NCBI GenBank assembly: GCA_965116635.1
Contig: OZ220710.1
Span: 2,010,549-2,074,548 of the forward strand
Length of the DNA stretch: 64,000 nt
Direction: 5' to 3'
From: Thermodesulfobacteriota bacterium
GTDB lineage: Bacteria; Desulfobacterota; Binatia; UBA9968; JAJDTQ01
How positions within the stretch are numbered: position 1 is the first letter of the stretch; each line of letters starts with the position of its first letter. Shown here piece after piece: positions 1-64,000 of the stretch. Made by a program: the position numbers and the translations under genes. The notes beneath the pieces are model-generated. The model was given only the letters and a program-made list of their open reading frames with translations. It had not been told where the DNA came from and ran no database searches.

Positions 1-1512
1 ACCGACTTCGTCTTCCTGTTCGTCCTGTTCGGCGCGCTGCTGGACAAGGCGGGGGCGGCGGAATACTTCGTCCAGGTGGCTTTCGCCATGCTCGGCCGCT
101 TCCGCGGCGGACCGGCCAAGGCCGCGGTGCTGGCGTCGGGCCTCACCGGGATGGTGTCGGGATCGTCCATCGCCAACGTGGCCACCACCGGCACGTTCAC
201 CATTCCGCTCATGAAGCGGGTGGGTCTGCCGGACTACAAGGCGGGTGCGGTCGAGGTCGCCGCGAGCACCAACGGGCAGCTCCTGCCCCCGGTCATGGGG
301 GCCGCGGCCTTCATCATGGCCGAGTTCCTGGGGCTGCCGTACATCGACATCGTCACCGCGGCGGCGATTCCAGCGGTGCTGTCGTATATCGCGCTGCTCT
401 ACGTGGTACACCTGGAAGCGCTCAAGCTGGATCTGGCGGCCCTGCCGGAGGAAGATCTGCCGCGGTTCTGGCCCACGTTCCTCAAGGGCATTCACTTCCT
501 CGTTCCCATTCTGGCGCTGATCTACACGCTGGTCATCCTCAGGTTCTCCGCGGTCTCCGCGGCGTTCAACGCCATCATGCTGACCCTGGCCATCATGGTC
601 ATCCAGAGGGTGGTGCAGAGCTGCGCGGCGGTCCTTCGCCCGGAACCCGGCAGCACGGAATCCGGCTCACTCGTCCAGGCCGTGTTTCAGGGCGTGGCCT
701 TGAGTGTCCGCGAGATCCTGCAGGGATGCGTATCCGGCGCCCGGAACATGGCGCCCATCGCCGTGGCCACCGCGGCCGCGGGCATCATCGTCGGCACCGT
801 GACCCTCACCGGCCTCAGCAGCCGGTTCATCGAGGCCATCGAGATCATCTCCCTGGGCAACGTGGTGCTCATGCTGATCTTGACCGCGGTCACGAGCCTG
901 GTCCTGGGCATGGGGCTCCCCACCACCGCCAACTACATCGTCATGGCCACATTGACGGCGCCGGTGATCGTCACCCTGGGCGGGCAGGCGGGCCTGGTGA
1001 TCCCGGTGCTGGCGGCCCATCTGTTCGTCTTCTACTTCGGCATTCTCGCCGACGACACGCCGCCGGTGGGTCTCGCGGCCTTCGCCGCGTCCGCCATCGC
1101 CGGCTCGGAACCCATCAAGACCGGCATCCAGGGGTTCACCTACGACCTGCGTACCGCGGTTCTGCCGTTCGTGTTCATCTTCAACCTGGAGCTCCTGCTG
1201 ATCTCCGGCGTCGGCGCCGACGGCCAGATCATCTGGCTGACAAGCATGTTCAGCGTCATCTGGGTCATCGTCAACGGTCTCGTGGCCATGATGGCCTTTG
1301 CCGCGACCATGCAGGGGTTCTTCGCCGACCGTTGCGGCTGGCCCGAGCGAGCCCTGCTTGCGGTGATCTGCATCGCCGCCTTCCGGCCCGACCTGCTGGT
1401 GGGCGACACCGACTCCCTGCGCATGACCGTCCAGTTCGGCACCTGGGTGCTGTTCGCCGGGCTGTACCTGGTGCAACGGAGAAGGCGCGGGGCGGGGTTG
1501 GCGGCGGCGTAG
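1..1512 (+). CDS. TRAP-type (TAXI/DctM-like) fused transporter permease, 5' partial
   Basis: Open frame runs off the window start. Highly hydrophobic multi-TM protein with DctM/TAXI-like segments (GLTGMVSGSSIANVATTGTF..., PPVGLAAFAASAIAG). The listed ORF 76..1512 is in the same frame. Confidence 0.65.
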   Translation, partial: TDFVFLFVLFGALLDKAGAAEYFVQVAFAMLGRFRGGPAKAAVLASGLTGMVSGSSIANVATTGTFTIPLMKRVGLPDYKAGAVEVAASTNGQLLPPVMGAAAFIMAEFLGLPYIDIVTAAAIPAVLSYIALLYVVHLEALKLDLAALPEEDLPRFWPTFLKGIHFLVPILALIYTLVILRFSAVSAAFNAIMLTLAIMVIQRVVQSCAAVLRPEPGSTESGSLVQAVFQGVALSVREILQGCVSGARNMAPIAVATAAAGIIVGTVTLTGLSSRFIEAIEIISLGNVVLMLILTAVTSLVLGMGLPTTANYIVMATLTAPVIVTLGGQAGLVIPVLAAHLFVFYFGILADDTPPVGLAAFAASAIAGSEPIKTGIQGFTYDLRTAVLPFVFIFNLELLLISGVGADGQIIWLTSMFSVIWVIVNGLVAMMAFAATMQGFFADRCGWPERALLAVICIAAFRPDLLVGDTDSLRMTVQFGTWVLFAGLYLVQRRRRGAGLAAA

Positions 1513-1581
1513 GGATGGAATAGCTGTCTTCGAAATCGTTAAAAGGAAACCCGGCACTCGCACCAAGGAGGAGTTCCAGAT

Positions 1582-2310
1582 ATGGCGGATACCATACCCT
1601 ATCTTGTCGATGAGAATGATCCCGGGCTCGAATCCGGAATGGTGGAATACGGGAGCTGCACGGGCTACCTGTCGCGGCCCAAGGGCGGCGCCAGCCTGGG
1701 CTCCGTCGTCGTCATTCACGAGAACGTCGGCCTGGTGGACCACATCAAGGACGTGGCGCGCCACTTTGCCAAGGAGGGCTTCGCCGCGCTGGCCCCGGAC
1801 ATGCTCCAACGCACCGGCGGCACCGCGCAGTACCAGACCTCGCAAGACGCCATCGCCGCCATCCGGAGCCTCGACCCGGCCGGCTGCGTGGAAGACCTGA
1901 CGAGCGCCGTCGAGTACCTCAAGAGCCAGGGCTTCGCCAACGGCAAGGTGGGCGTCGTGGGCTACTGCTGGGGCGGCGGCCAGTCGCTCAACTTCGCAAC
2001 CAAGTGCAACCAGCTTAACGCCGCGGTGGTGTACTACGGCCGCAACCCCGACCCGCTGGACCAGGTGGCCAACATCTCCTGCTCCCTCATGGGCAACTAC
2101 GCCGAGGACGACCCCAACATCATGCCCGGCATCGAGCCCCTGAGAGAAGCGTTGGCCAAGGCGGGCAAGAGCATCGACCTCAAGATCTACGGCGGCGGCG
2201 CCAAGCACGCCTTCAACAACAACACCAATGCCGACCGCTGGCATCCGGAAGCCGCAGCCGACGCGTGGCAACGGACGGTGGATTTCTACAAGGCCAACCT
2301 GTCGGGCTAG
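1582..2310 (+). CDS. dienelactone hydrolase family protein
   Basis: 242 aa alpha/beta hydrolase with GYCWGGG nucleophile-elbow region and DLH-like layout. A GGAG ribosome-binding site lies upstream of the ATG at 1582. Confidence 0.75.
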   Translation: MADTIPYLVDENDPGLESGMVEYGSCTGYLSRPKGGASLGSVVVIHENVGLVDHIKDVARHFAKEGFAALAPDMLQRTGGTAQYQTSQDAIAAIRSLDPAGCVEDLTSAVEYLKSQGFANGKVGVVGYCWGGGQSLNFATKCNQLNAAVVYYGRNPDPLDQVANISCSLMGNYAEDDPNIMPGIEPLREALAKAGKSIDLKIYGGGAKHAFNNNTNADRWHPEAAADAWQRTVDFYKANLSG

Positions 2311-2600
2311 CCGTATCGCTCAACGGGCGGACCTTGGCAAGAACCGTGGACGGTTTGCCAAGGCCCGCCCTCCTCCACCTGGGCGTTTCCGCCGATTCGC
2401 CATCGAACCAACCGAAGTTAAACCTTACAATTGGCCGTCTGTATGTAAAGTTGAGTTATGATTGGACGTTCACTCTGGCTGGACCGAGTGCGCCAGTCAC
2501 GGTCGCGTCCGGACGGGCGTCTCCGGTGTGATCTTTTCGCCGTTGGGCGCGCCGTGCCATCATCTGACCGGCGGACTACGGCAAAAGTCTCGGTTTTCTG

Positions 2601-2918
2601 TCAGCAATCCTCGAAATCGAGAGCGGCCAGGAGCTGGCGGCGAACGCTCTTGTGGCTGGGGTCGTCGTAGTGACGGATGCCGAAGTAGTAGCAGCAGCCT
2701 TCGTTGTCGAGGTCGTTGTGGAAGACGCGGAGCCGCCCGTCCTGGAAGCGGATGCGGGCGAGACAGGTGCCGCCGGGGACGTTGGAGGTCATGATTTCCT
2801 CCACCACACCCACTCCCCACTGGAGATTACGGTTGTGCTTGACCTCGTCTCCGGCCTTCAGGAATAGTCTCACGTCGTTCCGCACGATTGCTCTCCCTGG
2901 CTCGCACGGTAGCAGCAT
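2601..2918 (-). CDS. hypothetical small protein with DUF3553-like N-terminus
   Basis: 105 aa ORF between convergent genes. N-terminal AGDEVKHNRNLQWGVGVV resembles the DUF3553 GDxVxH...G.G.V pattern. The start codon is uncertain. Confidence 0.35.
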   Translation of the reverse strand: MLLPCEPGRAIVRNDVRLFLKAGDEVKHNRNLQWGVGVVEEIMTSNVPGGTCLARIRFQDGRLRVFHNDLDNEGCCYYFGIRHYDDPSHKSVRRQLLAALDFEDC

Positions 2919-2973
2919 CGGTTGGGTATTTCAAATCTGGAACGGCGTGATTGGGCGGCCGGAACTTGCCCAA

Positions 2974-3831
2974 TCACGCGAGAAACGACGCCAAGGTCCG
3001 GGCCAGGGCCAAAGGGTTGTCCTGGTGGACCATGTGACCGGCTTCGGGCAGCGTCACCAGGGTCGCGCGGGACAGCAGCCCGTATCGCGCTTCGATGTCG
3101 CCACGTGCACGGTGGTCGCTCTCGGCGCCCTGGACCACCAGGCTCGGGCAAGTGACCCGGCGCAGAAACTCGAGGAACTGCTCCAGGTAGAAGGGTTGCG
3201 GCGAGGTGGTCCGGTGAAGCGGATCGAACTTCCATTGCCAGTTGCCCGCCTCCGTCCGGCGCGTACCGTGATGCGCAAGGTGGCGGACCCGCTCCTCGGT
3301 CAACCTGGGATGGCTGCGGCGCAGGCGGTCCGCGGACGCTTCCACGCTTGGGTAACCAGACCCCTCCTCCACCGCCGGGATCTGCTCCAGCCATCGCGCC
3401 GCGCGACGGGGCGCATCGGCAAACGCCATGCGCTCCGGCCCCAACCCTTCCACCAGGGCGAGCTTCGATACCCGTGCGGGATAGGTCCCGGCGTAGAGGC
3501 AGGTGATGGTGCCGCCCATGGAGTGGCCTACCAGGCGGACCGTGCGCGCGCCCAGATGTTGAATGAGATGGTCGAGGTCCAGCAGGTAGTCGAAGAAATG
3601 ATAGTAGCCGCCCGCGCCGACCCAGCCGCTGTCGCCGTGACCGCGGCAGTCCGGCGCCACCACCCACAGGTCCGGTTCAATTCGCAGCAACTCGGCCACG
3701 AAGAAGTCCCAGGTCCGGCAATGGTCACGGAAGCCGTGGACCAGAATCACCGGCTCCGATCCCCGCTCGCCCCACTCGACCCAGTGTATGCGGAGACCGC
3801 GAACCTCCAGGTTGTCGTGCCGCGGCGTCAA
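2974..3831 (-). CDS. alpha/beta-fold hydrolase
   Basis: 285 aa with HGF oxyanion-hole motif (ILVHGFRDH) and GHSMGG nucleophile elbow. Its start overlaps the stop of the downstream JAB-domain gene by 4 nt. Confidence 0.75.
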   Translation of the reverse strand: MTPRHDNLEVRGLRIHWVEWGERGSEPVILVHGFRDHCRTWDFFVAELLRIEPDLWVVAPDCRGHGDSGWVGAGGYYHFFDYLLDLDHLIQHLGARTVRLVGHSMGGTITCLYAGTYPARVSKLALVEGLGPERMAFADAPRRAARWLEQIPAVEEGSGYPSVEASADRLRRSHPRLTEERVRHLAHHGTRRTEAGNWQWKFDPLHRTTSPQPFYLEQFLEFLRRVTCPSLVVQGAESDHRARGDIEARYGLLSRATLVTLPEAGHMVHQDNPLALARTLASFLA

Positions 3832-4295
3832 CGGCCCGGGACTCTTTTCAGGGTGGTCTCGACGAAGTCCCCCGCATCCGGATTCCAGGCATAGACCGCG
3901 ACCCGGCCGACGCTGCCGCCCATCACCGAAACCACGACTTGGGCCGTGTCCGGATAGGTGGGCTCGCCGAAAGGCGTGGCGCAGGCCTTGTCCTCGTCGG
4001 AAAAATAGGCGTCGTGGTCCGGGTGGGAGTGATAAAGTGCCTTGAAGGCGACGCCCCGGCGCTCCGCCTGTTTCAGAATGGCGTCAAGCTCCTTGGGGTC
4101 CAGGTTGTAGGCGGTCCGGGCGTCCCTGGGGAAGGTTTCGGGGTCGGTGGCGTGAAGGGTGTTCTGGATATTGACGAGCCGATGGACCTCGTCGCCGCCG
4201 TCACCGCCGAGAATGACCCCGCAGCACTCCTCCGGGTACGTCTCCCTTGCGTGTTCCGCGATGATTCCGAAGACGGTTTCGCTCAGCGCAAACAC
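3828..4295 (-). CDS. JAB/MPN (Mov34, JAMM) domain metalloprotease-like protein
   Basis: JAMM motif E...HSHPDHDAYFSDED (HxHx7Sx2D) plus upstream ECCGVILG. The ORF-track ORF extends to 4553, but a GTG at 4295-4293 preceded by GGGAGGAG gives a typical ~156 aa MPN protein. Confidence 0.6.
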   Translation of the reverse strand: MFALSETVFGIIAEHARETYPEECCGVILGGDGGDEVHRLVNIQNTLHATDPETFPRDARTAYNLDPKELDAILKQAERRGVAFKALYHSHPDHDAYFSDEDKACATPFGEPTYPDTAQVVVSVMGGSVGRVAVYAWNPDAGDFVETTLKRVPGR

Positions 4296-4320
4296 CAGAC
4301 TCCTCCCCGCCCCTCCTCTG

Positions 4321-5535
4321 CTAGTCGATGACTCCCTCCCGCGTGAGCGTCTCGAACTCCTCGTCCCCAAGGCCCAGCAAGTCGCGGTAGAAGTACTCGT
4401 TGTGTTCGCCCAGCAGCGGGTCCCTGCGGTCCGGGCCGCCGTCGCTTTCGGACAGGGTGTAGGGCGCGCGCTGGTACGACATGGTGCCGATCTCCGGATG
4501 GTCCATGCGGTTCCACTGGTCCCGGTGCACGAGCTGCGGGTCGTCGTAGACATGCTCCATGCCGTTGACCACGCCCGCCGGCACGCCCGCGGCCTGGAGC
4601 TTCTCCACCAGCGCGCGGGCCTCGAACTGACGGGTCCACTCGCCGATGCGCGCTTCCAGCTCGTCGGCGCGGCTCCGCCGCCGCTCGGCGGTGGCGTACT
4701 CGTCCCGGCCGCCCCACTCGGGCCGGTCCATGGCCTGGCAGAGCGCCCGCCACTGCTCGTCCGACGCCACGCTGAGGGCGCACCAGTTGTCGTCTCCGGC
4801 GCAGGGAAACGCGCCGTGGGGCGACGCCTCCGGATGCCGGTTGCCGTCGCGCATGGCGACGTTGCCGTTGACCGTGTAGTCTAGCAGCAGCGGCCCGAGG
4901 TACTGAAGCCCGGTCTCGTACTGGGCCAGGTCGATGTGCTGCCCCCGGCCGGTGGCATCCCGGTACTCCAGCGCCGCCAGCACCGCCACCACGCCGTAGC
5001 CGACGGCGATGTAGTCGATGTATGGGCCGTAAAGGATCTGGGGCGACCCGTCCCGGTATCCGGTGAGATTGGTGAAGCCCGCCAGGGACGAAAGCTGGGA
5101 GCCGAAGCCGGGATGGTGCGCGTGGGGGCCGGTCTGTCCGAGGTTCGAACTGCTCAACATGATCAGCCGCGGGTTGACCTCCTTCAACGCCTCGTATCCC
5201 AAACCCAGCCGGCCGATGGTGCCGGGGCTGAAATTTTCCACCAGAACATCCGCCCAACTCACGATGCGCCTGGCCAGTGCGAGGGCCTCCGGCCCCTTCT
5301 TCAGGTTCAGGGTGATGCCCAGCTTCTCGCTGTTGCAGAGTGCGAACAGACCCGACCGGTTGAGCCCGTGGATGTTGTCCTTGTACGGCGGATAGTGGGT
5401 GCGGAAGCCGTCGGGACGCGTCCGTGACTCCACGTGCACCACCGTGGCTCCCTGATCCACCAGATGCTTGCCCACCACCGGCCCGGCCGCGTACGCGGCG
5501 GCCTCCACGACCTTGAGACCTTCCAGTGCCTTCAT
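4321..5535 (-). CDS. CoA transferase, family III (CaiB/BaiF-like)
   Basis: 404 aa with an N-terminal pattern typical of family III CoA-transferases (LEGLKVVE..AGP..G..L.DQGA.V..VE). Confidence 0.8.
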   Translation of the reverse strand: MKALEGLKVVEAAAYAAGPVVGKHLVDQGATVVHVESRTRPDGFRTHYPPYKDNIHGLNRSGLFALCNSEKLGITLNLKKGPEALALARRIVSWADVLVENFSPGTIGRLGLGYEALKEVNPRLIMLSSSNLGQTGPHAHHPGFGSQLSSLAGFTNLTGYRDGSPQILYGPYIDYIAVGYGVVAVLAALEYRDATGRGQHIDLAQYETGLQYLGPLLLDYTVNGNVAMRDGNRHPEASPHGAFPCAGDDNWCALSVASDEQWRALCQAMDRPEWGGRDEYATAERRRSRADELEARIGEWTRQFEARALVEKLQAAGVPAGVVNGMEHVYDDPQLVHRDQWNRMDHPEIGTMSYQRAPYTLSESDGGPDRRDPLLGEHNEYFYRDLLGLGDEEFETLTREGVID

Positions 5536-5567
5536 GACCCTTCCATTTCCATGTACCCGTTGTTGCC

Positions 5568-5661
5568 GCCCTTCGACTCCGTTTCGCTACGCTCAGGGCA
5601 AACGCCTCGAATTCCAAAAAACCGTTCGTCCTGAGCGTAGCGAAGCGAAGTCGAAGGACGC
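5568..5661. repeat. palindromic intergenic repeat, copy A (MITE/REP-like, TIR-only form)
   Basis: Arms cccttcgactccgtttcgctacgctcagggcaaacg / ccgttcgtcctgagcgtagcgaagcgaagtcgaaggacgc are near-perfect reverse complements around a 14-nt loop. The right arm is identical to the right ends of copies at 34.3, 44.3 and 47.3 kb. Confidence 0.8.
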
Positions 5662-5664
5662 TAC

Positions 5665-6921
5665 CTAGATCACGCCCTCATTCTCCAGACGAACCAACTC
5701 CCCCGCCTCCAGGCCCAGCTCCGTATAGACCTCCCGGTTGTGTTCGCCGATGAGCGGCGCACGGCGGTAGATCCGGCAGGGGAAGTCCGAGAAGCGGGCG
5801 AACCCCCCGGGGTAGGTGATGGTGCGGTTGAGCTCGGGATGCTCCACCTCCTGCCAGAAGTCCCGCGCCTTGAGCTGCGGATCGGCGAGGAGCTCCTGGG
5901 CGGTGGAAACGGGATAACCGAGCATGCCGCGCCCGGTCACCGCCTTGAAGAACTCGGCCTTGGTGACGCCGGTAAAGAACTCGGCGATGGGCTCCTCCAT
6001 GACGTCGAGCTCGTCCTGGGTCACCTGCTCGATGTTGAACGTGCGCCAGTCCTTCTCCAGCAGGAACGCCGGCGCCGCCCCCTTCTCGGCCATCCACTCC
6101 ACCAGCGCCTGGTTGGTCTTGCGGCCGGCCTCGCCGCCGTAGATGATGAAGTTCAGGTAGCCGTCCTTGCAGGGCCAGAACACCCGCATCTTGGCGCCGG
6201 TGATGGTGCGGCCGGTCATGAAGGAGCCCGCCCGCTTCTCCACGGAGCGGTTGAGGTCCCAGAACGTGTGGGCGTGGGAGAAACCCCAGAGCATGCACGC
6301 CTGGGCCGACACGTCCACGTGCTCGCCCCGGCCGTTACGCCGGCGCTGCGTGTGAGCCACCAGCGCCGCCATGGCGGCATAGGAACCGGTCCACTGATAG
6401 GACTGGGGGAAGGTCACGCGAAGCGGGGGCTTGTCCGGGTCGCCGGTGAGCGACATGCAGCCGCTCATGGCCATGATCTCGATGTCGGTGGCCCGGTAGC
6501 GGCTGTAGGGGCCGGTGAGGCCGAAGGGCGTGATGGACACCAGCACCGTGTGGGGATTGGCGGCCCGGATGACGTCGTGGCCGAGGCCGATCCCTTCCAG
6601 GTAACCCGGCCTGAACGTCTCCAGCACGAAGTCCGCCTTGGCCGCCAGGCGCTTGAACAGCACCTGTCCCTCGGGCGCCTCGAGGTCCAGCGTGATCCCG
6701 CGCTTGTTGTTGTTGAAGGCGAACCAGTAGAGGCTCTTCTCGGGATCGCGCTCGCCGTCGAGATAGGGCCCGATGCACCGGGCGGCGTCCCCGCCCGGAC
6801 GCTCCACCTTGATCACGTCCGCGCCCAGATCGCCCAGCGTCTTGCCGCAGAGAAAGCCCAGTTCGTCGGTCAGGTCCAGAATACGGTAGGGGGCCAAAGG
6901 CCCCTTTTCACTCAAACTCAT
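5665..6921 (-). CDS. CoA transferase, family III (CaiB/BaiF-like), second paralogue
   Basis: 418 aa with the same family-III N-terminal signature (ILDLTDELGFLCGKTLGDLGADVIKVERP). Confidence 0.8.
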   Translation of the reverse strand: MSLSEKGPLAPYRILDLTDELGFLCGKTLGDLGADVIKVERPGGDAARCIGPYLDGERDPEKSLYWFAFNNNKRGITLDLEAPEGQVLFKRLAAKADFVLETFRPGYLEGIGLGHDVIRAANPHTVLVSITPFGLTGPYSRYRATDIEIMAMSGCMSLTGDPDKPPLRVTFPQSYQWTGSYAAMAALVAHTQRRRNGRGEHVDVSAQACMLWGFSHAHTFWDLNRSVEKRAGSFMTGRTITGAKMRVFWPCKDGYLNFIIYGGEAGRKTNQALVEWMAEKGAAPAFLLEKDWRTFNIEQVTQDELDVMEEPIAEFFTGVTKAEFFKAVTGRGMLGYPVSTAQELLADPQLKARDFWQEVEHPELNRTITYPGGFARFSDFPCRIYRRAPLIGEHNREVYTELGLEAGELVRLENEGVI

Positions 6922-6948
6922 AGGTCAACATTCATAGCAATTGACGCG

Positions 6949-7347
6949 TCAGTATTCCATGTAGTTGGACACCCGCCAGCCGGGCTCCTCCTTGCGCACC
7001 CTGATGAGCAGCTTGCGGGAGAATTCGCCGGTGCCTTCCGGCCGGATGGTGAGGCGGTAGAGGAACGCCGTGCGTCCCTTGGCCTCCCGCTGTTCCAGCA
7101 ACTTGTAGTAGACCCGCGGCTTGCGCGTGCCCGCGTCGATGGCGTGTCCCGAGGTCAGCCGGATCTGGTCGTCCACCTTGCTCCGGGCCAGACCCACGGT
7201 GTACTCCCTGGACTTCGGGAGGTCGATCTCGACATAGTGCCAGTCGAGGAACGTCTCCGCCACTCCCCGGGGCGTAGTGTCGCCGTCACCCCGGCAGCCG
7301 ACCAATGCCACCAGGAGGGCCGCGCATAGGAGACCCCGCCGGGTCAC
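6949..7347 (-). CDS. lipoprotein of unknown function
   Basis: Signal peptide with lipobox LVALVGC. A GTG at 7347 forms a GTGA overlap with the stop of the upstream hydrolase gene. The ORF-track start at 7380 would overlap by 37 nt. Confidence 0.5.
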   Translation of the reverse strand: MTRRGLLCAALLVALVGCRGDGDTTPRGVAETFLDWHYVEIDLPKSREYTVGLARSKVDDQIRLTSGHAIDAGTRKPRVYYKLLEQREAKGRTAFLYRLTIRPEGTGEFSRKLLIRVRKEEPGWRVSNYMEY

Positions 7348-8120
7348 GCCGCGGGCCTCCGCAGGTGCCGCGCCATCCACTCTTCGGTAAGGGCCAGGGC
7401 CGTGTCACGGTCTTCCTCACGCGTGAAGCGGTGGTCGGCGCCGGGGAGGATACACAACCCCTTCTCCCCGGACAGCGCGGCATGGAGCGCGTGGGCCTGT
7501 GCCACGGGCACGGTGGCATCCCCGTCGCCGTGGATCACCAGCACCGGACAGGTGATCCGCGCCACCGCCTCGGCGACGTCGATGGTCATGGCCTCTTCCA
7601 GGAAGTCCGCGTTGAGCCGCCGGCCGTTGAACTCGATGAAACCCTGGGCGCGCCACAGCGCCATGGCCTTGGGGGGAAAGTCCCGCTCGATGAGTTGGCG
7701 TGGATCGATGGGCGCGGCCAGGGTCACCAGCGCGTCCACGCCCTCCTCCGCGCCCGCGTACACCAGGGCCGTGGTGCCGCCCATGCTCGATCCCATGATG
7801 CCCACCCGTGTCAAACCGTGTTGCTTCAGCAACTCGTGGGCGGCCCCGAGATCCGCCACCTGACGGGTACAGGTGATGGACTCGAACTTCCCGGAAGAGT
7901 CACCGGCGCCGGCGAAATCGAAGCGCAGCACGGTGAATCCCGCCCGGCTCAGGGACTCGCCCAGATGGATCAGCTTGAGGCTCTCCTTGCTCGATTCCAT
8001 GCCGTGGCACAGAAGCACGCCCAAGCCGTTGGCGGTGTGCCCCGGGGAATGGAGCACTCCCGCCAAACGCTCGCCCCGCCCATTACCGAAGGTGACCTGT
8101 TGTTCCATGAACGAAGTCAA
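7344..8120 (-). CDS. alpha/beta hydrolase (dienelactone hydrolase/BAAT-like)
   Basis: 258 aa with HG...GSSMGG nucleophile elbow. Its start ATG overlaps the lspA stop (ATGA). Confidence 0.65.
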   Translation of the reverse strand: MTSFMEQQVTFGNGRGERLAGVLHSPGHTANGLGVLLCHGMESSKESLKLIHLGESLSRAGFTVLRFDFAGAGDSSGKFESITCTRQVADLGAAHELLKQHGLTRVGIMGSSMGGTTALVYAGAEEGVDALVTLAAPIDPRQLIERDFPPKAMALWRAQGFIEFNGRRLNADFLEEAMTIDVAEAVARITCPVLVIHGDGDATVPVAQAHALHAALSGEKGLCILPGADHRFTREEDRDTALALTEEWMARHLRRPAA

Positions 8121-8722
8121 CGGTTACCGGGGGCCGGGGCGAACGGATCCCGACCCTTGGTCCGCATGAGGCCATAGAGGCAAAGGACGGCGCCGACGGT
8201 AATGAAACTGTCCGCCACGTTGAATGCCGGCCAGTGGTAGGCGTTCCAGTAGACGTCCACGAAATCGATCACCTCGCCGTAGAACACGCGGTCCGCCAGA
8301 TTTCCCAACGCCCCTGCCAGAATGAACGTCAACGACAGGATGAGCCCGGTATCCGTTTCCGCAAGGCGGCGCAGCAGGTGGATGACGAAGACGACGGCGA
8401 CCAGCGAGAAGGCGATCAGGGCATAGGAAGCCAGGGCCCGGCGTTGACCGGCCAGCAGCCCGAACGCGGCGCCGGTGTTACGGACGTGCGTCAGGTCCAC
8501 CCAGCCCTCGATCACCGGAATCGAGTGATGCAGCGGAATGGTATGATCGACGAGCAGCTTGGTGCCCTGATCGAGCAGCAGGATCGCGGCCAACAGGACG
8601 ACTATGCGTGCGCGTTTTCGGCCCGCGGTAAAGATCGTAACACCTCCGCGCAACGGGGGCAGACCCCCGGCTGGTCCGCCTGCGCTCCAACCCCCGGGTG
8701 ATATTTCCAGCACCGCTCGCAC
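8117..8722 (-). CDS. lspA: lipoprotein signal peptidase II
   Basis: LspA-like TM layout and motifs (NTGAAFG, GALGNLADR, FNVADSFI). Located immediately downstream of ileS as in the conserved ileS-lspA operon. The true start is probably internal (for example TTG near 8653), because the 8722 start would overlap ileS by about 120 nt. Confidence 0.75.
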   Translation of the reverse strand: MRAVLEISPGGWSAGGPAGGLPPLRGGVTIFTAGRKRARIVVLLAAILLLDQGTKLLVDHTIPLHHSIPVIEGWVDLTHVRNTGAAFGLLAGQRRALASYALIAFSLVAVVFVIHLLRRLAETDTGLILSLTFILAGALGNLADRVFYGEVIDFVDVYWNAYHWPAFNVADSFITVGAVLCLYGLMRTKGRDPFAPAPGNR

Positions 8723-11514
8723 TTTCCGCCCTCGGCCGGGTAAACCCCGATGGCGCCGCCCAGCAGCGTGCTGTCATAGCCCATTGCCTGTCCCGGCGCC
8801 CCGTCCGCGGCGCCGTCCCGCTTCTCCCCGGCACCGGTTCCGGGCTCCGGATACACCAGGTCGCCCGGCGGCGGCCCCGATGCCACCGCGGCCTGCGAGA
8901 CGATGAACACGTCCTCCCACGGCATCATCGCCGCGCCGCGCAGCAGCTCCTGAATCCCCGGGGCCTTCTCGTAAACGTCCGGATACAGCACCACCCGGGC
9001 GTCCAGGGAATGGCCGATGGCGCCGCATTGACGCGCCACCTCCAGGGCCTTCAACACCTCGCCGCGCAAATCCAGCCGGAGCTCCCATTCGGCCGCCAGC
9101 GCCGGGTCCGACAAGGTCTCGTCCGGTTCCGGAATGGGCGAGAGCAGGATGCTGTCCGGGCCTGACGCGGTCCCGGGGACGTGTTCCCAGATCTCCTCGG
9201 CGGTGAACGAGATGACCGGCGCCATCAGGTGCACCAGAGTTTGCAGGATGCCGTGGAGCGCGGTCTGGGCCGACCGCCGCGCGGCGGAATCGGACCCCTC
9301 GCAGTAGAGCCGGTCCTTGACGATGTCCAGGTAGAGGGAACTCAGGTCCACGCTGCAGTAGTTGTTCAACGCGTGATAGACGACGTGGAACTCGAACCTG
9401 TCGAAGGCCTCCAGACAGCGCCCCAGCAACCGCTGGTTGCGGTCAAGGATCCAGCGGTCCAGCGGCTCCAGGGCGTCGGGCTCCACCGCGTCGGCGGCGG
9501 GGTCGAAATCATGGAGGTTGCCGACGAGGAAACGGGCGGTGTTGCGCAGCCGCCGGTACGACTCCACCAGCCGCTTCAGGATCTCGTCGGAAATGCGGAC
9601 GTCGTCGCGGTAGTCCTCGGCCGCCACCCAGAGCCGGATGATGTCGGCGCCGAATTTCTTGATGATCTCCTGCGGCGCGGTGACGTTGCCCAGGGACTTG
9701 GACATCTTGTAGCCCTTGCCGTCCAGCACGAAGCCGTGGGTCAGCACGCCGTCATAAGGAGCCCGGCCGCGGTTGGCCACGGAGGTCAGGAGCGAGGTGT
9801 GGAACCAGCCCCGGTGCTGGTCGCTGCCTTCGAGGTAGAGGTCCGCCCTGCCGCCCAGCTCGGGACGGCGTTCCACCACCGCGGCATGGCTCACGCCGGA
9901 GTCGAACCAGACATCCAGGATGTCCTCTTCCTTGGAAAACCGCGTGGAGCCGCAACGCTGGCAGCAAAAACCCGGAGGCGCCAACTCTTCCGGCGGCCGC
10001 TCGAACCACGCGTCGGACCCTTCCCGCTCGAACAGCCCGGCCACGTGCTCGCACAACGCCTCGCTCAAGTGCGTCTCGCCGCAGTCCATGCAGTACAGCA
10101 CCGGGATCGGAACGCCCCAGGAACGCTGCCGCGAGATGCACCAGTCGGGACGGTTGGCCATCATGCCGGTGATGCGGTCCTGTCCCCAGGGCGGGATCCA
10201 CTGGACCTGCTCGATGGCGTCGAGGGAGCCTTGCCGCAAACCGGTGTGGGCCATGGAGATGAACCACTGCTCGGTGGCGCGGAACAGCACCGGCTTCTTG
10301 CAGCGCCAGCAATGCGGGTAGCTGTGATCGATTTCCTGGGACTTGAGCAGTCTGTTCTCTTCGCGGAGCCGGTCGATGATCCGGGGGTTGGCGTCGAAGA
10401 CCATCTGGCCTTGCAACTCCCCCGCCTCCGCGGTGAACCGGCCGTTGCCGTCCACCGGCGCGTAGGCGTCGAGGCCATAACGCTGGCCCGCCTCGAAGTC
10501 CTCGTGGCCGTGTCCCGGCGCCACGTGGACACATCCGGTGCCCTGCTCCGCGGTGACGAACTCCCCCAGGATGACGATGGACTCCCGATCGAGCCACGGG
10601 TGCGAGCAGACGATGCCCTCCAGCTCGGCCCCGGACCAGGAGCCTTCCAGCACGTCGAACTCCCCGGCCGCGTATCCGAAGACTTCCATCAGCGAGGACA
10701 GCAGCTCTTCCGCCACCACCAGCACCCCCGCGGGGGTGCGCACACTCCGGTACCGCATCCTCGGATGCAGCGCGATGGCCTGGTTCGCCGGCAGCGTCCA
10801 GGGCGTGGTGGTCCAGATGGCGAAGGCGGCGCCGGCGGCGTCCGGCAGCTTCCCCTTGGCGTCCTTGACCGGGAATTGCACGTAGACCGACGGGGTGGTC
10901 TGGTTGTCGTACTCGACCTCGGCCTCGGCCAGCGCCGTGGCGCAGGAAGCGCACCAGTAGACCGGCTTCTTGCTCCGGTACATGGAACCGCTGGCCATGA
11001 ACTTGCCGAGCTCGCGCACCTCGGTGGCTTCGTACTCGTAGTCGATGGTCCGGTAGGGTTCCGCCCAACGGCCCAGCACCCCCAGCCGCTTGAACTCCTC
11101 CCGCTGGACCCCGATGAACTTCTCCGCGTGGGCGCGGCACAGCTTGCGGACCTCGACCTTGCTAAGCCGGTTCTTCTTCTCCCGGCCCAGGCTCTTCTCC
11201 ACCTGAAGCTCGATGGGCAGCCCGTGACAGTCCCAGCCGGGGATGTAGGGCGTGCAGTAGCCTCTCATGCTTTTGTACTTGACGATGATGTCCTTGAGGA
11301 TCTTGTTGAGCGCGTGCCCGATGTGGATGCGCTCGTTGGCGTACGGCGGACCGTCGTGCAGGATGAACTTGGGACGCCCGAGATTGGCCTCCACCATCTT
11401 CGCGTGGATGTCCTCACGCTCCCACTTCTCCGCCTGAACCGGTTCCTTCTGCGGCAGGTTCCCCCGCATGGGAAACGTGGTCCTGGGGAGGTTGAGCGTG
11501 TCTTTGTAGTCCAT
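8602..11514 (-). CDS. ileS: isoleucine--tRNA ligase
   Basis: 970 aa with HIGH (PYANERIHIGHAL) and KMSKS (KMSKSLGN) motifs, a CP1 editing domain and a C-terminal zinc-binding CxxC...CxxC. Confidence 0.95.
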   Translation of the reverse strand: MDYKDTLNLPRTTFPMRGNLPQKEPVQAEKWEREDIHAKMVEANLGRPKFILHDGPPYANERIHIGHALNKILKDIIVKYKSMRGYCTPYIPGWDCHGLPIELQVEKSLGREKKNRLSKVEVRKLCRAHAEKFIGVQREEFKRLGVLGRWAEPYRTIDYEYEATEVRELGKFMASGSMYRSKKPVYWCASCATALAEAEVEYDNQTTPSVYVQFPVKDAKGKLPDAAGAAFAIWTTTPWTLPANQAIALHPRMRYRSVRTPAGVLVVAEELLSSLMEVFGYAAGEFDVLEGSWSGAELEGIVCSHPWLDRESIVILGEFVTAEQGTGCVHVAPGHGHEDFEAGQRYGLDAYAPVDGNGRFTAEAGELQGQMVFDANPRIIDRLREENRLLKSQEIDHSYPHCWRCKKPVLFRATEQWFISMAHTGLRQGSLDAIEQVQWIPPWGQDRITGMMANRPDWCISRQRSWGVPIPVLYCMDCGETHLSEALCEHVAGLFEREGSDAWFERPPEELAPPGFCCQRCGSTRFSKEEDILDVWFDSGVSHAAVVERRPELGGRADLYLEGSDQHRGWFHTSLLTSVANRGRAPYDGVLTHGFVLDGKGYKMSKSLGNVTAPQEIIKKFGADIIRLWVAAEDYRDDVRISDEILKRLVESYRRLRNTARFLVGNLHDFDPAADAVEPDALEPLDRWILDRNQRLLGRCLEAFDRFEFHVVYHALNNYCSVDLSSLYLDIVKDRLYCEGSDSAARRSAQTALHGILQTLVHLMAPVISFTAEEIWEHVPGTASGPDSILLSPIPEPDETLSDPALAAEWELRLDLRGEVLKALEVARQCGAIGHSLDARVVLYPDVYEKAPGIQELLRGAAMMPWEDVFIVSQAAVASGPPPGDLVYPEPGTGAGEKRDGAADGAPGQAMGYDSTLLGGAIGVYPAEGGKCERCWKYHPGVGAQADQPGVCPRCAEVLRSLPRAENAHA

Positions 11515-11647
11515 GAACTTCGTCCCTCACTTGCCGGCAAGCGACTTACGGAGCACCGAAACGACCATGAAAGATAATTGGTTCGGGCCGATGAGGCGGG
11601 CGTCAGGAGGACCGTCCGTGCTTGCATCCCTCCCGGAGGATTTCTAA

Positions 11648-11818
11648 CACAAAGCCGCGCCGGGAGTCTACGGGAAGTTGCGAATCGACCATGGGCCAGG
11701 CTATCGAGTGTATTACAAAAAGCAAGGCCGAAGGATCGTTGTTCTATTGGCTGGCGGCGAAAAGCGCTCTCAGACGAATGACATCAGAACCGCCTTGCGT
11801 CTAGCTCGAAATCTGTAG
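11648..11818 (+). pseudogene. truncated HigB/RelE-like addiction-module killer protein (C-terminal ~56 codons only)
   Basis: In-frame translation gives ...LRIDHGPGYRVYYKKQGRRIVVLLAGGEKRSQTNDIRTALRLARNL*, matching the conserved C-terminus of the toxin family paired with HigA-type antidotes. The frame is closed by TAA at 11645 and no N-terminal half is detectable. Not in the ORF track (under 60 aa). Confidence 0.5.
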
Positions 11819-11827
11819 GTACACGCC

Positions 11828-12160
11828 ATGACCAAGACTGTTACTACTCCCTACGATGTTGCCGAACACCTCCGCACCCCGGAGGGAATGGCTGCTTATT
11901 TGGAGGTTTGCCTTGAGGAGGCAAATGGAGATGCTGCGTTCATCGCCAAGGCGCTCGGCGACATAGCCCGTGCAAAGGGCATGTCTCAAGTGGCGCGTGA
12001 TGCCGGCCTATCTCGTGAAAGTCTTTACAAGGCGCTCTCTGGAGAGCGTACGCCTGCCTTTGACACAATCCTTAAGGTAATTGGTGCGCTGGGCTTGAAA
12101 TTGCACGCGGAAGCGGTTCTCGTCACTGACCCAACCGCCCAAAGCACTCCGAGTGACTGA
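11828..12160 (+). CDS. higA: addiction-module antidote protein (HigA family, XRE-like HTH)
   Basis: 110 aa. MTKTVTTPYDVAEHLRTPEGMAAYLE...FIAKALGDIARAKGMSQVARDAGLSRESLYKALSGERTPAFDTILKV is the canonical antidote sequence. It starts 10 nt after the toxin-remnant stop. Confidence 0.75.
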   Translation: MTKTVTTPYDVAEHLRTPEGMAAYLEVCLEEANGDAAFIAKALGDIARAKGMSQVARDAGLSRESLYKALSGERTPAFDTILKVIGALGLKLHAEAVLVTDPTAQSTPSD

Positions 12161-12550
12161 TGGCCCTACCGTCTCCACCTGTGCAACTCCTCTCCATGAC
12201 ACCGCGTGCAGTCCACTGTGGCTTTACATCGATCCCGCGGAAACCGACATACTATTGCGGAATCTGCGGCACACCCCCCCCGGCCACCTGAAACCCGGCA
12301 CCGCCCGCATCTTGCGGTATGCCTTGCCCGGTAGCCTTCTGTCTTCCCGTTGCCGTGCTCCCTTCAGTTGATGTAGGGAGTAGTGTACAAAATCACAAAG
12401 GGTTCGTCGTATTCTCTTGGGTTTCAAACTGAACGGCGCCGAGCCGAAGTACCGGCCCTGCATGATCAGATGAAACACGTTCTGGCGGGAGCGTTGCGAC
12501 GATGTCGTCGAGGACTGGAATCGTGCTCCGCCGCCACGGGAGGGCTGGCC

Positions 12551-12862
12551 ATGCACGCCGCAATCGCTGACAAGAAGGAAGACCTGGCGGAACTCTGCCG
12601 GCGCTACGGCGTAGCGCGGCTGGAAGTGTTCGGATCCGCGGCGCGCGGCACGGACTTCGATCCACAGTCCAGCGACGCCGACTTCCTCGTGGAGTTCAAT
12701 TCCGACGGCGTGTTGGCACCCTTCGACCAGTTCTTCGACCTAGCCGAGGCCTTGCGCCGCACCCTAGGCCGCCCGGTTGATCTTGTCGAGTCCGGCACGG
12801 TCCACAACCCGTATCTGCGTGCGGCCATCGAACGGTCGCGCGAACTCGTCTATGCTGGCTGA
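12551..12862 (+). CDS. nucleotidyltransferase (MNT-type antitoxin of HEPN/MNT pair)
   Basis: LEVFGSAARG...D.D motif (GS...D.D, Pol-beta-like NTase). ATG at 12551. Its stop overlaps the HepT start. Confidence 0.7.
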   Translation: MHAAIADKKEDLAELCRRYGVARLEVFGSAARGTDFDPQSSDADFLVEFNSDGVLAPFDQFFDLAEALRRTLGRPVDLVESGTVHNPYLRAAIERSRELVYAG

Positions 12863-13208
12863 TCCTCGCGTCCTGCTGTCGGATATCGACCAAGCCGGGG
12901 CGGATATCGAGCGGTTCATCGAAGGCATGGACCGCGGCGCCTATGCCGACGATGCGCTGACGCAGGCAGCGGTCGAACGCAAGTTCGAGATCATCGGCGA
13001 GGCATTGAACCGCCTGTAGAAGATCCGCCCTGATCTTGCCGAACGGATACCCCGTCACCGACGGATCATAGACTTCCGAAACCTGTTGATCCATGGTTAT
13101 GCAAGCGTGATGCCCGAGCGTGTCTGGGATAATGCCGAGAACCATCTGCCCGAGCTACGCCGGATAGTCCAAGCGCTGCTTGTCGAGTTGGGACCGCCGG
13201 ACGAATGA
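12852..13208 (+). pseudogene. HepT/DUF86 HEPN toxin interrupted by an in-frame TAG (13017-13019)
   Basis: Same frame before and after the amber codon. The downstream part encodes KIRPDLAERIPRHRRIIDFRNLLIHGYASV..., carrying the HEPN R-x4-H motif, so the catalytic motif lies after the stop. Confidence 0.6.
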
Positions 13209-13740
13209 TCGGGCTTTGGAGCAAGTCAACCTGTCCCAAAAAAAGGACGTCTATGGGGTTGCGTCCCGGTTCCGAGCGGGACCACAACCACTAAATTATG
13301 GGTGAGGACAATTCGAGGAGCAGGTCAGCGTTCTCCAGCCCTTCGATCACCACCGCCATCGTCTGCCGACGGTAGAAGCGCAGCACAACAGCCGGGAGTG
13401 GCTCCGAACCATCACAAGAGCATGCCGCCGCCCCCAGGGAAGCGTGGACGTCGCAAAGTCCACCTGCCCCTGCCGTCCCGCCGGCGTCTCGAACCGCACC
13501 GCCGCCCCCACCGGCTCCCGCGGCCGCACCGCCCCCCTCCCCCAGAAGTGGAACATTTCGATTGACACAAATGGGACATTTTCGGCTGACATTGACAGAT
13601 GTTGACGGCAACGAGGTGAGATGGCCGGGATACCTCGGCGGGGCTACCGCGAGGGGAACCGGGATTCTGTGCGTTGGCGCCGTTCACAGGGAGGCGCGTC
13701 CTGAGGACGAAGCACGTGACTCAGTGATGCGGCGGACGAA

Positions 13741-13778
13741 CACGGAGTTGGTGAACGCGCACGGAGTTGGTGAACGCG
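13741..13778. repeat. perfect tandem duplication, 2 x 19 bp (cacggagttggtgaacgcg)
   Basis: Read directly from the sequence. It lies in a non-coding-looking lower-GC stretch. Confidence 0.85.
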
Positions 13779-14182
13779 CATCGGCCAGGAGCCGGGTCGC
13801 GATGGAAATTCAATGGTCGTCTCAGACAAACGAGGAGACACTATGCCGGCAGGCGCGGTACGCGAAGTCGGGGGTTCGGTGTCTTTGGCTCTTCCGCCAC
13901 AGAGGCTCTCGACACGAGCCTCGGGATGCAGGACCCCGCCTTCTTCCGGCCGATATCCCGACTGTCGCGGGCAAAACCATGTGGCGGTTTCCTCGACGGC
14001 CCGGCGGCCGACCCAATCGCTTCCGTCATTGAAGCACGTTCATGCGCACGACCCAGAAATGAGCTGGTGCCTAATTGGTACCTGGCCGTTGAGCACTTCC
14101 AGCACCTCGGATCAAGCTACTTCCTAAACACGTGATTTAACATAGAAAATTTGTCAGATAGCTGGCGCGGGGAACTAGGTAA

Positions 14183-14269
14183 CCTTACCCCCACATACTC
14201 CTGGTCCTCATATTAATCTGCCGCATCGAAACCCACGTTCTTGTCGCCTTTATCGCCTACTGCCTGTTC
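14183..14269 (+). pseudogene. possible DDE transposase C-terminal remnant (IS4/IS1634-like)
   Basis: A short open frame encodes ...ICRIETHVLVAFIAYCLF, resembling the conserved C-terminal R[IV]..H[VI].[IV].F[IL]AY.L motif of IS4/IS1634/IS701-type transposases. No upstream transposase body is present. Very short, so weak. Confidence 0.25.
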
Positions 14270-14582
14270 GTGACTCCGGAAATCTCGCCCGTCCGTCCCC
14301 AGCCTCCCCCGTGCATCTTGGAAAACCTCCCTACTATACAGATGGCGGACGTCCATCGCTCCAAGACCGACGGCCGTCCTCTCGTCTTGCTCGCCATACC
14401 CGCCCCAACACGGGCCCGTCGGCTGGATTCACGCGCACCCCTGTGATATGAAACCCCGAATCCCGGCGGGCTTTCCGCCCGTTTCCATTCCCGCTGAAGC
14501 AGCGTTCCGCCTTTCCGTTCATCCGTATGAGCAACGAAACCCGGCGCGGGGCTCGGATCGGCGTTACCGAGGAGGAACCTCC

Positions 14583-15350
14583 ATGGCCAAGTCCCAAAAA
14601 GGCAGACCCGGTGCGCGCGAGCTCGGACGCCTCAAGAAAACCGTGGCCTTGGCCACCCGCATGCTCTTCCACCAGGGCCTTGCCGACTATCACGGCCACG
14701 TGAGCGCCCGGATTCCCGGCACCAACCGGCTGCTGATCAAGCCGGTGCTGGCGCCGCTGGGCTCCATCAAGAGCAAGGACATCATGGAGGTCGACATCGA
14801 CGACTACAAGAAGAACTGCGAGGCCAACTGGGCCAAGGCCGGCGACCAGAAGGCGGTGATCAAGCTCAAGGTCCCGCCCCGGGAGACCATGATCCACGCC
14901 GCCATCATGGAGGCCCGGCCGGACGTCAACTCGGTGGTCCATACGCACCAGCCGTTGGCCACGGCGTTTGCCGTGGCAGGCGTGCCGATCCGGCCCATCT
15001 ACAACCAGGCCGCCGCCTTCGCCCCCGAGACCCCCATTTTCCACAGCCCCCGGCTGATCTATACCGTCCAGGACGGCCTCGAAATAGCCGCGACGCTGGG
15101 CGAGTGCATGGCGATGCTGATGCAGGGACACGGCATCACCACGGTGGGCGACAGCGTGGAGCAGGCCGCCTCTCACGCCGTCTACCTCGAGCGGACGGCC
15201 CAAATGCAGTGGGTGGCCAGCACCATCGGACAGGCCGCGTCCATGCCCGGCCGCAACACCGCCATCATGGCGGCGACCAACAGCGGGCGGGCGCATCACG
15301 CGTTCGCGTATTTCACCGGCCTGATGCCCGACGAAATGAAGGAAGACTAG
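14583..15350 (+). CDS. class II aldolase/adducin family protein
   Basis: 255 aa with the aldolase-II fold signature (HGHVSARIP, HTHQP...). ATG at 14583 is preceded by GAGGAGG. The ORF-track start at 14448 is an upstream extension. Confidence 0.75.
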   Translation: MAKSQKGRPGARELGRLKKTVALATRMLFHQGLADYHGHVSARIPGTNRLLIKPVLAPLGSIKSKDIMEVDIDDYKKNCEANWAKAGDQKAVIKLKVPPRETMIHAAIMEARPDVNSVVHTHQPLATAFAVAGVPIRPIYNQAAAFAPETPIFHSPRLIYTVQDGLEIAATLGECMAMLMQGHGITTVGDSVEQAASHAVYLERTAQMQWVASTIGQAASMPGRNTAIMAATNSGRAHHAFAYFTGLMPDEMKED

Positions 15351-15436
15351 CCGTCCCGCGACGCGAACGAGATACGACCCACGGGCGGCCGGTCGCACGG
15401 GCCGCTTGAAACATCACACGACAAGGAAGGTGAAGC

Positions 15437-17005
15437 ATGGCTGAGGCGAACAGGCCGGAGTCGGCCGCGGGCCGTCCGATTCAGGATATCCGTGAGTGGC
15501 TGGATCGCGCGGAAGGGATCAACGAGCTGATTCAGATCGACAAGCCGGTGGACCGGGACGAGGAGATGAGCGCCATCACCTATCTGGTGGCCAAGCAGGA
15601 TCCGTCCCCGGCCATCCTCTTCGACAACCCCAAGGGGTATGAAGACAGCCCCATCGGCGCCCGGATGTTGTGGAACATCCTGGGGCCCAGCTCGAAACGC
15701 ATTGCCCTTACCATCGAGGAGCCGCCCGAAACGCCGACGCTGGAACTCATCCGGCGGCTCAAGGAGAAGATGAAGGACCGGATTCCGCCGCGCGAAGTGC
15801 CGGGGACCGAAGCCCCGGTGTTCGAGAACACCCTCAGCGGAGCGGATATCGACCTGGAGCAGTTGCCGATTCCCAGGCATTGGCCGCTGGACGGCGGCCG
15901 CTACGCGGGTACCGCCGACGCGGTCTTCACCCGCGACCCGGATTCCGGATACCTGAACGTCGGCACGTACCGCATGATGCTCCAGGGCAAGAACCAGGTG
16001 GGTCTCTACCTGTCGCCGGGCAAGGATGCGCGGCTTCACATCACCCGCTCTTGGGAACAAGGCAAGTCCGTGCCCGTGGCCGCGGCCTGGGGCATCGATC
16101 CGCTGTTCATGCTGGTGGGTTCCCAGACCTTTCCCAAGAACGTGTCGGAGTATGAGTTCGCCGGCGGCATCAAGGGCGAGGCGATCCCGGTGGTGCGCGC
16201 CCAGACCAGTGACCTGCTGCTGCCGGCCAACGCCGAGCTCGTGGTCGAAGGGGTCATCCACCCCAACTCGGTGAAGACCGAGGGGCCCTTCGGGGAGTTT
16301 CCCGGCTACTACGGCAGGCCGGAGGCGGGCTGCCCGCTGGTGGACATCACGCGGGTGCACTACCGCACCAACCCTGTCCTCACCAATGCCATCATGGCGG
16401 ACTACCCGTCCTGCGAGCAGAGCGGCTTTTTCGCCGTCATCCGCTCGGCCCGTATCTGGGACGACCTCGACAAGCTCGGCATCCCCGGCGTGCAGGGCGT
16501 CTACGCCCATCCGGCCGGAGCGGGAGGCTTCGGCATGACCGTCATCAGCCTGGAGCAGCGCTATGCCGGCCATGCCGCCCAGTGTCTGGCGCTGGCGGCC
16601 CAGGTGCCCGGCGGCGCCTACTACACCAAGTGGATCATCGCCGTGGACGAAGACATCGACCCCACGGACATGGACCAGGTCATCTGGGCCATGAGCAGCC
16701 GCTGCCATCCCATCGAGGACATCGACATCCTGCGCAACACCTGGAGCACGTGGCTGGATCCCACCCAGAACCCGCCGGAGGAACGGCCTTACGGCTCCAA
16801 GGCGTTGATCAACGCGTGCAAGGAGCACCGCTACCTGCCGGTGTTTTCCAAGCGGACCACGTTGAGCCGGGAGATGTACGACCAGGTGGCGGGACGCTGG
16901 AAAGAACTCGGGCTTCGGGGAACCATTCCCACGGTCCGGGCCTTCGAAGAAGAAAAGAAGGTCGTGTACCACGAGCAGGGCGGATTCGAGCCCGGGAAGA
17001 AATAG
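15437..17005 (+). CDS. UbiD-family (prFMN-dependent) decarboxylase
   Basis: 522 aa with UbiD-family length and motifs (PIPRHWPLDGGRYAGT..., EGPFGEFPGYYG). No UbiX/flavin prenyltransferase is present in the window. Confidence 0.85.
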   Translation: MAEANRPESAAGRPIQDIREWLDRAEGINELIQIDKPVDRDEEMSAITYLVAKQDPSPAILFDNPKGYEDSPIGARMLWNILGPSSKRIALTIEEPPETPTLELIRRLKEKMKDRIPPREVPGTEAPVFENTLSGADIDLEQLPIPRHWPLDGGRYAGTADAVFTRDPDSGYLNVGTYRMMLQGKNQVGLYLSPGKDARLHITRSWEQGKSVPVAAAWGIDPLFMLVGSQTFPKNVSEYEFAGGIKGEAIPVVRAQTSDLLLPANAELVVEGVIHPNSVKTEGPFGEFPGYYGRPEAGCPLVDITRVHYRTNPVLTNAIMADYPSCEQSGFFAVIRSARIWDDLDKLGIPGVQGVYAHPAGAGGFGMTVISLEQRYAGHAAQCLALAAQVPGGAYYTKWIIAVDEDIDPTDMDQVIWAMSSRCHPIEDIDILRNTWSTWLDPTQNPPEERPYGSKALINACKEHRYLPVFSKRTTLSREMYDQVAGRWKELGLRGTIPTVRAFEEEKKVVYHEQGGFEPGKK

Positions 17006-17227
17006 CCGGGCGACCCCGCGCGCGGTCTTTTGCGATGCGTAAAACCGCGATACGTCGGCGAATTTCACGGACGGGCACAGGCGTCTTGCCCATGCCGGAC
17101 CGCTGTGATATTCTTGGCCCGCTTTTGATTTAGCGACATTGGCGGATCAGTCGACGGTCAAGGCGTAACCGACGGTCGGCGTAGTTTCTGGAACAGGGCC
17201 TTTCGAAGCCGGAAGAAAAGGTGTCGG

Positions 17228-17560
17228 ATGGATATTCAAGAGGAAACCAAGGGATCACTTGTGGTGCTGGCGCCTAGCGGGCGCGTCGACGGTTTCACCA
17301 GCCCCGAGCTCGAGAAGCGGATCTCGGAGATCATCGAGCGCGGCGACCACCGGGTGCTGCTGGACTGCGCGAACATGGAATACATCAGCAGCGCCGGCTT
17401 GCGGGTGGTCCTGGTGAGCGCGAAGAAGTGCCAGAAGGAAGGCGGCAAGCTGGCGGTGTGCTCGCTGCAGCCTTCGTGCAAATCCGTGATGGAAGTCAGC
17501 GGATTCCTCAACATGCTCGAATACCACGACACCCGTGATGCCGCCCTGGCGGCAGAATAG
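17228..17560 (+). CDS. STAS-domain anti-sigma-factor antagonist
   Basis: 110 aa SpoIIAA-like protein with conserved phospho-Ser region (LDCANMEYISSAGLRVV). Confidence 0.8.
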   Translation: MDIQEETKGSLVVLAPSGRVDGFTSPELEKRISEIIERGDHRVLLDCANMEYISSAGLRVVLVSAKKCQKEGGKLAVCSLQPSCKSVMEVSGFLNMLEYHDTRDAALAAE

Positions 17561-17573
17561 GCGAGGCGGCGCC

Positions 17574-18227
17574 ATGCTTACATTCACTGAAGAAATCATG
17601 CTGCTGATGCTGGACGACGACGGTCTGTTCCTGCCGATCCGCGGTGGGGCCGTGGAGCACGTCCTGGTGGGGGCCGTGTTGATGGATCTGGCCTTCGCCA
17701 ACCGCATCGACACCGACCCCGAGAAGCTTCTGGTGATCGACTCGACGCCCACCGGCGACTCGCTGCTGGACGTTCCCCTGGAGCGCCTCGCCACCAGCGG
17801 GGAGACCATGAACACCAAGGGGTGGGTGGAGGTGCTGGCCCGGGAGCAGGCCGCCGAGATTCGCCAGCAGGCCATGAACGGTCTGATCGGCGCCGGAATT
17901 CTCGAGGCCAAGGACGAGAAGTTCCTCTGGGTCTTCCGTTCCCGGCGCTACCCCACCATCGATGGACGCGCGGAACGCGAGGTCAAGCTGCGCATGGAAG
18001 ATGTGCTGCTCTCCGACGATATGCCGGATCCGCGGGACGTCGCGCTGATCTGTCTCGTCGACGCCTGCGACATACTCAACGACATATTCTCGGAGCGGGA
18101 GATGGAACGGGTCCGCCCGCGCATCGAGCAGCTCCGCATGATGGATCTCATCGGCCGGGAAGTGGGCAGCGTCATCGCCGACATCGAAGAGTCCATCACC
18201 ATGGCCATGGCCCAGGTGGCCCACTAG
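17574..18227 (+). CDS. GPP34/GOLPH3-like family protein
   Basis: About 217 aa. Layout is MLTFTEEIMLLMLDDDGL....G..L..LA. Its ATG at 17574 lies 14 nt after the STAS stop. Confidence 0.55.
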   Translation: MLTFTEEIMLLMLDDDGLFLPIRGGAVEHVLVGAVLMDLAFANRIDTDPEKLLVIDSTPTGDSLLDVPLERLATSGETMNTKGWVEVLAREQAAEIRQQAMNGLIGAGILEAKDEKFLWVFRSRRYPTIDGRAEREVKLRMEDVLLSDDMPDPRDVALICLVDACDILNDIFSEREMERVRPRIEQLRMMDLIGREVGSVIADIEESITMAMAQVAH

Positions 18228-18499
18228 CAACCCGCCCACCCGTCTCCGCGGGCCGGCACCCGGAAGCGTCGGCCCCCAGTATCGTTCTCCCGAACTCGAC
18301 ATCGAGCAAGGGCGGCGTGGCAACCACGCCGCCCGCGAACCCCACCACCACCGCGTCCATGGCGACGGGGCGCCCGCACCTCTTGTCGTCCCCGGGGACA
18401 GCCGTCCAGGGCTGAGCCTCGACCTCCCGCGGCAAGACTTCGTCTCTTCCCGGAATTATCGTTAAAGTTTGGCTCCGGCCTGCCGATTGGACTAGATGT

Positions 18500-19834
18500 A
18501 TGCGGCGATCGCGAACCGACATCATCCTGCTCGTCTCGCTTTGCGTCTTTCTCGTCGCCACTCTCACCTGGGCGTCCATCGCGGAGGTGGAGTTGGCCGC
18601 GGTGGCGCCGGGACGCATCGTTCCAACGGGACAAGTGAAGGTCATCCGATCCTTCGAGCAGGGCAAGGTCCGGCGCATCGCCGTCGAGGAAGGGAGCCTG
18701 GTCGAGCGCGGCAGTGTCCTGATCGAGCTCGATACCACCCTGGTGGACGCCGAGCTCTCCAAGCTCACGGCGGAGCTCCAGATCAAGTCCGTGGAAGCCG
18801 CGCGCCTGGAGGCGACCCTGGCCTGGCGCAACTCCCGGGTCTTCCGCCCGCCCGCCGGAGCCCCGCCGGAGATCGTCTCGGTCAACGAGCAACTGCTGGC
18901 GGATCAGATCGCGGCGCACCGGGCGCAACTCCACGAACTGGACGGGGTGATGGCGGAACGGCGGGCGCAGCTCCAAACCATCGAGGCGGTGCTGGCCAAG
19001 CACGGCAAGTTGTTGCCCATCCTGCGCGAGAGGACCGCCATGCGCGAGACGCTCTACCGCACGAACCACGGTTCCAGGCTCGCTCTCTTCGAGGAACAGG
19101 AACGGCTGGTGGAGCTCGAGGGCAACATCACGCTCCGGCGACGGGAGTCGGCCGAGGTCAAGGCCTCTCTGGCGGCGATCCGGGCAAGGAAGGAACGGGC
19201 CGTGTCCGAGTTCTACCGTGAACGCCGGGCGCTTCTGGCATCGGTTCGGGAAAGGATGATCGTGCTGCGGCAGGACATCCGCCAGACCGGCGAGCACCGC
19301 GCCCGGCACACACTGCTCTCCCCGGTGGACGGCGTGGTCCAGGACCTCGCCGTGCACACGGAAAACGGCATGGTGGAACCTGGCGCGCGGCTTATGGTGA
19401 TCGTCCCCCGGAACGCCGGCATCCGGGTGGAGGCCTACGTGGCCAACACCGACATCGGCTTTGTGAAGCCGGGCCAGCGGGTCACCCTCAAGGTCACGAC
19501 CTTCGACTTCCGCCGCTACGGCGCCATCGAGGGAACCGTGAGCCACATCGGCAAGGATGCGGTAACCACCGGAACCCAGGCCGGCGCTCCGGCGCCGACG
19601 AGCATCGACGGCGCGCCGGCGACCGCGCAGTCAACGCGGGCCGGACCCGCCGGACCCGTGTTCAAGGCGCTCATCAAGCTCGATCAAACCCACATGGAGA
19701 TCGAGGGACGGAAGATCGAGCTGTTGCCCGGAATGTCCTCGGAGGCGTCGTTCATCCTCGGAAGCCAACGGCTCATCGAATACCTCCTGCAACCCCTTCG
19801 CGGTTACCGGCAGGATGCGTTCCGGGAGAAGTGA
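18500..19834 (+). CDS. HlyD-family type I secretion periplasmic adaptor
   Basis: 444 aa with an N-terminal TM anchor, long coiled-coil and C-terminal beta-barrel/lipoyl-like region (VVQDLAVHTENGMVEPGARLMVIVP). No cognate ABC exporter or TolC is present in the window. Confidence 0.8.
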   Translation: MRRSRTDIILLVSLCVFLVATLTWASIAEVELAAVAPGRIVPTGQVKVIRSFEQGKVRRIAVEEGSLVERGSVLIELDTTLVDAELSKLTAELQIKSVEAARLEATLAWRNSRVFRPPAGAPPEIVSVNEQLLADQIAAHRAQLHELDGVMAERRAQLQTIEAVLAKHGKLLPILRERTAMRETLYRTNHGSRLALFEEQERLVELEGNITLRRRESAEVKASLAAIRARKERAVSEFYRERRALLASVRERMIVLRQDIRQTGEHRARHTLLSPVDGVVQDLAVHTENGMVEPGARLMVIVPRNAGIRVEAYVANTDIGFVKPGQRVTLKVTTFDFRRYGAIEGTVSHIGKDAVTTGTQAGAPAPTSIDGAPATAQSTRAGPAGPVFKALIKLDQTHMEIEGRKIELLPGMSSEASFILGSQRLIEYLLQPLRGYRQDAFREK

Positions 19835-19860
19835 CGCATCCTCACCAGGAGCCATGAATC

Positions 19861-20829
19861 ATGGGCAATGATCCGAAAGACTTTCCAAGGACGACCGATC
19901 CCGCGGCATGGGAGCCCGACGACCTGGAGCGGTCGGAAGCCTGGCGTCATGAGTTTACCGGGGGCGAGCTGGCGGAACTGCTGGCGTCAGCGAGGGATGG
20001 CCGCGACGGCGAACCGCGCCGGGCGCCCGACCTGCCCCTGCTGGCATCACAGATGGCCCGGACGGCCCGGGAGCTCAAAGCGGGTCTCGGCCTTCAGGTC
20101 CTGCGCGGGCTGCCCGCCGGACGGCTGAACCACCAGGAGGTTGCTCATGCCTTCGCCGCCTTGAACCAACGACTGGGCCAGCCGGTGGAGCAACCGGGAG
20201 GCGTCAAGCTGGCCCACGTCCGGGCCGAGCCCGGGGACAACGGGAAACTGGGCTTTCGCGCCACGGGAGCACTTCCCTTCCACGCCGACCCGGAGGACGT
20301 CATCGGATTCCTGTGCTTGCGGCCCGCCCTCAAGGGCGGAATCCGCAGATTCGCCAGCGCCGCCACCGTCTACAATATCCTGGTCACGGAACATCCCGAC
20401 CTGTTGCAAGTGCTGACCCGGCCGTATCACGTGGCGCTGACGCATCCGCATCCGGATCACGGGCATCGGTGGACCCGGCTGCCCTTCTTGAGCATTCGGG
20501 ACGGCGTGTTTCACGCCTGTGCCTATCCGGTCCACATCCGGCAAGCGCAGCGGCTGGCCGGGGTTCCCGAATTGACCGTGGCACAGACCCGCGCCCTCGA
20601 CGTCTTCAATACCGTGGCCGACCAGGTCGCGGTGTCCCTGGAACTCGAGCCGGGCGACATCGAGTACTTCAACAATCACGTGATCCTGCATACGCGCACC
20701 CGGTTCGCCGGCGGCGGGGCGGGCCGCCATCTCTTGAGGGTGTGGCTGTCCCTCGCCGGCTTCAGGCCGCTGCACCCGGAGCATCCCATACGTCTCGGTC
20801 GGAGAATCAACCGCGCCGGCGCCGGGTAG
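19861..20829 (+). CDS. TauD/TfdA-family Fe(II)/2-oxoglutarate dioxygenase
   Basis: 322 aa with HxD...H facial triad context (FHADPED ... ILHTRTRF) and clavaminate-synthase-like length. Confidence 0.7.
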   Translation: MGNDPKDFPRTTDPAAWEPDDLERSEAWRHEFTGGELAELLASARDGRDGEPRRAPDLPLLASQMARTARELKAGLGLQVLRGLPAGRLNHQEVAHAFAALNQRLGQPVEQPGGVKLAHVRAEPGDNGKLGFRATGALPFHADPEDVIGFLCLRPALKGGIRRFASAATVYNILVTEHPDLLQVLTRPYHVALTHPHPDHGHRWTRLPFLSIRDGVFHACAYPVHIRQAQRLAGVPELTVAQTRALDVFNTVADQVAVSLELEPGDIEYFNNHVILHTRTRFAGGGAGRHLLRVWLSLAGFRPLHPEHPIRLGRRINRAGAG

Positions 20830-20857
20830 ATGGCGCCCGGGCGGCTTCGGAACCCCG

Positions 20858-22441
20858 TCAGTCGCTCGCCAGCAAACGCCCCCGGCCCCATTCCTCGTGA
20901 CGGAAGATCAGCGACTTGATCACCACCGGCACCGCCTTGGCGTCCGGCAATTCCTCGCCGATATCGACGAAGTCGAAGTCCTTGAGGTCGATGCCGTCGA
21001 TGGAGATGACGCCGGTCCCGGGAAGGATCTCCTTGTCGATGATGTTGCCCACCAGCTTGGCGATATCGGCATCGAAGACGAGCACCAGTTTCTGTCCCTG
21101 GCGGAGATGCTCCTTCATCCCCTCCACAACACCCGTGGCCAGTGTCTTGATGAGAGGATACGAGGGGCCCAGTTCCCAGTGCAGCGCCAGCGCCGCCGCG
21201 CGGTCGCCGTCGGTCATGTCGAAACGCTGCAGCGCGCTTTCGATGGAACTGCGGACGTCCTCCGTGGTCAACGGCTCGGTCTGGCGGAAGTGTGGCGTAA
21301 TCACCTGGAGGTTCCGCAGCGGCAACACCGACTCATCGGACAGGTAAATCGTGTTGCCGCTCACCTGCACGGTGTACTGGGACGCGCCGATGACGGTGGC
21401 GCGGATACGCACCTCGGGCTCCTTGAACTCCCACGACTCGCGGGTGGCCAGTTCCACCGCCCCGGCGCGGATCTTCCGCCCCACGTGATTGCCCAGGTCG
21501 CCCTTGTCCGCGGTCTCGTAACCATAGATATACTCCGAGACCCCGCCGGAGAACTGGATGCAGTGAATGGGCTCCTCGTAAGAGAGCGCCGGCGTCAGCA
21601 TGATCTTCTGGGTCAGGGGCGACAGCGGCCCGCGCCCCAGCACCTCCAGGAGGCACCCGCTCAAGGTGCCGGCCATGCGTTCCTTGTCCGCCTCCCCCAG
21701 CGTCTGGCCCAGGGCCAACGACACGCCGCTGGCCTCACCAATGCGCGCCCCCGCATCCTCGAGCCGGTCGATCTTCTCGCTCTCGTCCAGCGCCACCAGC
21801 CGGGCGCCCACCTCCAGCGCGGCCGTGTCCACCACCTGTCCGCCGCGGGTGACGGCGATCTTGCTGGTGCCGCCGCCGACGTCCACGTTCATGCACGCGA
21901 TGTCGCCGTCGCGGGTGGACACCTCCACCGCGCCGGAGCCGTAGGCGGCCAGGATCGCCTCGAGATTGTGGCCGGCGGTGGCGCACACGAACTTGCCGGC
22001 CTCCTCGGCGAACAACGCGGCGATGGCCTCCGCGTTCTTCTTCTTGGCGGCCTCTCCGGTGACGATCAGCGCGCCGGTGTCGATGTCCTGCCGTGTGAGG
22101 CCGGCCAGGGCGTAGGCTTCGTGAATGAACTCGTTGAGCTTCTCCGTGTCGATGGTCAGTTTGTCGACGTAGGGGGTCAACAGGATCGGCGACTCGTAGA
22201 CGATCTCCCGCTTCACCACCACGAAACGGCTCGACAGGGATATGCCCTGCCGGCGGAGCACCAACCGGGAGAAGATCAGATGGGACGTGGACGAGCCGAT
22301 GTCGATGCCGACCGAAGTCAGCGAGATGCGCTCGGACCGCCACATGGGGTGGTCTTCATCGGGCAGAGGCACATCATCGTGGTCGTGGTCTTCATGCCCT
22401 TCGTGACAGACGAGGGGCAGTTCCGTAAAGTCGCGGTCCAT
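20858..22441 (-). CDS. EutA-like ASKHA-fold ATPase (ethanolamine ammonia-lyase reactivase family)
   Basis: LTSVGIDIGSSTSHLIFSRL plus DVGGGTSKIAV actin-like phosphate motifs match EutA. Start chosen at MDRDFTEL (22441). No eutBC in the window. Confidence 0.6.
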   Translation of the reverse strand: MDRDFTELPLVCHEGHEDHDHDDVPLPDEDHPMWRSERISLTSVGIDIGSSTSHLIFSRLVLRRQGISLSSRFVVVKREIVYESPILLTPYVDKLTIDTEKLNEFIHEAYALAGLTRQDIDTGALIVTGEAAKKKNAEAIAALFAEEAGKFVCATAGHNLEAILAAYGSGAVEVSTRDGDIACMNVDVGGGTSKIAVTRGGQVVDTAALEVGARLVALDESEKIDRLEDAGARIGEASGVSLALGQTLGEADKERMAGTLSGCLLEVLGRGPLSPLTQKIMLTPALSYEEPIHCIQFSGGVSEYIYGYETADKGDLGNHVGRKIRAGAVELATRESWEFKEPEVRIRATVIGASQYTVQVSGNTIYLSDESVLPLRNLQVITPHFRQTEPLTTEDVRSSIESALQRFDMTDGDRAAALALHWELGPSYPLIKTLATGVVEGMKEHLRQGQKLVLVFDADIAKLVGNIIDKEILPGTGVISIDGIDLKDFDFVDIGEELPDAKAVPVVIKSLIFRHEEWGRGRLLASD

Positions 22442-22574
22442 TCGACGGGGTCCTTTCGATGGGGTGGTTGCGGGGAAAATGCGGATGAAACCGGCATGAT
22501 AGCAGAACGCCCGGTGAGTTGCCAGATTGACCGAAGTACCGGCCACGCCGGGCTGCCGGTCCGCGGCGGGACGC

Positions 22575-22604
22575 TCTTGTGAATTCTGGGAAAAGTTCTA
22601 GAAT
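22575..22604 (+). promoter_or_regulatory. sigma-70-like promoter with embedded palindrome in the divergent intergenic region
   Basis: TCTTGT/TTGTGA ... TAGAAT with a 15-18 nt spacer. The AT-rich palindrome GAATTCTGGGAAAAGTTCTAGAAT lies between the divergent EutA-like and large-membrane-protein genes. Confidence 0.25.
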
Positions 22605-25600
22605 GGGTCCATACGATGCAGGCACGGAACATATGTTCCAAATTGGACGCCTCGGGGAGGATCCTCGATTGCACGAAGAAGACTACCGTCCGATAGGCGA
22701 TTTCCTGCAGCGGTTCGTAGACCGCCTCCGAAGGGTCCAGGGGCTGGAAGCGTTGTGCCTTGCCGGTACCGCGCTGGCCGTGCTGGCGGCCTTGGGCGTG
22801 GCGGTCGACGCTGTCAAGGCGCTGCTTCCCTACGCGCCGCTGGCGTTCAGCCTGCTTTCGATCGTTACCCTGGTGGCGGTCACGGGGCTCACGCTGCTGC
22901 GTTTCCTGCGCTCCCGCAGCCTGTCATGGGCCGCCCGCGCCGTCGAGAGGCAGCGACCGGAGCTCCGCAACAACCTCATCAACTCGCTACAACTGTACCC
23001 GCAACTCGCGCACCCGGGCCAGCAGGCCGGGACTTCCGCCCCCATGATCCTCGCGCTGATCCGCCAGACCCGCGAGCAGATCAGCGGCCTCGGAACCGAG
23101 TCGCTGGTGGATACCCGGCCGCTCCGGACCAAGGCCCGGCTGCTGGTGCTGGCGGCCGCGCCGGTGCTGGCCCTGGCGGTGTGGCTCCCGGACTTTCCCG
23201 GCCGGAGCCTGGCGCTGATTGCGCATCCGCTGGAACACCTGCCGCCGGCGGAAATTTTCATTCACGTCGTCACCGGGGACGTGCGGGTTATTCGCGGCAG
23301 CGCGATTTCGGTCGAGGCGGTCACCTCCGGAGCCCAGCCGAAAAGCGTGGAGATGGTGTTCAAGCCCGCGGGTTCCGGAGAACCGGTTGCGGCGCAGGCC
23401 GTCGCCATGGACCAGGCCCCGAGCGGACGGTACACGGCCGTGCTTCCCGAGGTCGCCCAGGACCTGGACTACCGGGTCGTCAGCGGACCGTTTAACTCTC
23501 CGTGGCACAGCATCACGGCGGTGGAGCGTCCGTCCGTCAGCGGACTGAAGGTGACGCTCTACCCGCCCCACTACACCGGCCTTCCCGACCGGACCTTCAC
23601 CGGCGGCAACATTCGCGGGGTCAAGGGTTCGACCCTGAATATCTCCGCCACGACCAACAAGACCATGGCCGAAGCCGTGGTGGCCCTCGACGATGGCCGG
23701 GAAATTCCACTGAAGATCACCGGAGACACCGCCCAGGGCAGCGTCGTGCTGTTCCGCTCGCAGGGCTACCGCATTCGCCTCGAGGATGCCTTCGGCTTCG
23801 GGAACCTGCCCATCCCCTACGAGATGGTCGCCGTGCCCGACAGCTTCCCGTTGGTGGAGTTGCTCAAGCCGGAGGAAGACCTGGAAGTGAACGGCGACGA
23901 GAGACTGGCCCTGGAGTACCGGGCCAGCGACGACTACGGGATCCAGGAAGTCACGCTGGTGGCGGCGGTCGGGGAACGGGAGGAGCGTATTTCGGTGTGG
24001 CGCGACGAGCTTGTCCGCACCCTCGAGGAAACGTTCATCTGGGACCTGGACAGCATTCGCCTCGAGGAGGGTGACGTGGTGGTCTACCACCTCGAGGTCC
24101 TCGACAACGACACCATCTCCGGTCCCAAGCTGGTCAAGTCGCGGCCCCTGAGCCTCCGCCTGAAGAACCTCAAGGCCGAGCACCGTCAGGTGGCCGAGAT
24201 GATCAAGGATATCTCCGACAAGATGGTGGATCTCCTCGGCGATCACCTCGAAGCTCCGCCGGGCGAACCAACGCCGGACCAGCCGGGCGAGCGGCTGGCG
24301 GAGGGCCTGGACCAGATGATGCAGCGCGTGGACGAGGCCATGCAGCGTACCCGCGTCGACCGTATGAGCGATTTCGCCACCTGGTCCGACCTCGAAACCC
24401 TGAAGCGCAACCTCGAACATGCGCGGAACGACCTCATGGAAGGGATGCGCCAGGCGGCTTCGCCGGCCGAGCGGGAACAGGCCCACGACGCCATGGCAAC
24501 GGAGCTTGAAAGGCTGTCGATGCTCAGCGAGGACGTCAGCCGGCGCCTCGCGGGCCAGGACATGGCCGCCACCGCCAGGGACATGGTCAAGGACCAGGAG
24601 CGCTTACTGGACTCGCTGGAGCAACTGAGGAGCGGCAACAAGGAGCTCGACGAAGTGTTGAAGGAGCTGTCGAAGCTGGCCCAGCAACTCCAGCAACTAC
24701 AGGCGTCCCTCATGCAGTTCGCGCAACAGATTCCCAACGAATTCATCAACCAGGCGAACATGCGCAACATGCCGTTCAACGACATGCAGTCCATGATGGA
24801 GCAGATCCGCCAGAAGCTCAGGGAGGGCGACATTGAGGGCGCCCTGCAAATGGCGCGGGAGCTGTTCAACCAGATGGCGCAACTGGCGGCTTCGCTCCGT
24901 AACGGACAACAGCAGGCCCAGGGCTCCATGATGTCCCGCATGCAGGGAGCCATGAACCGGTCCAACGACGAGTTGCAGCAGATCCTCCAGGAGCAGCAGG
25001 AAATCCTGATGGGAACCGAGAGCACCCACAAGGAATCCGCTCAGGAGTTCGATGCGTTGCGCGAGAAGGCGGTCGAGCGGCTCGCGACGGGCGCGCAGGC
25101 CGACCTGGCGGTGCTGGCCCATCTGCTCGCGCCTCCGGACCTCGAAAGCGACCGGCTGCGCACCCCGGCCCAACGCGAGCGCAACGCCGCCGTCCGCGGG
25201 CTGCTCTCGGGGCTGCGGGACATGTTCGAGAACCGGGACTTCGACGCGTTCGCCAAGCAGTTCGGACCGGTGAATGAAGAACTCGCGGCGCTGGGGCCTC
25301 TGGACGAGGCGCGGAAGGCGGCCCTGGCCATGCTGACGGCGCTGGCACGGGAATACGACGCCATCGCCAGCCTTCCCGACCCGGAGTTGACTCCGGCGCA
25401 GAAGCGCGCGGCCCGCGAGCTCGCCACCCGGGAGGACGTGCTGGAAAAGCGCACCACCGACCTCGTCGAGAGGCTGCGCTACCTGTTCCAGCTCTTTCCC
25501 TCGCTGGATCCCAAGATCGTCAACAGCATTGCCGAGGCCGGCGGGTTCATGGGCGAAGCGACCCGCGAGCTGGGCTCGCTTCAACTGAGACAAGCCATCC

Positions 25601-25956
25601 CGCCGGAACAGGAGGCCATCAACCGCCTCTCCCAGTCGAGCCAGCAGATGCAGCAGGCGATGCAGCGGATGGCGCAGCGGGGGCGGTTCGGACGCGTGCC
25701 GCTGGTCCACGTGTTCCGCCGGGGACGGTTCCTGCCTTCCGGACAGTTCCTGCCGCCGACCGGGACACCCGAGTTTCCGGAACACGACATCGATGAGAAC
25801 CTCACGGGCCTCGACACGGAGAAGTTCAAGCTCCCCGGCAAGGACGACTACAAGCCCGAGCACTTTCGCAAGGAGGTGCTCGAGTCCTTGAAGCAGGGAG
25901 TGCCGGACCGCTACAAGGACCAGATTGAGCGTTACTTCCGCGAGTTGTCGCAATAG
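22603..25956 (+). CDS. large membrane-anchored coiled-coil, Gln-rich protein of the Bat-like gene set (BatD-like?)
   Basis: About 1118 aa. It has N-terminal TM helices, a central beta-rich region and a C-terminal third that is strongly heptad/Q-rich (LQQLQASLMQFAQQ...). The ORF-track start 22579 is GTG; the first ATG is at 22603. Confidence 0.5.
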   Translation: MGPYDAGTEHMFQIGRLGEDPRLHEEDYRPIGDFLQRFVDRLRRVQGLEALCLAGTALAVLAALGVAVDAVKALLPYAPLAFSLLSIVTLVAVTGLTLLRFLRSRSLSWAARAVERQRPELRNNLINSLQLYPQLAHPGQQAGTSAPMILALIRQTREQISGLGTESLVDTRPLRTKARLLVLAAAPVLALAVWLPDFPGRSLALIAHPLEHLPPAEIFIHVVTGDVRVIRGSAISVEAVTSGAQPKSVEMVFKPAGSGEPVAAQAVAMDQAPSGRYTAVLPEVAQDLDYRVVSGPFNSPWHSITAVERPSVSGLKVTLYPPHYTGLPDRTFTGGNIRGVKGSTLNISATTNKTMAEAVVALDDGREIPLKITGDTAQGSVVLFRSQGYRIRLEDAFGFGNLPIPYEMVAVPDSFPLVELLKPEEDLEVNGDERLALEYRASDDYGIQEVTLVAAVGEREERISVWRDELVRTLEETFIWDLDSIRLEEGDVVVYHLEVLDNDTISGPKLVKSRPLSLRLKNLKAEHRQVAEMIKDISDKMVDLLGDHLEAPPGEPTPDQPGERLAEGLDQMMQRVDEAMQRTRVDRMSDFATWSDLETLKRNLEHARNDLMEGMRQAASPAEREQAHDAMATELERLSMLSEDVSRRLAGQDMAATARDMVKDQERLLDSLEQLRSGNKELDEVLKELSKLAQQLQQLQASLMQFAQQIPNEFINQANMRNMPFNDMQSMMEQIRQKLREGDIEGALQMARELFNQMAQLAASLRNGQQQAQGSMMSRMQGAMNRSNDELQQILQEQQEILMGTESTHKESAQEFDALREKAVERLATGAQADLAVLAHLLAPPDLESDRLRTPAQRERNAAVRGLLSGLRDMFENRDFDAFAKQFGPVNEELAALGPLDEARKAALAMLTALAREYDAIASLPDPELTPAQKRAARELATREDVLEKRTTDLVERLRYLFQLFPSLDPKIVNSIAEAGGFMGEATRELGSLQLRQAIPPEQEAINRLSQSSQQMQQAMQRMAQRGRFGRVPLVHVFRRGRFLPSGQFLPPTGTPEFPEHDIDENLTGLDTEKFKLPGKDDYKPEHFRKEVLESLKQGVPDRYKDQIERYFRELSQ

Positions 25957-25980
25957 TCCGAAGCCGGTGCCGCCGATTCC

Positions 25981-27594
25981 ATGAAGAGATTGCCGACATC
26001 CACTTGTGCGTGGAACGCAGCGCGAGCCCTGGGCCTCGCCGCGCTCCTGGTCCTCGGCGCCGCGGCTTCCGGATACGCCGCGGAGCCGGCGCCGGACCAT
26101 CCCGACATCGAGAAGGCACGGGAGCTCCTGGGCGCCTGGCGGGTCGAGGAGGCCCGCCCGGTGGTCGAAGGGCTCCTGGAAGCGCAGCCCGAATCGGTGG
26201 ATGCGCTGGACCTGGCAGCGCTTCTGGCCTACTACGAGGGCGCCTACGCCAAGGCCCTGGCCACCGCGGAGAAGGCGCTGGCCATCGACGGCGAAAACGA
26301 CCAGCGCCAGGGTCTGCGGCTGCTGCTGCAGCAGACCCACGACGTCATCCGCAACTTCAAGCGCTACGAGAGCGATCACTTCGTGATCCACCTCCACGAA
26401 GAGAGCGACGGCATCCTGGCGGCGCCGGCGCTGAAGGCCCTGGAGCAGGCACACCAGGAGGTGGGGCGCGCGCTGGGCTACTGGCCCCGGAGCAAGGTAC
26501 GGGTCGAGATCGGCTCGGACGTGCAGTCCTTCGGCGCCATCACCACCTTCACGCTCCGGGACATCGAACAGACCGGCGCCATCGGCTTGTGCAAGTTCAA
26601 CAAGGTCATGATCATCTCTCCGCGGATCATGGCCCACGGATACCGCTGGCTCGACTCCCTGGTGCACGAGTACATTCACTTGGCCATCGTCAACCTGACC
26701 CGGAACAAGGCGCCCATCTGGCTGCACGAGGGAATTGCCCGCTACTACGAGACCGTGTGGCGCAAGCCGGTTCAGGGGCCACGGCCGGACTACCTGACCC
26801 CGGCCAATGAGACCCTGCTGGCCACCGCCGTCGAGCGGCAGGAATTCGTCAGCTTCAAGGACATGGAACCCTCGCTCATCCGCCTCGACACCCCGCAGCA
26901 GGTCCAGCTCGCCTACGCCGAGGTGGCCTCGGCCGTCGATTACATCCGACAGGCCAAGGGCCCCTCGGGAATCCGGGACGTGCTCGCCCGCGTGAACGAT
27001 CAATCCACCGCCGAGGCCATTGAAGCGGTCATGGGCGTGCCGCTGGACGCCTTCGAGGCCGATTGGCGACGGTTCGTCGAGGGGCAGGGGCTGACGGTGA
27101 TCCAGGGCAGCCGCATGCGCACATACAAGGTGGCGCAGGAGGGAGGACAGCCGGCAGCCGTCGAGCTGAACGAGATCCAGTCGGAGATCGCCCGGAACCG
27201 CACCCATCTGGGCGACCGGCTGCGCCAGCGCGGCCGCCTTCGCGCCGCCAGCGCCGAGTATCGCCGGGCGCTCCGTGCCGGGCCCAACTCCACCGTCATT
27301 CTCACGCGGCTGAGCGAGACCCTGATTCACTCGCGGCGCTACGACGAGGCCTTGCCGCACCTGGAGAAGGCCCTGTACCTCGACCCCGACCTGGTACACG
27401 CCTTCTACCTGCTGGGCCGGCTTCACCATGAGGCCGGCGACCCGACCCGGGCGCGCCGCGCCCTGCTGGAAGCGCTTCAGATCAACCCGTTCCATCCCGG
27501 CGTGTATCAAGTCCTCGGCGGCGTCTACGAGGCCCTGGGCGACGACGAGGGAGCGCGCAAGACCCGTCAGGTCATGAGGAAGCTGCGCGGCTAG
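25981..27594 (+). CDS. secreted TPR-repeat protein with central HExxH (peptidase-MA-like) module
   Basis: Signal peptide, TPR-like helices at both ends, and VHEYIHLAIVN...LHEGIARYYE as a zincin-like HExxH+E. Lies immediately upstream of MoxR. Confidence 0.55.
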   Translation: MKRLPTSTCAWNAARALGLAALLVLGAAASGYAAEPAPDHPDIEKARELLGAWRVEEARPVVEGLLEAQPESVDALDLAALLAYYEGAYAKALATAEKALAIDGENDQRQGLRLLLQQTHDVIRNFKRYESDHFVIHLHEESDGILAAPALKALEQAHQEVGRALGYWPRSKVRVEIGSDVQSFGAITTFTLRDIEQTGAIGLCKFNKVMIISPRIMAHGYRWLDSLVHEYIHLAIVNLTRNKAPIWLHEGIARYYETVWRKPVQGPRPDYLTPANETLLATAVERQEFVSFKDMEPSLIRLDTPQQVQLAYAEVASAVDYIRQAKGPSGIRDVLARVNDQSTAEAIEAVMGVPLDAFEADWRRFVEGQGLTVIQGSRMRTYKVAQEGGQPAAVELNEIQSEIARNRTHLGDRLRQRGRLRAASAEYRRALRAGPNSTVILTRLSETLIHSRRYDEALPHLEKALYLDPDLVHAFYLLGRLHHEAGDPTRARRALLEALQINPFHPGVYQVLGGVYEALGDDEGARKTRQVMRKLRG

Positions 27595-27634
27595 CGACGA
27601 ATCGCAAGGAACAATCGGAAGGAATCTTACCGCC

Positions 27635-28663
<1,029 letters not shown>

Positions 28664-28738
28664 GCGGGCCGCGGCGCTTCGCCCCCGGGGCCGACGGTCG
28701 CACGTGGACCTCGCCGCCCGAAGCGCACGGTTCCCTCC

Positions 28739-29368
28739 ATGCTGCTCCACTTCGACTACGACGGCGTCCTGGTCGACTCCTTCGACCAGCTCCTGGACAC
28801 CTTCCGGCGGACGGCCGTGGAAACCGGGTTGGGCCGGCCTCCGACCCGGAACGATTTCGAAACCATCGAAGACCTGAGCGCCACCGGCATCGCCACGCTG
28901 CTGGGGGTGCCGGAGGGCCGCATCGAGAGCTACACCCGGCACATGCATGCCCTGCTGGAAGCCGACGGCTACGCGCCGGCCATGTTTCCCGGCATCGCCG
29001 ATCTCCTGAAGTCCCTGTCCGAGCGCCACACTCTCGTCATCGTCACCTCCAACTACGACCACCTGGTGCGGCAGGGGCTCGCCCTGAACGGCGTGGACGA
29101 GTGCGCCTCCCTGGTGCTCGACGCCCGGCAGCCGGGCACCAAGAGCGACAAGATCCGGCACGCGCTGGAGCGCCTGGGCCATGGGCCGGGAGAAGGGTTC
29201 ATGATCGGCGACACCCGGGGCGACATCCGCCACGGCCGGCTCGCGGGCGTGCGCACCGCCGGCGTCACCTGGGGCTACCAGACCCGCGAGACCCTGGAGC
29301 GGGAATCCCCCGATTTCATCGTGGATTCGCCCGACGAGTTGTTGCGGTTGTTGCTTGCGGCCGGTTGA
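28739..29368 (+). CDS. HAD-family hydrolase (phosphoglycolate-phosphatase-like)
   Basis: DxDG motif I (FDYDGVLVDS), motif II T/S (VTSN) and motif IV GDTRGD. Confidence 0.75.
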   Translation: MLLHFDYDGVLVDSFDQLLDTFRRTAVETGLGRPPTRNDFETIEDLSATGIATLLGVPEGRIESYTRHMHALLEADGYAPAMFPGIADLLKSLSERHTLVIVTSNYDHLVRQGLALNGVDECASLVLDARQPGTKSDKIRHALERLGHGPGEGFMIGDTRGDIRHGRLAGVRTAGVTWGYQTRETLERESPDFIVDSPDELLRLLLAAG

Positions 29369-29474
29369 GGTCAGCCGCCGCGGTCACGGCACGGCACCGC
29401 GTCGAAACCGGTTTACAGACCGGCGTCGAACGTCCTACGATGGGGCATCCAACAACATCCGAAGGGGGTTTCCC

Positions 29475-30404
29475 ATGGCAGAGCGCACGGCATACGTCAA
29501 CGGCGAGTTCCTCCCCGAGAGCGGGGCGAGCGTTTCCATCTACGATCGAGGTTTCCTGTCCGGGCTGGGGGTCTTCGAACGGACCCGGACCTTCAAGGGA
29601 GAGATATTTCACCTGGACCGGCACATCGCGCGGCTCTACCGGTCGCTCAAGGCGATACGGCTGGACCCCGGCCTCACCTTGGACGAGATGCACGAGACCA
29701 CCGTGGAGCTGGTGCGACAGAACCGGGGGTTGCTGGGACCGGACGAGGACTACTTCGTCGGCCACTACATCACCCGGGGGCCGGACACCGCCGGCCGGGC
29801 CACGGTGGTGATCCTGTGCGAACCCATCGGCTTCCACAAGTTCGCCCACCATTACATCTACGGCGGCCACGTGATCACCACTCACATCCGCGCCATCCCC
29901 ACCCAGGTCTGGGACCCGAAGATCAAGAGCACCAGCCGCATGCATCTGTGGCTGGCGGAGCAACAGGCCCAACTGGTGGACCCGGAAGCCTATGCCCTGT
30001 TGCTGACCCTGGAGGGCAACGTCACCGAGCTCACCGCGGCCAATTTCTGGATCGTGCGCAACGGCGCCCTGGTCACGGCCCCGGTGCAGAACATCCTCTC
30101 GGGAATCACCCGCGGCGCGGTGCTTGAGGTCGCGGAACACCTCGACATCCCGGTGGATGAGACCAACTTCCAGTTGTACGACATCATGAACGCCGACGAA
30201 GCGTTCATGACCACCACCTCACGCTGCGTGCTGCCGTTGACCCAAATCAACGGCAATGCCATCGGAGAGGGCAAGCCCGGACCCGTGGTGGGCCGGCTGC
30301 AAAAAGGCTGGACCGAGCTGTTCGGGCACGACTTCGTCTATCAGGCGCTGAAACACATCGACAAGGACAAGGTCCCCGAGGGGAAAGAGGCGGTACCGCT
30401 GTAA
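29475..30404 (+). CDS. class IV aminotransferase (branched-chain/D-amino-acid aminotransferase family)
   Basis: 309 aa with fold-type IV PLP signature (EGNVTELTAANFWIVRNG ... ETNF). ATG at 29475. Confidence 0.8.
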   Translation: MAERTAYVNGEFLPESGASVSIYDRGFLSGLGVFERTRTFKGEIFHLDRHIARLYRSLKAIRLDPGLTLDEMHETTVELVRQNRGLLGPDEDYFVGHYITRGPDTAGRATVVILCEPIGFHKFAHHYIYGGHVITTHIRAIPTQVWDPKIKSTSRMHLWLAEQQAQLVDPEAYALLLTLEGNVTELTAANFWIVRNGALVTAPVQNILSGITRGAVLEVAEHLDIPVDETNFQLYDIMNADEAFMTTTSRCVLPLTQINGNAIGEGKPGPVVGRLQKGWTELFGHDFVYQALKHIDKDKVPEGKEAVPL

Positions 30405-30434
30405 CACTTCCCGGCCTTGGGGCTGGGCGGCAAT

Positions 30435-31454
30435 CTATACGTTGCAGGCGCCCAACGCCTTCAGCGCGAACTCCCGGTCCGGACCGTACACGTTGACGAT
30501 GAGCTGACTGAGCCCTTCGATGCGCCTCAGTTCATCGATCTTCCGCGCGCAGTCGTCGGGGGTGCCGGCCATGGTCATCTCCCGGAACAGTTCGTCGCCC
30601 AGCGCGGCACGGAGGGTCCGGGCGAGATCGTATTCGTGGTCCTGCCGCGTGGCCTCCTGAAGGACATGGTCGCGCAACTCCGCCGACAGCAACGGCTCGG
30701 ATGCCCCCAGGACTTCGTGGGGAATCCGCAACGCGGCCTTGAACAGGGTCCGGCCCACCTCCGGCGCCAGCGCGTCCATGGCCTCTTCCCTGGTCTCGCC
30801 CACGACGCAGTGGGTCCAGGCGCAGATGTGGAGCTCGTCCGGGTCCCGTCCGGCCCGCACCGCGCCCTCGCGGATCTTGCCGATGGCGTAGCCGAGGAAC
30901 CGCGGCGACCCGCCCGGGCTGATGATGGCGCCGTCCGCGGCCTCCCCGGCGAACGCGAAGGTCCGCGGCCGTTCCGCCGCCAGCAGCAGCGGCGGTTTCA
31001 CCTCCGGCACCGCGGGAAGCTTCAGCCGCCGGCCGTTGTAGGACACCGCTTCGCCGCGCAGAAGCCCCTGCACCACCTCGACCCCCTCACGGAAAGCATC
31101 GAAACGCGACGGACGCTTGCCGATGAACTTCACCGCGCTGTCACCGAGCCCGAGGCCGAACTTGACCCGCCCGCCGGTGAGGATGGCCAGGGTGGCGAAG
31201 CCGTTGGCCACCACCGTGGGGTCGCGGGTCTGGGTATTGGTCACCGCCATGCCCACCACGGCCCGGGACGTGGCCATGACGCAGTAAGGCAGGGAAGCAT
31301 AGGGCTCGGCGCACCGCGGCGAATCGTACAGCCAAATGTGGCTGAAACCGGCATCCTCCGCCTGGCGCGAATATTCGGCCAGCATGGACGGATGCCGCGC
31401 GCGCAGGCCCAGACCCAATTCCAGCTCACCGTTCGTCTTCCGTTCACGGTTCAT
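30435..31454 (-). CDS. LLM-class (luciferase-like) flavin-dependent oxidoreductase
   Basis: 339 aa TIM-barrel LLM signature (GLGLGDSAVKFIG..., AAERPRTFAFAGEAADGAI). Confidence 0.75.
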   Translation of the reverse strand: MNRERKTNGELELGLGLRARHPSMLAEYSRQAEDAGFSHIWLYDSPRCAEPYASLPYCVMATSRAVVGMAVTNTQTRDPTVVANGFATLAILTGGRVKFGLGLGDSAVKFIGKRPSRFDAFREGVEVVQGLLRGEAVSYNGRRLKLPAVPEVKPPLLLAAERPRTFAFAGEAADGAIISPGGSPRFLGYAIGKIREGAVRAGRDPDELHICAWTHCVVGETREEAMDALAPEVGRTLFKAALRIPHEVLGASEPLLSAELRDHVLQEATRQDHEYDLARTLRAALGDELFREMTMAGTPDDCARKIDELRRIEGLSQLIVNVYGPDREFALKALGACNV

Positions 31455-31461
31455 AGGTGGC

Positions 31462-31848
31462 TCACTGTTTGTCCCTCGGCAAGAGATACAGTGTCATGTC
31501 CATTTCTGTGAATACTTCAAGAACACGGTTGACCATTACGTCCATCGGGTCTCCGCGTTTGGACAGCAATCGGATCGCGGCCCGCAGCAATGCCTCCGAG
31601 CGCGCCCGGCCCACGCAAGGCAGGATGATGAGACCGGGGTGAACGTCTTCCACCGCAACAAGCCCTCGAAAATCCCGCGCGTTTGCGGTTACGAGCACAA
31701 GGTCCCGTTCAACGCATCGAGCCAAGACCGCACGGTCCGGCGCCCCCAGCCCGCCAAAGTCGCGCGGATGCATGGCGACATGAGCGCCTTCCGCATTCAG
31801 AGATCTGGCGATCGCGGGCGACAGACATTCGTCGAGAAACAACCGCAC
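31462..31848 (-). CDS. DUF5615 (PIN-like) protein, putative toxin
   Basis: 128 aa. MRLFLDECLSPAIARSL...LVTANARDF matches the DUF5615 family that partners with DUF433. Confidence 0.6.
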   Translation of the reverse strand: MRLFLDECLSPAIARSLNAEGAHVAMHPRDFGGLGAPDRAVLARCVERDLVLVTANARDFRGLVAVEDVHPGLIILPCVGRARSEALLRAAIRLLSKRGDPMDVMVNRVLEVFTEMDMTLYLLPRDKQ

Positions 31849-31866
31849 GGTGGCTGCAAGAACTAC

Positions 31867-32457
31867 TCAGGCCGCATTGTGCCAAGGCCTACCGGACGGA
31901 CGGCCTCGAAGCGGGTGGGCTCTGGCATATAGCTCTGCTGCCGTGAACGCCTCGCGGGACAACTCGGGATAGTCTTCGGCGAGTTCATCGATGCTATCGC
32001 CATCCTGCAGTCGGCCGAGGACGGAATAGACCGTCAAGCGCGTTCCGGCAATAACCGGCGTGCCGCCCAGAATGTCTGAGTCCGATTCAATATACCGGTC
32101 GCGGGCTTCCCTGTATCGTACGGCGTTACGTAGCGTGTCCGCCGCAAGGCGCTCCAAATCAATCGTTGCACCGGGCGTGAATTCAATTGTTTCGAGCCGC
32201 ATCGGCTCAAGCCGGACCAAATGCCCCCAGATCGCCCGCTTGTGGCGCAAAGGGAGGTCCGTGAGATCGGCCGCCTCCAGAGACCTGAAATAGGCAACAG
32301 CCCGGATGGGGAGGTATCGTGTCGCGCCGCCGCGAAAGCGGGCCGGTGCCGAGAGGGCTCGCAATACGCGGGCTTCGACGGCTTTTTCGATGGTTGCCTT
32401 GGATACGCGGGACAGGGCAGCGGTTTCGCGAATGGTCAAATCGGCTGTAATCGACAT
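31867..32457 (-). CDS. DUF433-domain protein, putative antitoxin partner
   Basis: C-terminal ILGGTPVIAGTRLTVYSVLGRLQDGDSIDELAEDYPELSREAFTAAELYA is a typical DUF433. ATG at 32457. It lies immediately upstream of DUF5615. Confidence 0.6.
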   Translation of the reverse strand: MSITADLTIRETAALSRVSKATIEKAVEARVLRALSAPARFRGGATRYLPIRAVAYFRSLEAADLTDLPLRHKRAIWGHLVRLEPMRLETIEFTPGATIDLERLAADTLRNAVRYREARDRYIESDSDILGGTPVIAGTRLTVYSVLGRLQDGDSIDELAEDYPELSREAFTAAELYARAHPLRGRPSGRPWHNAA

Positions 32458-32650
32458 ATATTCGTTCCTTGTTAGGAGCGAATATATGGGATAGAAGGCC
32501 AGCTTGCAAGCGCCTGACCGCGAATATGCCGCCATCATGGACGGATGCCACGCGCGCAACCTCGGACGCAACTCCAAGCGGGAGTTCATAGCGGCACTCG
32601 GAGTCTGTCCGAGAATTCGAACGGAGTCCTTCGACTACTCGGACACGCTC

Positions 32651-34246
32651 CTAGGGTCCATGGTGGGTGGCCAGGGGGCTCGTGTCGGTGAGGGCCATCA
32701 TCCTGCGGGCCAGGGCCTCGGTGAGGTCGCCACGCTGGGAGCCCGGCTCGTCCCACAGGTTGCGCATCTCGTCCGGGTCGTTGTCGAGGTCGTAGATCTC
32801 GCCCCAGCCGGCGCCCTCGTAGAGGGTCAGGCGCCGGTCCGGCGTGATCAGGGTGCGGGCGCGGAAGTTGTTGTCGAAGCCCATGTAGCCGCGGCGCTGA
32901 TGCTCCTCGATGAGCAGCGACTCGTACCCCGTGTCGCCACCGCCCATGGCCGGCAGGAGACTCACCCCCTGCATGCCGTTGTGCCCGTCGAGGCCGGCCC
33001 GGTGCAGGATGGTGCTGGGCAGATCCAGGGTGCCGCACAGCCCGGGGTTGACCACGCCTTTGGCCGCGGCCGACGGGTCGGCCCATATGAACGGCACCCG
33101 CACCAGCCCGCGATAGTGCAGCGCCCCCTTGAGCAGGAGCTGGTGGTCGCCCATGAAATCCCCGTGATCGCTGGTGAAAACGATGACCGTGTCATCCGCC
33201 AGCCCCAGGGCCTCAAGCCGTGCCCGGATACGGCCGATGGCGTCGTCGATCATGGTGATCATGCCGTAGGTCAGGGCGATGGCTTCGCGCGTTTCGCGCC
33301 CGGTGATGGCGAAGCCCCGCTGGCCGTCACGGTTGGCCTCGCCCCGGTCCCGCTCCTCGTAGAGCGCCGCCAGATGCGGCAGCACCGGATGCTCGCCGCG
33401 ATGGAACGAGGCGGGCAGCGCGATCTGCTCCGGATCGTACAGGTCCCAGTACCGGCCCGGCGGCGTGAACGCGTGATGCGGATCGGGAAACGAGCATTGG
33501 ATGAAGAACGGCCGCTCCCTGCCGGAACGGGCGTGTTCCTCCAGGAACGCCATGGTGCGCTCGGCCACGTAGCTGGTGGGGTAGAGTTCCTCGGGCACGC
33601 GCGTGCGCCACGCCTGGGGGGCCTGGTAGTCATTGCCCGGAAGCTGGTTCGCCGCCCCGCGCAGGGAGTCGGGGTCCGCATGGCGCGCCCGGAGCCATCG
33701 CTCGTAGTGCCCCACCACCTGATCCGCGTGCTTGATGCACAGCTCCACGTGCTGGAATCCGTAGTAGGGAAAAACCGGCTCGAACTCCGGGTCCCGCGCC
33801 CAGGTGGACGGCAACTCCTGGTCGTAACGCCCGCCGGAATTCTTCCACGCCTCCCGGAGCAGTGACGGCGGCCGGACGCGCTGCGGATCCGGCTGTGGCA
33901 TGCCGATCACCGGCAGATCGTCCTTGATGCTCTGGAGGTGGCACTTGCCGATGAGCGCCGTGTGGTACCCGGCCGCGGCCATGACGTCGGTGAACGTCGT
34001 CGCCTCGAGGGAGAGCGGGATGCCGTTGTGCCGGACGCCGTGGAGCGACGGCATCCGGCCGGTCATCAGCGTCGCCCGGTTGGGCATGCAGATGGGCGTG
34101 GCCGTGTAGAACCGCTCGAACCGCGTGCCCGACGACGCCAGCCCGTCGATGTGCGGCGTCCGCACCACCGGATTGCCGTAGCAACCCAGATGGTCCGCCC
34201 GGTGCTGGTCGGTGATGATGAAGAGAAAATTGGGTCGATCGCTCAT
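32651..34246 (-). CDS. sulfatase (arylsulfatase family, Cys-type)
   Basis: 531 aa with the C-x-P-x-R FGly site (CMPNRATLMTGR) and N-terminal FIITDQHRAD metal-binding motif. Confidence 0.85.
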   Translation of the reverse strand: MSDRPNFLFIITDQHRADHLGCYGNPVVRTPHIDGLASSGTRFERFYTATPICMPNRATLMTGRMPSLHGVRHNGIPLSLEATTFTDVMAAAGYHTALIGKCHLQSIKDDLPVIGMPQPDPQRVRPPSLLREAWKNSGGRYDQELPSTWARDPEFEPVFPYYGFQHVELCIKHADQVVGHYERWLRARHADPDSLRGAANQLPGNDYQAPQAWRTRVPEELYPTSYVAERTMAFLEEHARSGRERPFFIQCSFPDPHHAFTPPGRYWDLYDPEQIALPASFHRGEHPVLPHLAALYEERDRGEANRDGQRGFAITGRETREAIALTYGMITMIDDAIGRIRARLEALGLADDTVIVFTSDHGDFMGDHQLLLKGALHYRGLVRVPFIWADPSAAAKGVVNPGLCGTLDLPSTILHRAGLDGHNGMQGVSLLPAMGGGDTGYESLLIEEHQRRGYMGFDNNFRARTLITPDRRLTLYEGAGWGEIYDLDNDPDEMRNLWDEPGSQRGDLTEALARRMMALTDTSPLATHHGP

Positions 34247-34260
34247 TTCGTTCGGTCTCC

Positions 34261-34352
34261 CTGTCCCGAGCTTGTCGAAGGGCTCAGGACGAACGGCTCG
34301 ATTTCCCCAGGACCGTTCGTCCTGAGCGTAGCGAGGCGAAGTCGAAGGACGC
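34261..34352. repeat. palindromic intergenic repeat, copy B (internal hairpin + right terminus)
   Basis: gtcccgagcttgtcgaagggctcaggacgaacgg ... ccgttcgtcctgagcgtagcgaggcgaagtcgaaggacgc shares the internal hairpin and right end with copies C and D. Confidence 0.8.
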
Positions 34353-34379
34353 CAAATCCGACAGGCTCCCAGGACATCA

Positions 34380-34928
34380 CTACGGATCCAGCGGCTTCTC
34401 GCCCTCCTTCGGCTCCACCTCCATGGAGTTCAGGACGCAGGCAAGCAGCACATAGTATCCGATGAAGGCCGAAAGCTCCACGCACGCCGTGGCCCCCAGG
34501 GCCTTCTCCACGGCGGCGAAGGTCGGCTCGCTCACGCGATGGGAGCGCAGCAGTTCTTGCGTGAAACGGCGGAGGTCCGCCTCCTCCGGCGTGAGCCCCG
34601 GCGGCTCCCGGCGCTCCCGCACCGCCTCGATGCATTCGTCCGAGATACCCGCCGCCCTGGCGTGTCCGGCGTGCACCGACCACTCGAATAGGCAATCGAC
34701 CTCCCGCGCCACGGTGAGGATCACCAGCTCCTTCAGCTTCTGGGGAAGCTCCATCTCGAAACGGACGAGGCTGCCGAGGTGGGCCACGCGAGCGGCCAAC
34801 TCCGGACTGTGCAGCAGCATGGTAAACGGCCCCTGCACCGCGCCCCGGCTCTGCGCGATGGCATCGAACACCGCATGGTGCTCCGGGCTCAGGTCTTCTT
34901 TCCCCTTGATACTCGCGATACGCGCCAT
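34380..34928 (-). CDS. carboxymuconolactone decarboxylase (AhpD-like) family protein
   Basis: About 182 aa CMD-domain protein (LVILTVAREVDCLFEWSVHAGHARAAG). ATG at 34928. Confidence 0.7.
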   Translation of the reverse strand: MARIASIKGKEDLSPEHHAVFDAIAQSRGAVQGPFTMLLHSPELAARVAHLGSLVRFEMELPQKLKELVILTVAREVDCLFEWSVHAGHARAAGISDECIEAVRERREPPGLTPEEADLRRFTQELLRSHRVSEPTFAAVEKALGATACVELSAFIGYYVLLACVLNSMEVEPKEGEKPLDP

Positions 34929-34997
34929 GTGAACTTCCTCCTCTTGTTGTGTTGTTCCCGCGGTGTCGTGCAACCGCCGGCGGGGTTGGAACCCGCC

Positions 34998-35756
34998 CTA
35001 CATCAGCCCTTCGGCCGGGTAGTCCCAGCACTCGAGATACCAACCCTCCCCTTCCACCGCCAGCGCCGCCTTGTAGCCCTCACCCGCGTCCAGCGCGCGC
35101 ATGGACCACCGCGACACCTCCGCCGGGTCGCCCTCGAACCGCAGCAACGCCGCGGGCTCGCCCGGCCGCAAGGTCACGTCGAACCGGCTCAACCCCAGCG
35201 CGATCCCCTCGCCGTGGGCCTTGATGAACGCTTCCTTCCGTGTCCAGCAGTTGAAGAATGCCTCCCGCCGTTGTCCGGGGGGGAGGCTCGTCAAGGCTTC
35301 CACCTCCGCCGGCGAGAAGGAGTGCCGGGCGACCCCCATGATGTCGGTGTCCGGACGCACGCACTCGACGTCGACGCCGACCTCGCGGCCGACGGCGAAG
35401 GCATGCAGCGCCCACCCGTAGGAATGGGACAGGTTGAAACGCACGTCGCGGCCGCCGTTGGTTTCCGCGAGCGACGGCTTGCCATGGGCGCCGTAGCGGA
35501 GCTCGACCGCGGCAGGCTCCGCGTCGAGGTAGCGCGCCAGGAGGCTTCGCAACACCCCCCGGGCTACCGTGTACCGCCGCCGGTCCTCTTCGTAGAGGAA
35601 CCGAGCCGCCCGAGCGCGTTCGTCGGGCGCCAGCAGCCCGTACAAGGGCGCCACGCGGGCAGGAGGCACCTCGGTGGCCGTACGCCAGACGTGGACCGTA
35701 TCGGGCGCCAGCGCCAGGTTCACCGCCGGAGACGACCAGTGAACCGTGGGCCTCAC
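34998..35756 (-). CDS. Sfp-type 4'-phosphopantetheinyl transferase
   Basis: 252 aa with FNLSHS, GVDVE and WTRKEAFIKA motifs. Its GTG start overlaps the MFS stop (GTGA). The ORF-track 658 aa ORF is this gene plus an out-of-frame read-through of the MFS gene. Confidence 0.75.
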   Translation of the reverse strand: MRPTVHWSSPAVNLALAPDTVHVWRTATEVPPARVAPLYGLLAPDERARAARFLYEEDRRRYTVARGVLRSLLARYLDAEPAAVELRYGAHGKPSLAETNGGRDVRFNLSHSYGWALHAFAVGREVGVDVECVRPDTDIMGVARHSFSPAEVEALTSLPPGQRREAFFNCWTRKEAFIKAHGEGIALGLSRFDVTLRPGEPAALLRFEGDPAEVSRWSMRALDAGEGYKAALAVEGEGWYLECWDYPAEGLM

Positions 35757-36963
35757 CGTCCCAAACCCCTGTAGAGCCGCAAGGGGATGATCGCAACCGC
35801 AGCCGCCAGCAGGAAGCCACCGGACAGGTAGAACACCGAGCTCATGCCGTAGAGCCCGACCATGTATCCGGCAATGACCGGACCGGGCAGAGTGAACAGG
35901 CTGTTGGAAAGGAACGTGATGCCCAGCGAGGTGGCCTGTATACGCGCGCCGGCCACGTCCACCACGGCGGCGGCGGTAATGTTGCTGAGGGTGTAGAAGA
36001 ACAGGCTGATGAGGGTCACGACGATCCCCAGCGGAATCCCCGGACGCACCAGCGGTATCAGCGTGTAGAGCACCGCCAGCATCAGGAACGACGGCAACAG
36101 CACCGCCTTCCGGCCCAGGCGGTCCGACAGGTAACCCAGGACTGGCTGGGAGACCGTGCCCAGCGCGTGCAGCAGCGCGTAGTAGTAGCCGAATCCCGTG
36201 GAGCCGTAGCCGAGGGTTTCCTGCACGTAGAACGGGAAGAAGGTGATGATCAGGATCCGGCCGGCGTTCATGAGGCCGTTGGCCAGGGCCACGCCGAGAA
36301 AGGCGGGATTGCGGAGGAACTCGCCCAGCCCGGACGCCTGTGCGCTCCCGGACCGGGACTCGGGCGGCGCCGCGGCGAAGATCCCCCGCAAGCCGAGCCA
36401 TAGGGGAATGCTCAGCGCCACGGCCAAAAGGAACTGCAACGCCATGAGATTGCGCCAGGGATAGAGGCTCAGCAGGATGCCGACGACCAGCGGCGTGAGG
36501 GTGTCGCCGGTGGTGGCGCCCATGCCGTGGATGGCGAACGCCGTGGCCCGGTGTTCCGGGAACCGGCTCGAAAGCGACGCCATGGCGGTGGGATGCCACA
36601 GGGCAATGCCGACCCCCACCAGCCCGGCCGCCACCAGCGCGTACAGGTAGCCGGGGGCGAGGCCGAAGGTGAGGTAGGCCACCCCGAAGGCGAGGAGGGC
36701 CGAGGTCAGGATCGCGGTCCGATGGCGCGCCAGACGGTCTCCCAGAAGCCCTGCGGGCAGGTTCGTGAGCCCGGTGGTCAGCTCCCGGGTGGTGGTCAGG
36801 AAACCCACCTGGACATAGCTCAGGCGCAACGCCACTTCCAGCGGGTGCAGGATCATGGGAAAGAGCTGGCCGAACCAGTGCACGGCGAAATGCCCGCCGG
36901 TGACATACCCCAGGAGCGCCAGCCGGTCCCTGCCGATGGCGCGAAGTCCGCTGTTCCGTTTCA
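35753..36963 (-). CDS. MFS transporter
   Basis: About 403 aa with 12 predicted TM helices and MFS motif A-like G..GDR.GRK (LSDRLGRKAVLL). ATG at 36963. Confidence 0.75.
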
Positions 36964-37149
36964 TGTATCGGCAACCCCCGGTGCGGCCGCGTCTCGATGC
37001 CGTGAGACGGCTTCCCATCGCGACTCGGCCACGGCTGGGTATCTTAACACGCCGGTCCCCGGGCAGGACACCGGCGACCGTTCGCCGCCTTGAGTTCAAC
37101 GCACGAAGGTGGTTAACTGGCGCCGTATTCCACTACCGCTTCGGCGCTC

Positions 37150-38040
37150 ATGGCGACCCCTGAACAAAGCTACTTCGACCCGGCAGTGCTGGCGAGGCTC
37201 TCGAACCTGCACCTGAAGGCCCGTTGGGTGGTGGAGGGCGTCATGGCGGGCCTCCACCGCAGCCGTGCCAAGGGCTTCAGCGTCGAGTTCGAGCAGCACC
37301 GCGAGTATGCGCCCGGCGACGAGATCCGCCGCATCGACTGGAAAGCTCTCGGCAAGCTCGACCGCTACTTCATCAAGGAATTCGAGGACGAGAGCAACCT
37401 CAGGACCCACCTGCTGCTGGACGTCAGCGGCTCCATGGACTACGCGTCGGGCGAGGTCACCAAGTTCGAGTACGGCTGCATCCTGGTGGCTTCGCTGGCG
37501 TACCTCATTCTCCGCCAGCAGGACGCCGCGGGCCTGACCACCTTCTCCGACCGCATCGACTCGCAACTGCCGCCCAAGGCCACCCGGGGCTACATGGTGG
37601 AGTTGCTGCAGCGGCTGGAGGCCGAGACCACCCGGGGCGAGACCAACGTGGGCAAGATCCTGCGGGAGGTGGCCGGCGGCATCCGGCGGCGAGGCCTGGT
37701 GGTGCTGGTGTCGGACCTGCTGGACGACGCCGAGTCGGTGCTCGAGGGGCTGCGCATGTTCCGCTACAAGGGTAACGACGTGCTGGTGTTCCACGTGATG
37801 GACGAAACGGAGATGACCCTCCCGTTCTCGGGCAACACCCGGTTCGAGGACATCGAGGACCCCAAGCTCCGGGTCACCGCCGACCCCAAGGCCATACAGG
37901 CCGAATACCGCCGGGTCGTGAACGACCACATCGACACCCTCAGGTCGGGCTGTCACGAGTACGCCATCGACTATCAACTCATCTCCACCGCCACGCCGCT
38001 GGACCAGGCCCTGGTCAGCTACCTGAGCTGGAGGAAGTAA
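37150..38040 (+). CDS. DUF58 domain protein (Bat/MoxR-associated)
   Basis: 296 aa with the conserved DUF58 core FEQHREYAPGDEIRRIDWKALGKLDRYFIKEFE and a vWA-like LLLDVSGSM. Confidence 0.85.
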   Translation: MATPEQSYFDPAVLARLSNLHLKARWVVEGVMAGLHRSRAKGFSVEFEQHREYAPGDEIRRIDWKALGKLDRYFIKEFEDESNLRTHLLLDVSGSMDYASGEVTKFEYGCILVASLAYLILRQQDAAGLTTFSDRIDSQLPPKATRGYMVELLQRLEAETTRGETNVGKILREVAGGIRRRGLVVLVSDLLDDAESVLEGLRMFRYKGNDVLVFHVMDETEMTLPFSGNTRFEDIEDPKLRVTADPKAIQAEYRRVVNDHIDTLRSGCHEYAIDYQLISTATPLDQALVSYLSWRK

Positions 38041-38041
38041 A

Positions 38042-40141
38042 CTGGCATTCCTCTATCCCCTGTATCTGGCAGCCCTGTTCACCGCGGTGATACCGCTGGT
38101 GATCCACCTGCTGAACCGGCGGCAGCAGAAACGCCTGCGCTTCCCCGCGGTGCGGTTCGTGCTGATCTCGCAACGGCGCGTGGCGCGCACCTACAACCTG
38201 CGAAACTGGCTTCTTCTGGCGGTCCGGACCCTGGCCATCATCTTCCTCGTGCTGCTGATGGCCCATCCCCTGTGGGAGACCGGCGTGGGGCTCTCGGCCC
38301 GGGGCGCGCCGCTGTCCACCGCCATCATCGTGGACAATTCCCTCAGCATGCAGGTGCGCGACGACGGCGCGCCGTTCAGGGAGGCGAAGCAGGCGGCGGC
38401 GCTCATTCTCGAGGCCCTGGAAGACCGCGACCGGGCGGCCCTCATCGCCACCAACCCGGCCGGGCGCGCCGAGCCGCGCTTCAAGGATGCCCGGGAGACG
38501 GCCCTCAAGGACCTGGAGCCGCTGGCGGTCAGCGCCGGCACCGCCGACCTCACCGCCGCGCTGCGCACCGGCTACGGGCTCCTGCGGCAGGCCGGCGGGC
38601 AGAAGGCGATGTGGGTGCTCACCGACCTGGGGCTGTCGGGCTGGGACCGCCTTTCGCTGCCGGCCGTGGGGGAGTACGACCCCACCATCCCGGTCAAGAT
38701 CGTTACCGTGGGCTCGCCCGAACCCGCGCCCAGCGCCACCATCAAAAGCCTCGAGCCCCGCACCGATCATGTCGCCCCGGGCCTGGACCTGGAGATCGCC
38801 GCGACCCTGGTGAACTTCACGGCCGGCGCCATCCCGGACGTGGCCGCGCGCCTGGCCCTGGACGGCAAGGTCCGGGACGAGAAGCGGGTGACCCTGCCGG
38901 CCGATTCGGAGTTGACGGTCGACTTCCGGTTCAAGCTGGACCGGCCGGGGAGCCATGCCGGTTACGTTTCGCTCCACGGCGACGGTTTCGCCGGCAACCG
39001 CCGGCACCACTTCACCATTCACACCCGGGACCGGTTGAACGTGCTGCTGGTGGACGGAGATCCCCAACGGGCCCTGGTGGCCAGCGAGACGTACTTCCTG
39101 AGCCGGGCGCTGAACCCCACCGGCGACGTCGCCAGCTCCGTGCTGCTGCCGCAGGTGATCCTGCCCGGAGCCGTGGAACAGGTGGACCCGGAGGGCTATC
39201 AGGTGCTGGTGCTGGCCAACGTCCCCACCCTGCCGCCGGCCTTCGTCGCCCGGCTCGCCACGTTCGTCGAACGCGGCGGCGGCCTGATGCTGTCCCTGGG
39301 CGACCGGGTCATGGCGGAGGACTACAACCGCACGCTGTGGCGCAACGCCTCCCCGCTCCTTCCCGGGCCCCTCGGGGAACGGCGGCGCGTGCCGTTGGAC
39401 CAGAACGTCACGGTGGCGGAGATGGACCTCACCCATCCCGCCCTGGAGCCCTTCGCCGACCGGCGCCTGCTGGACTCGCTACGCTCGGCCCGGGTATCGT
39501 CCTATTTCGAGGTGGCGCCCACCGGGGGACGCACCCTGATGCGACTGAGCAACGGCGCCCCGTTGCTGGTGGAGAAGCAGCTCGGCAAGGGGCGGATTCT
39601 CCTGCTTGCCTCCACCGCCGACAGCGCCTGGAACCGCCTGCCGCTGAAGACCGGCTACGTGCCGCTGGTTCAATCCCTTGTGACCCACATCGCCGGCGGC
39701 GACACCGGCTCCATGGACACGGGCATCACGGCGGGGACGGCGAAACGGTGGTTCACGGCCACGGATCACGCGGGCAAGCGGGTGCGGGTAGTGGATCCCA
39801 ACCTCGCGGAGCGGGAGGTCACGCTGGCGCCGGTGGACGGGAAGGCTTCCGGAGCCTTTGACGGCAATCACGTCGCCGGGATCTACCGGGTGGTGTCACC
39901 CGGCGGCGGCCTGGAGCTGCCGGCCCTTTACGCGGTGAATCCTCCGCCCGGGGAATCGCGCCTGGAGCGCATGACCGACGACGAGTTGCAGCGGAAGCTC
40001 GGACCGGTGGACCACGAGGTCCTGTCCGCCGGGGCGTTGGCGGGCGGCGGGACCCGCACCGATCTGGCGCTGGCCCTGGTGGTGGTGCTGATCCTGACGC
40101 TGCTGTTCGAGAGCTGGCTGGGGCAACGAAACTATGAATAG
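38042..40141 (+). CDS. BatA-like vWA protein with aerotolerance-regulator N-terminal TM domain
   Basis: The canonical N-terminus (L)AFLYPLYLAALFTAVIPLVIHLLNRR begins at a CTG 7 nt after GGAGGAAG and 1 nt after the DUF58 stop. MIDAS DxSxS (VDNSLSM). The first ATG (38087) would delete the conserved N-terminal helix. Confidence 0.65.
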   Translation: MAFLYPLYLAALFTAVIPLVIHLLNRRQQKRLRFPAVRFVLISQRRVARTYNLRNWLLLAVRTLAIIFLVLLMAHPLWETGVGLSARGAPLSTAIIVDNSLSMQVRDDGAPFREAKQAAALILEALEDRDRAALIATNPAGRAEPRFKDARETALKDLEPLAVSAGTADLTAALRTGYGLLRQAGGQKAMWVLTDLGLSGWDRLSLPAVGEYDPTIPVKIVTVGSPEPAPSATIKSLEPRTDHVAPGLDLEIAATLVNFTAGAIPDVAARLALDGKVRDEKRVTLPADSELTVDFRFKLDRPGSHAGYVSLHGDGFAGNRRHHFTIHTRDRLNVLLVDGDPQRALVASETYFLSRALNPTGDVASSVLLPQVILPGAVEQVDPEGYQVLVLANVPTLPPAFVARLATFVERGGGLMLSLGDRVMAEDYNRTLWRNASPLLPGPLGERRRVPLDQNVTVAEMDLTHPALEPFADRRLLDSLRSARVSSYFEVAPTGGRTLMRLSNGAPLLVEKQLGKGRILLLASTADSAWNRLPLKTGYVPLVQSLVTHIAGGDTGSMDTGITAGTAKRWFTATDHAGKRVRVVDPNLAEREVTLAPVDGKASGAFDGNHVAGIYRVVSPGGGLELPALYAVNPPPGESRLERMTDDELQRKLGPVDHEVLSAGALAGGGTRTDLALALVVVLILTLLFESWLGQRNYE

Positions 40142-40901
40142 ACGAAGGTTCCTGCAAGGGCTCGTGGGAACGGCGGCCGGCGCCGCCTGGGGATTGCCCC
40201 GGGCGCTGCGGGCGGCGGACACGCCGCAGCGGATCCAGTTCGCCTTCGCGCAGGTGCGCTACCGCGGCGGCGACTGGGACCCCCGGCCCCGGGCCGCGAC
40301 CCCGTTGATGGAAGAGCTGATACGCCGCACCAGCGTGGTCCCGGCCCGGGAACGCCGGGTGGTCCGCCTGACCGACCCCGAGCTGTTCTCGTCTCCCTTC
40401 CTCTACCTTGCGGGCAAGTATGATTTTCAGCCCTTCACCGAGGACGAGATCCTGAGACTGAGACGGTTTCTGTCATTCGGCGGTTTCCTGCTCGCCGACA
40501 ACACGCTGGGACAACTGGGATACGGCTTCGACCGGCGTTTCCGCGACGAAATGAAACGGGTGTTCCCCGGCCGGGAACTGCGCAAGATTCCCCTGACCCA
40601 CGCGGCGCTGCGGAGCTATTACCTGATCCGCCGGGTGGGCGGCCGCGTGGCCACCAGCTCGTTCCTCGAGGGCATCCAGCTCGGCGAGACCACGCCGGTG
40701 GTGTACTGCCACAACGATCTGGGGGGCGCCTGGGAGCGGGACGGACTGGGACGCTGGAGCCACCCGTGCGTTCCCAACGGCGAGGAGCAGCGGCGCGACG
40801 CGTTTCACCTCGGCGTCAACCTGATCCTCTATTCCATGACCGGCAACTACAAGCAGGACCTGATCCACGTGCCGTTCATCCGCCGGCGCCTCACACAGTA
40901 G
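40134..40901 (+). CDS. DUF4159 domain protein (Tat-signal)
   Basis: 255 aa with an RRRFLQG twin-arginine signal. Its start overlaps the upstream gene's stop by 8 nt. Confidence 0.7.
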   Translation: MNRRRFLQGLVGTAAGAAWGLPRALRAADTPQRIQFAFAQVRYRGGDWDPRPRAATPLMEELIRRTSVVPARERRVVRLTDPELFSSPFLYLAGKYDFQPFTEDEILRLRRFLSFGGFLLADNTLGQLGYGFDRRFRDEMKRVFPGRELRKIPLTHAALRSYYLIRRVGGRVATSSFLEGIQLGETTPVVYCHNDLGGAWERDGLGRWSHPCVPNGEEQRRDAFHLGVNLILYSMTGNYKQDLIHVPFIRRRLTQ

Positions 40902-40908
40902 GAAGCGA

Positions 40909-43146
40909 ATGACGGGAATTTCGGACATCGTTCTGGGCGGAGGAGTTCCCGCGTGGCTGGCGGCCGTGCTGGCGCTGGCGGCGGCGGGTTTCCTGGTCTA
41001 CCAATTCCGCTTCCTGCACCGGAGCCTGGGGCCCGGCAAGGCCTCGCTGCTGACGCTGCTGCGGGGACTGGTCTACGCCCTGCTGCTGCTGTTCCTGCTG
41101 GGACCGACGCGTACGGTGGAAGAAGACACGTCGCTGCGGCGTCCGCTGGTGGTTTTGCTGGACACCTCCGAGAGCATGGGGCTCTCGTCGGGGCAGGACG
41201 ACACCAGCCGGCTCGATGCCGCCAGGGAAGTGCTTGCGGCGCCCGGCCTGACCCTGGGACTGGCCCAGACATACGACCTCAAGCTCTACGGGTTCGACCG
41301 GGAAACCACCCCTCGCGGCATCGAGGGGTTCGCGGACGCGGCCCCGGCGGGCGACGCCAGCCGGCTCTTCGAAGCTCTGGGCAGGGTCCACGAAAACGAG
41401 CCGGACGCGGCCGGGGTCATCGTCGTGTCCGACGGTATCGTCAACCCCGCCGAGGCCCTTGACGCGTTCTCGGGCCACCCCAAACCGGTGTTCGCCGTCG
41501 GGGTGGGACAGGCCGAGGGCTTCAGGGACCTGCGCATCGCCGGCCTGCGGGCGCCGGAGCTGGCCTTTCGCGGCCGCGCCATCGCCATCGATTTCACCAT
41601 CCAGGCCTACGGCATGGCCGGGGTCCAGGTCCCGCTCTACTTCAACCTGGGCCGGAACCTGATCTCGACCCACCCCATCACCATTGACCGGGACGCCTAC
41701 GAAAACCGCGTGACCCTCAACTACACGCCCCGGGAGCTGGGCGCCCACGGCTTCACCCTGACACTGCCCGAACAGGGCGGCGAGAGCATTGCCGGCAACA
41801 ACCGGAAGGCGTTCCGGATGGAGGTGCGCCGGGACAAGATCCGGGTGTTGACCCTCTCCGGGTCGCCCTCGTGGAACTACCGGTTCCTGAGGTTCGCGCT
41901 GAAGCAGGACCCGTTTCTGGAGCTGGTCTCGTTCGTCTTCCTGCGCACGCCCAACGACGTGGTGGACGTGCGCGAAAACGAGCTGAGCCTGATTCCCTTC
42001 CCCATCGACGAGATCTTCGTGGAGGAGCTCAACAACTTCGACGTGCTGATTCTCGACGACTTCTCGCACCGCAGCTACTTCAACCCGGTGTACTTCGAGA
42101 ACATTCGGGACTTCGTGCGCGACGGCGGCGGCATCGCCATGCTCGGGGGCGCGCGGGCTTTCGACCGGGGCGGTTACCACGAAACCGCGTTGAATCCGGT
42201 GCTGCCGGTGAAGCTCGACGGGCGCGGGGACTTCCAGACCGGCATCGCCGCCCGCGCCAGCCTGACGCCGGCGGGCAAGGCCCATCCGCTGACCCGGGTC
42301 TTCGCCGATCCCACCGCCAACGAGGAGGCCTGGGCCGCACTGCCGCCCCTGACCACCCTCAACGGGGTCGCGCAGGCCAAGGGCGAGGTGCTGCTGTCGG
42401 CCGAGGTCCGCGGGCGTCAGGCGCCCCTGCTGTCGGTGGGGAGATACCACAAGGGGCGGTCGCTGGCCTTTGCCAGCGACGACCTCTGGCGCTGGAACTT
42501 CGACGCCGTGGGGCGCGACCAGAACCCCCAGATCCATTTGAAGCTCATCCGCAACGGCGTGCGCTGGCTGGCCCAGGAGCCGGCCTTCGAGCAGGTGCAG
42601 ATCCTGGCGGTGGGAGGCTCGCGGCGGCCCGGGGAAAAGCTCGAGTTCCGCATCCGGGTGTTGCAGGACGACCACGCTCCGGCCAGGGACCCGACCTTGC
42701 AGGTGATAGTCACCGGGCCCGAAGGGGAGCGCTCGCCGTTGGAGGCCGCCGCCACCGAGCAGGCCGGCGAGTACCGCTCCGAGTTCACGCCACGTCTCGA
42801 AGGGTCCCACCGCATCGAGGTCCAGGCCACCTCCGCCGGCAACCCCCTGGGCAACGCCGCCGCCAACTTCCTCGTGGCGCTGCCGTCGGAGGAGAACGAC
42901 GACGGGCGGCCGCGGCCGGAGTTGCTGCAGGCCGTGGCCGCGCGCAGCCAGGGCATGTTCGCCACCGCCGGTTCTCTCACCGACGCCCACTGGTCGGAGT
43001 TCCAACAGCGGATGGAGCAGGCGGCGCCGTCGAGCATCGTGGCGAGAAGCCGCGTGGCGCTGTGGAACGAGCCGCTGCTGTTTACCCTGGTGGTTCTTTT
43101 GCTGGGGGTGGAATGGTGGCTGCGGCGGACCTGGGGACTTGTATGA
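40909..43146 (+). CDS. BatB-like membrane vWA protein
   Basis: 745 aa with two N-terminal TM helices, vWA MIDAS (LLDTSESMG) and a C-terminal TM helix (LLFTLVVLLLGVEWW). Confidence 0.65.
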   Translation: MTGISDIVLGGGVPAWLAAVLALAAAGFLVYQFRFLHRSLGPGKASLLTLLRGLVYALLLLFLLGPTRTVEEDTSLRRPLVVLLDTSESMGLSSGQDDTSRLDAAREVLAAPGLTLGLAQTYDLKLYGFDRETTPRGIEGFADAAPAGDASRLFEALGRVHENEPDAAGVIVVSDGIVNPAEALDAFSGHPKPVFAVGVGQAEGFRDLRIAGLRAPELAFRGRAIAIDFTIQAYGMAGVQVPLYFNLGRNLISTHPITIDRDAYENRVTLNYTPRELGAHGFTLTLPEQGGESIAGNNRKAFRMEVRRDKIRVLTLSGSPSWNYRFLRFALKQDPFLELVSFVFLRTPNDVVDVRENELSLIPFPIDEIFVEELNNFDVLILDDFSHRSYFNPVYFENIRDFVRDGGGIAMLGGARAFDRGGYHETALNPVLPVKLDGRGDFQTGIAARASLTPAGKAHPLTRVFADPTANEEAWAALPPLTTLNGVAQAKGEVLLSAEVRGRQAPLLSVGRYHKGRSLAFASDDLWRWNFDAVGRDQNPQIHLKLIRNGVRWLAQEPAFEQVQILAVGGSRRPGEKLEFRIRVLQDDHAPARDPTLQVIVTGPEGERSPLEAAATEQAGEYRSEFTPRLEGSHRIEVQATSAGNPLGNAAANFLVALPSEENDDGRPRPELLQAVAARSQGMFATAGSLTDAHWSEFQQRMEQAAPSSIVARSRVALWNEPLLFTLVVLLLGVEWWLRRTWGLV

Positions 43147-43177
43147 GTGAACCGTCCGAGACACTGGAGATTCGGGC

Positions 43178-44101
43178 ATGACGACACACGTATTTTCCGG
43201 CAACCCGCTGGACCGGGGCGACGTGCAGCGCCGGGATGAAGGTTGGCTCCGGCAGACGGCCCAGGATCCCCGTTCCCGCTTCCTGCCGCTGTGGCAACTC
43301 GACATCCTGTTGCGGAACGGCTCCCGTACCGAGCTCGGATGGGTCAGGCCCGGGGACATCGAGGGGCTCGGCCTCGACGGCCCGCCGGTCTTTCTCGGGC
43401 TCATGGACGGCGCTGCCCACTTCGCGGTGGACGTCTCCGCCGTGTCCGAGCCGCTTCAGGCGCTGAACCTGGAAGACCCCTGGAGCTTCGTCGAAGCCCG
43501 GACCGCGGCCGCGCAGTTGCAGCCCCAGGAGGTGGGCATCCTGGCCCAGAGCAAGGCCCAGGTGGACTGGCACCGCCGCCACCGTTTCTGCGGCCTGTGC
43601 GGCGGTCCCACGGAACAGGGGCGCGGCGGCCAAGTGCGCAAGTGCGCGGCTTGCAACACCGAACACTTCCCCCGCACCGACCCGGTGGCCATCATGGTCA
43701 TTACCGACGGCGAGCGCGCCTTGCTGGGCCAGTCCCGCGGACGCCTCGCCCGCTCCGGACGCTACTCCGCTCTCGCGGGCTTCATCGACCAGGCCGAGTG
43801 CATCGAGGAAGCCGTGCGGCGGGAGATCAAGGAGGAGGCCGGCATCCGGGTCGGCGAAGTCCGCTATCACTCATCCCAGCCCTGGCCCTTCCCTTCCTCC
43901 CTCATGATCGGCTGCCACGGCAAGGCCTTGTCCACCGACATTGCCAAGGACGACGAGGAGATGACCGACGTGCAGTGGTTCGGACGGGACGAAGTGCTTT
44001 CCTCCCTGGCCGGCGAGAACCCGAACCTGCGTCTGCCCGACCCGGTGGCCATCGCCCACCATCTGATCCGGGCGTGGGCCGAGGGACGGGTGGTGTTTTA
44101 G
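43178..44101 (+). CDS. nudC: NAD+ diphosphatase (Nudix, NudC-like)
   Basis: Zinc ribbon CGLCGG...CAACN and Nudix box GFIDQAECIEEAVRREIKEEAGI. Confidence 0.85.
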   Translation: MTTHVFSGNPLDRGDVQRRDEGWLRQTAQDPRSRFLPLWQLDILLRNGSRTELGWVRPGDIEGLGLDGPPVFLGLMDGAAHFAVDVSAVSEPLQALNLEDPWSFVEARTAAAQLQPQEVGILAQSKAQVDWHRRHRFCGLCGGPTEQGRGGQVRKCAACNTEHFPRTDPVAIMVITDGERALLGQSRGRLARSGRYSALAGFIDQAECIEEAVRREIKEEAGIRVGEVRYHSSQPWPFPSSLMIGCHGKALSTDIAKDDEEMTDVQWFGRDEVLSSLAGENPNLRLPDPVAIAHHLIRAWAEGRVVF

Positions 44102-44252
44102 TGTCGCGTCTCGCAACGCTAGTGTGGTGTCTGGTTAATTCGCGTCATAAGATGCGGAGGATTTTTTGTCGTCGGCAAGGCGCGATGACTTGTAGGGGCG
44201 ACCTGCGGTCGCCCTTCAGTGGCGGGCACCACGCGAGGAAGAGCAACGCAGC

Positions 44253-44368
44253 CGCCCTTCGACTTCGCTTCGCGAAGCCTGTCCTGAGCCTTGTCGAAGG
44301 GCTCAGGACGAACGTTTAAGTCAGATTCCGTTCGCCCTGAGCGTAGCGAAGCGAAGTCGAAGGGCGCC
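44253..44368. repeat. palindromic intergenic repeat, copy C (full form: left TIR, internal hairpin, right TIR)
   Basis: cccttcgacttcgcttcgcgaagcctgtcctgagccttgtcgaagggctcaggacgaac ... ccgttcgccctgagcgtagcgaagcgaagtcgaagggcgcc. The termini are mutual reverse complements. Confidence 0.85.
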
Positions 44369-44412
44369 GACCCATGTAGACGGGACGGCCAACGCCGTAG
44401 GGGAATCATTCA

Positions 44413-46005
44413 ATGTCCAAGCCACGCATAGCGGTGTTCTCGGGCCCGCGCGCCACCATTGCCAATACGCCGGCGCTGGTGACCAGCAACAAGGGCCGGG
44501 CGGCGGGCGAAGCGCAACTGGAAGGACGGTTCGACCACCTGGTTCCGCAGCGCCTGCACGAGCCCGTGCGCGTACGGATCGAGAAGTTCAGCGCACACCC
44601 GTTGGAATCCGACGCCGCCGAGGTCTACCACGACGACGGCAAGTCCTACTACGAAGTGGAGTTGCGCCCGGAGGACGGCGCCTATCTGCTGCCCTACATG
44701 GCGCGCCGCGACGACGGCTCCGAGGACGGCACGCCCTTCGAGGCCGCCGACCTGCGCGACCCGGACCTCGGCTACGGCGGGAGACAGTCGTTCCTCCCCG
44801 ATGCATCCCGGCTGTTCGAGGACATCGACCGGGGTTTGGGCGGACGCGGCCACGACGGTGCGGCCAGCGAGCTGGACCGGCTCGCGGAGTTCGACTTCGT
44901 GCGCGTGCTGCCGCCGTCGGGCCACCTGAAACAGGGTGAAGTGGCCGGGCGCGATTTCTTTCCGTACAGCCCCCGGCCCCTCGGCAAGTTCCCGCCCAAC
45001 AGCGCCATGGCCCGCGCCGTCAACATCGTCCAGCGAACCATCGACTCGGGGCGCTATGACGGCTTCATCTGGCTGGAAGGCAGCCCGCACGTGGAAGAGA
45101 CGCTCTACTGGCTGAGCCTGGTCCTGGATACCGCCCTGCCCTTCGTGGGCATCTCGTCGCAACGCCCGCACGGGGCCCTCGCCAACGACGGGGACCGCAA
45201 CATCGTCGACGCGGCGCGCTATATCGCGTCGGGACTTGGCACGGGGCTGGGCGCGGTGGGCATCGTCGACGAGCAGATCTTCGCGGCGCGCACGTTCAAG
45301 AAAGGCGACGCGCGCCCGGGCGGCTACCGGGCCACCGGCGGCCACGGCGGCGTCCTCGGCAGCGCCTGCGAAGAGGTGCGCGTGTGGTTCCGTCCCGCCT
45401 ACCGGACCACCGGCGCCTCCGCGCTCGCGGTGGCAAACCTGCCCTCCGAGGTCACCTTTCAGGAGTACGGCGACAGCCCCGGGACGGCGAGCATCCGCAT
45501 CAAGGATGACGGCGGCTCACTCCGCGGCGACGTGATCGCGCCGGTGCACGTCGTGAAGTACGGCCATTACATGGCCGAGGAAGACACGGCGGACCCGGAG
45601 GTGGAAGTGGACATCATGGCGCGCATCGAACGCGGGCTGGCACAGCAAGCGTCGGCGGAGCCCGACGCGCCCCGGTTTCACGGCTTCGTGCTGGAGGGCG
45701 CAGCGGGCACCGGCTCGGCGCTCCACAGCCAGATGGCCGCCCTCGCCATCGCCGCCTGCAACGGCATGCCCGTGGTACGGGTGAGCCGCGGCGATCCGGA
45801 GGGCGCCTTGCCCTCCAATCCCAACGATCTGACCATCGAAGGCACCAACCTGGACGCCACCAAGGCGCGCGTGCTGCTGCGCGCGGCGATGCTGCGCCTG
45901 GGACGCTTGCCCAAGGCGCGCGACCCCCGCAACCCGACAGCGCAGGAGCGTGAGGCGTCGCTGGCGGCGATTGCGCGGTACCAGGAAATATTCGAGACGC
46001 ACTAG
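44413..46005 (+). CDS. asparaginase/glutaminase-family domain protein (long form)
   Basis: 530 aa with N-terminal RIAVFSGPRATIANT and later GFVLEGAAGTGS (asparaginase-type threonine/GxG regions). Extended relative to classic type I/II enzymes. Confidence 0.6.
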   Translation: MSKPRIAVFSGPRATIANTPALVTSNKGRAAGEAQLEGRFDHLVPQRLHEPVRVRIEKFSAHPLESDAAEVYHDDGKSYYEVELRPEDGAYLLPYMARRDDGSEDGTPFEAADLRDPDLGYGGRQSFLPDASRLFEDIDRGLGGRGHDGAASELDRLAEFDFVRVLPPSGHLKQGEVAGRDFFPYSPRPLGKFPPNSAMARAVNIVQRTIDSGRYDGFIWLEGSPHVEETLYWLSLVLDTALPFVGISSQRPHGALANDGDRNIVDAARYIASGLGTGLGAVGIVDEQIFAARTFKKGDARPGGYRATGGHGGVLGSACEEVRVWFRPAYRTTGASALAVANLPSEVTFQEYGDSPGTASIRIKDDGGSLRGDVIAPVHVVKYGHYMAEEDTADPEVEVDIMARIERGLAQQASAEPDAPRFHGFVLEGAAGTGSALHSQMAALAIAACNGMPVVRVSRGDPEGALPSNPNDLTIEGTNLDATKARVLLRAAMLRLGRLPKARDPRNPTAQEREASLAAIARYQEIFETH

Positions 46006-46030
46006 TGTGGTGTCCGCCCAGCCTACGGAT

Positions 46031-46726
46031 TTACAAGCGCCGCCAGTTCTCTTCGCCATACACGAGCCAGGCATCTACTCTCTCCCCGTCCCAACGATAA
46101 GACAGAAGACGGCTCTGAACCGGGATCCCGACTACATCCGGCCAGAATGCGGCCACGGCTTGGCCGCGGGACCAGCGAACGCTCGGATAGACGATGCCGT
46201 TGCTGGTGTGTCTTTCGCGCAGGTCCGCGGCCAACGCCTGTCCGGCGGTGTAGTCGTCGGAATTCAGCGCGGGGCGGAATTCGTCCGCACCGCGCAGGTC
46301 GTGCAGCTCCGCGTCGATGCCGCCGACGAGTTCCCGGTAGTCCGCGGTGGCCGGCTCTTCCTCCGTCGCCGCCATGAAACGCTCAAGGTGGGACACCGTC
46401 TCCGCCAGAGCCACCTCAAAGCGGTTGCCCGCGTAGTAGACACCGTAGCTGCCGTCGCCGAACCGGGTCGGACGGTCGTGCGAGGCGTGGCAGAACGGCG
46501 CCATCACACAATTGGCGCCGGGACCCGAAACCCGACGCGCTGGCGGCACCAGATGGATGGCGCCGATGTCGTCTCTGATCCTTGGATTGGTCTTGGTTTC
46601 CGCTTCCGCCAACAATTCCCAGTCCGCCGGATCAGCGATGTCGTCGAACAGGTTCACCGGGGGATAGACCGTCCGGATCAGACGGTACGCCCGCCGCCAC
46701 CGGACCCGGCTCACGGGCGAGATCAC
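46031..46726 (-). CDS. RES-domain toxin (NAD+-targeting RES family)
   Basis: 231 aa with conserved R...E...S positions (SYGVYYAGNRFEVALAETVSH ... YPSVRWSRG). Its start overlaps the upstream antitoxin stop (ATGA). Confidence 0.8.
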   Translation of the reverse strand: MISPVSRVRWRRAYRLIRTVYPPVNLFDDIADPADWELLAEAETKTNPRIRDDIGAIHLVPPARRVSGPGANCVMAPFCHASHDRPTRFGDGSYGVYYAGNRFEVALAETVSHLERFMAATEEEPATADYRELVGGIDAELHDLRGADEFRPALNSDDYTAGQALAADLRERHTSNGIVYPSVRWSRGQAVAAFWPDVVGIPVQSRLLSYRWDGERVDAWLVYGEENWRRL

Positions 46727-47142
46727 CAGCCGCCGCGCTCCGCGTCGAGATAGGCGCGCACGGCTACGAGATCGGGGATAGAGCCGGCCAGCAGCCGGTC
46801 CAGCGCCGATGCGCCGCCGAACACCTGGTTCGGCTTACGCAGCCATTCGTAGCCCCGCGACGGTTCGCGGAACAGTTGGCGCAGGTTCTTGTGAATGCCC
46901 ATCAGCATGGACAAGCGCTCGCGGGTGTCTCGGGAGATACGCGAAGGTTCCACCTGCCCGGTTTTCCAGCGCGCGTAGGTCCGGGCCGCGGGATCTCCCA
47001 CCAGAATCCGGCCTTGGCGATCGTTGAGCCGCCAGTGCTCCGCCAGATTGAAGAAGGCTCGGAGCATGGCCGTGGTCTCCGCGTCGGTTATTTCCGGCCC
47101 GACCGCCAGCACGCTGCCCGGGAAAGGAATGACGTTTGCCAT
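46723..47142 (-). CDS. Xre-like/DUF2384 antitoxin of RES-Xre pair
   Basis: 139 aa. ATG at 47142 (MANVIPFPGS...). The longer ORF-track reading (to 47331) runs into the MITE copy and is rejected. Confidence 0.7.
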   Translation of the reverse strand: MANVIPFPGSVLAVGPEITDAETTAMLRAFFNLAEHWRLNDRQGRILVGDPAARTYARWKTGQVEPSRISRDTRERLSMLMGIHKNLRQLFREPSRGYEWLRKPNQVFGGASALDRLLAGSIPDLVAVRAYLDAERGGW

Positions 47143-47233
47143 ATGGCAGTTCTTAGTTAACAGGTTGCCTTGCGTCAAAATTTGGTTCTGGCTCCGGCAC
47201 GGTCCGTTTTTCCCTGGGAACCTGTCGGATTCG

Positions 47234-47371
47234 CGCGTCCTTCGACTTCGCTTCGCGAAGCCTGTCCTGGGCCTTGTCGAAGGGCTCAGGACGAAGGTGG
47301 GTGCGAGTGTTGCGCGACATGAACTCCACAACCGTTCGTCCTGAGCGTAGCGAAGCGAAGTCGAAGGACGC
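47234..47371. repeat. palindromic intergenic repeat, copy D (full form)
   Basis: gcgtccttcgacttcgcttcgcgaagcctgtcctgggccttgtcgaagggctcaggacgaag ... ccgttcgtcctgagcgtagcgaagcgaagtcgaaggacgc. Its termini are about 95 % identical to copy C. Confidence 0.85.
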
Positions 47372-47444
47372 TATCCAGGCGGCCCACATCTATCCTTGTC
47401 GGCAAAGGCCTCGCAAACTATAGTTACGGCGTAGGAGGTGAACC

Positions 47445-48377
47445 ATGACCAGCACTCTCCGCTTTAGCGGCGCCATCCCGGCGAATCTGCTGCCCTTCAA
47501 CGAGGATCTCTCCTTTGACGAGGTCAACTACCGGAGGCACCTGTCCTGGCTGGCCGCGGTGGACGGCGTCAGCGCCATCGTGTGCAACGGCCATGCCGGC
47601 GAGGTGTCGTCGCTGGATCGGGAGGAACGGCGCCGGGCACTGGCCATCGCCGCGGACCAGGTGGGCGACCGGGTCGAGCTCATCGCCGGCATCTACACCG
47701 ACAACACCCTGGAAGCTGCCGAACTGGCCAAGGAGGCCAAGACCGAAGGCGCGACCGGGCTGCTGATCTTTCCGCCGACACTCTTCATGTGGGGCGCCCG
47801 GCTCCGGCCGGAGATGGCCATCGTCCACTTCGAAACCATTGCCGAGGCCACCGACCTGCCGATCATCGTCTTCGAGTATCCGCCGGCCAGCGGTATCGGC
47901 TACGCCCCCGAAACCCTGGCGCGGCTGGCGGAGATCGAGCACGTGGTGGGAGTCAAGGATTGGAGCAACGACATGGCGGCCCTGGAGGCCAACCTTCGGG
48001 CGTTGCGCGGCACCGGCCGGCCCGTGGCCATGCTGAGCAGCTACACCATGTCCATGTTCGCGAGCTACGTCCTGGGGGCGGACGGCTCCATTTCAGGTAT
48101 GGGAAGCGTCACCGCGGACCTTCACGCCGACCTCTTCCGGGCGGTTCAGGCCGGGGACCTGGAAGCCGGCCGTGCGCTCAACGACCGCCTGGCCCCGCTG
48201 GTGGAGGTGTTCTACGCCCCGCCCTTCGTGGACATGCACAACCGCATGAAGGAAGCGTTGGTGCTCCTGGGACGCATCGACAAGGCCGTGGTGCGGCCGC
48301 CCCTCCAGCGCATCAGCGACGCCGAGCGCGAACGCATCCGGCTGGCGCTGCTGCGGTCCGGGTTGCTACTACCGTAA
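47445..48377 (+). CDS. dihydrodipicolinate synthase/N-acetylneuraminate lyase family (class I aldolase)
   Basis: 310 aa DapA-like (AIVCNGHAGEVSSLDREER, GVKDWSND with Schiff-base Lys context). Confidence 0.8.
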   Translation: MTSTLRFSGAIPANLLPFNEDLSFDEVNYRRHLSWLAAVDGVSAIVCNGHAGEVSSLDREERRRALAIAADQVGDRVELIAGIYTDNTLEAAELAKEAKTEGATGLLIFPPTLFMWGARLRPEMAIVHFETIAEATDLPIIVFEYPPASGIGYAPETLARLAEIEHVVGVKDWSNDMAALEANLRALRGTGRPVAMLSSYTMSMFASYVLGADGSISGMGSVTADLHADLFRAVQAGDLEAGRALNDRLAPLVEVFYAPPFVDMHNRMKEALVLLGRIDKAVVRPPLQRISDAERERIRLALLRSGLLLP

Positions 48378-48446
48378 GGCGAGCGCGCCCGCCACCACCT
48401 CACCGCGCCACGTGTCGTATTCACGGTCCATACCACCGGCAACTGG

Positions 48447-49466
48447 TCAGGCAACCCGTCTGGCAACGGGCTTCGACGCCTTTACAAGTGATCTCACGAC
48501 GGCCCGCATGACTGGGGGACACACTGCGTTGCCGAGCAGCTTGACACGGTCGCGCCGCGATCCATAGGGCAACACATACCGATTGTCGAATCCCATCGCC
48601 CTCTGGATCTCTGGTGGCTGTAACATTCGAAGCATTGGGGTCCCGCTTTCCCAGGTCACCAAGCCAAACCGATCGATGGTTGTAAGGGTTCGGAGAGGGA
48701 AATCAATAGACTGCCAGCCCCCGCTCCCGTCCGAACCGTAGTAGACGACCAGAAATGGTTCTCCGCGGCCTAGTTCCGATATCGCCCGCTCCGCCTTTTC
48801 GATGGTTGCGTCTGCACGTCCGGCGGCATATAGAGGCTTGGACCCCCACGGTTCAGTCCACATAATGACATCAGACCGCACCGAACGTCGCCCCCGCGTT
48901 GCGCCTTTGACGCCGGTGACAGCCTTCTCGCGGTCGCAAACCAGGAAAAGACGTCGGCGTTTCTGCGGAACCCCAAAATCCAAAGCGTCGAGTATTTGCC
49001 GAAGGACGCTGTATCCGAGGCGTTCCAGGGCCAAAACAAGTTTTTCGAAGCCATCCCAATTCCGAAGCTGGACCACGTTCTCAAGGATGATCCACCTCGG
49101 CTCCAGAGTCCTAGCGAAATCGAGCACATACCTAGCCGTTTCCCTGCTCTGTCTGTCCAGGGGCCGGTTCCCCCTCGCACAAGTGTGATTGCGGCACTCC
49201 GGCGACGCTAGAATAAGGTCAATATCTCTGACGCCGTTCAATGACGATTGACAACCCTCTTCGAGCGTCAAGTTGATGCCGACGCCCGCGCCGAAGTTTG
49301 CCTCATACGTGCTAGCCGCCACATCCCAGGCATCCACGCCGCATACAATCTTTGCCCCTGCGGCCCTAGCCCCCCAACTGCTCCCCCCACCCCCACAGAA
49401 CAGGTCCAACGTGCGCACTTTGCCGTTGACCTGTGAGCCAACTGTCTTGCGTTTTCCCCTCCTCAT
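48447..49466 (-). CDS. dcm: DNA (cytosine-5)-methyltransferase
   Basis: C5-MTase motifs I (DLFCGGGG), IV (PC-like ASPECRNHT), VI (ENV), VIII (QKRRRLF) and X (GNAV). Confidence 0.9.
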   Translation of the reverse strand: MRRGKRKTVGSQVNGKVRTLDLFCGGGGSSWGARAAGAKIVCGVDAWDVAASTYEANFGAGVGINLTLEEGCQSSLNGVRDIDLILASPECRNHTCARGNRPLDRQSRETARYVLDFARTLEPRWIILENVVQLRNWDGFEKLVLALERLGYSVLRQILDALDFGVPQKRRRLFLVCDREKAVTGVKGATRGRRSVRSDVIMWTEPWGSKPLYAAGRADATIEKAERAISELGRGEPFLVVYYGSDGSGGWQSIDFPLRTLTTIDRFGLVTWESGTPMLRMLQPPEIQRAMGFDNRYVLPYGSRRDRVKLLGNAVCPPVMRAVVRSLVKASKPVARRVA

Positions 49467-49470
49467 CGAG

Positions 49471-49908
49471 TCACTTCCTTGGCACCCTGTTGTCTCGCAA
49501 AAAAGAGACGACTTTCATCAAGCATGCCTCTGGCGATCGCACGATCTGATGCTCCCAGATTCGGACCACCTTCCACCCCATCCGCCGGAGGCGCCGGTGA
49601 TTTCGCATATCGCGACGACGAGTAGCATCAATCTTGGCCTCCCACTTGTCCGAGAGCTTGTCCCGCCACCGTGGGAAACGCCATCCGTGCCAAAAGTCGC
49701 CATCTACGAAGACGGTTACACGCTGGTTCCGAAAGACAAAGTCCGGACGTCCCGGCAGATCCCGAACATGGCTCTCCCAGGCAAGGCCCGCTGACGAAAA
49801 AACCTCGGCCATGGCCCTCTCCGGACCCGTGTCGCGACCTCTGATACGCGACATGACCAAGCTTCTGGTTTCCGGTGACATGATGTCACCGCGGTGGCGC
49901 TCACCCAT
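49471..49908 (-). CDS. vsr: very-short-patch repair endonuclease
   Basis: MSPETRSLVMSRIRGRDTGPE...FVDGDFWHG is a canonical Vsr. It lies 4 nt upstream of dcm. Confidence 0.85.
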   Translation of the reverse strand: MGERHRGDIMSPETRSLVMSRIRGRDTGPERAMAEVFSSAGLAWESHVRDLPGRPDFVFRNQRVTVFVDGDFWHGWRFPRWRDKLSDKWEAKIDATRRRDMRNHRRLRRMGWKVVRIWEHQIVRSPEACLMKVVSFLRDNRVPRK

Positions 49909-51730
49909 CGCGTCCGGCCTGACCCCGCGTGCTTTGTTTGCCTCCGGTGAGCTCCGGGATGCGCGGGACCGTTTCCAGATAGGTCTCAGCCCGAATTTCC
50001 TGCCAACACTCCGCCTTCTTCGCCCACTCGGAGACCATTCGTCCTTTGGCCGTGCGGTTCAGAACCTCATTGACCTTCTCTGCCCACTTGGCAATCTGCG
50101 TGGCCAGGGGCTGTGATGTCTCCTGTTGCACCCACACCCTGTCGAGGTCGAGCCTGGATCCGATGCGTGCCGCAACGATCGACACCGTATACGTGGCGAT
50201 ATTGGCCTGAAAGGCGGGGAACATGCGACGCGCCAGTTTCTGTGTCATCCTGTACACAATCGCCTTCGCAATCATCTGCTTGAAACCTGTCACATCCGGT
50301 ACAAACGCTCTCAGGTCACCGTCGGCATCGTTGAGCCGATCCATGAGCGTGGCGAAATTCTTTTGTGCCCCGAAACTTACCGCATCTGGCATTTGATCCC
50401 ATGCGTTGAGATATTTGGCCAAGTCGGTCTTCGTGATCTTCCGGGCGGGTGGAATAGCCTGCTTCAGTTTGCGAAGTTGCGCCGGCGTTGTCCCTTCGCG
50501 GGCGAGCATCGTCTTGTAGCTACCGGCCGCACGCTCGTAGAACCATCGACCCACACCGTCGGGACAGTAGGTCGTCAACGCGAGACTCTCCACCCTCCTG
50601 TGAAAGGCCGCATTCGCAGACAAATCAGACTGTCGTATCGAGTTCTGGCTGTTTGCGTACTTCGAGATATTGGCAACAAGCGCTTCTTCCGCACCTGTAT
50701 CAGCCGACTTCAATAGGATGATCTTCACCGGAACTCGCACACGACGAAGGTCTACCTCCGTGTTTCTCTTCTTGCTGAAATAGAGCGAGGCCGTTGTCTG
50801 GCCGCCATTCACAATCTGCATACCCTTCAGCCAGGAGATGCCTGGTCCACCATCCGCAGTGTGTCCGAGTCTGACCTCGTCGGCAATCACGACGATTCCA
50901 TTGTTGTAGGCCATGAAACGTTCCGGAACCTCGCGGAGTGTGTCGCGTATCCCCTTGTTGACCTTTCCTGTCATGCTGAGAAATGAACGGACGTTGGCCT
51001 CCAGCAGACGATCGCCGTACTTCTCGTAAACGAAACGAAGGGCCTCGCCGGGCATAGCTGTCATGGCATAGTCGTAGTCGGTCGCCTCGCCGGGAACATA
51101 GACGCATGGAAGTGGCCCACCCGCAACCGCCTCAAAGTCGACAGTCAGTTCATCACGTGGTTTCCCTTCGGCCCAGTGACGATACAGTCGTTCGATGTCC
51201 ATGACTTCGAGCTTGATTGTTTTTCCACTGACCTCTCTGGCCTTGAAGTTCTTCGACTTCGCCTTCCTGTCGGTGAGGACGTAAATCCTGATCTGATCAA
51301 GTCGATGGTAAGAATCATGGATGTTCGTCACAAGACCATAGGCGTCGTTCGACGGTTCCATTGAAGCGCCAAGGCTCCCTTGTGCAGCTTTCGCCAGAAA
51401 ACGGAGACACTGTTCGGCAGCCATCTTTGTCATCGAATCCGGGATGGAAGCAATCTCGTCAACACCACCGTAAAGACTGACGAACAGGTCGAGTTGGTCC
51501 GCATCGTCGGAAATTGCATATCCACTGAGGCGCAATCTTGCGTTTCCGATACTCGCCATGTAGTGACAGACTTCCGGATCATCGAACGTCATGCCGATTT
51601 CCGACATGTGATCCATGACTACCTCGGCGAATACCGACTCGGGATAGGGGTAGGGGCTGCCTATCTCGACGGTCTGAATCTGTGAGCGGACATCCGCCTG
51701 TGTTTGCCTCAGAAATTCTTCGAGGTCCAT
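49901..51730 (-). CDS. AIPR (abortive-infection phage-resistance) family protein
   Basis: 609 aa with a conserved core around MQIVNGGQTTASL, as in AIPR proteins that occur in dcm-linked Z1/HATPase cassettes. Confidence 0.7.
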   Translation of the reverse strand: MDLEEFLRQTQADVRSQIQTVEIGSPYPYPESVFAEVVMDHMSEIGMTFDDPEVCHYMASIGNARLRLSGYAISDDADQLDLFVSLYGGVDEIASIPDSMTKMAAEQCLRFLAKAAQGSLGASMEPSNDAYGLVTNIHDSYHRLDQIRIYVLTDRKAKSKNFKAREVSGKTIKLEVMDIERLYRHWAEGKPRDELTVDFEAVAGGPLPCVYVPGEATDYDYAMTAMPGEALRFVYEKYGDRLLEANVRSFLSMTGKVNKGIRDTLREVPERFMAYNNGIVVIADEVRLGHTADGGPGISWLKGMQIVNGGQTTASLYFSKKRNTEVDLRRVRVPVKIILLKSADTGAEEALVANISKYANSQNSIRQSDLSANAAFHRRVESLALTTYCPDGVGRWFYERAAGSYKTMLAREGTTPAQLRKLKQAIPPARKITKTDLAKYLNAWDQMPDAVSFGAQKNFATLMDRLNDADGDLRAFVPDVTGFKQMIAKAIVYRMTQKLARRMFPAFQANIATYTVSIVAARIGSRLDLDRVWVQQETSQPLATQIAKWAEKVNEVLNRTAKGRMVSEWAKKAECWQEIRAETYLETVPRIPELTGGKQSTRGQAGRDG

Positions 51731-51733
51731 CTT

Positions 51734-52744
51734 TCAGATCACCTGCAGTTTCGCGAGTGCGTCCTTTAATTCGATTCTCGGCTCTTGAACCATCTCGAGG
51801 TCGAGTTCGTAACGCGCGGTGCGAATAGCCCGGGCGATATTGGCGTGGCTTAGTTTCGGAAAACCCGCATGGACGCTGAAGATTGCCGTACTGCCGTACC
51901 GAAATCTCCGTCGGTACCGGTTCGAGAGATCCACCAGAAAGCCGGCCTGGAGGACAAGATCCTCGAAACTCCCCAGCAATGCGGGATCGTCACGCAAGAG
52001 GTCGCCAATAACGCCAACCAGTGCTGGCAGCGTCCTACCTGACGCATCGAGAACCAGCTGAACTCCCACGAGAAAAAGCCATTGGACCAGCGACTCGTCG
52101 AGTTGCTCCAAGGATCCCACAACCGCAGGAAACTCCCCGGAAGCCACGCTCGCCTTTACCTCCATTGCGCCGTTTCCCAGCACGAAATCATGAAGTCCAT
52201 CAACCGGACCGCGCCAACCATCAACGGCGACGGACGCGGGCACTCCGTTTTCCAGGAGTTGCTGCAGGAACGAAAGCTCGCCGACCAACCCCACTTCCGC
52301 CGCTGGACCGAGAACCTCGTCCCGACCTCGATCCATGAATGACTGCCATGCCCGAATTCTCGCGGTGAACCGCCGCACCAGATCCACATCACCGCCGGCG
52401 TGATCGGATAGGACATCTATGACATCTTCGGCCATTCTCGCGAAGATTTCACGACTGCCGGCGGACTCCCTAACGAGAGCCACCCAAGTCCGAGCATCTC
52501 CAGGCATCTCATCGAAGTCCACCTCGACACGGAATCCCCGGCCACGGGGTAATGTGTTGGCATCGACCGCGGTTCCGCCCGGGACAAAACCGATAAGAAG
52601 AGCCTCCTCGCCACCCACAAAATGACGCCCTGCGAGAATACGACATGGCCCTGCTGGCTCGACTGGTATGGTACGCCACCCTTCACCAGCAAGACTGTCC
52701 CCCAGTGCCCGCCACGCCGCTTGAAGGTCAGTCCGCGGAGCCAT
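51734..52744 (-). CDS. PD-(D/E)xK-motif protein (putative nuclease) of the Z1/AIPR cassette
   Basis: About 336 aa. Candidate motif ...GELSFLQQL...HDFVLGNGAMEVKAS (D...E-V-K). Start taken at MAPRTD (52744), overlapping the Z1 stop. Confidence 0.5.
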   Translation of the reverse strand: MAPRTDLQAAWRALGDSLAGEGWRTIPVEPAGPCRILAGRHFVGGEEALLIGFVPGGTAVDANTLPRGRGFRVEVDFDEMPGDARTWVALVRESAGSREIFARMAEDVIDVLSDHAGGDVDLVRRFTARIRAWQSFMDRGRDEVLGPAAEVGLVGELSFLQQLLENGVPASVAVDGWRGPVDGLHDFVLGNGAMEVKASVASGEFPAVVGSLEQLDESLVQWLFLVGVQLVLDASGRTLPALVGVIGDLLRDDPALLGSFEDLVLQAGFLVDLSNRYRRRFRYGSTAIFSVHAGFPKLSHANIARAIRTARYELDLEMVQEPRIELKDALAKLQVI

Positions 52745-55562
52745 ACTCCTGCTCCCACAACACATTGTTGACCTTGTATTCGACTTTCTCGTCCCGCCTG
52801 CTGTCCGGAAAGCTGATCGCGAAGGCTGTGATCGCAGGGTCGCCGTGAGCAAACCCCGCATCGGCTTTCTGCGGGTCAAGCACATACAGAAAAAACAAAC
52901 CACAGTCGGGGTGGCTGGGCACACCCGGCGCACCCAAACCCCTGACCCTCCTCACTGCCTTCCCGGCAGGCGTATTCGGTAGCGGCGAGTCACTTGGTGC
53001 AGCCCATCCATGGGTGATATCCAGCGCAACCTTCCACTCCGCCTCATTGAGGTCGATGGCCTCGTCCCTGGGCGACATGAGTCTGCCGATGGAGTAACGG
53101 TTGCCGCTAGTGCTCTTTGCTGTTCGCTTCAACATGCTCACTTTGACGTCATTGCGGAGATCAACCTCGGCGCCCTCGCCACCGCCTATCAATGCCACGG
53201 TCCATCGGGTTAACTCGCCGTGTTGAAGCATCTTCTGAACGAATTCGGAAAGCAACAGGCTGTTGACCTTGTGAGCGTCCGGGTGCGTTCTGTAGCCCGC
53301 CAGGAAGTCCAACACGTACGACGCGGGGACATCCTGCCAGAGCCAGCTTCCCGTCCACTGCTCGCGCCGCCCGCCACGGTTTCGTTCCGGATCGGCTTCC
53401 GGCTTTCCTAGTGCGGAGATCAGACCCCTTGTTACCGACAAGTTTCCTTCAAGTTCCTCTCTGGTTCGGTATAGCGCGACGGTCTCCAAGAGTGTTCCAC
53501 TAAAAGAAAGCAGCAGGTTCCTTGCCGTCCTCATCTTCAGTCTTGACGTCACCATCAAGACCGGATGCGACTGCACCTTGAGGCCGAAGTCGCGAGGTGT
53601 CGCTCCGCTTGCGACCATATCGTCAAACTCCTGGCGAACCTCATCGGCCGCATCGGTGATGTGTCTGAACCACTCCGACAAGTCCTGGGTGGTGTAGAGT
53701 CTGCAAAGATCCAGATAGCCCGGGCGGTAGCCGAACCACCGACCCATTTGCATCAACGTGTCATACATTCTGGAGGCCCGAAGAAAGTAGCTTACGCACA
53801 GCCCCTCGAGAGTCAGGCCCCTGGATAGTTTGTCGCCTCCAATGGCAATCACGGTGAGGCCGGTGTTCTCGTGCTCCGCGTAATCTAGCGCGTCTTTTGC
53901 AGTGCCGTTGATCGTCCTCACCTGCACATCAGAAACCACGTCGGGAAGAACCGGCTCAATGTCCACCCAGCTAATGTCGTTCCCAGGAACGATCTCAGGC
54001 TCACTGTGGCGTACGTGACCGGTAGTCTCAACGAAGTCCTGCTCCCACAACGACCGCAGGCCGCCCAGGATGCCTTTCGTATCGACCTGTCGGGTCAACC
54101 GTTGTCGGACGAACCGCACACGATTCTCCACCTGCCGATGGACCTCGGCTTGAACTGACGTGAAGCGGGTCACGTGTATGAGCATTGACGAGTGCCTCTT
54201 CGTCTGGCCCCGCAACCTGCGGGCCGCGCAGGCCAACAGAAACGCGTCGACCGCTTCATTGAGGGAGGGGGGCAGGACGTCCTCTCCCTGAAACCGCGGC
54301 ATGTGACCATTCTTGTGCTGGATCGGCATCCAACTCGACGTGGTATCGTCGTCGACAATCCGCAGGAGAGTCGGACCTTGGCCATCGCTGTCCTCGGTTT
54401 CTCCGGGGCCACCGAATATCTTCGCGGACCCGACGTAGTTCGATGGCGCAGCAAGGCTGACGATGAACGCGGACGGAAACAAGTCTGGCCCCTCGCGTTT
54501 GGTCTCTCCTCGTTCATGGATGAAGATATTGGCGAAGGGCGTGGCTGTATAACCGACATATGCCGACCGCGCAAACGCGTGCAAGATGGCCCGTATGAGA
54601 CGATTGATAGCTGTGGGTTGGTGTTCGTCGTCGGGTTGACCGCTTGAATCCACAACCTGCTCGCCGGTATCTACGCTCGCGTGGTCGGCCTCATCGTCGA
54701 TCACAAGGAGCGGAAGACCGGTGACGACCCGTCTGTCACTTTCAGAATCGTAGTGGTCCGCCACGTGATTCCTGATCCATCGAAACAGCCGCTCAAGAAC
54801 GGTCTTGTTCTTCTTGACTACGAACAGCCACGGTCTTTGCTCCGGTGAGATCCCTAGATTCTTTGCAACCTTCGCTGTGAAATCACCGCCATTAGTGCGA
54901 TTCGTCGCAAAATTCGGGCGGATTGACAGGTCAGTATCAATGGTTCCCACGCCAATAGCCTGTATATCTTGCTCATTCGGTTTGGTCTCGTAACCAAGAA
55001 AACCTTCGTCCAACCGCATCTGCGTCTGTGATCGTAGGTTGTTGTGAAGGCCCGCAACAACAATCACGATCTTGTAGCCGGCGTCGGCCGCCTTGCACAA
55101 CAGTCCAGTGTAGTGGCCGGTCTTGCCCGACTGTATCTGCCCGACGACAAGGCCGCGCCTGTCCCAGCTTCCGTTCCTGTCGGGATCCTCCAGGAGACCG
55201 AGAACCGTGTCCGTCGATTGATCCATGGCATCAATCGCCTTGGCGGCCAGCATTCCATCAAGCCATTGCCGATAGCGAGGCCAGTATCGCCAGTCCTTCT
55301 TGCGGGAGGACACCAACCATGCCTCGTGCCCCGTGTCGTTTGTCAGGATGGCATCCTTGCCGATCCAAAGACTGAATCGACGAATCATTTCGTCTATGAT
55401 TGACTCTCGGCCAATCATATCCGGTTCGATGTCGAACTGGGGTCCCAGCCCCAACAACCAGTCCAACTTCTCGGCTATGACCGTCGGCGTGATCTGACGC
55501 TTACCGAGTTCCGCTTCAAGAAATACCTGCAACAACCTGATGACCTGCTCCTCCGCTGCCAT
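52728..55562 (-). CDS. Z1-domain protein (P-loop NTPase)
   Basis: 944 aa with Walker A GQIQSGKT and Walker B-like LLVIDDEADHAS, as in the Z1 domain. Confidence 0.75.
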   Translation of the reverse strand: MAAEEQVIRLLQVFLEAELGKRQITPTVIAEKLDWLLGLGPQFDIEPDMIGRESIIDEMIRRFSLWIGKDAILTNDTGHEAWLVSSRKKDWRYWPRYRQWLDGMLAAKAIDAMDQSTDTVLGLLEDPDRNGSWDRRGLVVGQIQSGKTGHYTGLLCKAADAGYKIVIVVAGLHNNLRSQTQMRLDEGFLGYETKPNEQDIQAIGVGTIDTDLSIRPNFATNRTNGGDFTAKVAKNLGISPEQRPWLFVVKKNKTVLERLFRWIRNHVADHYDSESDRRVVTGLPLLVIDDEADHASVDTGEQVVDSSGQPDDEHQPTAINRLIRAILHAFARSAYVGYTATPFANIFIHERGETKREGPDLFPSAFIVSLAAPSNYVGSAKIFGGPGETEDSDGQGPTLLRIVDDDTTSSWMPIQHKNGHMPRFQGEDVLPPSLNEAVDAFLLACAARRLRGQTKRHSSMLIHVTRFTSVQAEVHRQVENRVRFVRQRLTRQVDTKGILGGLRSLWEQDFVETTGHVRHSEPEIVPGNDISWVDIEPVLPDVVSDVQVRTINGTAKDALDYAEHENTGLTVIAIGGDKLSRGLTLEGLCVSYFLRASRMYDTLMQMGRWFGYRPGYLDLCRLYTTQDLSEWFRHITDAADEVRQEFDDMVASGATPRDFGLKVQSHPVLMVTSRLKMRTARNLLLSFSGTLLETVALYRTREELEGNLSVTRGLISALGKPEADPERNRGGRREQWTGSWLWQDVPASYVLDFLAGYRTHPDAHKVNSLLLSEFVQKMLQHGELTRWTVALIGGGEGAEVDLRNDVKVSMLKRTAKSTSGNRYSIGRLMSPRDEAIDLNEAEWKVALDITHGWAAPSDSPLPNTPAGKAVRRVRGLGAPGVPSHPDCGLFFLYVLDPQKADAGFAHGDPAITAFAISFPDSRRDEKVEYKVNNVLWEQEYGSAD

Positions 55563-55565
55563 TCT

Positions 55566-57068
55566 TCAAATCCCCCAAGGCTCTGCGTCCGCCGTTAGCG
55601 ACGCGATCAACTCTGGATAGTTGTGAAAAGGCTCGGTACGAAGGATCTGCTCACGCGCCAAGTCCGGTGAAAGGGACTGTCTATCGACAAGGTCTCTGAA
55701 TAAGACTTCCGCCACGCCCTTCACGTCTTCCGGCAAAGTACCAGAAAACCCCGTACGCGGTGTCTCCCTGCCCTCGGCGGTGTCCAACCATATACGTTGT
55801 ACCGGGACAGTCTCCTCAAGGATGCGGATCATGGCCTTGATTTTCGGTGCGATCGCACCCCCGGCGTCCAGGACGGCCTTGACTGCCGGATGCGACATGT
55901 CAACCCGGTAGCGCATCCCATCGTTGAGATGTTCAGCACGCCACGCATGAACTACTGGACTGCGCCCGGCAGGTACCACGACGTGCCCACGATGGGCGAA
56001 GACACTACGCGCCCGCATACAAGTGTCCTCCATGAGGTGCGTCAGGTTTACGCGGAGAGCCACCGGCGGTAACGCGGTCGACTTGCGGATGTCGATCTTC
56101 CAATCAGCGTCAGCAGTATTCGGAATGTCGAGTCGGATCCGTGCCAACCGGTGCGCCTCTTCCTTTGTCCAGGAACGTCCCCGTCCAAGACCAAGCCAGC
56201 TCCCGGCTACGAGCAGCCTTTCTTTCCTGTAAACGTAGAAACCTTGTTGCGCCGTCCAACCATCGGGCCCGCCTGCCCGTTCGTGTTGGTTGCGGTCCAA
56301 GCGGTCCTTGTGGGGCAGCACATGACACTGCGCTCTGATGCCGGGCGCAAGCGTCGCCTCAGGCGACGACCATGTGGCAGGGTGGTTTGCAAGAAAAGGA
56401 TCCCACATCGCAACCTCCCTACGATTGATGGTAATACGGAGCCGTTGGCTTGGTCCGGTGAGGTATCTGTGGAAAACCATCCCCAGGTGGCGGTCCACTA
56501 CGTCGATAAGGTCAAGAAAACTCTGCTCCGAAAAGCCGGGCGTCACGATGCGATCGAGGTTCTCCCAAAGGACCAGTGTGCCTTGTTGAACCGGCAACAG
56601 CGAACCCAGTAGGTCTTGTGATCCTTCCGCCGGCCCTTCCATCAGACGCCATTCGTCGTCGGGGCTGCGAGCCAACACATCGAGATCCCAACGAAGACAA
56701 CCGAGTTGGCCACAACTCCTGCTGGCGACCGTAACCCGACGGCACTGTGAGAACGACGCCGTCTTCAAACCAAGGCCGAAACGGCCCAGGTCGCTGTCTG
56801 CTCTCACATCAAGTGGACTTTGCTGCCCCAGCCTCATGGCACGATCAAGTTCACCTTCGTCCATACCCCAACCGTCATCCTGGATCGCGATGTAGCTGCC
56901 AGTTCCTTGCCAGACGAAACTCAGGTCAACATAGCGGGCGCCTGCGGCGATACTGTTGTCTACGATGTCGGCAATGGCCGTCGCAGTCGAGTAGCCGAGC
57001 CCGCGTAGGGCTTCTATCATTGCCGTCGCCTTGGGCGGCGCATGGCGGTATTTCACCGAACTCTTCAT
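55566..57068 (-). CDS. GHKL-type ATPase (HATPase_c_3, MutL/MORC-like)
   Basis: Bergerat-fold motifs AIADIVDNSIAAGA (N box) and DDGWGM (G1). The start may be the internal MIEALRG (57020) rather than 57068. Confidence 0.75.
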   Translation of the reverse strand: MKSSVKYRHAPPKATAMIEALRGLGYSTATAIADIVDNSIAAGARYVDLSFVWQGTGSYIAIQDDGWGMDEGELDRAMRLGQQSPLDVRADSDLGRFGLGLKTASFSQCRRVTVASRSCGQLGCLRWDLDVLARSPDDEWRLMEGPAEGSQDLLGSLLPVQQGTLVLWENLDRIVTPGFSEQSFLDLIDVVDRHLGMVFHRYLTGPSQRLRITINRREVAMWDPFLANHPATWSSPEATLAPGIRAQCHVLPHKDRLDRNQHERAGGPDGWTAQQGFYVYRKERLLVAGSWLGLGRGRSWTKEEAHRLARIRLDIPNTADADWKIDIRKSTALPPVALRVNLTHLMEDTCMRARSVFAHRGHVVVPAGRSPVVHAWRAEHLNDGMRYRVDMSHPAVKAVLDAGGAIAPKIKAMIRILEETVPVQRIWLDTAEGRETPRTGFSGTLPEDVKGVAEVLFRDLVDRQSLSPDLAREQILRTEPFHNYPELIASLTADAEPWGI

Positions 57069-59122
57069 GACACTCGTTTCCCGCCTGTTCCGTATCGGGT
57101 GGATAGAACTCTATGGAGTGTCTTAAGGGCAGCCACTTCAATCTGTCTCACCCGTTCACGCGTCAGATTCAGCTTGTCTCCCACTTGTTGCAGCGTGTGA
57201 TCAGGTCCACCGCCAAGACCGAACCGAAAGCGGATCACATAAGCCTGCCTCTCCGTGAGAAACCGCAACGCAAAGTCAATATCGTGCCGTATTGCAAAGC
57301 GCGAAGCGAAGTCGGCTTCGGCGGTCAAAGGGGTGTCCATGGCCGGCGACCAGTCAACGACATTCTCTACCAACTCCGCGTCTTGCCGGAGGAGAAGTGT
57401 CTTCTCCAACTCGCGACCTGAAACACCAAACTCACTGGCCAGTTCACTTGCGTCCGGAGGCCGCCCAGTCAGAGCAGAAGCCGCGCCAGCAGCTCTCTGG
57501 ACCTTGGCCAAGCGCTCCACAGCGTGAACCGGCAGGCGGATAATCCGTCCCTGGTCTGCGACGGCACGCGAGATGGCTTGGCGAATCCACCAAGTGGCAT
57601 AAGTCGAGAACCTGAAGCCCAGACGGGGATCGAAACGTTCCACTGCCTTCAACAGTCCAATGCTCCCTTCCTGAACACGATCCATCAGAGGGAGGCCTCC
57701 CTGTCGCTTTGCACACCACAGGACAAGACGAAGATTGGCTTCAACAAACTCCGCGCTGGCTTTCTCTCTCGCCCGCAAAGCTGATGTCAAAATGCGGTTC
57801 AACTCAGGGTTCGACGCATTCTCAGTCACTGTGGCACAAAGGTGTCGAATCGCGACACCAGAGAGGCGCAACGCGCTCAGCCCATCTCTGAAGGTGTCCG
57901 CCCGATGGGTGTCCCGAGCGCCTAGTGAACTTCCATTCATCAGGTGACGAATTGCCTGCGAGCCAGTCAGATTATGTGACATGGATGGCGTCAAGCTCGG
58001 CCGGTCCGAATCCTGGCCTTCACCGGAATCAAACTCCTCATCTCCGCCGGAGTCGTCGGTCGATAACTCAGGGTCTGTCTCGATGCTATTCTCTAGTTGA
58101 TCCACCCATTCGAACAACTGGTGCGAGGCCTCTGTTGACTGCGAAATTGCGCGGAACACCTCGTCGGTCGCGTCCTCAATTCGAGTCGCCAACGCTACCT
58201 CTTCGTCTGCAGAAAGGCGTCGGGCACCATTGAGGTCTTTTGAATAGGGGATGAGGAGATCCTGGTTGCGTGACAGATCGCCAAGGAACGCGATGGCGTC
58301 TTGCACCATCTCCTCGTCTGAATCGTCAAGGATCACATCGCTTTGCGGCCATGCTATGCTGGCAGATACCGGAGCACCCGGATCATCCTCCACGAGAATC
58401 CCTATAGCTTCCATCATGACCCGGAGGCGGCTCTCCGTGCCGATGTCGTACTGGTCGTCTTCTCCATTCCACGCCAACTCTGCAACTTCGTAGGCCGTCA
58501 CCCAGCCACATGACAGCCCCGCGCGGATCAGCGTACGCACGTCATCAAGCCAAGCGGCGTCGCCCGTAGCGTACCAATCAGTGTCGTCCGGCAGATCAAC
58601 CTCAACGTCGGACCAATCGTCATCCTGATTTGTCGGCACGTGTTTGGAAATCTGGTCCTGAAGTTCGCGGACACTCGAATAGACAGACGGATCGTCTACC
58701 GGTGGCGACGAGTCCGCAACTTCTTCCCAGTCTGCAAGATCGAGAGATTCCTCATCCCAGACCCGCTCGACGTCAGCAACACCTGCAAACGGGTCGTCCA
58801 CCACGACTGAACTTGCGCTTTCCGCGGACTCGGACGGACGACAGGCGCGCAGCACAGCTGCCGCGTCTTCCTGTCGCTCCTTGATGGCGACGGACAACGC
58901 GTCATTGCCTTCCCAATCGACCAGCGAGGGATCTGCGCCAGCCTTGATGAGTAGTTGGCAGACTTCGAAATGTCCTCCCGCTGCCGCTAGCAGGAGTGGC
59001 GTCCGACCTCTCGAATCCCGTGCATTGACGTCGTCGCCCCGGCGGATGTGGAATTCCACCGTCTGGACCACGCCGTCGCTCGCGGCCCAACGAAACAACG
59101 ACGGCAAACGATGGCTTGGCAT
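57065..59122 (-). CDS. RpoD-like sigma-70 factor with N-terminal ankyrin-repeat module
   Basis: 685 aa. Residues ~20-95 are ankyrin repeats (GRTPLLLAAAGGHFEVCQLLIKAGADP). This is followed by an acidic region 1.1-like stretch, region 1.2 (DLLIPYSKDLNGARRLSADEEVALATRIED), region 2 (LRLVLWCAKR...FSTYATWWIRQAISRAVADQGRIIRLPVH), region 3 and region 4.2 (TLQQVGDKLNLTRERVRQIEVAALKTL). The stop overlaps the GHKL start (ATGA). Confidence 0.8.
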   Translation of the reverse strand: MPSHRLPSLFRWAASDGVVQTVEFHIRRGDDVNARDSRGRTPLLLAAAGGHFEVCQLLIKAGADPSLVDWEGNDALSVAIKERQEDAAAVLRACRPSESAESASSVVVDDPFAGVADVERVWDEESLDLADWEEVADSSPPVDDPSVYSSVRELQDQISKHVPTNQDDDWSDVEVDLPDDTDWYATGDAAWLDDVRTLIRAGLSCGWVTAYEVAELAWNGEDDQYDIGTESRLRVMMEAIGILVEDDPGAPVSASIAWPQSDVILDDSDEEMVQDAIAFLGDLSRNQDLLIPYSKDLNGARRLSADEEVALATRIEDATDEVFRAISQSTEASHQLFEWVDQLENSIETDPELSTDDSGGDEEFDSGEGQDSDRPSLTPSMSHNLTGSQAIRHLMNGSSLGARDTHRADTFRDGLSALRLSGVAIRHLCATVTENASNPELNRILTSALRAREKASAEFVEANLRLVLWCAKRQGGLPLMDRVQEGSIGLLKAVERFDPRLGFRFSTYATWWIRQAISRAVADQGRIIRLPVHAVERLAKVQRAAGAASALTGRPPDASELASEFGVSGRELEKTLLLRQDAELVENVVDWSPAMDTPLTAEADFASRFAIRHDIDFALRFLTERQAYVIRFRFGLGGGPDHTLQQVGDKLNLTRERVRQIEVAALKTLHRVLSTRYGTGGKRVS

Positions 59123-59364
59123 CAGCGATTCATCCCAAACGGCTGTCCCGGTCTACCGTTAGAGGCTCACGTACCTGCAACCACCCTCTATTGAGGCAAC
59201 TGAGACAGGACCATCGGAAGATATTCGGCACTGAAGAGTCTGTATAGGCCGCCACCGTCGGCAGAGCGGTATGCGATTGGGGAAGCGACAGATGGGAAGT
59301 TTATCGTTTTGGAAAAACAGCATGCGCGAGCAGGTCCAAGTACCTCCAACTCCGCAACTCACTT

Positions 59365-60012
59365 TTACGACCAGCTATCCTGGTACACCCAGCGGTCGAG
59401 ATTGTCGAAGAATTGGCGCCGCAGCATGAGGCTCATCTCCACGGCGCGCACGATGCGGTCCTGGGTCTCGGGGTCGGTGGCATACTTGACCAGCAACTCG
59501 AAGGGATAGTTGCCGTGCTCTTCCTCGTCGTCGTGGATCTTCTGGTAGGGGCCGGTGACCCACTCGGGCACGGTGCCGGCCTGGAGGCTCTTGCCGATGA
59601 GGTAGTCGGCCACGCCCTCGCCGGCGAAGGGAAACGCGGCAATGCGCTCACAGGTGCTGGTCAGCGCCTCGAAGCCGTTGAACATTGCCATCTGCGCGGG
59701 TAACGGCTTGTAGTCGTAGGGCACGGCTCCCTTGCTTTTCAGGGCTTCGGAAAGATACTCGGCGTGGACGAATTCTTCGTAAATGGCTTCCGCCAGAATC
59801 GCCTTGACCTCCAGCTCGGGGGTGGTCTTGAGCCACGTGCCGAAGACCTCGGCGGCGCGCACCTCGTTGAAGAGCCGGCTCTGCATCACCTTGATGCGCA
59901 TCTCGTCGGTGGTGAGCGGGATGTAGCTGTAGGCGGGCAGGTTGTCGTCGAGGCCCTTGCAGAACTCGGCCACCCGCGACTGTACCTTCTTGGCAAACTC
60001 GTGACTGTCCAT
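59365..60012 (-). CDS. ferritin-like di-iron domain protein
   Basis: About 215 aa with paired ExxH motifs (EEFVH, EEEHG) in a helical context. ATG at 60012. Confidence 0.5.
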   Translation of the reverse strand: MDSHEFAKKVQSRVAEFCKGLDDNLPAYSYIPLTTDEMRIKVMQSRLFNEVRAAEVFGTWLKTTPELEVKAILAEAIYEEFVHAEYLSEALKSKGAVPYDYKPLPAQMAMFNGFEALTSTCERIAAFPFAGEGVADYLIGKSLQAGTVPEWVTGPYQKIHDDEEEHGNYPFELLVKYATDPETQDRIVRAVEMSLMLRRQFFDNLDRWVYQDSWS

Positions 60013-60146
60013 GAATGCTCCCTGTCCGGAACGCTCCGGCTCGGTTTGGTTGCCGGAAATTGATAACAACCGTTGCCGGCAGCGTCAACCAAACATCGTG
60101 ACGGCAGCTTCCGGGACAGGGGCCGCGGCGTTCTTCCGGGGTCCGG

Positions 60147-61208
60147 CTATTTTTTCATGCCCAGGAACTTCCTGTATTGGTCCACGATCTCCGGCGGAGC
60201 CCCGGTCATGAGCCCGATGATACGGGCGACCTCCTTCCCCGAGCGCGGGGCGACCCTGATGCCCTGGCGTTTGGCTTCGCTGATGAACTTGGGGCTGGCC
60301 AAGGCCTTGAGGAAGGCTTCCTGCAGGACGTTGAATCGATCCGGCGGCGTTCCCGGCGGAATCGCGTACAGCCGGAGGATGCTCCAGCTCTGGATCAGGA
60401 AATCGGCGAGCTTTCGCTGGTCGGAGCTGAGGGTCAGGTCCTTCAGGGTTGCCACTCCGGCCGGCGCTTCCGCCCCCGGCCCGGTCCCGATGGCCAGGAA
60501 CGGCCGGAGCGTGCCGTTCTCGATCAGGTGGCCGTAACGGTCCTGAACGAAATGGAGGGACAGGTTCATGCCCTCCAGCTCTTTCCGTTCCAGCGCCGCC
60601 AGGATGCCGGTGGAGCCCTTGTAACCGAAGACCACCTTGACGTTGAGGCCGAGAGTACGCTCGAACTCACCCATGATGGCGGCGGACTGGCCCACGCCGG
60701 TTGCCCCCACGGCGAGGGGCTCTTTCCTTTTCTTCAGGTCCGCGAGCGTGCGGATCGGCAGGTCGCCCCGCACCCACAGCACCCTTGGCAGGGCCGGAAG
60801 CGAGGGATCGCCCAACCACATGTATTTCATCGGGTCGAACTTGACCGCGGGATCCCCCATCAAGGCCTGCAGGACGATTCCGGTGGCGAAGTTGACGATG
60901 GTGAGCCCGTCTCCCGGTTGTTCCGCGTAGATCCTGTTGGCCGCTACCAGGCTGCCGGCGCCCGGCATGTTCTGCACGATGAACCTGGGATTGCCCGGTA
61001 TGTACTGCGGCAGATGCCGCGCCAGCATGCGCGCGAAGGTGTCGAAACCGCCCCCCGGGCTGAGGCCGACGATGATCTTGACGGTCTTGCCTTCGTAGAA
61101 CGGGGCCGTGGCCCCTTGTGCCGTTGTCCCGAGGTGAAGCCCGATGCAGAGGACGGCGGCAAGAGTGAAGAGGGCTATCCTGGTGAGTGCTCCGGACTGG
61201 CGGTTCAT
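60147..61208 (-). CDS. tripartite tricarboxylate transporter substrate-binding protein (TctC/Bug family)
   Basis: Signal peptide and Bug-family core (KIIVGLSPGGGFDTFARMLA..., GYKGSTGILAAL). ATG at 61208 with GGAGG upstream. Confidence 0.8.
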   Translation of the reverse strand: MNRQSGALTRIALFTLAAVLCIGLHLGTTAQGATAPFYEGKTVKIIVGLSPGGGFDTFARMLARHLPQYIPGNPRFIVQNMPGAGSLVAANRIYAEQPGDGLTIVNFATGIVLQALMGDPAVKFDPMKYMWLGDPSLPALPRVLWVRGDLPIRTLADLKKRKEPLAVGATGVGQSAAIMGEFERTLGLNVKVVFGYKGSTGILAALERKELEGMNLSLHFVQDRYGHLIENGTLRPFLAIGTGPGAEAPAGVATLKDLTLSSDQRKLADFLIQSWSILRLYAIPPGTPPDRFNVLQEAFLKALASPKFISEAKRQGIRVAPRSGKEVARIIGLMTGAPPEIVDQYRKFLGMKK

Positions 61209-61390
61209 ACACACCTCCCTTGGCGCATGTTCGAATAACGCGGAACCCGTTGAATTTCCGGACACTACGATGGGGCCGGAAACATTGTCAACCGCATAGC
61301 ATGCGGCACCGGCGGTTGTTCAGGCACCGTCCGTCGATGGGATTTCCACTCTGTTGACACGCCTGAACGGTTCGCAGTAAGGGAGTTGCC

Positions 61391-62059
61391 ATGGCAAACG
61401 AAGCCTTCGTCGACGCCATCACCAGCGAGATCATCGAGCCCGGCATCCAGCAGTTGATGGAAAATCGCTACTTCTCCGAGCTGAGAGAAGGGCAACTCTC
61501 GGTGCGGAGACTCCAGGGGTGGTCGCTGCAGCACTACCTGCACAACGTTGTCCTGTTGAAGGGCTTTGCCCTCTGCATGGTGAAAAACGCCCATGACAAC
61601 CGGCTCTACAATCACTTTGCCTACCAGTTCGAAGAAGAGAGCACGCATCCCGACCTGGCCAAACGTTTCGGCTTGGCCCTGGGGCTCGGCGAAGAGGACT
61701 TCGCCGATGCCACGCCGGTCTTCGGCTGCCTGGTCCACACGAGCCGGATGATCCACGGCATGCTGTTGGGCTCACCCGCGGAAAACCGGGTGGGCGCCCT
61801 GGTCGACGAGAGCATGGTCCGGCGCTACTCGGAGGAGTTCAATCGCTACGCGCGGAAGCACTACGGCCTCGGCGACGAAGCCTGTGAGTTTTTCACGGTC
61901 CACATGGTGGCGGATGAGGAGCACACCGCCATGGCCTCCGAAGTGATCGCCCGCATGGCCGAGACGCCTCGGGAACAGCAGTTGGTACGCGAAGCCGCGC
62001 GGCACACGGTGCGCCTGAAACTCGGCAAGTTCGACAGCATCTACGAAAGCTATGCGTAG
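61391..62059 (+). CDS. TenA/PqqC-like (haem-oxygenase-fold) iron-containing redox enzyme family protein
   Basis: 222 aa all-helical protein with conserved acidic/His positions (EEESTHPDL, DEEHT). Confidence 0.5.
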   Translation: MANEAFVDAITSEIIEPGIQQLMENRYFSELREGQLSVRRLQGWSLQHYLHNVVLLKGFALCMVKNAHDNRLYNHFAYQFEEESTHPDLAKRFGLALGLGEEDFADATPVFGCLVHTSRMIHGMLLGSPAENRVGALVDESMVRRYSEEFNRYARKHYGLGDEACEFFTVHMVADEEHTAMASEVIARMAETPREQQLVREAARHTVRLKLGKFDSIYESYA

Positions 62060-62088
62060 GCGCACCCGCCGCCTCGGAATGGGGACCG

Positions 62089-63216
62089 ATGAAGATATAC
62101 AACTTCGACCTTCTCGCCTATCCGCACGTGCCCATGGACATCCCGGGCACGCCCCTGCCCAGCAACCTGTTCGATCCGGCCGAAGGCACTCGCAACTACG
62201 AGGACCATTTCTACGAAATGGAACATTGCGAACAGCTCGGCTTTGAGGGGGTCCTCTTCAACGAACACCACTACAGCGCCTATGGCACCATGCCGTCGCC
62301 CAACCTGGTCGCCGCCGCGCTGAGCCAGAGGACCAGTACGATCAAGATCGGCGTGCTCGGCAACGTCCTGCCGCTCCGTCACCACCCGGTGCGGGTGGCG
62401 GAAGAATACGCCATGGTCGACTGCATGTCGGGAGGACGGCTGATCGCGGGCTTCGTGCGCGGCATCCCTCCCGAATACCTCTGGTACAACATCGATCCGA
62501 GCGAATCGCGCGGGCGGTTCGAAGAGGCCTTCGAGCTGATCCTGAGGGCGTGGACCGAACCCACCTGGAGCTACCACGGCAAGTTCTTCCAGCTCGAAAA
62601 CTGCGCCACCTGGCCGCGCCCGGTCCAGCAGCCCCATCCTCCGGTGTGGGTCGCCGCCCGCAGCGCCGAGTCCGTCGAGTGGTGCGCCGAGCGCCGTATC
62701 CCCATCGCCCAGGTGTACCAGACCACCAGCCAGATCGAGGATACCTTCAACTACTATCGCAAGGTAGCCCGGGACGGGGGTTGGGAAGCCGACGACGGGC
62801 AGTTCGTTCTGTGCCGGCACATCTACGTTGACGAAACGGACGAAAAGGCGCGCGAGGTTGCCGAGCCCGCGCTGCGCTACTTCTTCACGCTCCTGAACCG
62901 CGGGTTCAAGCAGACGGCCAGCGAGGCGGGCGCGCGCGTGAGGGAGGCCCTCTACACCGACAAGTCGTTCAACTACTTCCGCGAGGAGAACCGCCAGCGG
63001 TACGACTTCTCGTCGCTCGGCTGGGAGGACCTGCAGAAGGTCGGATACGTCTTTGCCGGAAGCCCGGACACGGTCGCCCGGCAACTCAACCAACAGATGA
63101 GCGATGTGGGCGCCGATCACTTCATGGGAATGTTCCACATCGGCAACCTTCCTCACGACAAGGTCATGGATTCCCTGAACCTCTTCCACAAGCAGGTCAT
63201 GCCGCAGTTGAAGTGA
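62089..63216 (+). CDS. LLM-class flavin-dependent oxidoreductase
   Basis: 375 aa with luciferase-like TIM-barrel motifs (FNEHHYS, PHPPVWVAA). Confidence 0.8.
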   Translation: MKIYNFDLLAYPHVPMDIPGTPLPSNLFDPAEGTRNYEDHFYEMEHCEQLGFEGVLFNEHHYSAYGTMPSPNLVAAALSQRTSTIKIGVLGNVLPLRHHPVRVAEEYAMVDCMSGGRLIAGFVRGIPPEYLWYNIDPSESRGRFEEAFELILRAWTEPTWSYHGKFFQLENCATWPRPVQQPHPPVWVAARSAESVEWCAERRIPIAQVYQTTSQIEDTFNYYRKVARDGGWEADDGQFVLCRHIYVDETDEKAREVAEPALRYFFTLLNRGFKQTASEAGARVREALYTDKSFNYFREENRQRYDFSSLGWEDLQKVGYVFAGSPDTVARQLNQQMSDVGADHFMGMFHIGNLPHDKVMDSLNLFHKQVMPQLK

Positions 63217-63248
63217 CGGACACGGGTCCGACCGCAGGGAGACTTCGA

Positions 63249-64000
63249 ATGACGGGCACCGGACAGATAACCGACCTCAAGACCCTGGACGACCTGCTCG
63301 AAAGCCAATCGATGAGGGGGCTGTGGGTGGGCGAAGACAGGCTCCTGGTCGAGCCTCGACCCTTTGGCGCGCCCAAGCTCTGGAAATGGCCGGAGATTCG
63401 GGAGGGGCTCGAGGCCGCGGCAAGGCTCGTGCCGACGAATTTCAAGGGCTCCCGGAGAGCCATCACGCTGGTCCATCCCGATACCGCCGGCGGCACCAGC
63501 AATACGCTGGTCATGGCGGTGCAACTGGTCAAGGCCGGCGAGGCGGTCTACGCCCACCGGCACACCGCGGCGGCCATGCGTTTCATCCTCGAAGGCGGGG
63601 AGGATACCTACACCATCACGGACGGCGAGAAGTGCATCATGGAGCGCGGCGACCTCGTCGTCCAGCCCAACGGGAGCTGGCACAACCATGCCAACGAATC
63701 CGACCGGGACTCGGTGTGGATCGACGCTCTCGACGTGGGTCTGATGGCGATGCTGCGCACGATGTTCCAGGAACCCCACCCCGCCGAGGACGTCAAGCTC
63801 TTCAACAGTGCCACGGACACCACCGTCCGCAATCCGGGGAACCTCGCGCCGCCGGGCAAAAGCCCCAAGAAACTGGTCTACAAGTGGCGAGAGACCCTGA
63901 CCGCCCTGGAGGCGATGCTGGCGGAGGACAAGAGCCCCTACGACGCCCGCTGCCTGGAATACCGCGACCCGGCCACCGGGGGGCCGACGTTCCCCACGTT
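63249..64000 (+). CDS. cupin-domain protein (gentisate-1,2-dioxygenase-like), 3' partial
   Basis: Translated manually (not in the ORF track because no stop lies within the window): MTGTGQITDL...VYAHRHTAAAMRFILEG...GSWHNH. The cupin metal motif is H-x-H...E...H. The frame runs off the window end. Confidence 0.55.
   Translation, partial: MTGTGQITDLKTLDDLLESQSMRGLWVGEDRLLVEPRPFGAPKLWKWPEIREGLEAAARLVPTNFKGSRRAITLVHPDTAGGTSNTLVMAVQLVKAGEAVYAHRHTAAAMRFILEGGEDTYTITDGEKCIMERGDLVVQPNGSWHNHANESDRDSVWIDALDVGLMAMLRTMFQEPHPAEDVKLFNSATDTTVRNPGNLAPPGKSPKKLVYKWRETLTALEAMLAEDKSPYDARCLEYRDPATGGPTFPT

What the first reader, a model, noticed from the sequence alone, without database searches (positions are those of the whole stretch)
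12852..13208. HepT/HEPN toxin gene carries an in-frame amber codon upstream of its Rx4-6H catalytic motif while the MNT antitoxin is intact
The HepT frame is continuous across a TAG at 13017-13019. The motif RNLLIHGY (R-x4-H) lies in the codons after the TAG.

The MNT partner (GS...D.D nucleotidyltransferase motif) is intact and overlaps the HepT start.

Either the toxin has been inactivated by a nonsense mutation, a step in toxin-antitoxin decay that leaves an orphan antitoxin, or the stop is a sequencing/assembly error. Programmed read-through is much less likely.
Basis: seen in the sequence. Interest (0 to 1): 0.55.

Follow-up and report, generated by a model that had tools for sequence, protein, structure and literature searches.

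The report
Dead HepT toxin gene, nonsense mutation
A small toxin gene of a common bacterial toxin-antitoxin pair was switched off by one C-to-T change (Gln codon CAG to stop codon TAG); the change is real and shared by a whole sponge-symbiont population, but this kind of toxin decay is ordinary.

Summary
Window 12852-13208 (+) is a 118-codon HepT-like (DUF86/HEPN) reading frame with an in-frame TAG at 13017-13019 (codon 56). The R76-x4-H81-x-Y83 motif lies after the stop. A 103-aa MNT gene (12551-12862) overlaps the HepT start by 11 nt and is intact.

The closest intact homologues (94-97% identical, all 118 aa) have Gln (CAG) at codon 56. The lesion is therefore a single C>T nonsense mutation.

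It is not a sequencing error. Nine independent contigs from nine other assemblies are syntenic with the window at 98-98.7% identity, and all carry the same TAG.

Recoding is unlikely. TAG is the most used stop codon in the window, and codon 56 is a variable position (Q/H/R/S/L).

Within the TAG lineage, polymorphisms are mostly non-synonymous: HepT 4:1 and MNT 6:1. One strain has lost a catalytic Asp of MNT. Divergence from intact relatives is mostly synonymous.

The locus sits in a small decaying islet that also holds a 5'-truncated RelE/ParE toxin and an IS21 fragment. An intact, integrase-linked paralogous cassette (~92% nt identity) co-occurs in the same samples and in one MAG.

Verdict: this is ordinary decay of a toxin-antitoxin module, and interest is low.

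The parts
12551..12862 (+). MNT (minimal nucleotidyltransferase) antitoxin gene, 103 aa, uninterrupted. The GS...DxD motif is at 12632-12682 (G28, S29, D42, D44).
   Evidence: Pfam PF01909 at 8.2e-11 and PF18765 at 6.5e-09. It has the same length as all homologues and is 95-97% identical to the MNT of intact cassettes. PADLOC candidate PDC-S09 matches at 3e-33.
12852..13208 (+). HepT-like (DUF86/HEPN) toxin pseudogene: a 118-codon frame interrupted at codon 56.
   Evidence: PF01934 at 2e-21 across the stop. There are 1386 homologues, nearly all 118 aa, and the best is 97% identical.
13017..13019 (+). In-frame TAG (Gln56 to stop). The ancestral codon is CAG, so this is a C>T transition at 13017.
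   Evidence: CAG is present in L001-L007 and L098-L106. TAG is present in the window and in L008 and L089-L096.
12852..13019 (+). The only product expected from this gene: a 55-aa N-terminal fragment. It holds helices 5-23, 28-32 and most of 35-58 of the HEPN bundle.
   Evidence: This exact 55-aa product is on record as NCBI MCY4440584.1, named 'DUF86 domain-containing protein'. Helix positions come from the structure model of the 97%-identical intact homologue.
13077..13100 (+). Untranslated RX4HXY motif (R76 NLLI H81 G Y83): the catalytic Arg and His, plus the Tyr that MntA AMPylates in characterised systems.
   Evidence: Read directly from the sequence. The role of the motif is taken from PMC7641770.
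12300..13211 (+). Extent of the mobile MNT-HepT cassette, that is, the homology shared with copies in unrelated genomic contexts.
   Evidence: blastn matches of L001, L003, L004 and L007 start at 12300-12357 and end at 13211-13260. Flanks outside these limits are unrelated.
11675..11818 (+). Neighbouring 5'-truncated RelE/ParE (HI1419-type) toxin remnant. Only residues 50-96 of a 96-aa protein are present.
   Evidence: TIGR02683 matches profile positions 49-94 of 95 only. tblastn with the 96%-identical full-length homologue P0151 finds only residues 50-96.
11828..12160 (+). Intact HI1420-type HTH antitoxin, partner of the truncated toxin.
   Evidence: TIGR02684 at 2.3e-34 and PF21716 at 1.2e-29.
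13347..13592 (-). IS21-family transposase fragment downstream of HepT.
   Evidence: NF033546 at 3e-05, profile positions 99-152 of 294 only.

Best explanation
**What it is.** This is a chromosomal copy of a mobile MNT-HepT (HEPN/DUF86) toxin-antitoxin cassette. Its toxin gene has been killed by a single CAG>TAG (Gln56>stop) transition.

**Effect on the product.** Translation ends after 55 residues, before helix 69-81, which carries the catalytic R76-x4-H81 and the AMPylation-target Tyr83, and before the last helix (88-113). No active RNase can therefore be made. The first in-frame standard start codon after the stop (TTG at 13086, Leu79) lies beyond Arg76, so re-initiation cannot rescue the gene.

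**History.** The mutation arose once in the ancestor of a species-level population of a marine-sponge symbiont and is present in every sampled member. Since then both genes of the pair appear to have drifted. The locus lies in a small islet between ileS and a class II aldolase gene. The islet is being eroded: it also holds a truncated RelE/ParE toxin, an IS21 fragment and deletion polymorphisms.

**Shown.**
- The stop codon and its ancestral state.
- Its presence in independent assemblies.
- Normal use of TAG as a terminator.
- Family membership and fold.

**Inferred.**
- Loss of toxicity.
- Neutral drift after inactivation.
- The AMPylation mechanism of the ancestral pair.
For: - **Frame and family.** The in-frame TAG and the family match across it are established.
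- **Ancestral state.** The nearest intact homologues (97% and 94% identical) have Gln at codon 56, and the DNA shows CAG in 7 or more unrelated loci. The TAG is one of only two non-synonymous changes fixed on the window lineage, alongside 4 synonymous ones.
- **Independent support.** Nine contigs from nine other assemblies are 98.0-98.7% identical to the window over 1-11 kb and carry the same TAG. They come from JGI Ga0209020 and 3300002222, ENA ERZ27241788/794/795/796/797, and NCBI GCA_026710965.1 and GCA_001753035.1.
- **TAG is a normal stop.** It ends 26 of 52 high-GC3 ORFs in the window, including ileS. It also ends 7 of 12 independently called genes, not counting the HepT fragment, in the conspecific contig L092.
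- **Relaxed constraint.** Within the TAG lineage HepT has 4 non-synonymous and 1 synonymous polymorphism. Divergence from intact relatives is 3-4 non-synonymous to 13-17 synonymous (Fisher p = 0.02). MNT has 6:1, including D44H in the DxD motif of L090.
- **Fold.** The AlphaFold model of the 97%-identical intact homologue has pLDDT 90. The top 21 Foldseek PDB hits are all HepT/HEPN toxins (TM 0.56-0.67). Codon 56 falls at the end of helix 35-58.
- **Decaying surroundings.**
- **Literature.** Decay of chromosomal toxin-antitoxin systems by nonsense mutations, and abundant orphan antitoxins, are documented (PMC7167474; PMC7192599).
Against: - No reads, transcripts or proteins were examined.
- The polymorphism counts are tiny (5 and 7 sites). 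Four or five of the seven MNT changes are a tight cluster in one MAG and could be a local assembly artefact.
- The 62 codons downstream of the stop are still free of further stops or frameshifts in all ten sequences. That is expected for a recent event at 2% divergence or less, but it does not prove neutrality.
- Only 64 kb of the genome could be scanned for a suppressor tRNA.
Confidence: 0.87

Rival explanations
1. The TAG is a sequencing or assembly error, and the real gene is intact.
For: The window seems to come from a single 5.1-Mb contig, which suggests a long-read assembly, and such assemblies can carry systematic base errors. In relatives the site is CTGCAG, a palindromic motif that could be methylated.
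Against: Nine other contigs carry the same TAG at the same syntenic locus. They come from nine different short-read or other assemblies (MEGAHIT k141, JGI, NCBI MAG, the MKWU01 Illumina assembly). Each differs from the window by 1.3-2% elsewhere.
Confidence: 0.01
2. The TAG is decoded, so full-length HepT is made constitutively or conditionally. Routes would be programmed read-through, pyrrolysine, a host suppressor tRNA, or a phage-borne TAG>Gln suppressor tRNA.
For: - The ancestral residue is Gln, the amino acid inserted by the code-15 phage suppressor tRNAs (PMC9523058 and PMC10879173).
- The downstream frame is still open in all ten sequences.
- The genome outside the 64-kb window was not searched for tRNA-CUA.
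Against: - TAG terminates about half of the genes here, so a constitutive host suppressor would be very costly.
- The only tRNA in the window is tRNA-Pro(GGG).
- Codon 56 is a variable surface position (Q18/H13/R4/S1/L1 in 37 homologues), not a site that would need a special residue.
- Polymorphism in the TAG lineage looks unconstrained.
- No other recognisable gene in the window has an in-frame stop.
- Rfam found no recoding element.
Confidence: 0.03
3. The locus is retained for a function rather than being mere debris. The intact MNT, possibly with the 55-aa HepT stub, would serve as spare immunity (anti-addiction or cross-neutralisation) against the 96%-identical HepT of the paralogous integrase-linked cassette.
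For: - The MNT ORF is full-length in all seven TAG-lineage contigs that cover it, and it is 97% identical to the paralogue's MNT.
- The intact paralogue co-occurs in 7 of the 9 other assemblies with the TAG copy, and in the same MAG, GCA_026710965.1.
- Reciprocal recombinant junctions (L089 and L095 versus L097) suggest that both copies sit in one replicon.
- Anti-addiction roles for orphan antitoxins have been proposed (PMC7192599).
Against: - The paralogue brings its own MNT.
- MNT polymorphism in the TAG lineage is 6 non-synonymous to 1 synonymous, and one strain has D44H in the catalytic DxD.
- No member of the same 90%-identity protein cluster (cluster representative P0001) is recorded on the 5.1-Mb contig that carries the window's own MNT.
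- MntA-type neutralisation is enzymatic, so extra copies are not obviously needed.
Confidence: 0.09

Closest known systems
HepT/MntA type VII toxin-antitoxin system (Shewanella oneidensis SO_3166/SO_3165, PDB 5YEP/6M6U; Aphanizomenon flos-aquae HEPN/MNT, PDB 7AE2-7AE9)
   Same: - The gene order is the same: an MNT gene is followed by an overlapping HEPN/DUF86 gene.
- The toxin frame carries the RX4HXY motif, and the antitoxin carries a GS...DXD nucleotidyltransferase motif.
- The predicted fold of the intact homologue matches these structures best.
   Different: - Sequence identity to the solved proteins is only 12-20%.
- NCBIfam equivalog scores are below cut-off: 38 versus 60 bits for both proteins.
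- MNT spacing is GS-X12-DXD rather than X10.
- Above all, the toxin here is truncated at codon 56, so the system cannot work as a toxin-antitoxin pair.
Decaying chromosomal toxin-antitoxin loci and orphan antitoxins (for example ccdO157 decay in E. coli; orphan antitoxins in Klebsiella and E. coli)
   Same: The toxin is inactivated by a nonsense mutation while the antitoxin ORF persists. The locus sits at a conserved chromosomal position within an islet of mobile-element debris. This matches the pattern described in PMC7167474 and PMC7192599.
   Different: The toxin-antitoxin class differs: an enzymatic MNT antitoxin rather than a type II protein-binding one. The host also differs: an uncultured sponge symbiont.
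PADLOC phage-defence candidate PDC-S09
   Same: The MNT matches the PDC-S09 models end to end (3e-33).
   Different: The HepT read-through matched no PADLOC model at E <= 0.001. PDC-S09 is a candidate, not a validated defence system.

Membership tests
HepT-like HEPN RNase toxin (Pfam PF01934 / DUF86) | Profile match above Pfam's gathering score over the whole domain | tested here: met
   76.4 bits against a cut-off of 23.5, profile positions 1-119 of 120, on the conceptual read-through.
HepT-like HEPN RNase toxin (Pfam PF01934 / DUF86) | RX4HXY motif (catalytic Arg and His plus the AMPylated Tyr) | tested here: met
   R76-NLLI-H81-G-Y83 is present in the frame. It lies downstream of the stop and is therefore not translated.
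HepT-like HEPN RNase toxin (Pfam PF01934 / DUF86) | Uninterrupted ORF of family-typical length (118 aa in this subfamily) | tested here: not met
   TAG at codon 56. The homologues listed are nearly all 118 aa. The window therefore holds a pseudogene of the family, not a functional member.
HepT-like HEPN RNase toxin (Pfam PF01934 / DUF86) | Helical HEPN fold like solved HepT toxins | tested here: met
   The model of the 97%-identical intact homologue P0001 has pLDDT 90.4. The top 21 Foldseek PDB hits are HepT/HEPN toxins, with probability 1.00 and TM 0.56-0.67.
HepT-like HEPN RNase toxin (Pfam PF01934 / DUF86) | NCBIfam equivalog NF047751 (HepT_toxin) score at or above cut-off | tested here: not met
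   38.3 bits against a cut-off of 60. This is a distant subfamily, not an equivalog of the characterised proteins.
HepT-like HEPN RNase toxin (Pfam PF01934 / DUF86) | RNase activity and growth inhibition | not testable with these tools
   Requires expression of the CAG revertant.
MntA-type MNT antitoxin (type VII toxin-antitoxin) | Nucleotidyltransferase domain above the Pfam cut-off | tested here: met
   PF01909 at 42.6 bits against 21, and PF18765 at 36.3 bits against 26.9.
MntA-type MNT antitoxin (type VII toxin-antitoxin) | GSX10DXD catalytic motif | tested here: inconclusive
   G28-S29, then 12 residues, then D42-A43-D44. The catalytic residues are present, but the spacing is X12 rather than the X10 described in PMC7641770.
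MntA-type MNT antitoxin (type VII toxin-antitoxin) | NCBIfam equivalog NF047752 score at or above cut-off | tested here: not met
   38.7 bits against a cut-off of 60.
MntA-type MNT antitoxin (type VII toxin-antitoxin) | Encoded immediately upstream of, and translationally coupled to, a HEPN gene | tested here: met
   11-nt overlap, ATGCTGGCTGA.
MntA-type MNT antitoxin (type VII toxin-antitoxin) | AMPylates the conserved Tyr of its HepT | not testable with these tools
   Biochemical assay needed.
TAG-recoding (pyrrolysine or suppressor) gene | A TAG-decoding tRNA (CUA anticodon) in the genome | tested here: inconclusive
   None in the 64-kb window; the only tRNA is tRNA-Pro(GGG). The rest of the roughly 5.1-Mb genome is not available.
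TAG-recoding (pyrrolysine or suppressor) gene | The in-frame TAG aligns with a conserved or special residue, and TAG is avoided as a terminator | tested here: not met
   The position is variable (Q/H/R/S/L) in homologues. TAG ends 26 of 52 ORFs and 7 of 12 called genes.

The most novel reading that the evidence does not exclude
The TAG might be a conditional switch rather than a lesion. The ancestral codon is Gln, and some phages bring TAG>Gln suppressor tRNAs when they recode their late genes. Infection by such a phage would then restore exactly the wild-type HepT RNase, turning the 'pseudogene' into an abortive-infection trap that senses code-15 phages. The evidence does not strictly exclude this: the downstream frame is still open in all ten sequences, and the mutation is fixed in the population. 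The excess of non-synonymous polymorphism, the decay of the surrounding islet and the damaged MNT in one strain all argue against it.
Probability: 0.02. Interest if true: 0.85.

Novelty: already known. Interest (0 to 1): 0.13.

Why it matters
As a finding it matters little. Toxin genes of chromosomal toxin-antitoxin modules are often lost through nonsense mutations, and antitoxins commonly outlive them.

The practical value is for annotation. The 55-aa 'DUF86 domain-containing protein' already in NCBI (MCY4440584.1) is the stub of a pseudogene. This MNT-HepT pair should not be counted as a functional toxin-antitoxin or defence system in this sponge symbiont.

The population data give a small, clean example of the order of events in toxin-antitoxin decay. 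The toxin is hit first and the mutation is fixed. The antitoxin and the flanks then start to erode, while an intact paralogue persists elsewhere and recombines with the dead copy.

Tried and rejected
**Searches that found nothing**
- Exact-product look-ups of the window's MNT, IleRS and HI1420 antitoxin found no record. The MNT was later found by the cluster look-up.
- A 39-nt pattern around the stop found nothing in the GTDB species-representative genomes. The window's species is therefore not a representative there.
- IleRS gave only 61% identity to the best genome, a Candidatus Binatia MAG. Taxonomy therefore stays vague; NCBI labels the conspecific MAG 'Deltaproteobacteria bacterium'.
- Single-sequence phmmer against PDB found nothing. 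A profile of the family gave only weak hits (E about 0.1), though to the right proteins. The fold search was needed to confirm them.
- Rfam (E <= 1) found no RNA element in 11000-15000.
- The promoter scan found no sigma-70-like promoter, and the terminator scan found only one site, fewer than in shuffled sequence.

**Ideas considered and rejected**
- Re-initiation giving an active C-terminal fragment. The first in-frame ATG/GTG/TTG after the stop is TTG at 13086 (Leu79), which lies past Arg76. One pipeline's 46-aa call in L090 would start at an ATA codon.
- A second in-frame stop problem elsewhere in the window. The only two in-frame junctions between coding-like ORFs, at 25954 and 28661, separate unrelated genes.
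- An in-frame TAA in the neighbouring RelE/ParE toxin. The upstream 'frame' is not homologous at all, so that gene is 5'-truncated, not nonsense-mutated.

Full report
**1. The observation**

Window 12852-13208 (+) translates to a 118-codon frame with one internal stop, TAG at 13017-13019 (codon 56). The read-through product matches Pfam PF01934 (Ribonuclease HepT-like) over profile positions 1-119 of 120 (E = 2e-21, 76 bits). Each half also matches on its own (1.4e-07 and 7e-12). The motif R76-NLLI-H81-G-Y83 lies after the stop.

The upstream gene (12551-12862, 103 aa) is a minimal nucleotidyltransferase (PF01909 at 8e-11) with G28-S29...D42-A-D44. Its TGA overlaps the HepT ATG (ATGCTGGCTGA).

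**2. What the stop replaced**

A search of the 5.8-billion-protein collection gave 1386 homologues. Nearly all are 118 aa, and the best are 97% and 94% identical. In an alignment of 37 of them, codon 56 is Q (18), H (13), R (4), S (1) or L (1). The flanking N53-R54-L55 and P60 are nearly invariant.

The DNA of the closest relatives shows CAG where the window has TAG. With six intact copies as outgroup, the window lineage has fixed 4 synonymous and 2 non-synonymous changes in HepT: G33D and Q56stop. The lesion is therefore one C>T transition at 13017.

**3. Is it real?**

Raw reads are not available, but independent assemblies are.

- A pattern scan of JGI metagenomes found contig Ga0209020_1001071 (L008). 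It is 98.6% identical to the window over 11 kb (window 12803-23883) and carries the TAG.
- Exact look-ups of the 55-aa product and of its E24G variant found eight more contigs: ENA ERZ27241788/794/795/796/797, JGI 3300002222, NCBI GCA_026710965.1 and GCA_001753035.1. They are 98.0-99.2% identical to the window over the stretches they share with it; two of them (L089, L095) are recombinant upstream of HepT (see section 6). Seven have the same downstream genes (class II aldolase, UbiD, STAS, and so on); the other two (L095, L096) are too short to reach them. All carry the TAG.
- NCBI already lists the stub as MCY4440584.1, 'DUF86 domain-containing protein [Deltaproteobacteria bacterium]'. The window's own MNT sequence is recorded on a single 5,108,957-bp contig, probably the source of the window.
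- GCA_001753035.1 (MKWU01) is the Illumina assembly of the Aplysina aerophoba sponge metagenome (PMC5649159). The population is therefore a sponge symbiont.

A sequencing error is excluded for practical purposes.

**4. Is TAG read as a stop here?**

Yes.

- Of 52 ORFs with coding-like composition (GC3 >= 0.72) in the window, 26 end in TAG, including ileS.
- In the conspecific contig L092, 7 of 12 independently called genes (not counting the HepT fragment) end in TAG.
- The only tRNA in the window is tRNA-Pro(GGG).
- No other recognisable gene in the window has an in-frame stop. The two in-frame ORF junctions found separate unrelated genes.
- Rfam finds nothing in the region.

Recoding or read-through is therefore very unlikely, although only 64 kb of about 5.1 Mb could be examined for suppressor tRNAs.

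**5. Consequence for the protein**

An AlphaFold model of the 97%-identical intact homologue (pLDDT 90.4) has helices at 5-23, 28-32, 35-58, 60-63, 69-81 and 88-113. Its 21 best Foldseek matches in the PDB are all HepT/HEPN toxins of MNT-HEPN pairs (5YEP, 6M6U/W, 7BXO, 7AE2-9), with TM 0.56-0.67.

The stop falls at the end of helix 35-58. It removes the helix that carries R76/H81/Y83 and the final helix. In the characterised S. oneidensis system, RX4H is the RNase site and the Tyr of RX4HXY is the residue that MntA poly-AMPylates (PMC7641770).

The first in-frame ATG/GTG/TTG after the stop is TTG at 13086 (Leu79), which is beyond Arg76. No catalytically competent product is expected. This is an inference from sequence, not a measurement.

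**6. Evolution after the hit**

Against intact relatives, the window's HepT shows pN/pS of 0.08-0.18 and MNT shows 0.07-0.21.

Within the TAG lineage (ten sequences), HepT has 4 non-synonymous polymorphisms (E24G, V111A, D117E, E118K) and 1 synonymous one. Compared with the divergence counts, Fisher p = 0.02.

MNT has 6 non-synonymous polymorphisms and 1 synonymous one. They include a cluster in the NCBI MAG (L090) that changes D44 of the catalytic DxD to His. The counts are small, but both genes look relaxed. The antitoxin is intact in the window, yet it is probably not being maintained.

**7. Surroundings**

The cassette lies in a 2.9-kb islet between ileS (8602-11514, minus strand) and a class II aldolase gene (14448-15350). 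The islet also holds:

- A RelE/ParE (HI1419-type) toxin remnant. Only residues 50-96 of 96 are present, at 96% identity to full-length homologues. Its HI1420 antitoxin is intact.
- An IS21 transposase fragment and a weak CoiA-like nuclease fragment.

Conspecific contigs show a 391-nt deletion (11974-12364) that cuts the HI1420 antitoxin, and a 62-nt deletion (13437-13498). The islet is eroding.

**8. A paralogue**

The homology shared with copies elsewhere runs from about 12300 to about 13211, so the MNT-HepT pair is a mobile cassette of about 0.9 kb.

An intact copy at about 92% nucleotide identity has these features:
- Its HepT is P0124 (NCBI MCY4438853.1) and its MNT is MCY4438854.1, which is 97% identical to the window's MNT.
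- In most contigs it lies next to a tyrosine integrase.
- It is found on 14 contigs.
- It occurs in 7 of the 9 other assemblies that hold the TAG copy, and in the same MAG, GCA_026710965.1.

Contigs L089 and L095 join the paralogue's left flank and MNT to the TAG-bearing HepT and the aldolase flank. L097, from the same sample as L089, is the reciprocal product. All cross-overs fall in the 100-nt stretch (12803-12901) where the two copies are identical. This indicates either a real inversion between two inverted copies in one replicon or an assembly cross-over. I cannot tell which.

No intact HepT belonging to the same 90%-identity protein cluster (cluster representative P0001) is recorded on the 5.1-Mb contig. 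The window's own strain may therefore lack the paralogue.

**9. Comparison with what is known**

The pair works like, and at Pfam and fold level belongs with, the HepT/MntA (HEPN/MNT) type VII toxin-antitoxin systems.

- It falls below the NCBIfam equivalog cut-offs for both proteins (38 versus 60 bits).
- Its MNT motif spacing is X12, not X10.
- The toxin is a pseudogene.

I therefore file it as a decayed member of the broad family, not as a functional HepT/MntA system. Decay of chromosomal toxin-antitoxin loci by nonsense mutations and the abundance of orphan antitoxins are well documented (PMC7167474, PMC7192599).

**10. Verdict**

The finding is ordinary.

The most novel reading that remains is that a TAG>Gln phage suppressor tRNA would restore the wild-type toxin, so the locus would act as a trap for code-15 phages (PMC9523058, PMC10879173). 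The signs of drift make this improbable (about 2%).

Noticed in passing
window 11675-11818 (+) and 11828-12160 (+): The adjacent second toxin-antitoxin module also has a dead toxin. Only residues 50-96 of a 96-aa RelE/ParE (HI1419-type) toxin remain, and the N-terminal half is absent in every frame. The HI1420 HTH antitoxin is intact. Conspecific contigs L092 and L097 carry a 391-nt deletion (window 11974-12364) that truncates this antitoxin as well.
   Followed up: yes
window 13347-13592 (-), 13562-14032 (+); L094: Downstream of HepT there is an IS21-family transposase fragment (NF033546 at 3e-05, profile positions 99-152 of 294) and a weak CoiA-like nuclease fragment. A conspecific contig has a 62-nt deletion at 13437-13498.
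   Followed up: partly
L089, L095, L097 versus window 12300-13211: Reciprocal recombinant junctions join the TAG-bearing cassette and an intact, integrase-linked paralogous cassette. The cross-overs fall in a 100-nt identical stretch (12803-12901). This suggests a chromosomal inversion between two inverted MNT-HepT copies in some strains, or an assembly cross-over.
   Followed up: partly
window 48447-57068 (-): A complete Mza defence system lies in a low-GC (55-59% against 64-68%) island. It comprises a C5 cytosine methylase, MzaB (HATPase), MzaC (Z1), MzaD (DUF4420) and MzaE (AIPR), with PADLOC E-values down to 0.
   Followed up: partly
window 57065-59122 (-): A 685-aa protein combines N-terminal ankyrin repeats with sigma-70 regions 2 and 4. 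This is an unusual fusion. Ankyrin repeats fit a sponge-symbiont lifestyle.
   Followed up: no
whole window; L092: TAG is the most frequent stop codon: 26 of 52 coding-like ORFs in the window, and 7 of 12 independently called genes in a conspecific contig. This is unusual for a 64% GC bacterium, where TGA normally dominates and TAG is the rarest stop. It is unexplained.
   Followed up: partly
window 8602-11514 (-): The IleRS is only 61% identical to the best match among 185,579 GTDB species representatives, a Candidatus Binatia MAG. The organism is therefore a deep, poorly sampled lineage. NCBI labels a conspecific MAG 'Deltaproteobacteria bacterium', and related contigs come from the sponge Aplysina aerophoba.
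   Followed up: partly
window 34972-35064 (-): The only tRNA predicted in the window, tRNA-Pro(GGG), is 93 nt long with the anticodon at position 39. That is longer than a standard tRNA, so there may be an insertion or an imprecise prediction.
   Followed up: no
L090 (NCBI JAPOQB010000423.1), equivalent to window 12680-12697: Six substitutions clustered within 18 nt of the MNT gene change SDADFLVEF to SDAHCLVDV, with loss of the second catalytic Asp. This could be real decay, micro-conversion from a divergent copy, or a local assembly artefact.
   Followed up: partly

Follow-up and report, generated by a model that had tools for sequence, protein, structure and literature searches.

Intergenic inverted hairpin repeats of Binatia form a widespread family, probably of the REP/REPIN/BIME type

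What kind of repeat are the four palindromic elements that recur between the genes of a 64-kb stretch of Binatia DNA (hereafter the window)? An earlier note had described them as a MITE/REP-like family. The four sites are probably copies of an intergenic repeat of the REP/REPIN/BIME type, a reading supported by the architecture of the elements, their restriction to intergenic regions, the absence of target-site duplications and the presence/absence differences between related genomes. The Binatia repeat is an undescribed family of an ordinary bacterial repeat kind (REP/REPIN-like).

All four copies are present where the earlier note had placed them, far beyond chance in the repeat search, the shuffles and the covariance model; the element limits given there were approximately right, the true ones being a few bases wider. 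The element is a head-to-head inverted pair of one ~40-nt unit, and each copy in the window consists of a minus unit followed by a plus unit, with no strand assigned to the whole. Copy A (5561..5666) is a doublet of a minus unit (5561-5606, 54.5 bits in the covariance model), a spacer and a plus unit (5621-5666, 69.6 bits). Its arms of 38 nt are 87% complementary and fold at -59.8 kcal/mol (z -9.8), and it lies 3 nt past the stop of a CoA-transferase III gene (5665..6921, minus strand) and ~26 nt ahead of the start of a second CoA-transferase III gene (4321..5535, minus strand). Copy B (34251..34357), between a sulfatase gene (32651..34246, minus strand) and a CMD-family gene (34380..34973, minus strand), combines a plus unit (34312-34357, 68.7 bits) with a degenerate left arm (34251-34297, 15.2 bits), which keeps the short-motif hairpin GTCCCGAGC-TTGTCGAAG-GGCTCAGGAC and lacks the outer terminus; its fold has a z of -3.1. 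Copy C (44247..44372), between a NUDIX gene (43178..44101, plus strand) and an asparaginase-like gene (44413..46005, plus strand), has a minus unit (44247-44316, 27.7 bits), a short spacer and a plus unit (44327-44372, 69.5 bits) of the GCCC..GGGC stem variant, and folds at -72.8 kcal/mol (z -7.6). The central GTA mini-hairpin of its minus unit is replaced by a 37-nt nested insertion, from which the perfect hairpin at 44281-44309 arises. Copy D (47230..47376) contains the same nested insertion in its minus unit (47230-47299, 27.7 bits), with a hairpin at 47264-47292 that includes one G.T, followed by a 35-nt spacer and a plus unit (47331-47376, 69.0 bits), and folds at -85.2 kcal/mol (z -8.5). 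It occupies a divergent promoter region, between an Xre-type antitoxin gene (46723..47142, minus strand) and a DHDPS-family gene (47445..48377, plus strand), just upstream of a promoter-like site at 47396-47424.

The repeat search of the window recovered a 71-nt right part common to all four copies, inverted left and right arms of 26-43 nt with 87-93% complementarity, and left parts of copies C and D that are 95% identical over 63 nt. The 13-mer GCGAAGTCGAAGG occurs exactly seven times in the window; with up to two mismatches it has 18 matches against 2.7 expected, a number reached by none of 100 shuffles. The covariance model, built from non-redundant units and run with filters off, scores the four plus units at ~69 bits (E about 1e-17) and finds nothing else convincing in the 64 kb. 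All four copies lie between open reading frames with Pfam-supported products, in agreement with the strictly intergenic location claimed before. Other parts of the initial description hold only for portions of the element. The copies are near-identical in their arms, and their spacers (14, 18, 18 and 35 nt as delimited by regular expression) are unrelated. The inverted arms described as terminal inverted repeats exist, as the outer halves of the self-folding unit. The internal hairpin, a short inverted unit nested inside the left arm, is perfect in copy C and carries one mismatch each in copies D and B, and what had been called truncated copies are better read, under the covariance model, as structural variants of one doublet plan. 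Two peptides attributed to spurious reading frames do come from the repeats: FAKPVLSLVEGLRTNV from the plus strand of copy C and RPEPFDKAQDRLREAKSKD from the minus strand of copy D, within the spurious frames 43243..44319 (plus strand) and 46723..47331 (minus strand), respectively.

The unit reads CCGTTCG-TCC-TGAGC-GTA-GCGAAGC-GAA-GTCGA-AGG-ACG and folds as an irregular hairpin on one strand, with covarying stems and invariant unpaired purine-rich positions. Among 48 distinct units, 93% of cells pair and 9 of the 16 pairs show compensatory changes, values reached by none of 500 shuffles and lost in slid controls. The outer stem varies as CGTCC/GGACG, CGCCC/GGGCG, CATCC/GGATG, CGTGC/GCACG, CAGCC/GGCTG and CGCTC/GAGTG, so that the CGTC of the unit is part of a paired stem. 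The central mini-hairpin GC-GAA-GC is replaced by GGCGC-GAA-GCGCC, GCGCCGC-GCCA-GCGGCGC, GGCC-CCAG-GGCC and others, while TGAGCGTA and GAAGTCGAA are invariant among the variants. GTAG is conserved in more than 90%, inside the unit, at the 5' foot of this inner variable hairpin. In the proposed fold, an outer stem of 5-6 bp would be followed by two G-C pairs with a bulged T, a GTA/GAA internal loop and a terminal mini-hairpin of variable length; a tandem G.A is likely on this model. K-turn and sarcin-ricin readings of the unit were weighed by eye and set aside; the reading of G.A and GUA/GAA loop positions is putative. Wobble asymmetry was considered as a guide to the folding strand and discarded, since adjacent stem pairs contradict each other (T.G 20 vs C.A 0 at pair 3, A.C 22 vs G.T 6 at pair 4). 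Two other identities were rejected. The unit lacks, by eye, the hammerhead core CUGANGA...GAAA. As an integron attC site it would have the boxes RYYYAAC...GTTRRRY, which its ends GCGTCCTTCGAC...GTCGAAGGACGC do not match, and the genes flanking the window copies are ordinary metabolic genes on both strands, with no integrase among them.

Doublets, singletons and arrays of the unit coexist. Among 201 clusters from 113 sequences, 127 are singletons, 44 doublets have the minus-plus arrangement against 4 with plus-minus, and several are tandem arrays. The spacers of doublets measure mostly 16-19 or 28-30 nt. In the layout proposed for this lineage, the CCGTTCG ends would face a spacer of 13-35 nt, giving elements of 95-145 bp that could form very stable long hairpins or cruciforms. 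The long stem-loops anticipated by the earlier note are borne out by the predicted folds of doublets, at -47 to -85 kcal/mol with z from -3.1 (copy B) to -10.3. The composite left arm of copies C and D, a derived form, turns up again at further loci and in further genomes (L016, L019, L021, L034, L052, L057, L073 and L085), which indicates that whole doublets multiply. The elements thus combine the features of REPs and REPINs: a short imperfect palindrome of ~40 nt that forms a stem-loop, and two such palindromes inverted around a short spacer, forming a hairpin and replicating as one entity. The tandem arrays were also compared with CRISPR, and this reading was dropped: their 65-nt or 33-nt periods are identical and contain no unique spacers.

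A scan of a genome collection found the unit in at least 112 blocks, mostly from uncultured Candidatus Binatia, and the earlier note's reservation that the copies might stand alone, with no wider family, falls away because of this. The unit is also present in Xanthomonadales, Alphaproteobacteria, Nitrospirales and Anaeromyxobacteraceae, and 28-38 nt are identical between these groups and Binatia (at least five phylum-level groups). One carrier, Rhodanobacter sp. C06, is cultivable. Copy number is high, as in REPs: four elements in 64 kb of the window, while, in the blocks fetched, chromosome OZ251459 contributes at least 101 units and OZ241979 at least 64. The repeats are extragenic, with none of the 201 clusters inside called genes. 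Neither 2.9 million viral contigs nor 72,556 plasmids gave a match to the unit. Among the matches listed, the closest to the window is the Binatia MAG OZ241976, with 83-88% identity over 9 kb. Rfam 15 gave no match at gathering score in the window, and with E relaxed to 10 the surroundings of copy C yielded only chance matches such as ceN80 and mir-2766. A literature search by sequence found the unit in no published sequence, save for a resemblance to the Cycas Bpu consensus discussed below, and the text and supplements of a REP survey (PMC3733652) contain no sequence matching it.

Occupancy of sites by the repeat turns over between related genomes. It differs between genomes about 91% identical (L031 vs L095), and is retained at other orthologous sites (window/L008, L009/L055, L016/L059 and L032/L042), where the arms are intact and the surrounding intergenic DNA is unalignable. 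The site orthologous to copy C holds a simpler doublet in L008; copy D, together with the toxin-antitoxin pair, is absent from the syntenic L008. Between orthologous copies a spacer has been inverted and arms have been swapped, and one copy is fused to another element. These rearrangements, together with the presence/absence differences, uphold the view that the elements are prone to recombination. The fusion involves copy C and the left half (44120..44250, plus strand) of a different, TIR-bearing element of ~210 bp, MITE-B, which matches L059, L082, L065, L085, L096 and L110. MITE-B has the terminus TAGTGTGGTGTC, a terminator-like hairpin with a T-run (44139-44158) and a GTAG-tagged hairpin GTAGGGGCGACCTGCGGTCGCCC, and is joined to copy C via a unit that it carries itself; the full element appears as an insertion in L059 relative to L016. 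A second terminal 12-mer TAGTGTGGTGTC of MITE-B at 46003..46014 (plus strand; two matches in all vs 0.10 expected) overlaps the stop codon of 44413..46005 and marks the left edge of the segment with the toxin-antitoxin pair and copy D that is missing from L008.

The size of 95-145 bp, the long inverted ends, the intergenic location and the multiple copies would all fit a classical MITE, that is, a deletion derivative of an IS with a DDE transposase that moves by means of its terminal inverted repeats and lies between target-site duplications. Genuine elements with terminal inverted repeats and duplications that carry the unit do exist, such as the 210-bp element of L059 with its CTAG-like 4-bp duplication and a GGAAACYCTGAACAAT-ended element in L080. 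The Binatia doublets, however, show no flanking direct repeats or target-site duplications in any of the 39 examined; the bases beyond their arms are instead complementary (ATGGCG...CGCCAT, GAGCCCGCG...CGCGGGCTC) and extend the palindrome. The terminal inverted repeats consist of one self-folding unit in two opposite orientations; the unit also stands alone, in most clusters, and in tandem. No cognate IS with matching ends (GCGTCCTTCGACTTCGC...) was found in the sampled loci, no transposase family recurs beside the units there, as judged by all-against-all clustering of open reading frames, and the lack of matches in the plasmid and viral collections points the same way. A MITE identity in the strict sense is not sustained, and the classical MITE reading, largely refuted, is very improbable. 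Among the genes that flank the unit, in the window as in other phyla, Pfam searches returned ordinary genes plus one IS110 transposase. A candidate IS bounded by units proved to be a pair of inverted composite copies 2 kb apart (L003) that enclose the TRAP transporter genes dctQM.

Selection by the host is another source from which the conservation of the unit might stem. As a cis-acting RNA element, the repeat would act as an mRNA 3' protector or stabilizer, a processing or protein-binding site, or a terminator; 3' end protection, mRNA stabilization and the like have been proposed for E. coli REPs. Covariation around invariant purine-rich unpaired positions is a signature of a functional fold, and the occurrence of T.G but never C.A at stem pair 3, the T-A to T-G changes in the GTA/GAA loop, the persistence of units at orthologous sites whose flanks are not conserved, the extreme predicted stability of doublets and the placement of copies A, B and C between co-directional genes, where they would be transcribed, are all in line with it. 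Yet the A.C mismatches at stem pair 4 point to the opposite strand, occupancy differs between genomes 91% identical, Rfam offers no match, and the singletons have no significant orientation relative to flanking genes (35 same, 23 opposite, p = 0.15). Elements between divergent genes make up 20 of 95 (~21%), as their share of intergenic length predicts, and the intergenic classes as a whole match intergenic length shares (p = 0.37, with crude gene calls). The terminator role suggested in the earlier note finds no support because of the missing T-tract, this proportion between divergent genes and the absence of strand bias. An intrinsic (Rho-independent) terminator consists of a GC-rich hairpin followed by a T/U run at the 3' end of a transcription unit; no T tail follows copies C and D (43900-47700 scanned) or, as read, copies A and B, and in the wider sample a T-run follows only 27 of 397 element ends (6.8%). 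On balance, a host-selected RNA element is an unlikely explanation. A DNA-level site kept by the host or by concerted evolution, such as a cruciform or, as in BIMEs, a site bound by a nucleoid, gyrase or IHF-like factor, with gene conversion holding the arms identical while the loops drift, would agree with near-identical arms across paralogues with unrelated spacers, with the loop inversion and arm swapping that reveal recombination between arms, with the lack of transcription-strand bias, and with tandem AGCGA/CGAAG pentamers that could form a protein-binding array. Gene conversion, on the other hand, cannot account for a unit that is identical in different phyla, the rapid gain and loss seen between related genomes speaks against a requirement tied to particular loci, and no candidate protein is known, which leaves such a site quite improbable. 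Replication-strand bias was also sought, and no association with local GC skew was seen, the skew over 8 kb being noisy.

For the REP/REPIN/BIME-type repeat, we infer mobility in trans. The element would be non-coding and non-autonomous, and the folded unit, rather than a duplex terminal repeat, is probably recognized by a trans-acting enzyme, which might be a single-strand-specific HUH/RAYT-like transposase or an enzyme of another kind. Neither tblastn with E. coli RayT nor an HMM of 120 enterobacterial RAYTs applied to six-frame open reading frames of at least 60 aa found a RAYT in 0.97 Mb of unit-bearing DNA; both queries have a narrow scope, which the profile hardly extended because a large protein search gave only enterobacterial RAYTs. 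No RAYT or Y1 transposase adjoins any unit in the same 0.97 Mb, and a weak RAYT match in L049 is a membrane protein reading frame. Copies would be added rarely, inherited vertically and then reshaped locally: recombination between inverted arms would lead to loop inversion and arm swapping, and template switching or nesting, slippage among CGAAG repeats and tandem duplication would contribute further changes. Hairpins in the transcripts of operons, spurious reading frames and other effects on the host would be by-products. The conservation of arms far above that of spacers and flanks could reflect host function or gene conversion rather than recognition by a transposase. The identity of the unit across phyla also counts against a REP-type repeat, given the lineage specificity and vertical inheritance described for REPIN-RAYT systems (PMC3116915, PMC3337134). 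A cognate factor, if found, would bear on the origin and upkeep of REP families that, like the CGTC REPs, have no RAYT.

The family has practical consequences for annotation. In the window it explains several spurious reading frames and over-extended gene starts, at 46723..47331, 43243..44319, 4283..5617 and 34243..35043, and gene callers will be misled by these repeats in Binatia and related MAGs. The covariance model of the 40-nt unit masks them cleanly. Local rearrangements and ambiguities of assembly concentrate at the elements, which can also serve as lineage markers.

The resemblance to Bpu extends beyond bacteria. Bpu is a short interspersed element of Cycas and Ginkgo mitochondria, with roughly 600 copies; its consensus is AAGGTTATCCCTTTCCTGAGCGTAGCGAAGGGAAGG, 36 bp long, with direct repeats of AAGG at the ends and a CCTGAGC (Bpu10I) site inside (PMC8297867). 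The Binatia unit agrees with it at 21 of 22 aligned positions and has in common with it the 17-nt TCCTGAGCGTAGCGAAG, the CCTGAGC (Bpu10I) site and the GAAGG end; both are high-copy, short, hairpin-capable and non-coding. The unit profile gives Cycas Bpu 15.1 bits, a bacterial short variant CCTGAGCGTAGCGAAGTCGAAGG (L003) differs from Bpu solely by TC vs G, and the exact Bpu 22-mer is found inside REP-like palindromes on bacterial metagenome contigs. Unlike the bacterial unit, Bpu is bounded by direct repeats of AAGG and resides in plant mitochondria; its 5' half is different, and the second and third of the CGAAG repeats are missing from it. Homology is an unproven lead suggested by sequence likeness. 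It is possible, though doubtful, that the Binatia unit represents one branch of a broad undescribed superfamily of hairpin repeats, with a module CC-TGAGCG(T/A)AG(CGAAG)n-GG (tandem G.A and a GNA-closed mini-hairpin) that would be kept near-invariant across at least five phylum-level groups by a trans-acting recognition factor, and that would include Bpu as a repeat of bacterial REP-like origin. If the resemblance reflects homology, it would offer a first hint of where these repeats, a puzzle of plant mitochondrial genomics since 2008, came from, and Bpu variants with GTCGAAGG, extra CGAAG repeats or CCGTTCG-like flanks would fit.

Among known systems, bacterial MITEs with terminal inverted repeats and target duplications include Correia/NEMIS, RUP and ERIC. 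The Binatia elements are similar to these in size, inverted ends, intergenic position and read-through inside operons, and differ in the absence of target-site duplication in the 39 doublets and of a parent IS in the sampled loci, and in having autonomous folding units for arms. E. coli REPs and BIMEs have roles in mRNA stabilization and in IHF, gyrase or Pol I binding. Their clusters, as described partly in PMC3479197, resemble the Binatia family in being mosaics of unit variants with variable linkers, extragenic inside operons and forming hairpins in transcripts; their sequence is unrelated to the Binatia unit.

The REPINs of Pseudomonas and Enterobacteria that accompany a RAYT come closer in architecture: their descriptions (PMC3116915, PMC3337134) report two inverted ~40-nt palindromic units with a short, poorly conserved spacer, ~100 bp for the whole element, many intergenic copies as singlets and doublets, persistence at orthologous sites and no target duplication. 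Beside this REPIN-like architecture the Binatia family has unusual traits. Its unit is conserved base for base across phyla, in contrast to the lineage specificity described for REPIN families; it is an irregular hairpin with conserved non-Watson-Crick loop positions and covarying stems rather than a simple imperfect palindrome; its GTAG is internal; and no transposase, RAYT included, has so far been found in the 0.97 Mb of unit-bearing DNA. The GTAG- and CGTC-tagged REP superfamilies (Di Nocera et al. 2013, PMC3733652) share with it the occurrence of singletons, mainly one inverted dimer type, clusters and tandem reiteration, as well as covarying stem residues and G.T pairs, and GTAG-3 and GTAG-14 also have loops with self-complementary inner parts of variable length. 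True CGTC-type REPs co-occur with the Binatia unit in the same genomes. CGTC REPs consist of CGTC, an AT-initiated stem of 8-9 bp, a loop of 4-5 nt and a CCA tail, a structure unlike that of the Binatia unit. Described REPs lie mostly between unidirectional and convergent genes (PMC3733652), whereas the Binatia family, by crude gene calls, is not depleted between divergent genes. Its conserved GTAG recalls the GTAG-tagged REPs in standing at the 5' foot of a hairpin, and departs from them in not being an unpaired terminal tag. Some GTAG and CGTC families span distant taxa, and the CGTC REPs have no dedicated transposase (PMC3733652), two features that recur in the Binatia family as sampled here.

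The repeat is modular and is built from a unit of ~40 nt, CCGTTCG-TCC-TGAGC-GTA-GCGAAGC-GAA-GTCGA-AGG-ACG. Copy A (5561-5666) consists of a - strand unit, a 14-nt spacer and a + strand unit, and nothing more. Copies C (44247-44372) and D (47230-47376) follow the same plan with a 37-nt insertion in the - strand unit, placed exactly between GAGC and the GTCGAAGG half; the insertion is itself an inverted, shortened unit (CCTTCGAC-AAG-GCTCAGG), which accounts for the 'internal hairpin' of these copies. Copy B (34251-34357) keeps the inner hairpin and the right unit; its left terminus is gone. Each of the four is thus an inverted doublet of the unit, arranged head to head. An earlier note, made from the sequence alone, had described four near-identical nested palindromes with terminal inverted repeats and a perfect internal hairpin. 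All four stretches are present and the description is accurate overall, with minor corrections: the inverted ends exist but are the outer halves of two units, the internal hairpin is real but perfect in copy C only, the spacers are unrelated from copy to copy, and the limits are slightly wider than reported. A repeat search of the window recovered the right-hand 71 nt as a four-copy family, the 63-nt left part as two copies with 95% identity at 44.2 and 47.2 kb, and inverted arms inside every copy. With up to 2 mismatches, GCGAAGTCGAAGG has 18 matches against 2.7 expected, a number no shuffle attains. With filters off, a covariance model detects the four + strand units (~69 bits, E ~1e-17) and their - strand partners, and nothing convincing beyond these in the 64 kb.

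The hairpin model of the unit was derived by eye and evaluated on a diverse subset of 48 distinct sequences out of 109 non-identical units. In this alignment 93% of cells are paired and compensatory double changes occur at 9 of the 16 pairs; the observed values were reached in 0 of 500 column shuffles, and the signal collapses once the partner is slid by 1-3 columns. The outer stem takes several forms (CGTCC/GGACG, CGCCC/GGGCG, CATCC/GGATG, CGTGC/GCACG, CAGCC/GGCTG, CGCTC/GAGTG), while TGAGC, GTA, GAA and GTCGAA are invariant. The opposed 5'-TGAG/3'-AAGC would offer tandem G.A, and GTA/GAA a purine-rich internal loop. As a DNA mini-hairpin the heptamer d(GCGAAGC) is unusually stable; in other lineages the central GC-GAA-GC mini-hairpin gives way to longer GC-rich hairpins whose loops are GNA or GNNA. 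Under nearest-neighbour folding a single unit scores no better than chance (z ~0). The predicted folds of the doublets of copies A-D range from -47 to -85 kcal/mol; their z lies between -7.6 and -10.3 in A, C and D and is weaker, -3.1, in degenerate copy B.

The family extends far beyond these copies, as the earlier note's idea of a spreading repeat implied. An exact-match scan with a 28-mer of the unit, one genome per species, returned at least 112 blocks. Among the matches listed, most come from Candidatus Binatia MAGs, complete chromosomes included; the other carriers are Rhodanobacter (including isolate C06), Dyella, Thermomonas, Alphaproteobacteria, Nitrospirales and Anaeromyxobacteraceae. 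Counted with the Binatia MAGs are sponge 'Deltaproteobacteria' and 'Thermodesulfobacteriota' MAGs, 91-94% identical to Binatia loci, and the window itself is syntenic with the Binatia MAG OZ241976 (83-88% identity over 9 kb). The unit has no Rfam family and no copies in plasmid or viral sequence collections. A profile search of 0.93 Mb found 312 units in 201 clusters, comprising 127 singletons, 44 head-to-head doublets against 4 of the opposite arrangement, and also tandem arrays. Architecture differs by lineage: doublets prevail in the window's relatives, and OZ251459 and OZ241979 have mostly single units set within other composite repeats, at many loci in one with ends GGAAACYCTGAACAAT.../...ATTGTTCAGAGGTTCC, a conserved tail GCGCTTTCCCATAGGGAGAGGCGCCTCGAGCCGGAAT and one or two units inside. 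This composite forms an insertion in one sampled locus (L080, 7238-7404) relative to another (L030, 5777-5781). Perfect tandem arrays of unit-containing repeats lie in L077 (2568-2761 and 4827-5058) and L087 (5971-6191), with a 65-nt period, 3.0 and 3.6 copies and 99-100% identity, and with a 33-nt period and 6.7 copies; the lack of unique spacers rules out a CRISPR-like reading. At many loci (e.g. L009, L018, L034, L103) the doublet palindrome reaches ATGGCG.../...CGCCAT, which places an inward-facing ATG at each end (reading MASFDFASLRSGRT...). The window copies lack this ATG, and it is therefore probably only a source of spurious ORFs.

The window copies sit, as claimed, between ORFs with clear Pfam products: A between two CoA-transferase III genes, B between a sulfatase and a CMD-family gene, C between a NUDIX NADH-pyrophosphatase and an asparaginase-like gene, and D between a RES/Xre toxin-antitoxin pair and a DHDPS-family gene. 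The peptides the earlier note quoted as spurious are direct translations of the repeat, which lengthens ORFs such as 46723..47331 and 43243..44319. Copy D ends ~20 nt upstream of a promoter-like TTGTCG-17-TATAGT (47396-47424) preceding the DHDPS-family gene and conserved in the syntenic Binatia locus L008 (~1100-1135). None of the 201 clusters lies inside a called gene. Flanking genes within 250 nt are tandem in 54 cases, convergent in 21 and divergent in 20, matching the intergenic length shares (p = 0.37); described REPs favour unidirectional and convergent regions (PMC3733652), a preference this family lacks, although the comparison is approximate because the gene calls are crude and GC3-based.

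One rival reading takes the unit for a host-selected RNA element, and the earlier note had proposed terminators. A T-run follows only 6.8% of element ends and no T-tract follows any window copy, copy D lies between divergent genes beside the promoter-like site, and singletons show no significant strand bias relative to genes (35 to 23, p = 0.15); these data argue against terminators and an orientation-dependent RNA role. A classical MITE (the earlier note spoke of MITE-like repeats) is essentially excluded because target duplications are missing at doublet ends, where the bases beyond the arms continue the palindrome. In a further rival reading, gene conversion would maintain the unit as a site of DNA binding. 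Between L031 and L095 (~91% identical) occupancy differs at several intergenic sites, and orthologous doublets are retained between the window and L008 and in L009/L055, L016/L059 and L032/L042, with intact units amid unalignable intergenic DNA. The spacer is exactly inverted between L016 7323-7434 and L059 2905-3064 (GGAAAGGCATCCATAAA vs TTTATGGATGCCTTTCC), and the arms with long and short loops have swapped sides between two Rhodanobacter species (L032 1018-1114 vs L042 5109-5208), which is direct evidence of recombination between inverted arms. L059 has an extra arm and L008 carries a 5-nt slippage deletion. The suggested recombination hot spots are supported. Several genomes carry, at unrelated loci, the derived composite left arm seen in copies C and D, which indicates that doublets multiply as such.

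A second repeat family, MITE-B (~210 bp), ends in terminal inverted repeats GTGTGGTGTCTCAC.../...GTGAGACACCACAC and is flanked by a CTAG-like duplication of 4 bp; its interior holds one unit and a GTAG-tagged hairpin (GTAGGGGCGACCTGCGGTCGCCC). L059 (1372-1580) has a clean MITE-B insertion that L016 (~6000) lacks. The window has only the left half of MITE-B (44120-44250), fused to copy C and bearing a terminator-like hairpin and T-run (44139-44158) directly after the NUDIX gene. The segment 46003-47376, with the RES-domain toxin (46031..46726, -), the Xre/MbcA/ParS antitoxin (46723..47142, -) and copy D, is absent from the syntenic Binatia locus L008 (1084-1155). It begins at 46003 with another occurrence of TAGTGTGGTGTC, the 12-mer that terminates MITE-B; the toxin-antitoxin module thus looks inserted into intergenic DNA rich in repeats.

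A 12-mer text search of the literature gave the only match to the unit, Bpu, a 36-bp element of Cycas mitochondria (AAGGTTATCCCTTTCCTGAGCGTAGCGAAGGGAAGG) with ~500 copies in Cycas and ~100 in Ginkgo (PMC8297867). Bpu shares 17 contiguous bases with the unit (21/22 aligned bases identical), scores 15.1 bits against its profile, and differs from a bacterial short variant (L003) solely by TC vs G. Four distinct bacterial metagenome contigs (among L114-L118; GC 42-69%; gene content, checked on L117, is bacterial there) contain the exact Bpu 22-mer, each within a REP-like palindrome that has stem-CC-TGAGCG(A/T)AGCGAA-GG-stem as its ordinary unit. This suggests, without proving, a superfamily CCTGAGCG(T/A)AG(CGAAG)n with the Binatia unit and Bpu as length variants. 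Bpu elements may have a bacterial REP-like origin; the Bpu literature examined mentions no bacterial relative.

The doublet architecture and wider family favour the REP-like half of the earlier description, and a non-autonomous repeat of REP/REPIN/BIME type is the best-supported reading. Recognition would depend on the folded unit. New copies would arise rarely and pass down vertically; recombination of one arm with the other, nesting or template switching, slippage in the three CGAAG repeats and tandem duplication would then alter them. The obvious candidate enzyme would be a RAYT-like one of the single-strand-specific HUH kind. Neither E. coli RayT nor a profile of 120 enterobacterial RAYTs finds one in 0.97 Mb of unit-bearing DNA, so the family may resemble CGTC REPs, which 'apparently lack a dedicated transposase' (PMC3733652).

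Classical CGTC-tagged REPs, matching the description in Di Nocera et al. (PMC3733652), co-occur with the family in Binatia and Nitrospirales genomes (L031 ~830-900, L094 ~5690, L022 3940-3975 and 5372-5460), for example CGTC-ATTCCCGC-GNAA-GCGGGAAT-CCA and CGTC-ATCCTCGA-loop-TCGAGGAT-CCAG. L022 also holds an IS110-family element (4024-5288, ends CTTGGCCGCATTGTA.../...TACAATGCGGCCAAGG; transposase gene 4077..5117, -, DEDD_Tnp_IS110 + Transposase_20) with a unit directly adjoining (5304-5341) and a degenerate doublet terminus (ATGGCGCTTCTTCG) opposite. It may have inserted into a doublet; some IS110-family elements, such as ISPpu9, are reported to insert into REPs (PMC8450116).

The repeat family is real, well defined and of a known kind, and new as a family; proof of the Bpu relationship or of a cross-phylum recognition factor would add to its interest. 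It departs from published REP classes in two defining features: it has no terminal unpaired GTAG or CGTC tag, and the search of 0.97 Mb gave no RAYT. Its cross-phylum unit identity is unusual for REPIN-RAYT systems, which are described as lineage-specific. It works as REPINs and BIMEs do, with the same repertoire.

Follow-up and report, generated by a model that had tools for sequence, protein, structure and literature searches.

The cassette and its genes

The analysed stretch of DNA (64 kb, referred to here as the window) contains a low-GC cassette of seven tightly packed genes. It occupies positions 48447-59122 on the minus strand and is 10.7 kb long. The genes and their sequence features are listed in the direction of transcription.

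mzaA, 57065..59122, minus strand: first cassette gene; protein with ankyrin repeats and a sigma-70-like domain (Pfam Ank_2, Sigma70_r2, Sigma70_r4)
mzaB, 55566..57068, minus strand: GHKL (MutL/paraMORC-like) ATPase (Pfam HATPase_c_3, 2.6e-29)
mzaC, 52728..55562, minus strand: Z1-domain protein (Pfam Z1, 2.4e-85)
mzaD, 51734..52744, minus strand: DUF4420 PD-(D/E)XK nuclease (Pfam DUF4420, 4.2e-64)
mzaE, 49901..51730, minus strand: AIPR-family protein (Pfam AIPR_N, AIPR)
vsr, 49471..49908, minus strand: predicted T:G mismatch endonuclease (very-short-patch-repair type) belonging to a zinc-less clade; 8-nt overlap with the mzaE stop
T6 homopolymer in vsr (codons 35-37), 49797..49802, minus strand: T5 in nine sister contigs, giving a 63-aa product
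Vsr active-site/wedge motif FVDGDFWHGW, 49681..49710, minus strand: without the Cys/His zinc ligands of the E. coli FTHGCFWHHHHC
dcm, 48447..49466, minus strand: 'SPEC'-subfamily C5-cytosine DNA methyltransferase; ends the operon, 4 nt past the vsr stop
Methylase motif IV ASPECRNHT, 49182..49208, minus strand: catalytic Cys91, with Glu90 where Pro is usual

All five mza families are present on one strand, colinear in the order A-B-C-D-E, with full-length matches to the PADLOC and NCBIfam models. The PADLOC E-values were 1.9e-64 for MzaA, 1e-196 for MzaB, 0 for MzaC (full length), 2.1e-44 for MzaD, and 1.1e-241 for MzaE. The NCBIfam E-values were 2.5e-125, 1.5e-235, and 4.8e-295 for MzaA, MzaB, and MzaE, respectively, and the MzaD model also matched. 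Each NCBIfam score is below its equivalog cut-off (MzaA 420 against 800 bits, MzaB 782 against 850, MzaC 1291 against 1500, MzaD 301 against 420, MzaE 980 against 1050), which points to a divergent MZA lineage and not to another family. The profile matches identify the upstream module, which a preliminary description of this DNA had called nuclease-like, as the nuclease-containing defence system MzaABCDE. In the case of mzaD, the ATG at 52744 was chosen as the start on the basis of homologues, while the longest ORF begins with a GTG at 52933; on identical contigs, it is called as a 336-aa gene. The nearest MzaE among GTDB species representatives comes from a Vicinamibacterales MAG and is 79% identical.

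The vsr and dcm genes are ORFs of 145 aa (49471-49908) and 339 aa (48447-49466), and they code for the only Vsr and the only C5-methyltransferase in the window. Both lie on the minus strand, so that vsr is transcribed first and dcm last. They are separated by 4 nt (CTCG, 49467-49470), and vsr overlaps mzaE by 8 nt (ATGGGTGA). The distances at the other junctions are -4 nt (mzaA/B), 3 nt (B/C), -17 nt (C/D), and 3 nt (D/E). The preliminary description had the methyltransferase followed 4 nt later by Vsr; the spacing was correct, but the order is the reverse. It also regarded the pair as the last genes of the island operon, and this is borne out by the 8-nt overlap with mzaE, the 4-nt gap, and the GC3 shared with the cassette. 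The GC3 of the cassette is 0.60-0.69, compared with 0.83-0.88 in the flanking host genes. For vsr and dcm it amounts to 0.64-0.67, and their GC content of 0.578 is that of the cassette. Promoter and terminator scans, which are uninformative for a GC-rich organism, yielded no internal terminator and a lower number of sites than the shuffled controls.

The methyltransferase and the Vsr protein

The dcm product was matched by Pfam DNA_methylase PF00145 (5.3e-37, 128.4 bits, cut-off 22) and by TIGR00675 dcm (111 bits, cut-off 100.65). Its best PADLOC match, over the full length, was the DrmMII model PDLC02654 (1.1e-86). The target-recognition domain spans residues 175-279. Alignment to HhaI revealed the motifs DLFCGGGG (I), ILENV (VI), QKRRRLF (VIII), RMLQPPEIQRAMGF (IX), and GNAV (X). 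In motif IV, ASPECRNHT corresponds to HhaI GFPCQAFS: the catalytic Cys91 is kept, and the otherwise invariant Pro is replaced by Glu. The enzyme had been described as a canonical C5-methyltransferase, which is correct for motifs I, VI, VIII, and X but not for motif IV. 'SPEC' is invariant across the 120 closest methylase homologues, so that it represents a conserved variant rather than decay. Likewise invariant in the subfamily are the catalytic Cys, ENV, QxRxR, FxGxG, and GN. We found no biochemically characterised enzyme with a Pro-to-Glu change before the catalytic Cys.

The vsr product was matched by Pfam Vsr PF03852 (8e-23, 80.5 bits, cut-off 27) and by the E. coli Vsr structure 1CW0 (8.7e-18); its TIGR00632 score of 97.6 is marginally below the cut-off of 97.85. 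The best PDB match of its AlphaFold model (mean pLDDT 81.8) was also 1CW0 (probability 1.00, E-value 2.5e-7, TM-score 0.67), and 1VSR was matched as well. The protein retains D51, H69, F67, W68, W86, M14, and I17 (E. coli numbering), all of them invariant in the clade. At the positions of the zinc ligands C66, H71, C73, and C117, it has D, a gap, W, and H, respectively, and H64 is replaced by D. The term canonical Vsr used in the preliminary description is inexact, since all four zinc ligands are gone and the TIGR00632 score falls just under the cut-off, although the catalytic and wedge residues are kept. A zinc-less motif of the FVDGDFWHGW type occurs in 117 of the 120 closest Vsr cluster representatives, and the zinc ligands are lost in 10/58 MZA-linked Vsr proteins. 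In its C-terminal half, the protein was additionally matched by MTES_1575 and DUF559, two families of the REase type.

The dN/dS of dcm and vsr against orthologues is about 0.06-0.11 (about 0.07 for dcm). As judged from these comparisons, both variants are conserved clades, and both genes are under strong purifying selection. The dN/dS values argue against a decayed decoy, in agreement with the earlier claim that the methyltransferase is not a decoy. It is probably active in the host and would act via a defined target. A Markov-corrected analysis of palindrome representation in the host part and the island of the window gave no signal attributable to the methylase. Generic signals were seen in this analysis: CTAG and GTAC were low, and CAGCTG was absent. 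The 19 SNPs that distinguish the window from the sister contigs (island and dhdps) gave no common context motif that would point to deamination.

Nine sister contigs with 99-99.9% identity carry the T5-frameshifted vsr beside an identical Dcm protein. In the sister population, Vsr is dispensable with an intact dcm, which weakens the earlier statement that Vsr is retained only where 5mC deamination is a real burden. The T6 allele recurs in an independent contig (L093). A survey of metagenome contigs for the T5 and T6 alleles gave no matches, though the pattern matches loci already collected. The sister strains also have an IS3-type element in mzaB, inserted at about position 55961; seven of the nine contigs reach mzaB, and all seven end at the IS there. 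Since dcm is intact beside the disrupted mzaB, Dcm is maintained, or has not yet been lost, without a working Mza. Two further candidates for vsr changes in the collection were rejected. An insertion at the vsr 3' end of P0122 is an Illumina adapter at the contig end, and L089, where the gene call is missing and a second vsr pseudogene was considered, gives an intact ORF on translation.

Linkage to MZA and the possible role of methylation

The linkage was surveyed in 59 complete species-level loci with colinear mzaA-E, with a limit of 4.5 kb. A C5-methyltransferase was found within this distance in 56 of the 59 loci, which come from different species and phyla. Both a methyltransferase and Vsr are present in 47 loci, a methyltransferase only in nine, Vsr only in two, and neither in one; at one of the two Vsr-only loci, a methyltransferase lies 5 kb further on. 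Vsr is thus missing in about 15% of the loci that retain a methyltransferase. Thirteen arrangements of the pair were seen, upstream or downstream of mza and on one strand or the other. The methyltransferase slot is filled by two unrelated classes, one of about 520 aa with GGPPCQ and the other of about 330 aa with SPEC. The number of arrangements and the two classes indicate that the linkage has been kept through rearrangement and replacement and is hence functional. We considered whether the long-class methylases are orthologues of E. coli Dcm and rejected this (44-60 bits against a cut-off of 710); CCWGG is therefore not inferable.

Vsr lies within about 100 nt of the methyltransferase in 44 of the 47 pairs. 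At least two independent kinds of Vsr-Dcm fusion protein exist (P0052/87/97/119 and P0063). The contig of the P0097 fusion has low coverage and many split genes. The fusion evidence was kept because four clusters share one linker and the fifth fusion is independent. Both the adjacency and the fusions link Vsr with the methylase and not with Mza. In six loci (L013, L020, L024, L037, L088, and L092), an AspBHI/MspJI-family nuclease gene lies between mzaE and the methylase gene, and in L013, L037, and L092 vsr is located between this nuclease gene and the methylase gene. Other type IV-like neighbours of some MZA loci are Mrr_cat and DUF262 genes. No MspJI-family gene was found in the 64-kb window. 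In E. coli, where mzaE is annotated in 52/5426 genomes, neither a methylase nor Vsr adjoins the two MZA islands inspected.

The most likely explanation, to which we assign a probability of about 60% as a whole, is that the cassette was acquired horizontally, that it consists of MzaABCDE followed by the usual modification/repair module of vsr and dcm, and that it works in a restriction-modification-like manner, in which methylation would mark self and Vsr would repair deamination. The C5-methyltransferase would methylate its target sequence on the host chromosome. The resulting 5mC would shield self DNA from the Mza nuclease machinery (MzaD PD-(D/E)XK nuclease, MzaB GHKL ATPase, MzaC Z1 protein, and MzaE AIPR protein), and unmethylated phage DNA would be cut. 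Vsr would nick 5' of the T in T:G mismatches that arise by 5mC deamination, and short-patch repair would restore C:G.

The preliminary description had suggested that modification protects self. The methyltransferase linkage in 56/59 loci agrees with this prediction, but the requirement for cognate methylation does not find support in the E. coli five-gene system. In derivatives of E. coli K-12, mzaABCDE works as a five-gene set and is tolerated; it restricts T4(C) and T4(hmC) 10^3-10^4-fold without abortive infection, and glucosyl-hmC T4 is less restricted than hmC T4 (bioRxiv 10.1101/2022.06.16.496414). E. coli MzaD cuts DNA in vitro, including all three T4 DNAs (bioRxiv 10.1101/2022.06.16.496414). 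As E. coli MZA is active and tolerated although it is unlinked to a methylase, the need for cognate methylation is not demonstrated, unless the host Dcm substitutes. Enteric MZA possibly leans on the host core Dcm-Vsr.

A broader proposal, which we put forward only tentatively, is that native MZA may be a seven-gene, 5mC-based restriction-modification-like system, and that the methylase-Vsr module was omitted from its definition as the tested enteric versions are without it. As part of this proposal, the window would show one of two interchangeable modules, namely the co-evolving and sometimes fused zinc-less Vsr and SPEC C5-methyltransferase.

It is rather unlikely that vsr-dcm is instead a self-contained methylase/repair module that co-travels with MZA, with Mza using another phage cue. 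This reading is favoured by the lack of a linked methylase or Vsr at the E. coli loci, by the five genes being enough for defence and non-toxic in E. coli (bioRxiv 10.1101/2022.06.16.496414), by the PADLOC and NCBIfam definition of the system, which has five genes only, and by the intact dcm of the sister strains with IS-disrupted mzaB. Chance co-location is nevertheless hard to credit for a linkage found in 56 of 59 loci, in 13 arrangements, and with two methyltransferase classes; the 8-nt overlap of vsr with mzaE and the composition of vsr-dcm, which matches that of the mza genes, also count against it.

We regard as improbable an inactive or repurposed methylase, in which the 'SPEC' protein would bind DNA or AdoMet without depositing chromosomal 5mC, and Vsr would then be no evidence of 5mC. 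Such a protein might be a regulator, a sensor subunit of Mza, or an enzyme active only with Mza partners. The Glu in place of the motif IV Pro and the vsr frameshift in the sister strains are in line with this possibility. So is the M.MspJI protein (Mjls_0824), which showed no methyltransferase activity on expression in E. coli (PMC2938202); its locus has the order REase-Vsr-Dcm, as in several MZA loci, and its lack of activity in vitro also counts against the restriction-modification-like explanation. Moreover, the AspBHI/MspJI-type nuclease that adjoins vsr-dcm in six loci is 5mC-dependent and would be suicidal if its substrate were made. On the other side are the subfamily-invariant catalytic motifs, the dN/dS of about 0.07, and the best PADLOC match to the methylase model of DISARM. 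In addition, a dedicated Vsr clade that co-evolves and even fuses with the methylase would have no apparent purpose without 5mC deamination.

The preliminary description offered a type-IV-like alternative directed against foreign methylation patterns. In the form considered here, modified foreign DNA would be the target of Mza, and the pattern set by the linked methylase would be left alone. The AspBHI-like, Mrr_cat, and DUF262 genes near some MZA loci would fit, and the weaker restriction of glucosyl-hmC T4 than of hmC T4 shows that the cytosine modification state matters (bioRxiv 10.1101/2022.06.16.496414). However, T4 with unmodified C is restricted by E. coli mzaABCDE as strongly as T4(hmC), which largely refutes this reading (bioRxiv 10.1101/2022.06.16.496414), and a modification-dependent system needs no near-obligatory linked methylase; we consider it highly unlikely. 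Equally implausible is the reading that the Vsr-like protein serves defence as an effector nuclease, a role that Vsr-superfamily domains have in other systems, instead of working in repair: Vsr-superfamily endonucleases have been counted among the nuclease components of such operons (Iyer et al. 2008, PMC2292703), the C-terminal half matches MTES_1575 and DUF559, and the zinc site is lost, but the protein adjoins the methylase in 44/47 loci with no fixed Mza neighbour and is sometimes fused to the methylase, the N-terminal helix residues M14/I17 and the wedge residues F67, W68, and W86 are invariant and Vsr-specific, and the gene is missing in about 15% of the methyltransferase-bearing loci and frameshifted in sister strains, which is accessory-like, as for a repair gene.

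The near-constant C5-methylase, usually with Vsr, outside enterobacteria suggests a testable hypothesis of how MZA tells self from phage, and the host Dcm is a possible confound in the published E. coli MZA experiments. Both the SPEC methylases and the zinc-less Vsr proteins form large clades, whose Glu-Cys catalytic loop and putatively metal-free scaffold, respectively, are of biochemical interest.

Comparison with known systems

The MzaABCDE (MZA) anti-phage system was reportedly described by Gao et al. (2020, Science). Phage resistance has been demonstrated only for the enteric homologues (bioRxiv 10.1101/2022.06.16.496414; reportedly also Gao et al. 2020). The window matches this system in the five families and in their order (sigma-70/ankyrin, GHKL ATPase, Z1, DUF4420 nuclease, AIPR). 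MZA as defined and tested consists of five genes, whereas vsr and dcm accompany them in the window and in most non-enteric species.

In the case of E. coli Dcm-Vsr, the C5-methyltransferase and Vsr genes are likewise tightly coupled in one transcription unit, and the window Vsr has the catalytic and wedge residues and the fold in common with the E. coli enzyme. The gene order is reversed, with vsr first in the window, and the Cys66/His71/Cys73/Cys117 zinc site of E. coli Vsr is lacking. On NF007772, the subfamily model of E. coli Dcm, the window methylase (339 aa, SPEC) reached no more than 19 bits. Its best PADLOC relative is DrmMII of DISARM class 2; no other DISARM genes are present, so this match indicates subfamily relatedness and not system membership. 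According to Ofir et al. (2018), the DISARM C5-methyltransferase is said to mark self DNA for a multi-gene helicase/nuclease defence.

Payne et al. (2021) do not mention Mza. The same neighbourhood was recognised by Iyer, Abhiman, and Aravind (2008), who interpreted operons of a GHKL ATPase, an SF2-like helicase, AIPR, an RE-fold nuclease, DCM, and VSR as restriction-modification systems (PMC2292703). Their work on these GHKL (MORC/paraMORC) operons is purely comparative; the two methyltransferase/Vsr classes were not separated, and the zinc-less Vsr and the SPEC motif were not noted (PMC2292703). The MspJI locus, with the order MspJI - V.MspJIP - M.MspJIP (Zheng et al. 2010, PMC2938202), has vsr before dcm as in the window, which is without an MspJI-family gene. 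In the Z1/PD-(D/E)XK systems, related to mzaABCDE, that Miller et al. (2022) reported, a cytosine methyltransferase is among the core genes (PMC9523054). They share only some 20% identity with MzaBCDE (PMC9523054), whereas the window Mza genes are bona fide. Accounts of the association had already appeared in 2008, 2010, and 2022, so that the present finding is real but largely ordinary. For the window, its practical result is the annotation of a mobile MZA cassette with a modification/repair module.

The vsr-dcm pair and its neighborhood

Two ORFs were found at 48447-49908, where the preliminary description had placed a methylase-Vsr pair, and the 4-nt spacer assigned to them was right (CTCG). 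Their order proved to be the reverse of that proposed: both ORFs lie on the minus strand, and Vsr is transcribed first and the methylase last.

49908-49471, minus strand: vsr, 145 aa (Pfam Vsr, 8e-23; E. coli Vsr structure 1CW0, 8.7e-18)
49466-48447, minus strand: dcm (C5-methylase), 339 aa (Pfam DNA_methylase, 5.3e-37; TIGR00675, 111 bits vs. a cut-off of 100.65)

The vsr start and the stop of the gene before it share 8 nt (ATGGGTGA), and the junctions of the five genes upstream of vsr are -4, 3, -17, and 3 nt (gaps or overlaps). A pattern scan for terminator-like sites yielded none beyond the shuffled-control level. No further C5-methylase or Vsr is encoded elsewhere within the window. The five upstream proteins are full-length, in-order matches to the MzaA-E models of PADLOC and NCBIfam.

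MzaA: ankyrin repeats and sigma-70 domain
MzaB: HATPase_c_3 GHKL ATPase
MzaC: Z1 domain
MzaD: DUF4420 PD-(D/E)XK nuclease
MzaE: AIPR

All five scores fall below the NCBIfam equivalog cut-offs, and the module therefore represents a divergent lineage of MZA, whose anti-phage activity has been validated by experiment and is attributed to Gao et al. 2020 (through PMC10855318). The seven cassette genes have a GC of 0.578 and a GC3 of 0.60-0.69 (vsr 0.67, dcm 0.64) vs. a GC3 of 0.83-0.88 in the flanking genes; therefore, the cassette (48447-59122) was acquired as one unit. A toxin-antitoxin pair is located 1.1 kb from it, past a DHDPS-family gene.

46031-46726, minus strand: RES-domain toxin
46723-47331, minus strand: Xre/MbcA/ParS-type antitoxin

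In the host part of the window (1-48446 and 59123-64000), CAGCTG does not occur, against 14 expected, and GTAC is far rarer than expected (94 vs. 149); other restriction systems of the lineage may have left this footprint.

The methylase and Vsr were both described earlier as canonical, which holds in part. Motifs I (DLFCGGGG), VI (ILENV), VIII (QKRRRLF), IX, and X (GNAV) of the methylase are intact, but motif IV reads ASPECRNHT, in which the catalytic Cys aligns to HhaI Cys81 and Glu replaces an otherwise invariant Pro. SPEC is invariant both in the 120 closest database clusters and in every ~330-aa methylase found at an MZA locus, and is therefore a conserved subfamily feature rather than decay. 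The top PADLOC match was the DISARM DrmMII model (1.1e-86); an attempt to infer the target from the sequence gave no result. The Vsr retains Asp51, His69, the wedge residues Phe67/Trp68/Trp86, and N-terminal Met14 and Ile17 (E. coli numbering), but all four zinc ligands of the E. coli enzyme are replaced (Cys66 by Asp, His71 by a gap, Cys73 by Trp, and Cys117 by His), and Asp stands in place of His64. Proteins of this zinc-less type (FVDGDFWHGW...WEH) make up a large clade, to which 117 of the 120 nearest clusters belong. The only significant PDB matches of the AlphaFold model (pLDDT 81.8) were 1CW0 and 1VSR. Single-polypeptide fusions of Vsr with SPEC-type methylases were found in clusters P0052, P0087, P0097, P0119, and P0063; four share one linker and a zinc-less Vsr, and the fifth, with a zinc-type Vsr, is independent of them. 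One fusion comes from a poor assembly. For vsr and dcm alike, dN/dS is ~0.06-0.11 against orthologues at 66-82% identity, with dS near saturation.

Decay in sister strains

At least three projects contributed the nine metagenome contigs that match at 99-99.9% identity; their Dcm is identical, with two synonymous changes. All nine (L081-L086, L094, L099, L100) carry T5 instead of the T6 present in the window at 49797-49802, which shortens Vsr to 63 aa; the window and the independent contig L093 are the only sequences in which the intact T6 allele was observed. An IS3-type transposase (HTH_Tnp_1) in mzaB at ~55961 ends every sister contig that is long enough (7/9). The cassette is under decay in most sampled strains. 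Since the frameshifted vsr lies beside an identical Dcm, vsr is dispensable next to intact dcm in the sister population, which weakens the earlier argument that retention of Vsr signals a real 5mC burden.

An odd C-terminus of P0122 (L093 4203-4273) was rejected as a real variant, being a translated Illumina adapter at a JGI contig end. At window position 46015-46024, sister contigs contain an extra 1.4-kb gene that the window does not (AAA_14 + DUF4143, 426 aa; L081 10207-11588). Divergence between strains is ~57 differences/kb below 47445 vs. ~1-3/kb in the cassette, which suggests recombination in the former region. The 60-nt stretch 44253-44312 also matches L081 8939-8998, which in the sister contig corresponds to intergenic DNA close to the Xre antitoxin gene, so a short repeat is present twice in this neighborhood.

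Survey of MZA loci

One genome per GTDB species was scanned for MzaE, and 80 loci were kept. The Mza genes were placed by tblastn, and C5-methylases and Vsr by iterated HMM searches over all ORFs. Counts were restricted to 59 loci with colinear mzaA-E and to a distance of 4.5 kb. Both a C5-methylase and Vsr were present in 47 loci, a methylase without Vsr in 9, Vsr without a methylase in 2, and neither in 1. The pair occurs in 13 arrangements, 3' of mzaE or 5' of mzaA on either strand, and its members stay neighbors in nearly all loci that have it; the order of the window, vsr then dcm 3' of mzaE, was found in 13 loci. The linked methylases form two unrelated classes: one of ~520 aa with canonical GGPPCQ and a zinc-type Vsr, and the SPEC class of ~330 aa, mostly with a zinc-less Vsr. 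Linkage has persisted where genes were rearranged or one module was exchanged for another, which points to a functional need for a C5-methylase, in most cases accompanied by its Vsr. Two loci look damaged: L028 has ~2.7 kb of unmatched DNA within the mzaB-mzaC region (4307-7067), and in L089 (1375-2361) only the ankyrin portion of mzaA is left (328 aa), and the sigma domain is missing.

Role of the pair and known systems

The most likely reading, to which we give a probability of about 0.6, resembles restriction-modification: the methylase would mark host DNA, the Mza nuclease complex would spare marked DNA, and Vsr would mend 5mC deamination. The main rival, which we regard as rather improbable, treats vsr-dcm as autonomous: the module would travel with Mza and give no protection against it. 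Counter-evidence to the restriction-modification-like reading comes from E. coli, where 52 of 5426 complete genomes have an annotated mzaE. Two islands were inspected (L087 AR_0085, L091 13P484A), and neither has a linked methylase or Vsr; their order is DUF262 - PD-(D/E)XK - Mrr-like REase - mzaABCDE - yecA, with type-IV-like neighbors (DUF262, PDDEXK_4, Mrr_cat) ahead of MZA and insertion beside yecA. The five-gene system functions in K-12 derivatives without an abortive-infection phenotype, and MzaD from it cleaves DNA in vitro (bioRxiv 10.1101/2022.06.16.496414). In E. coli, either self-protection may need no methylation or the host's own Dcm may be enough.

Less likely again is that the methylase is inactive or has been repurposed, because the catalytic motifs are invariant and the Vsr is dedicated to the methylase and co-evolves with it. 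A type-IV-like Mza module is unlikely because E. coli MZA restricts unmodified T4: T4(C) and T4(hmC) are restricted 10^3-10^4-fold and glucosyl-hmC T4 much less (bioRxiv 10.1101/2022.06.16.496414). Vsr as an effector is also unlikely, since it tracks the methylase rather than Mza in the surveyed loci.

In six MZA loci, a gene of an AspBHI/MspJI-family 5mC-dependent nuclease (RE_AspBHI_N + Mrr_cat) lies between mzaE and the methylase; the window has none.

L013 11266-12426: AspBHI/MspJI-family REase
L020 12295-13440: AspBHI/MspJI-family REase
L024 10391-11548: AspBHI/MspJI-family REase
L037 10243-11376: AspBHI/MspJI-family REase
L088 12804-13973: AspBHI/MspJI-family REase
L092 8849-10029: AspBHI/MspJI-family REase

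Three of the six have the order nuclease, vsr, dcm. This mirrors the puzzling REase-Vsr-Dcm order of the MspJI locus; no activity of the methylase from that locus was seen in E. coli (PMC2938202), a further point against the restriction-modification-like reading. The association as such is already known: DCM and VSR genes were linked to GHKL/helicase/AIPR operons in 2008 (PMC2292703) and Vsr-Dcm to MspJI-type loci in 2010 (PMC2938202), and a 2022 study (PMC9523054) counted a cytosine methyltransferase among the core genes of Z1/PD-(D/E)XK systems that are relatives of mzaABCDE. To these the survey makes modest additions: the linkage is quantified, and two module classes, the SPEC motif, the zinc-less Vsr clade, and decay in sister strains are described.
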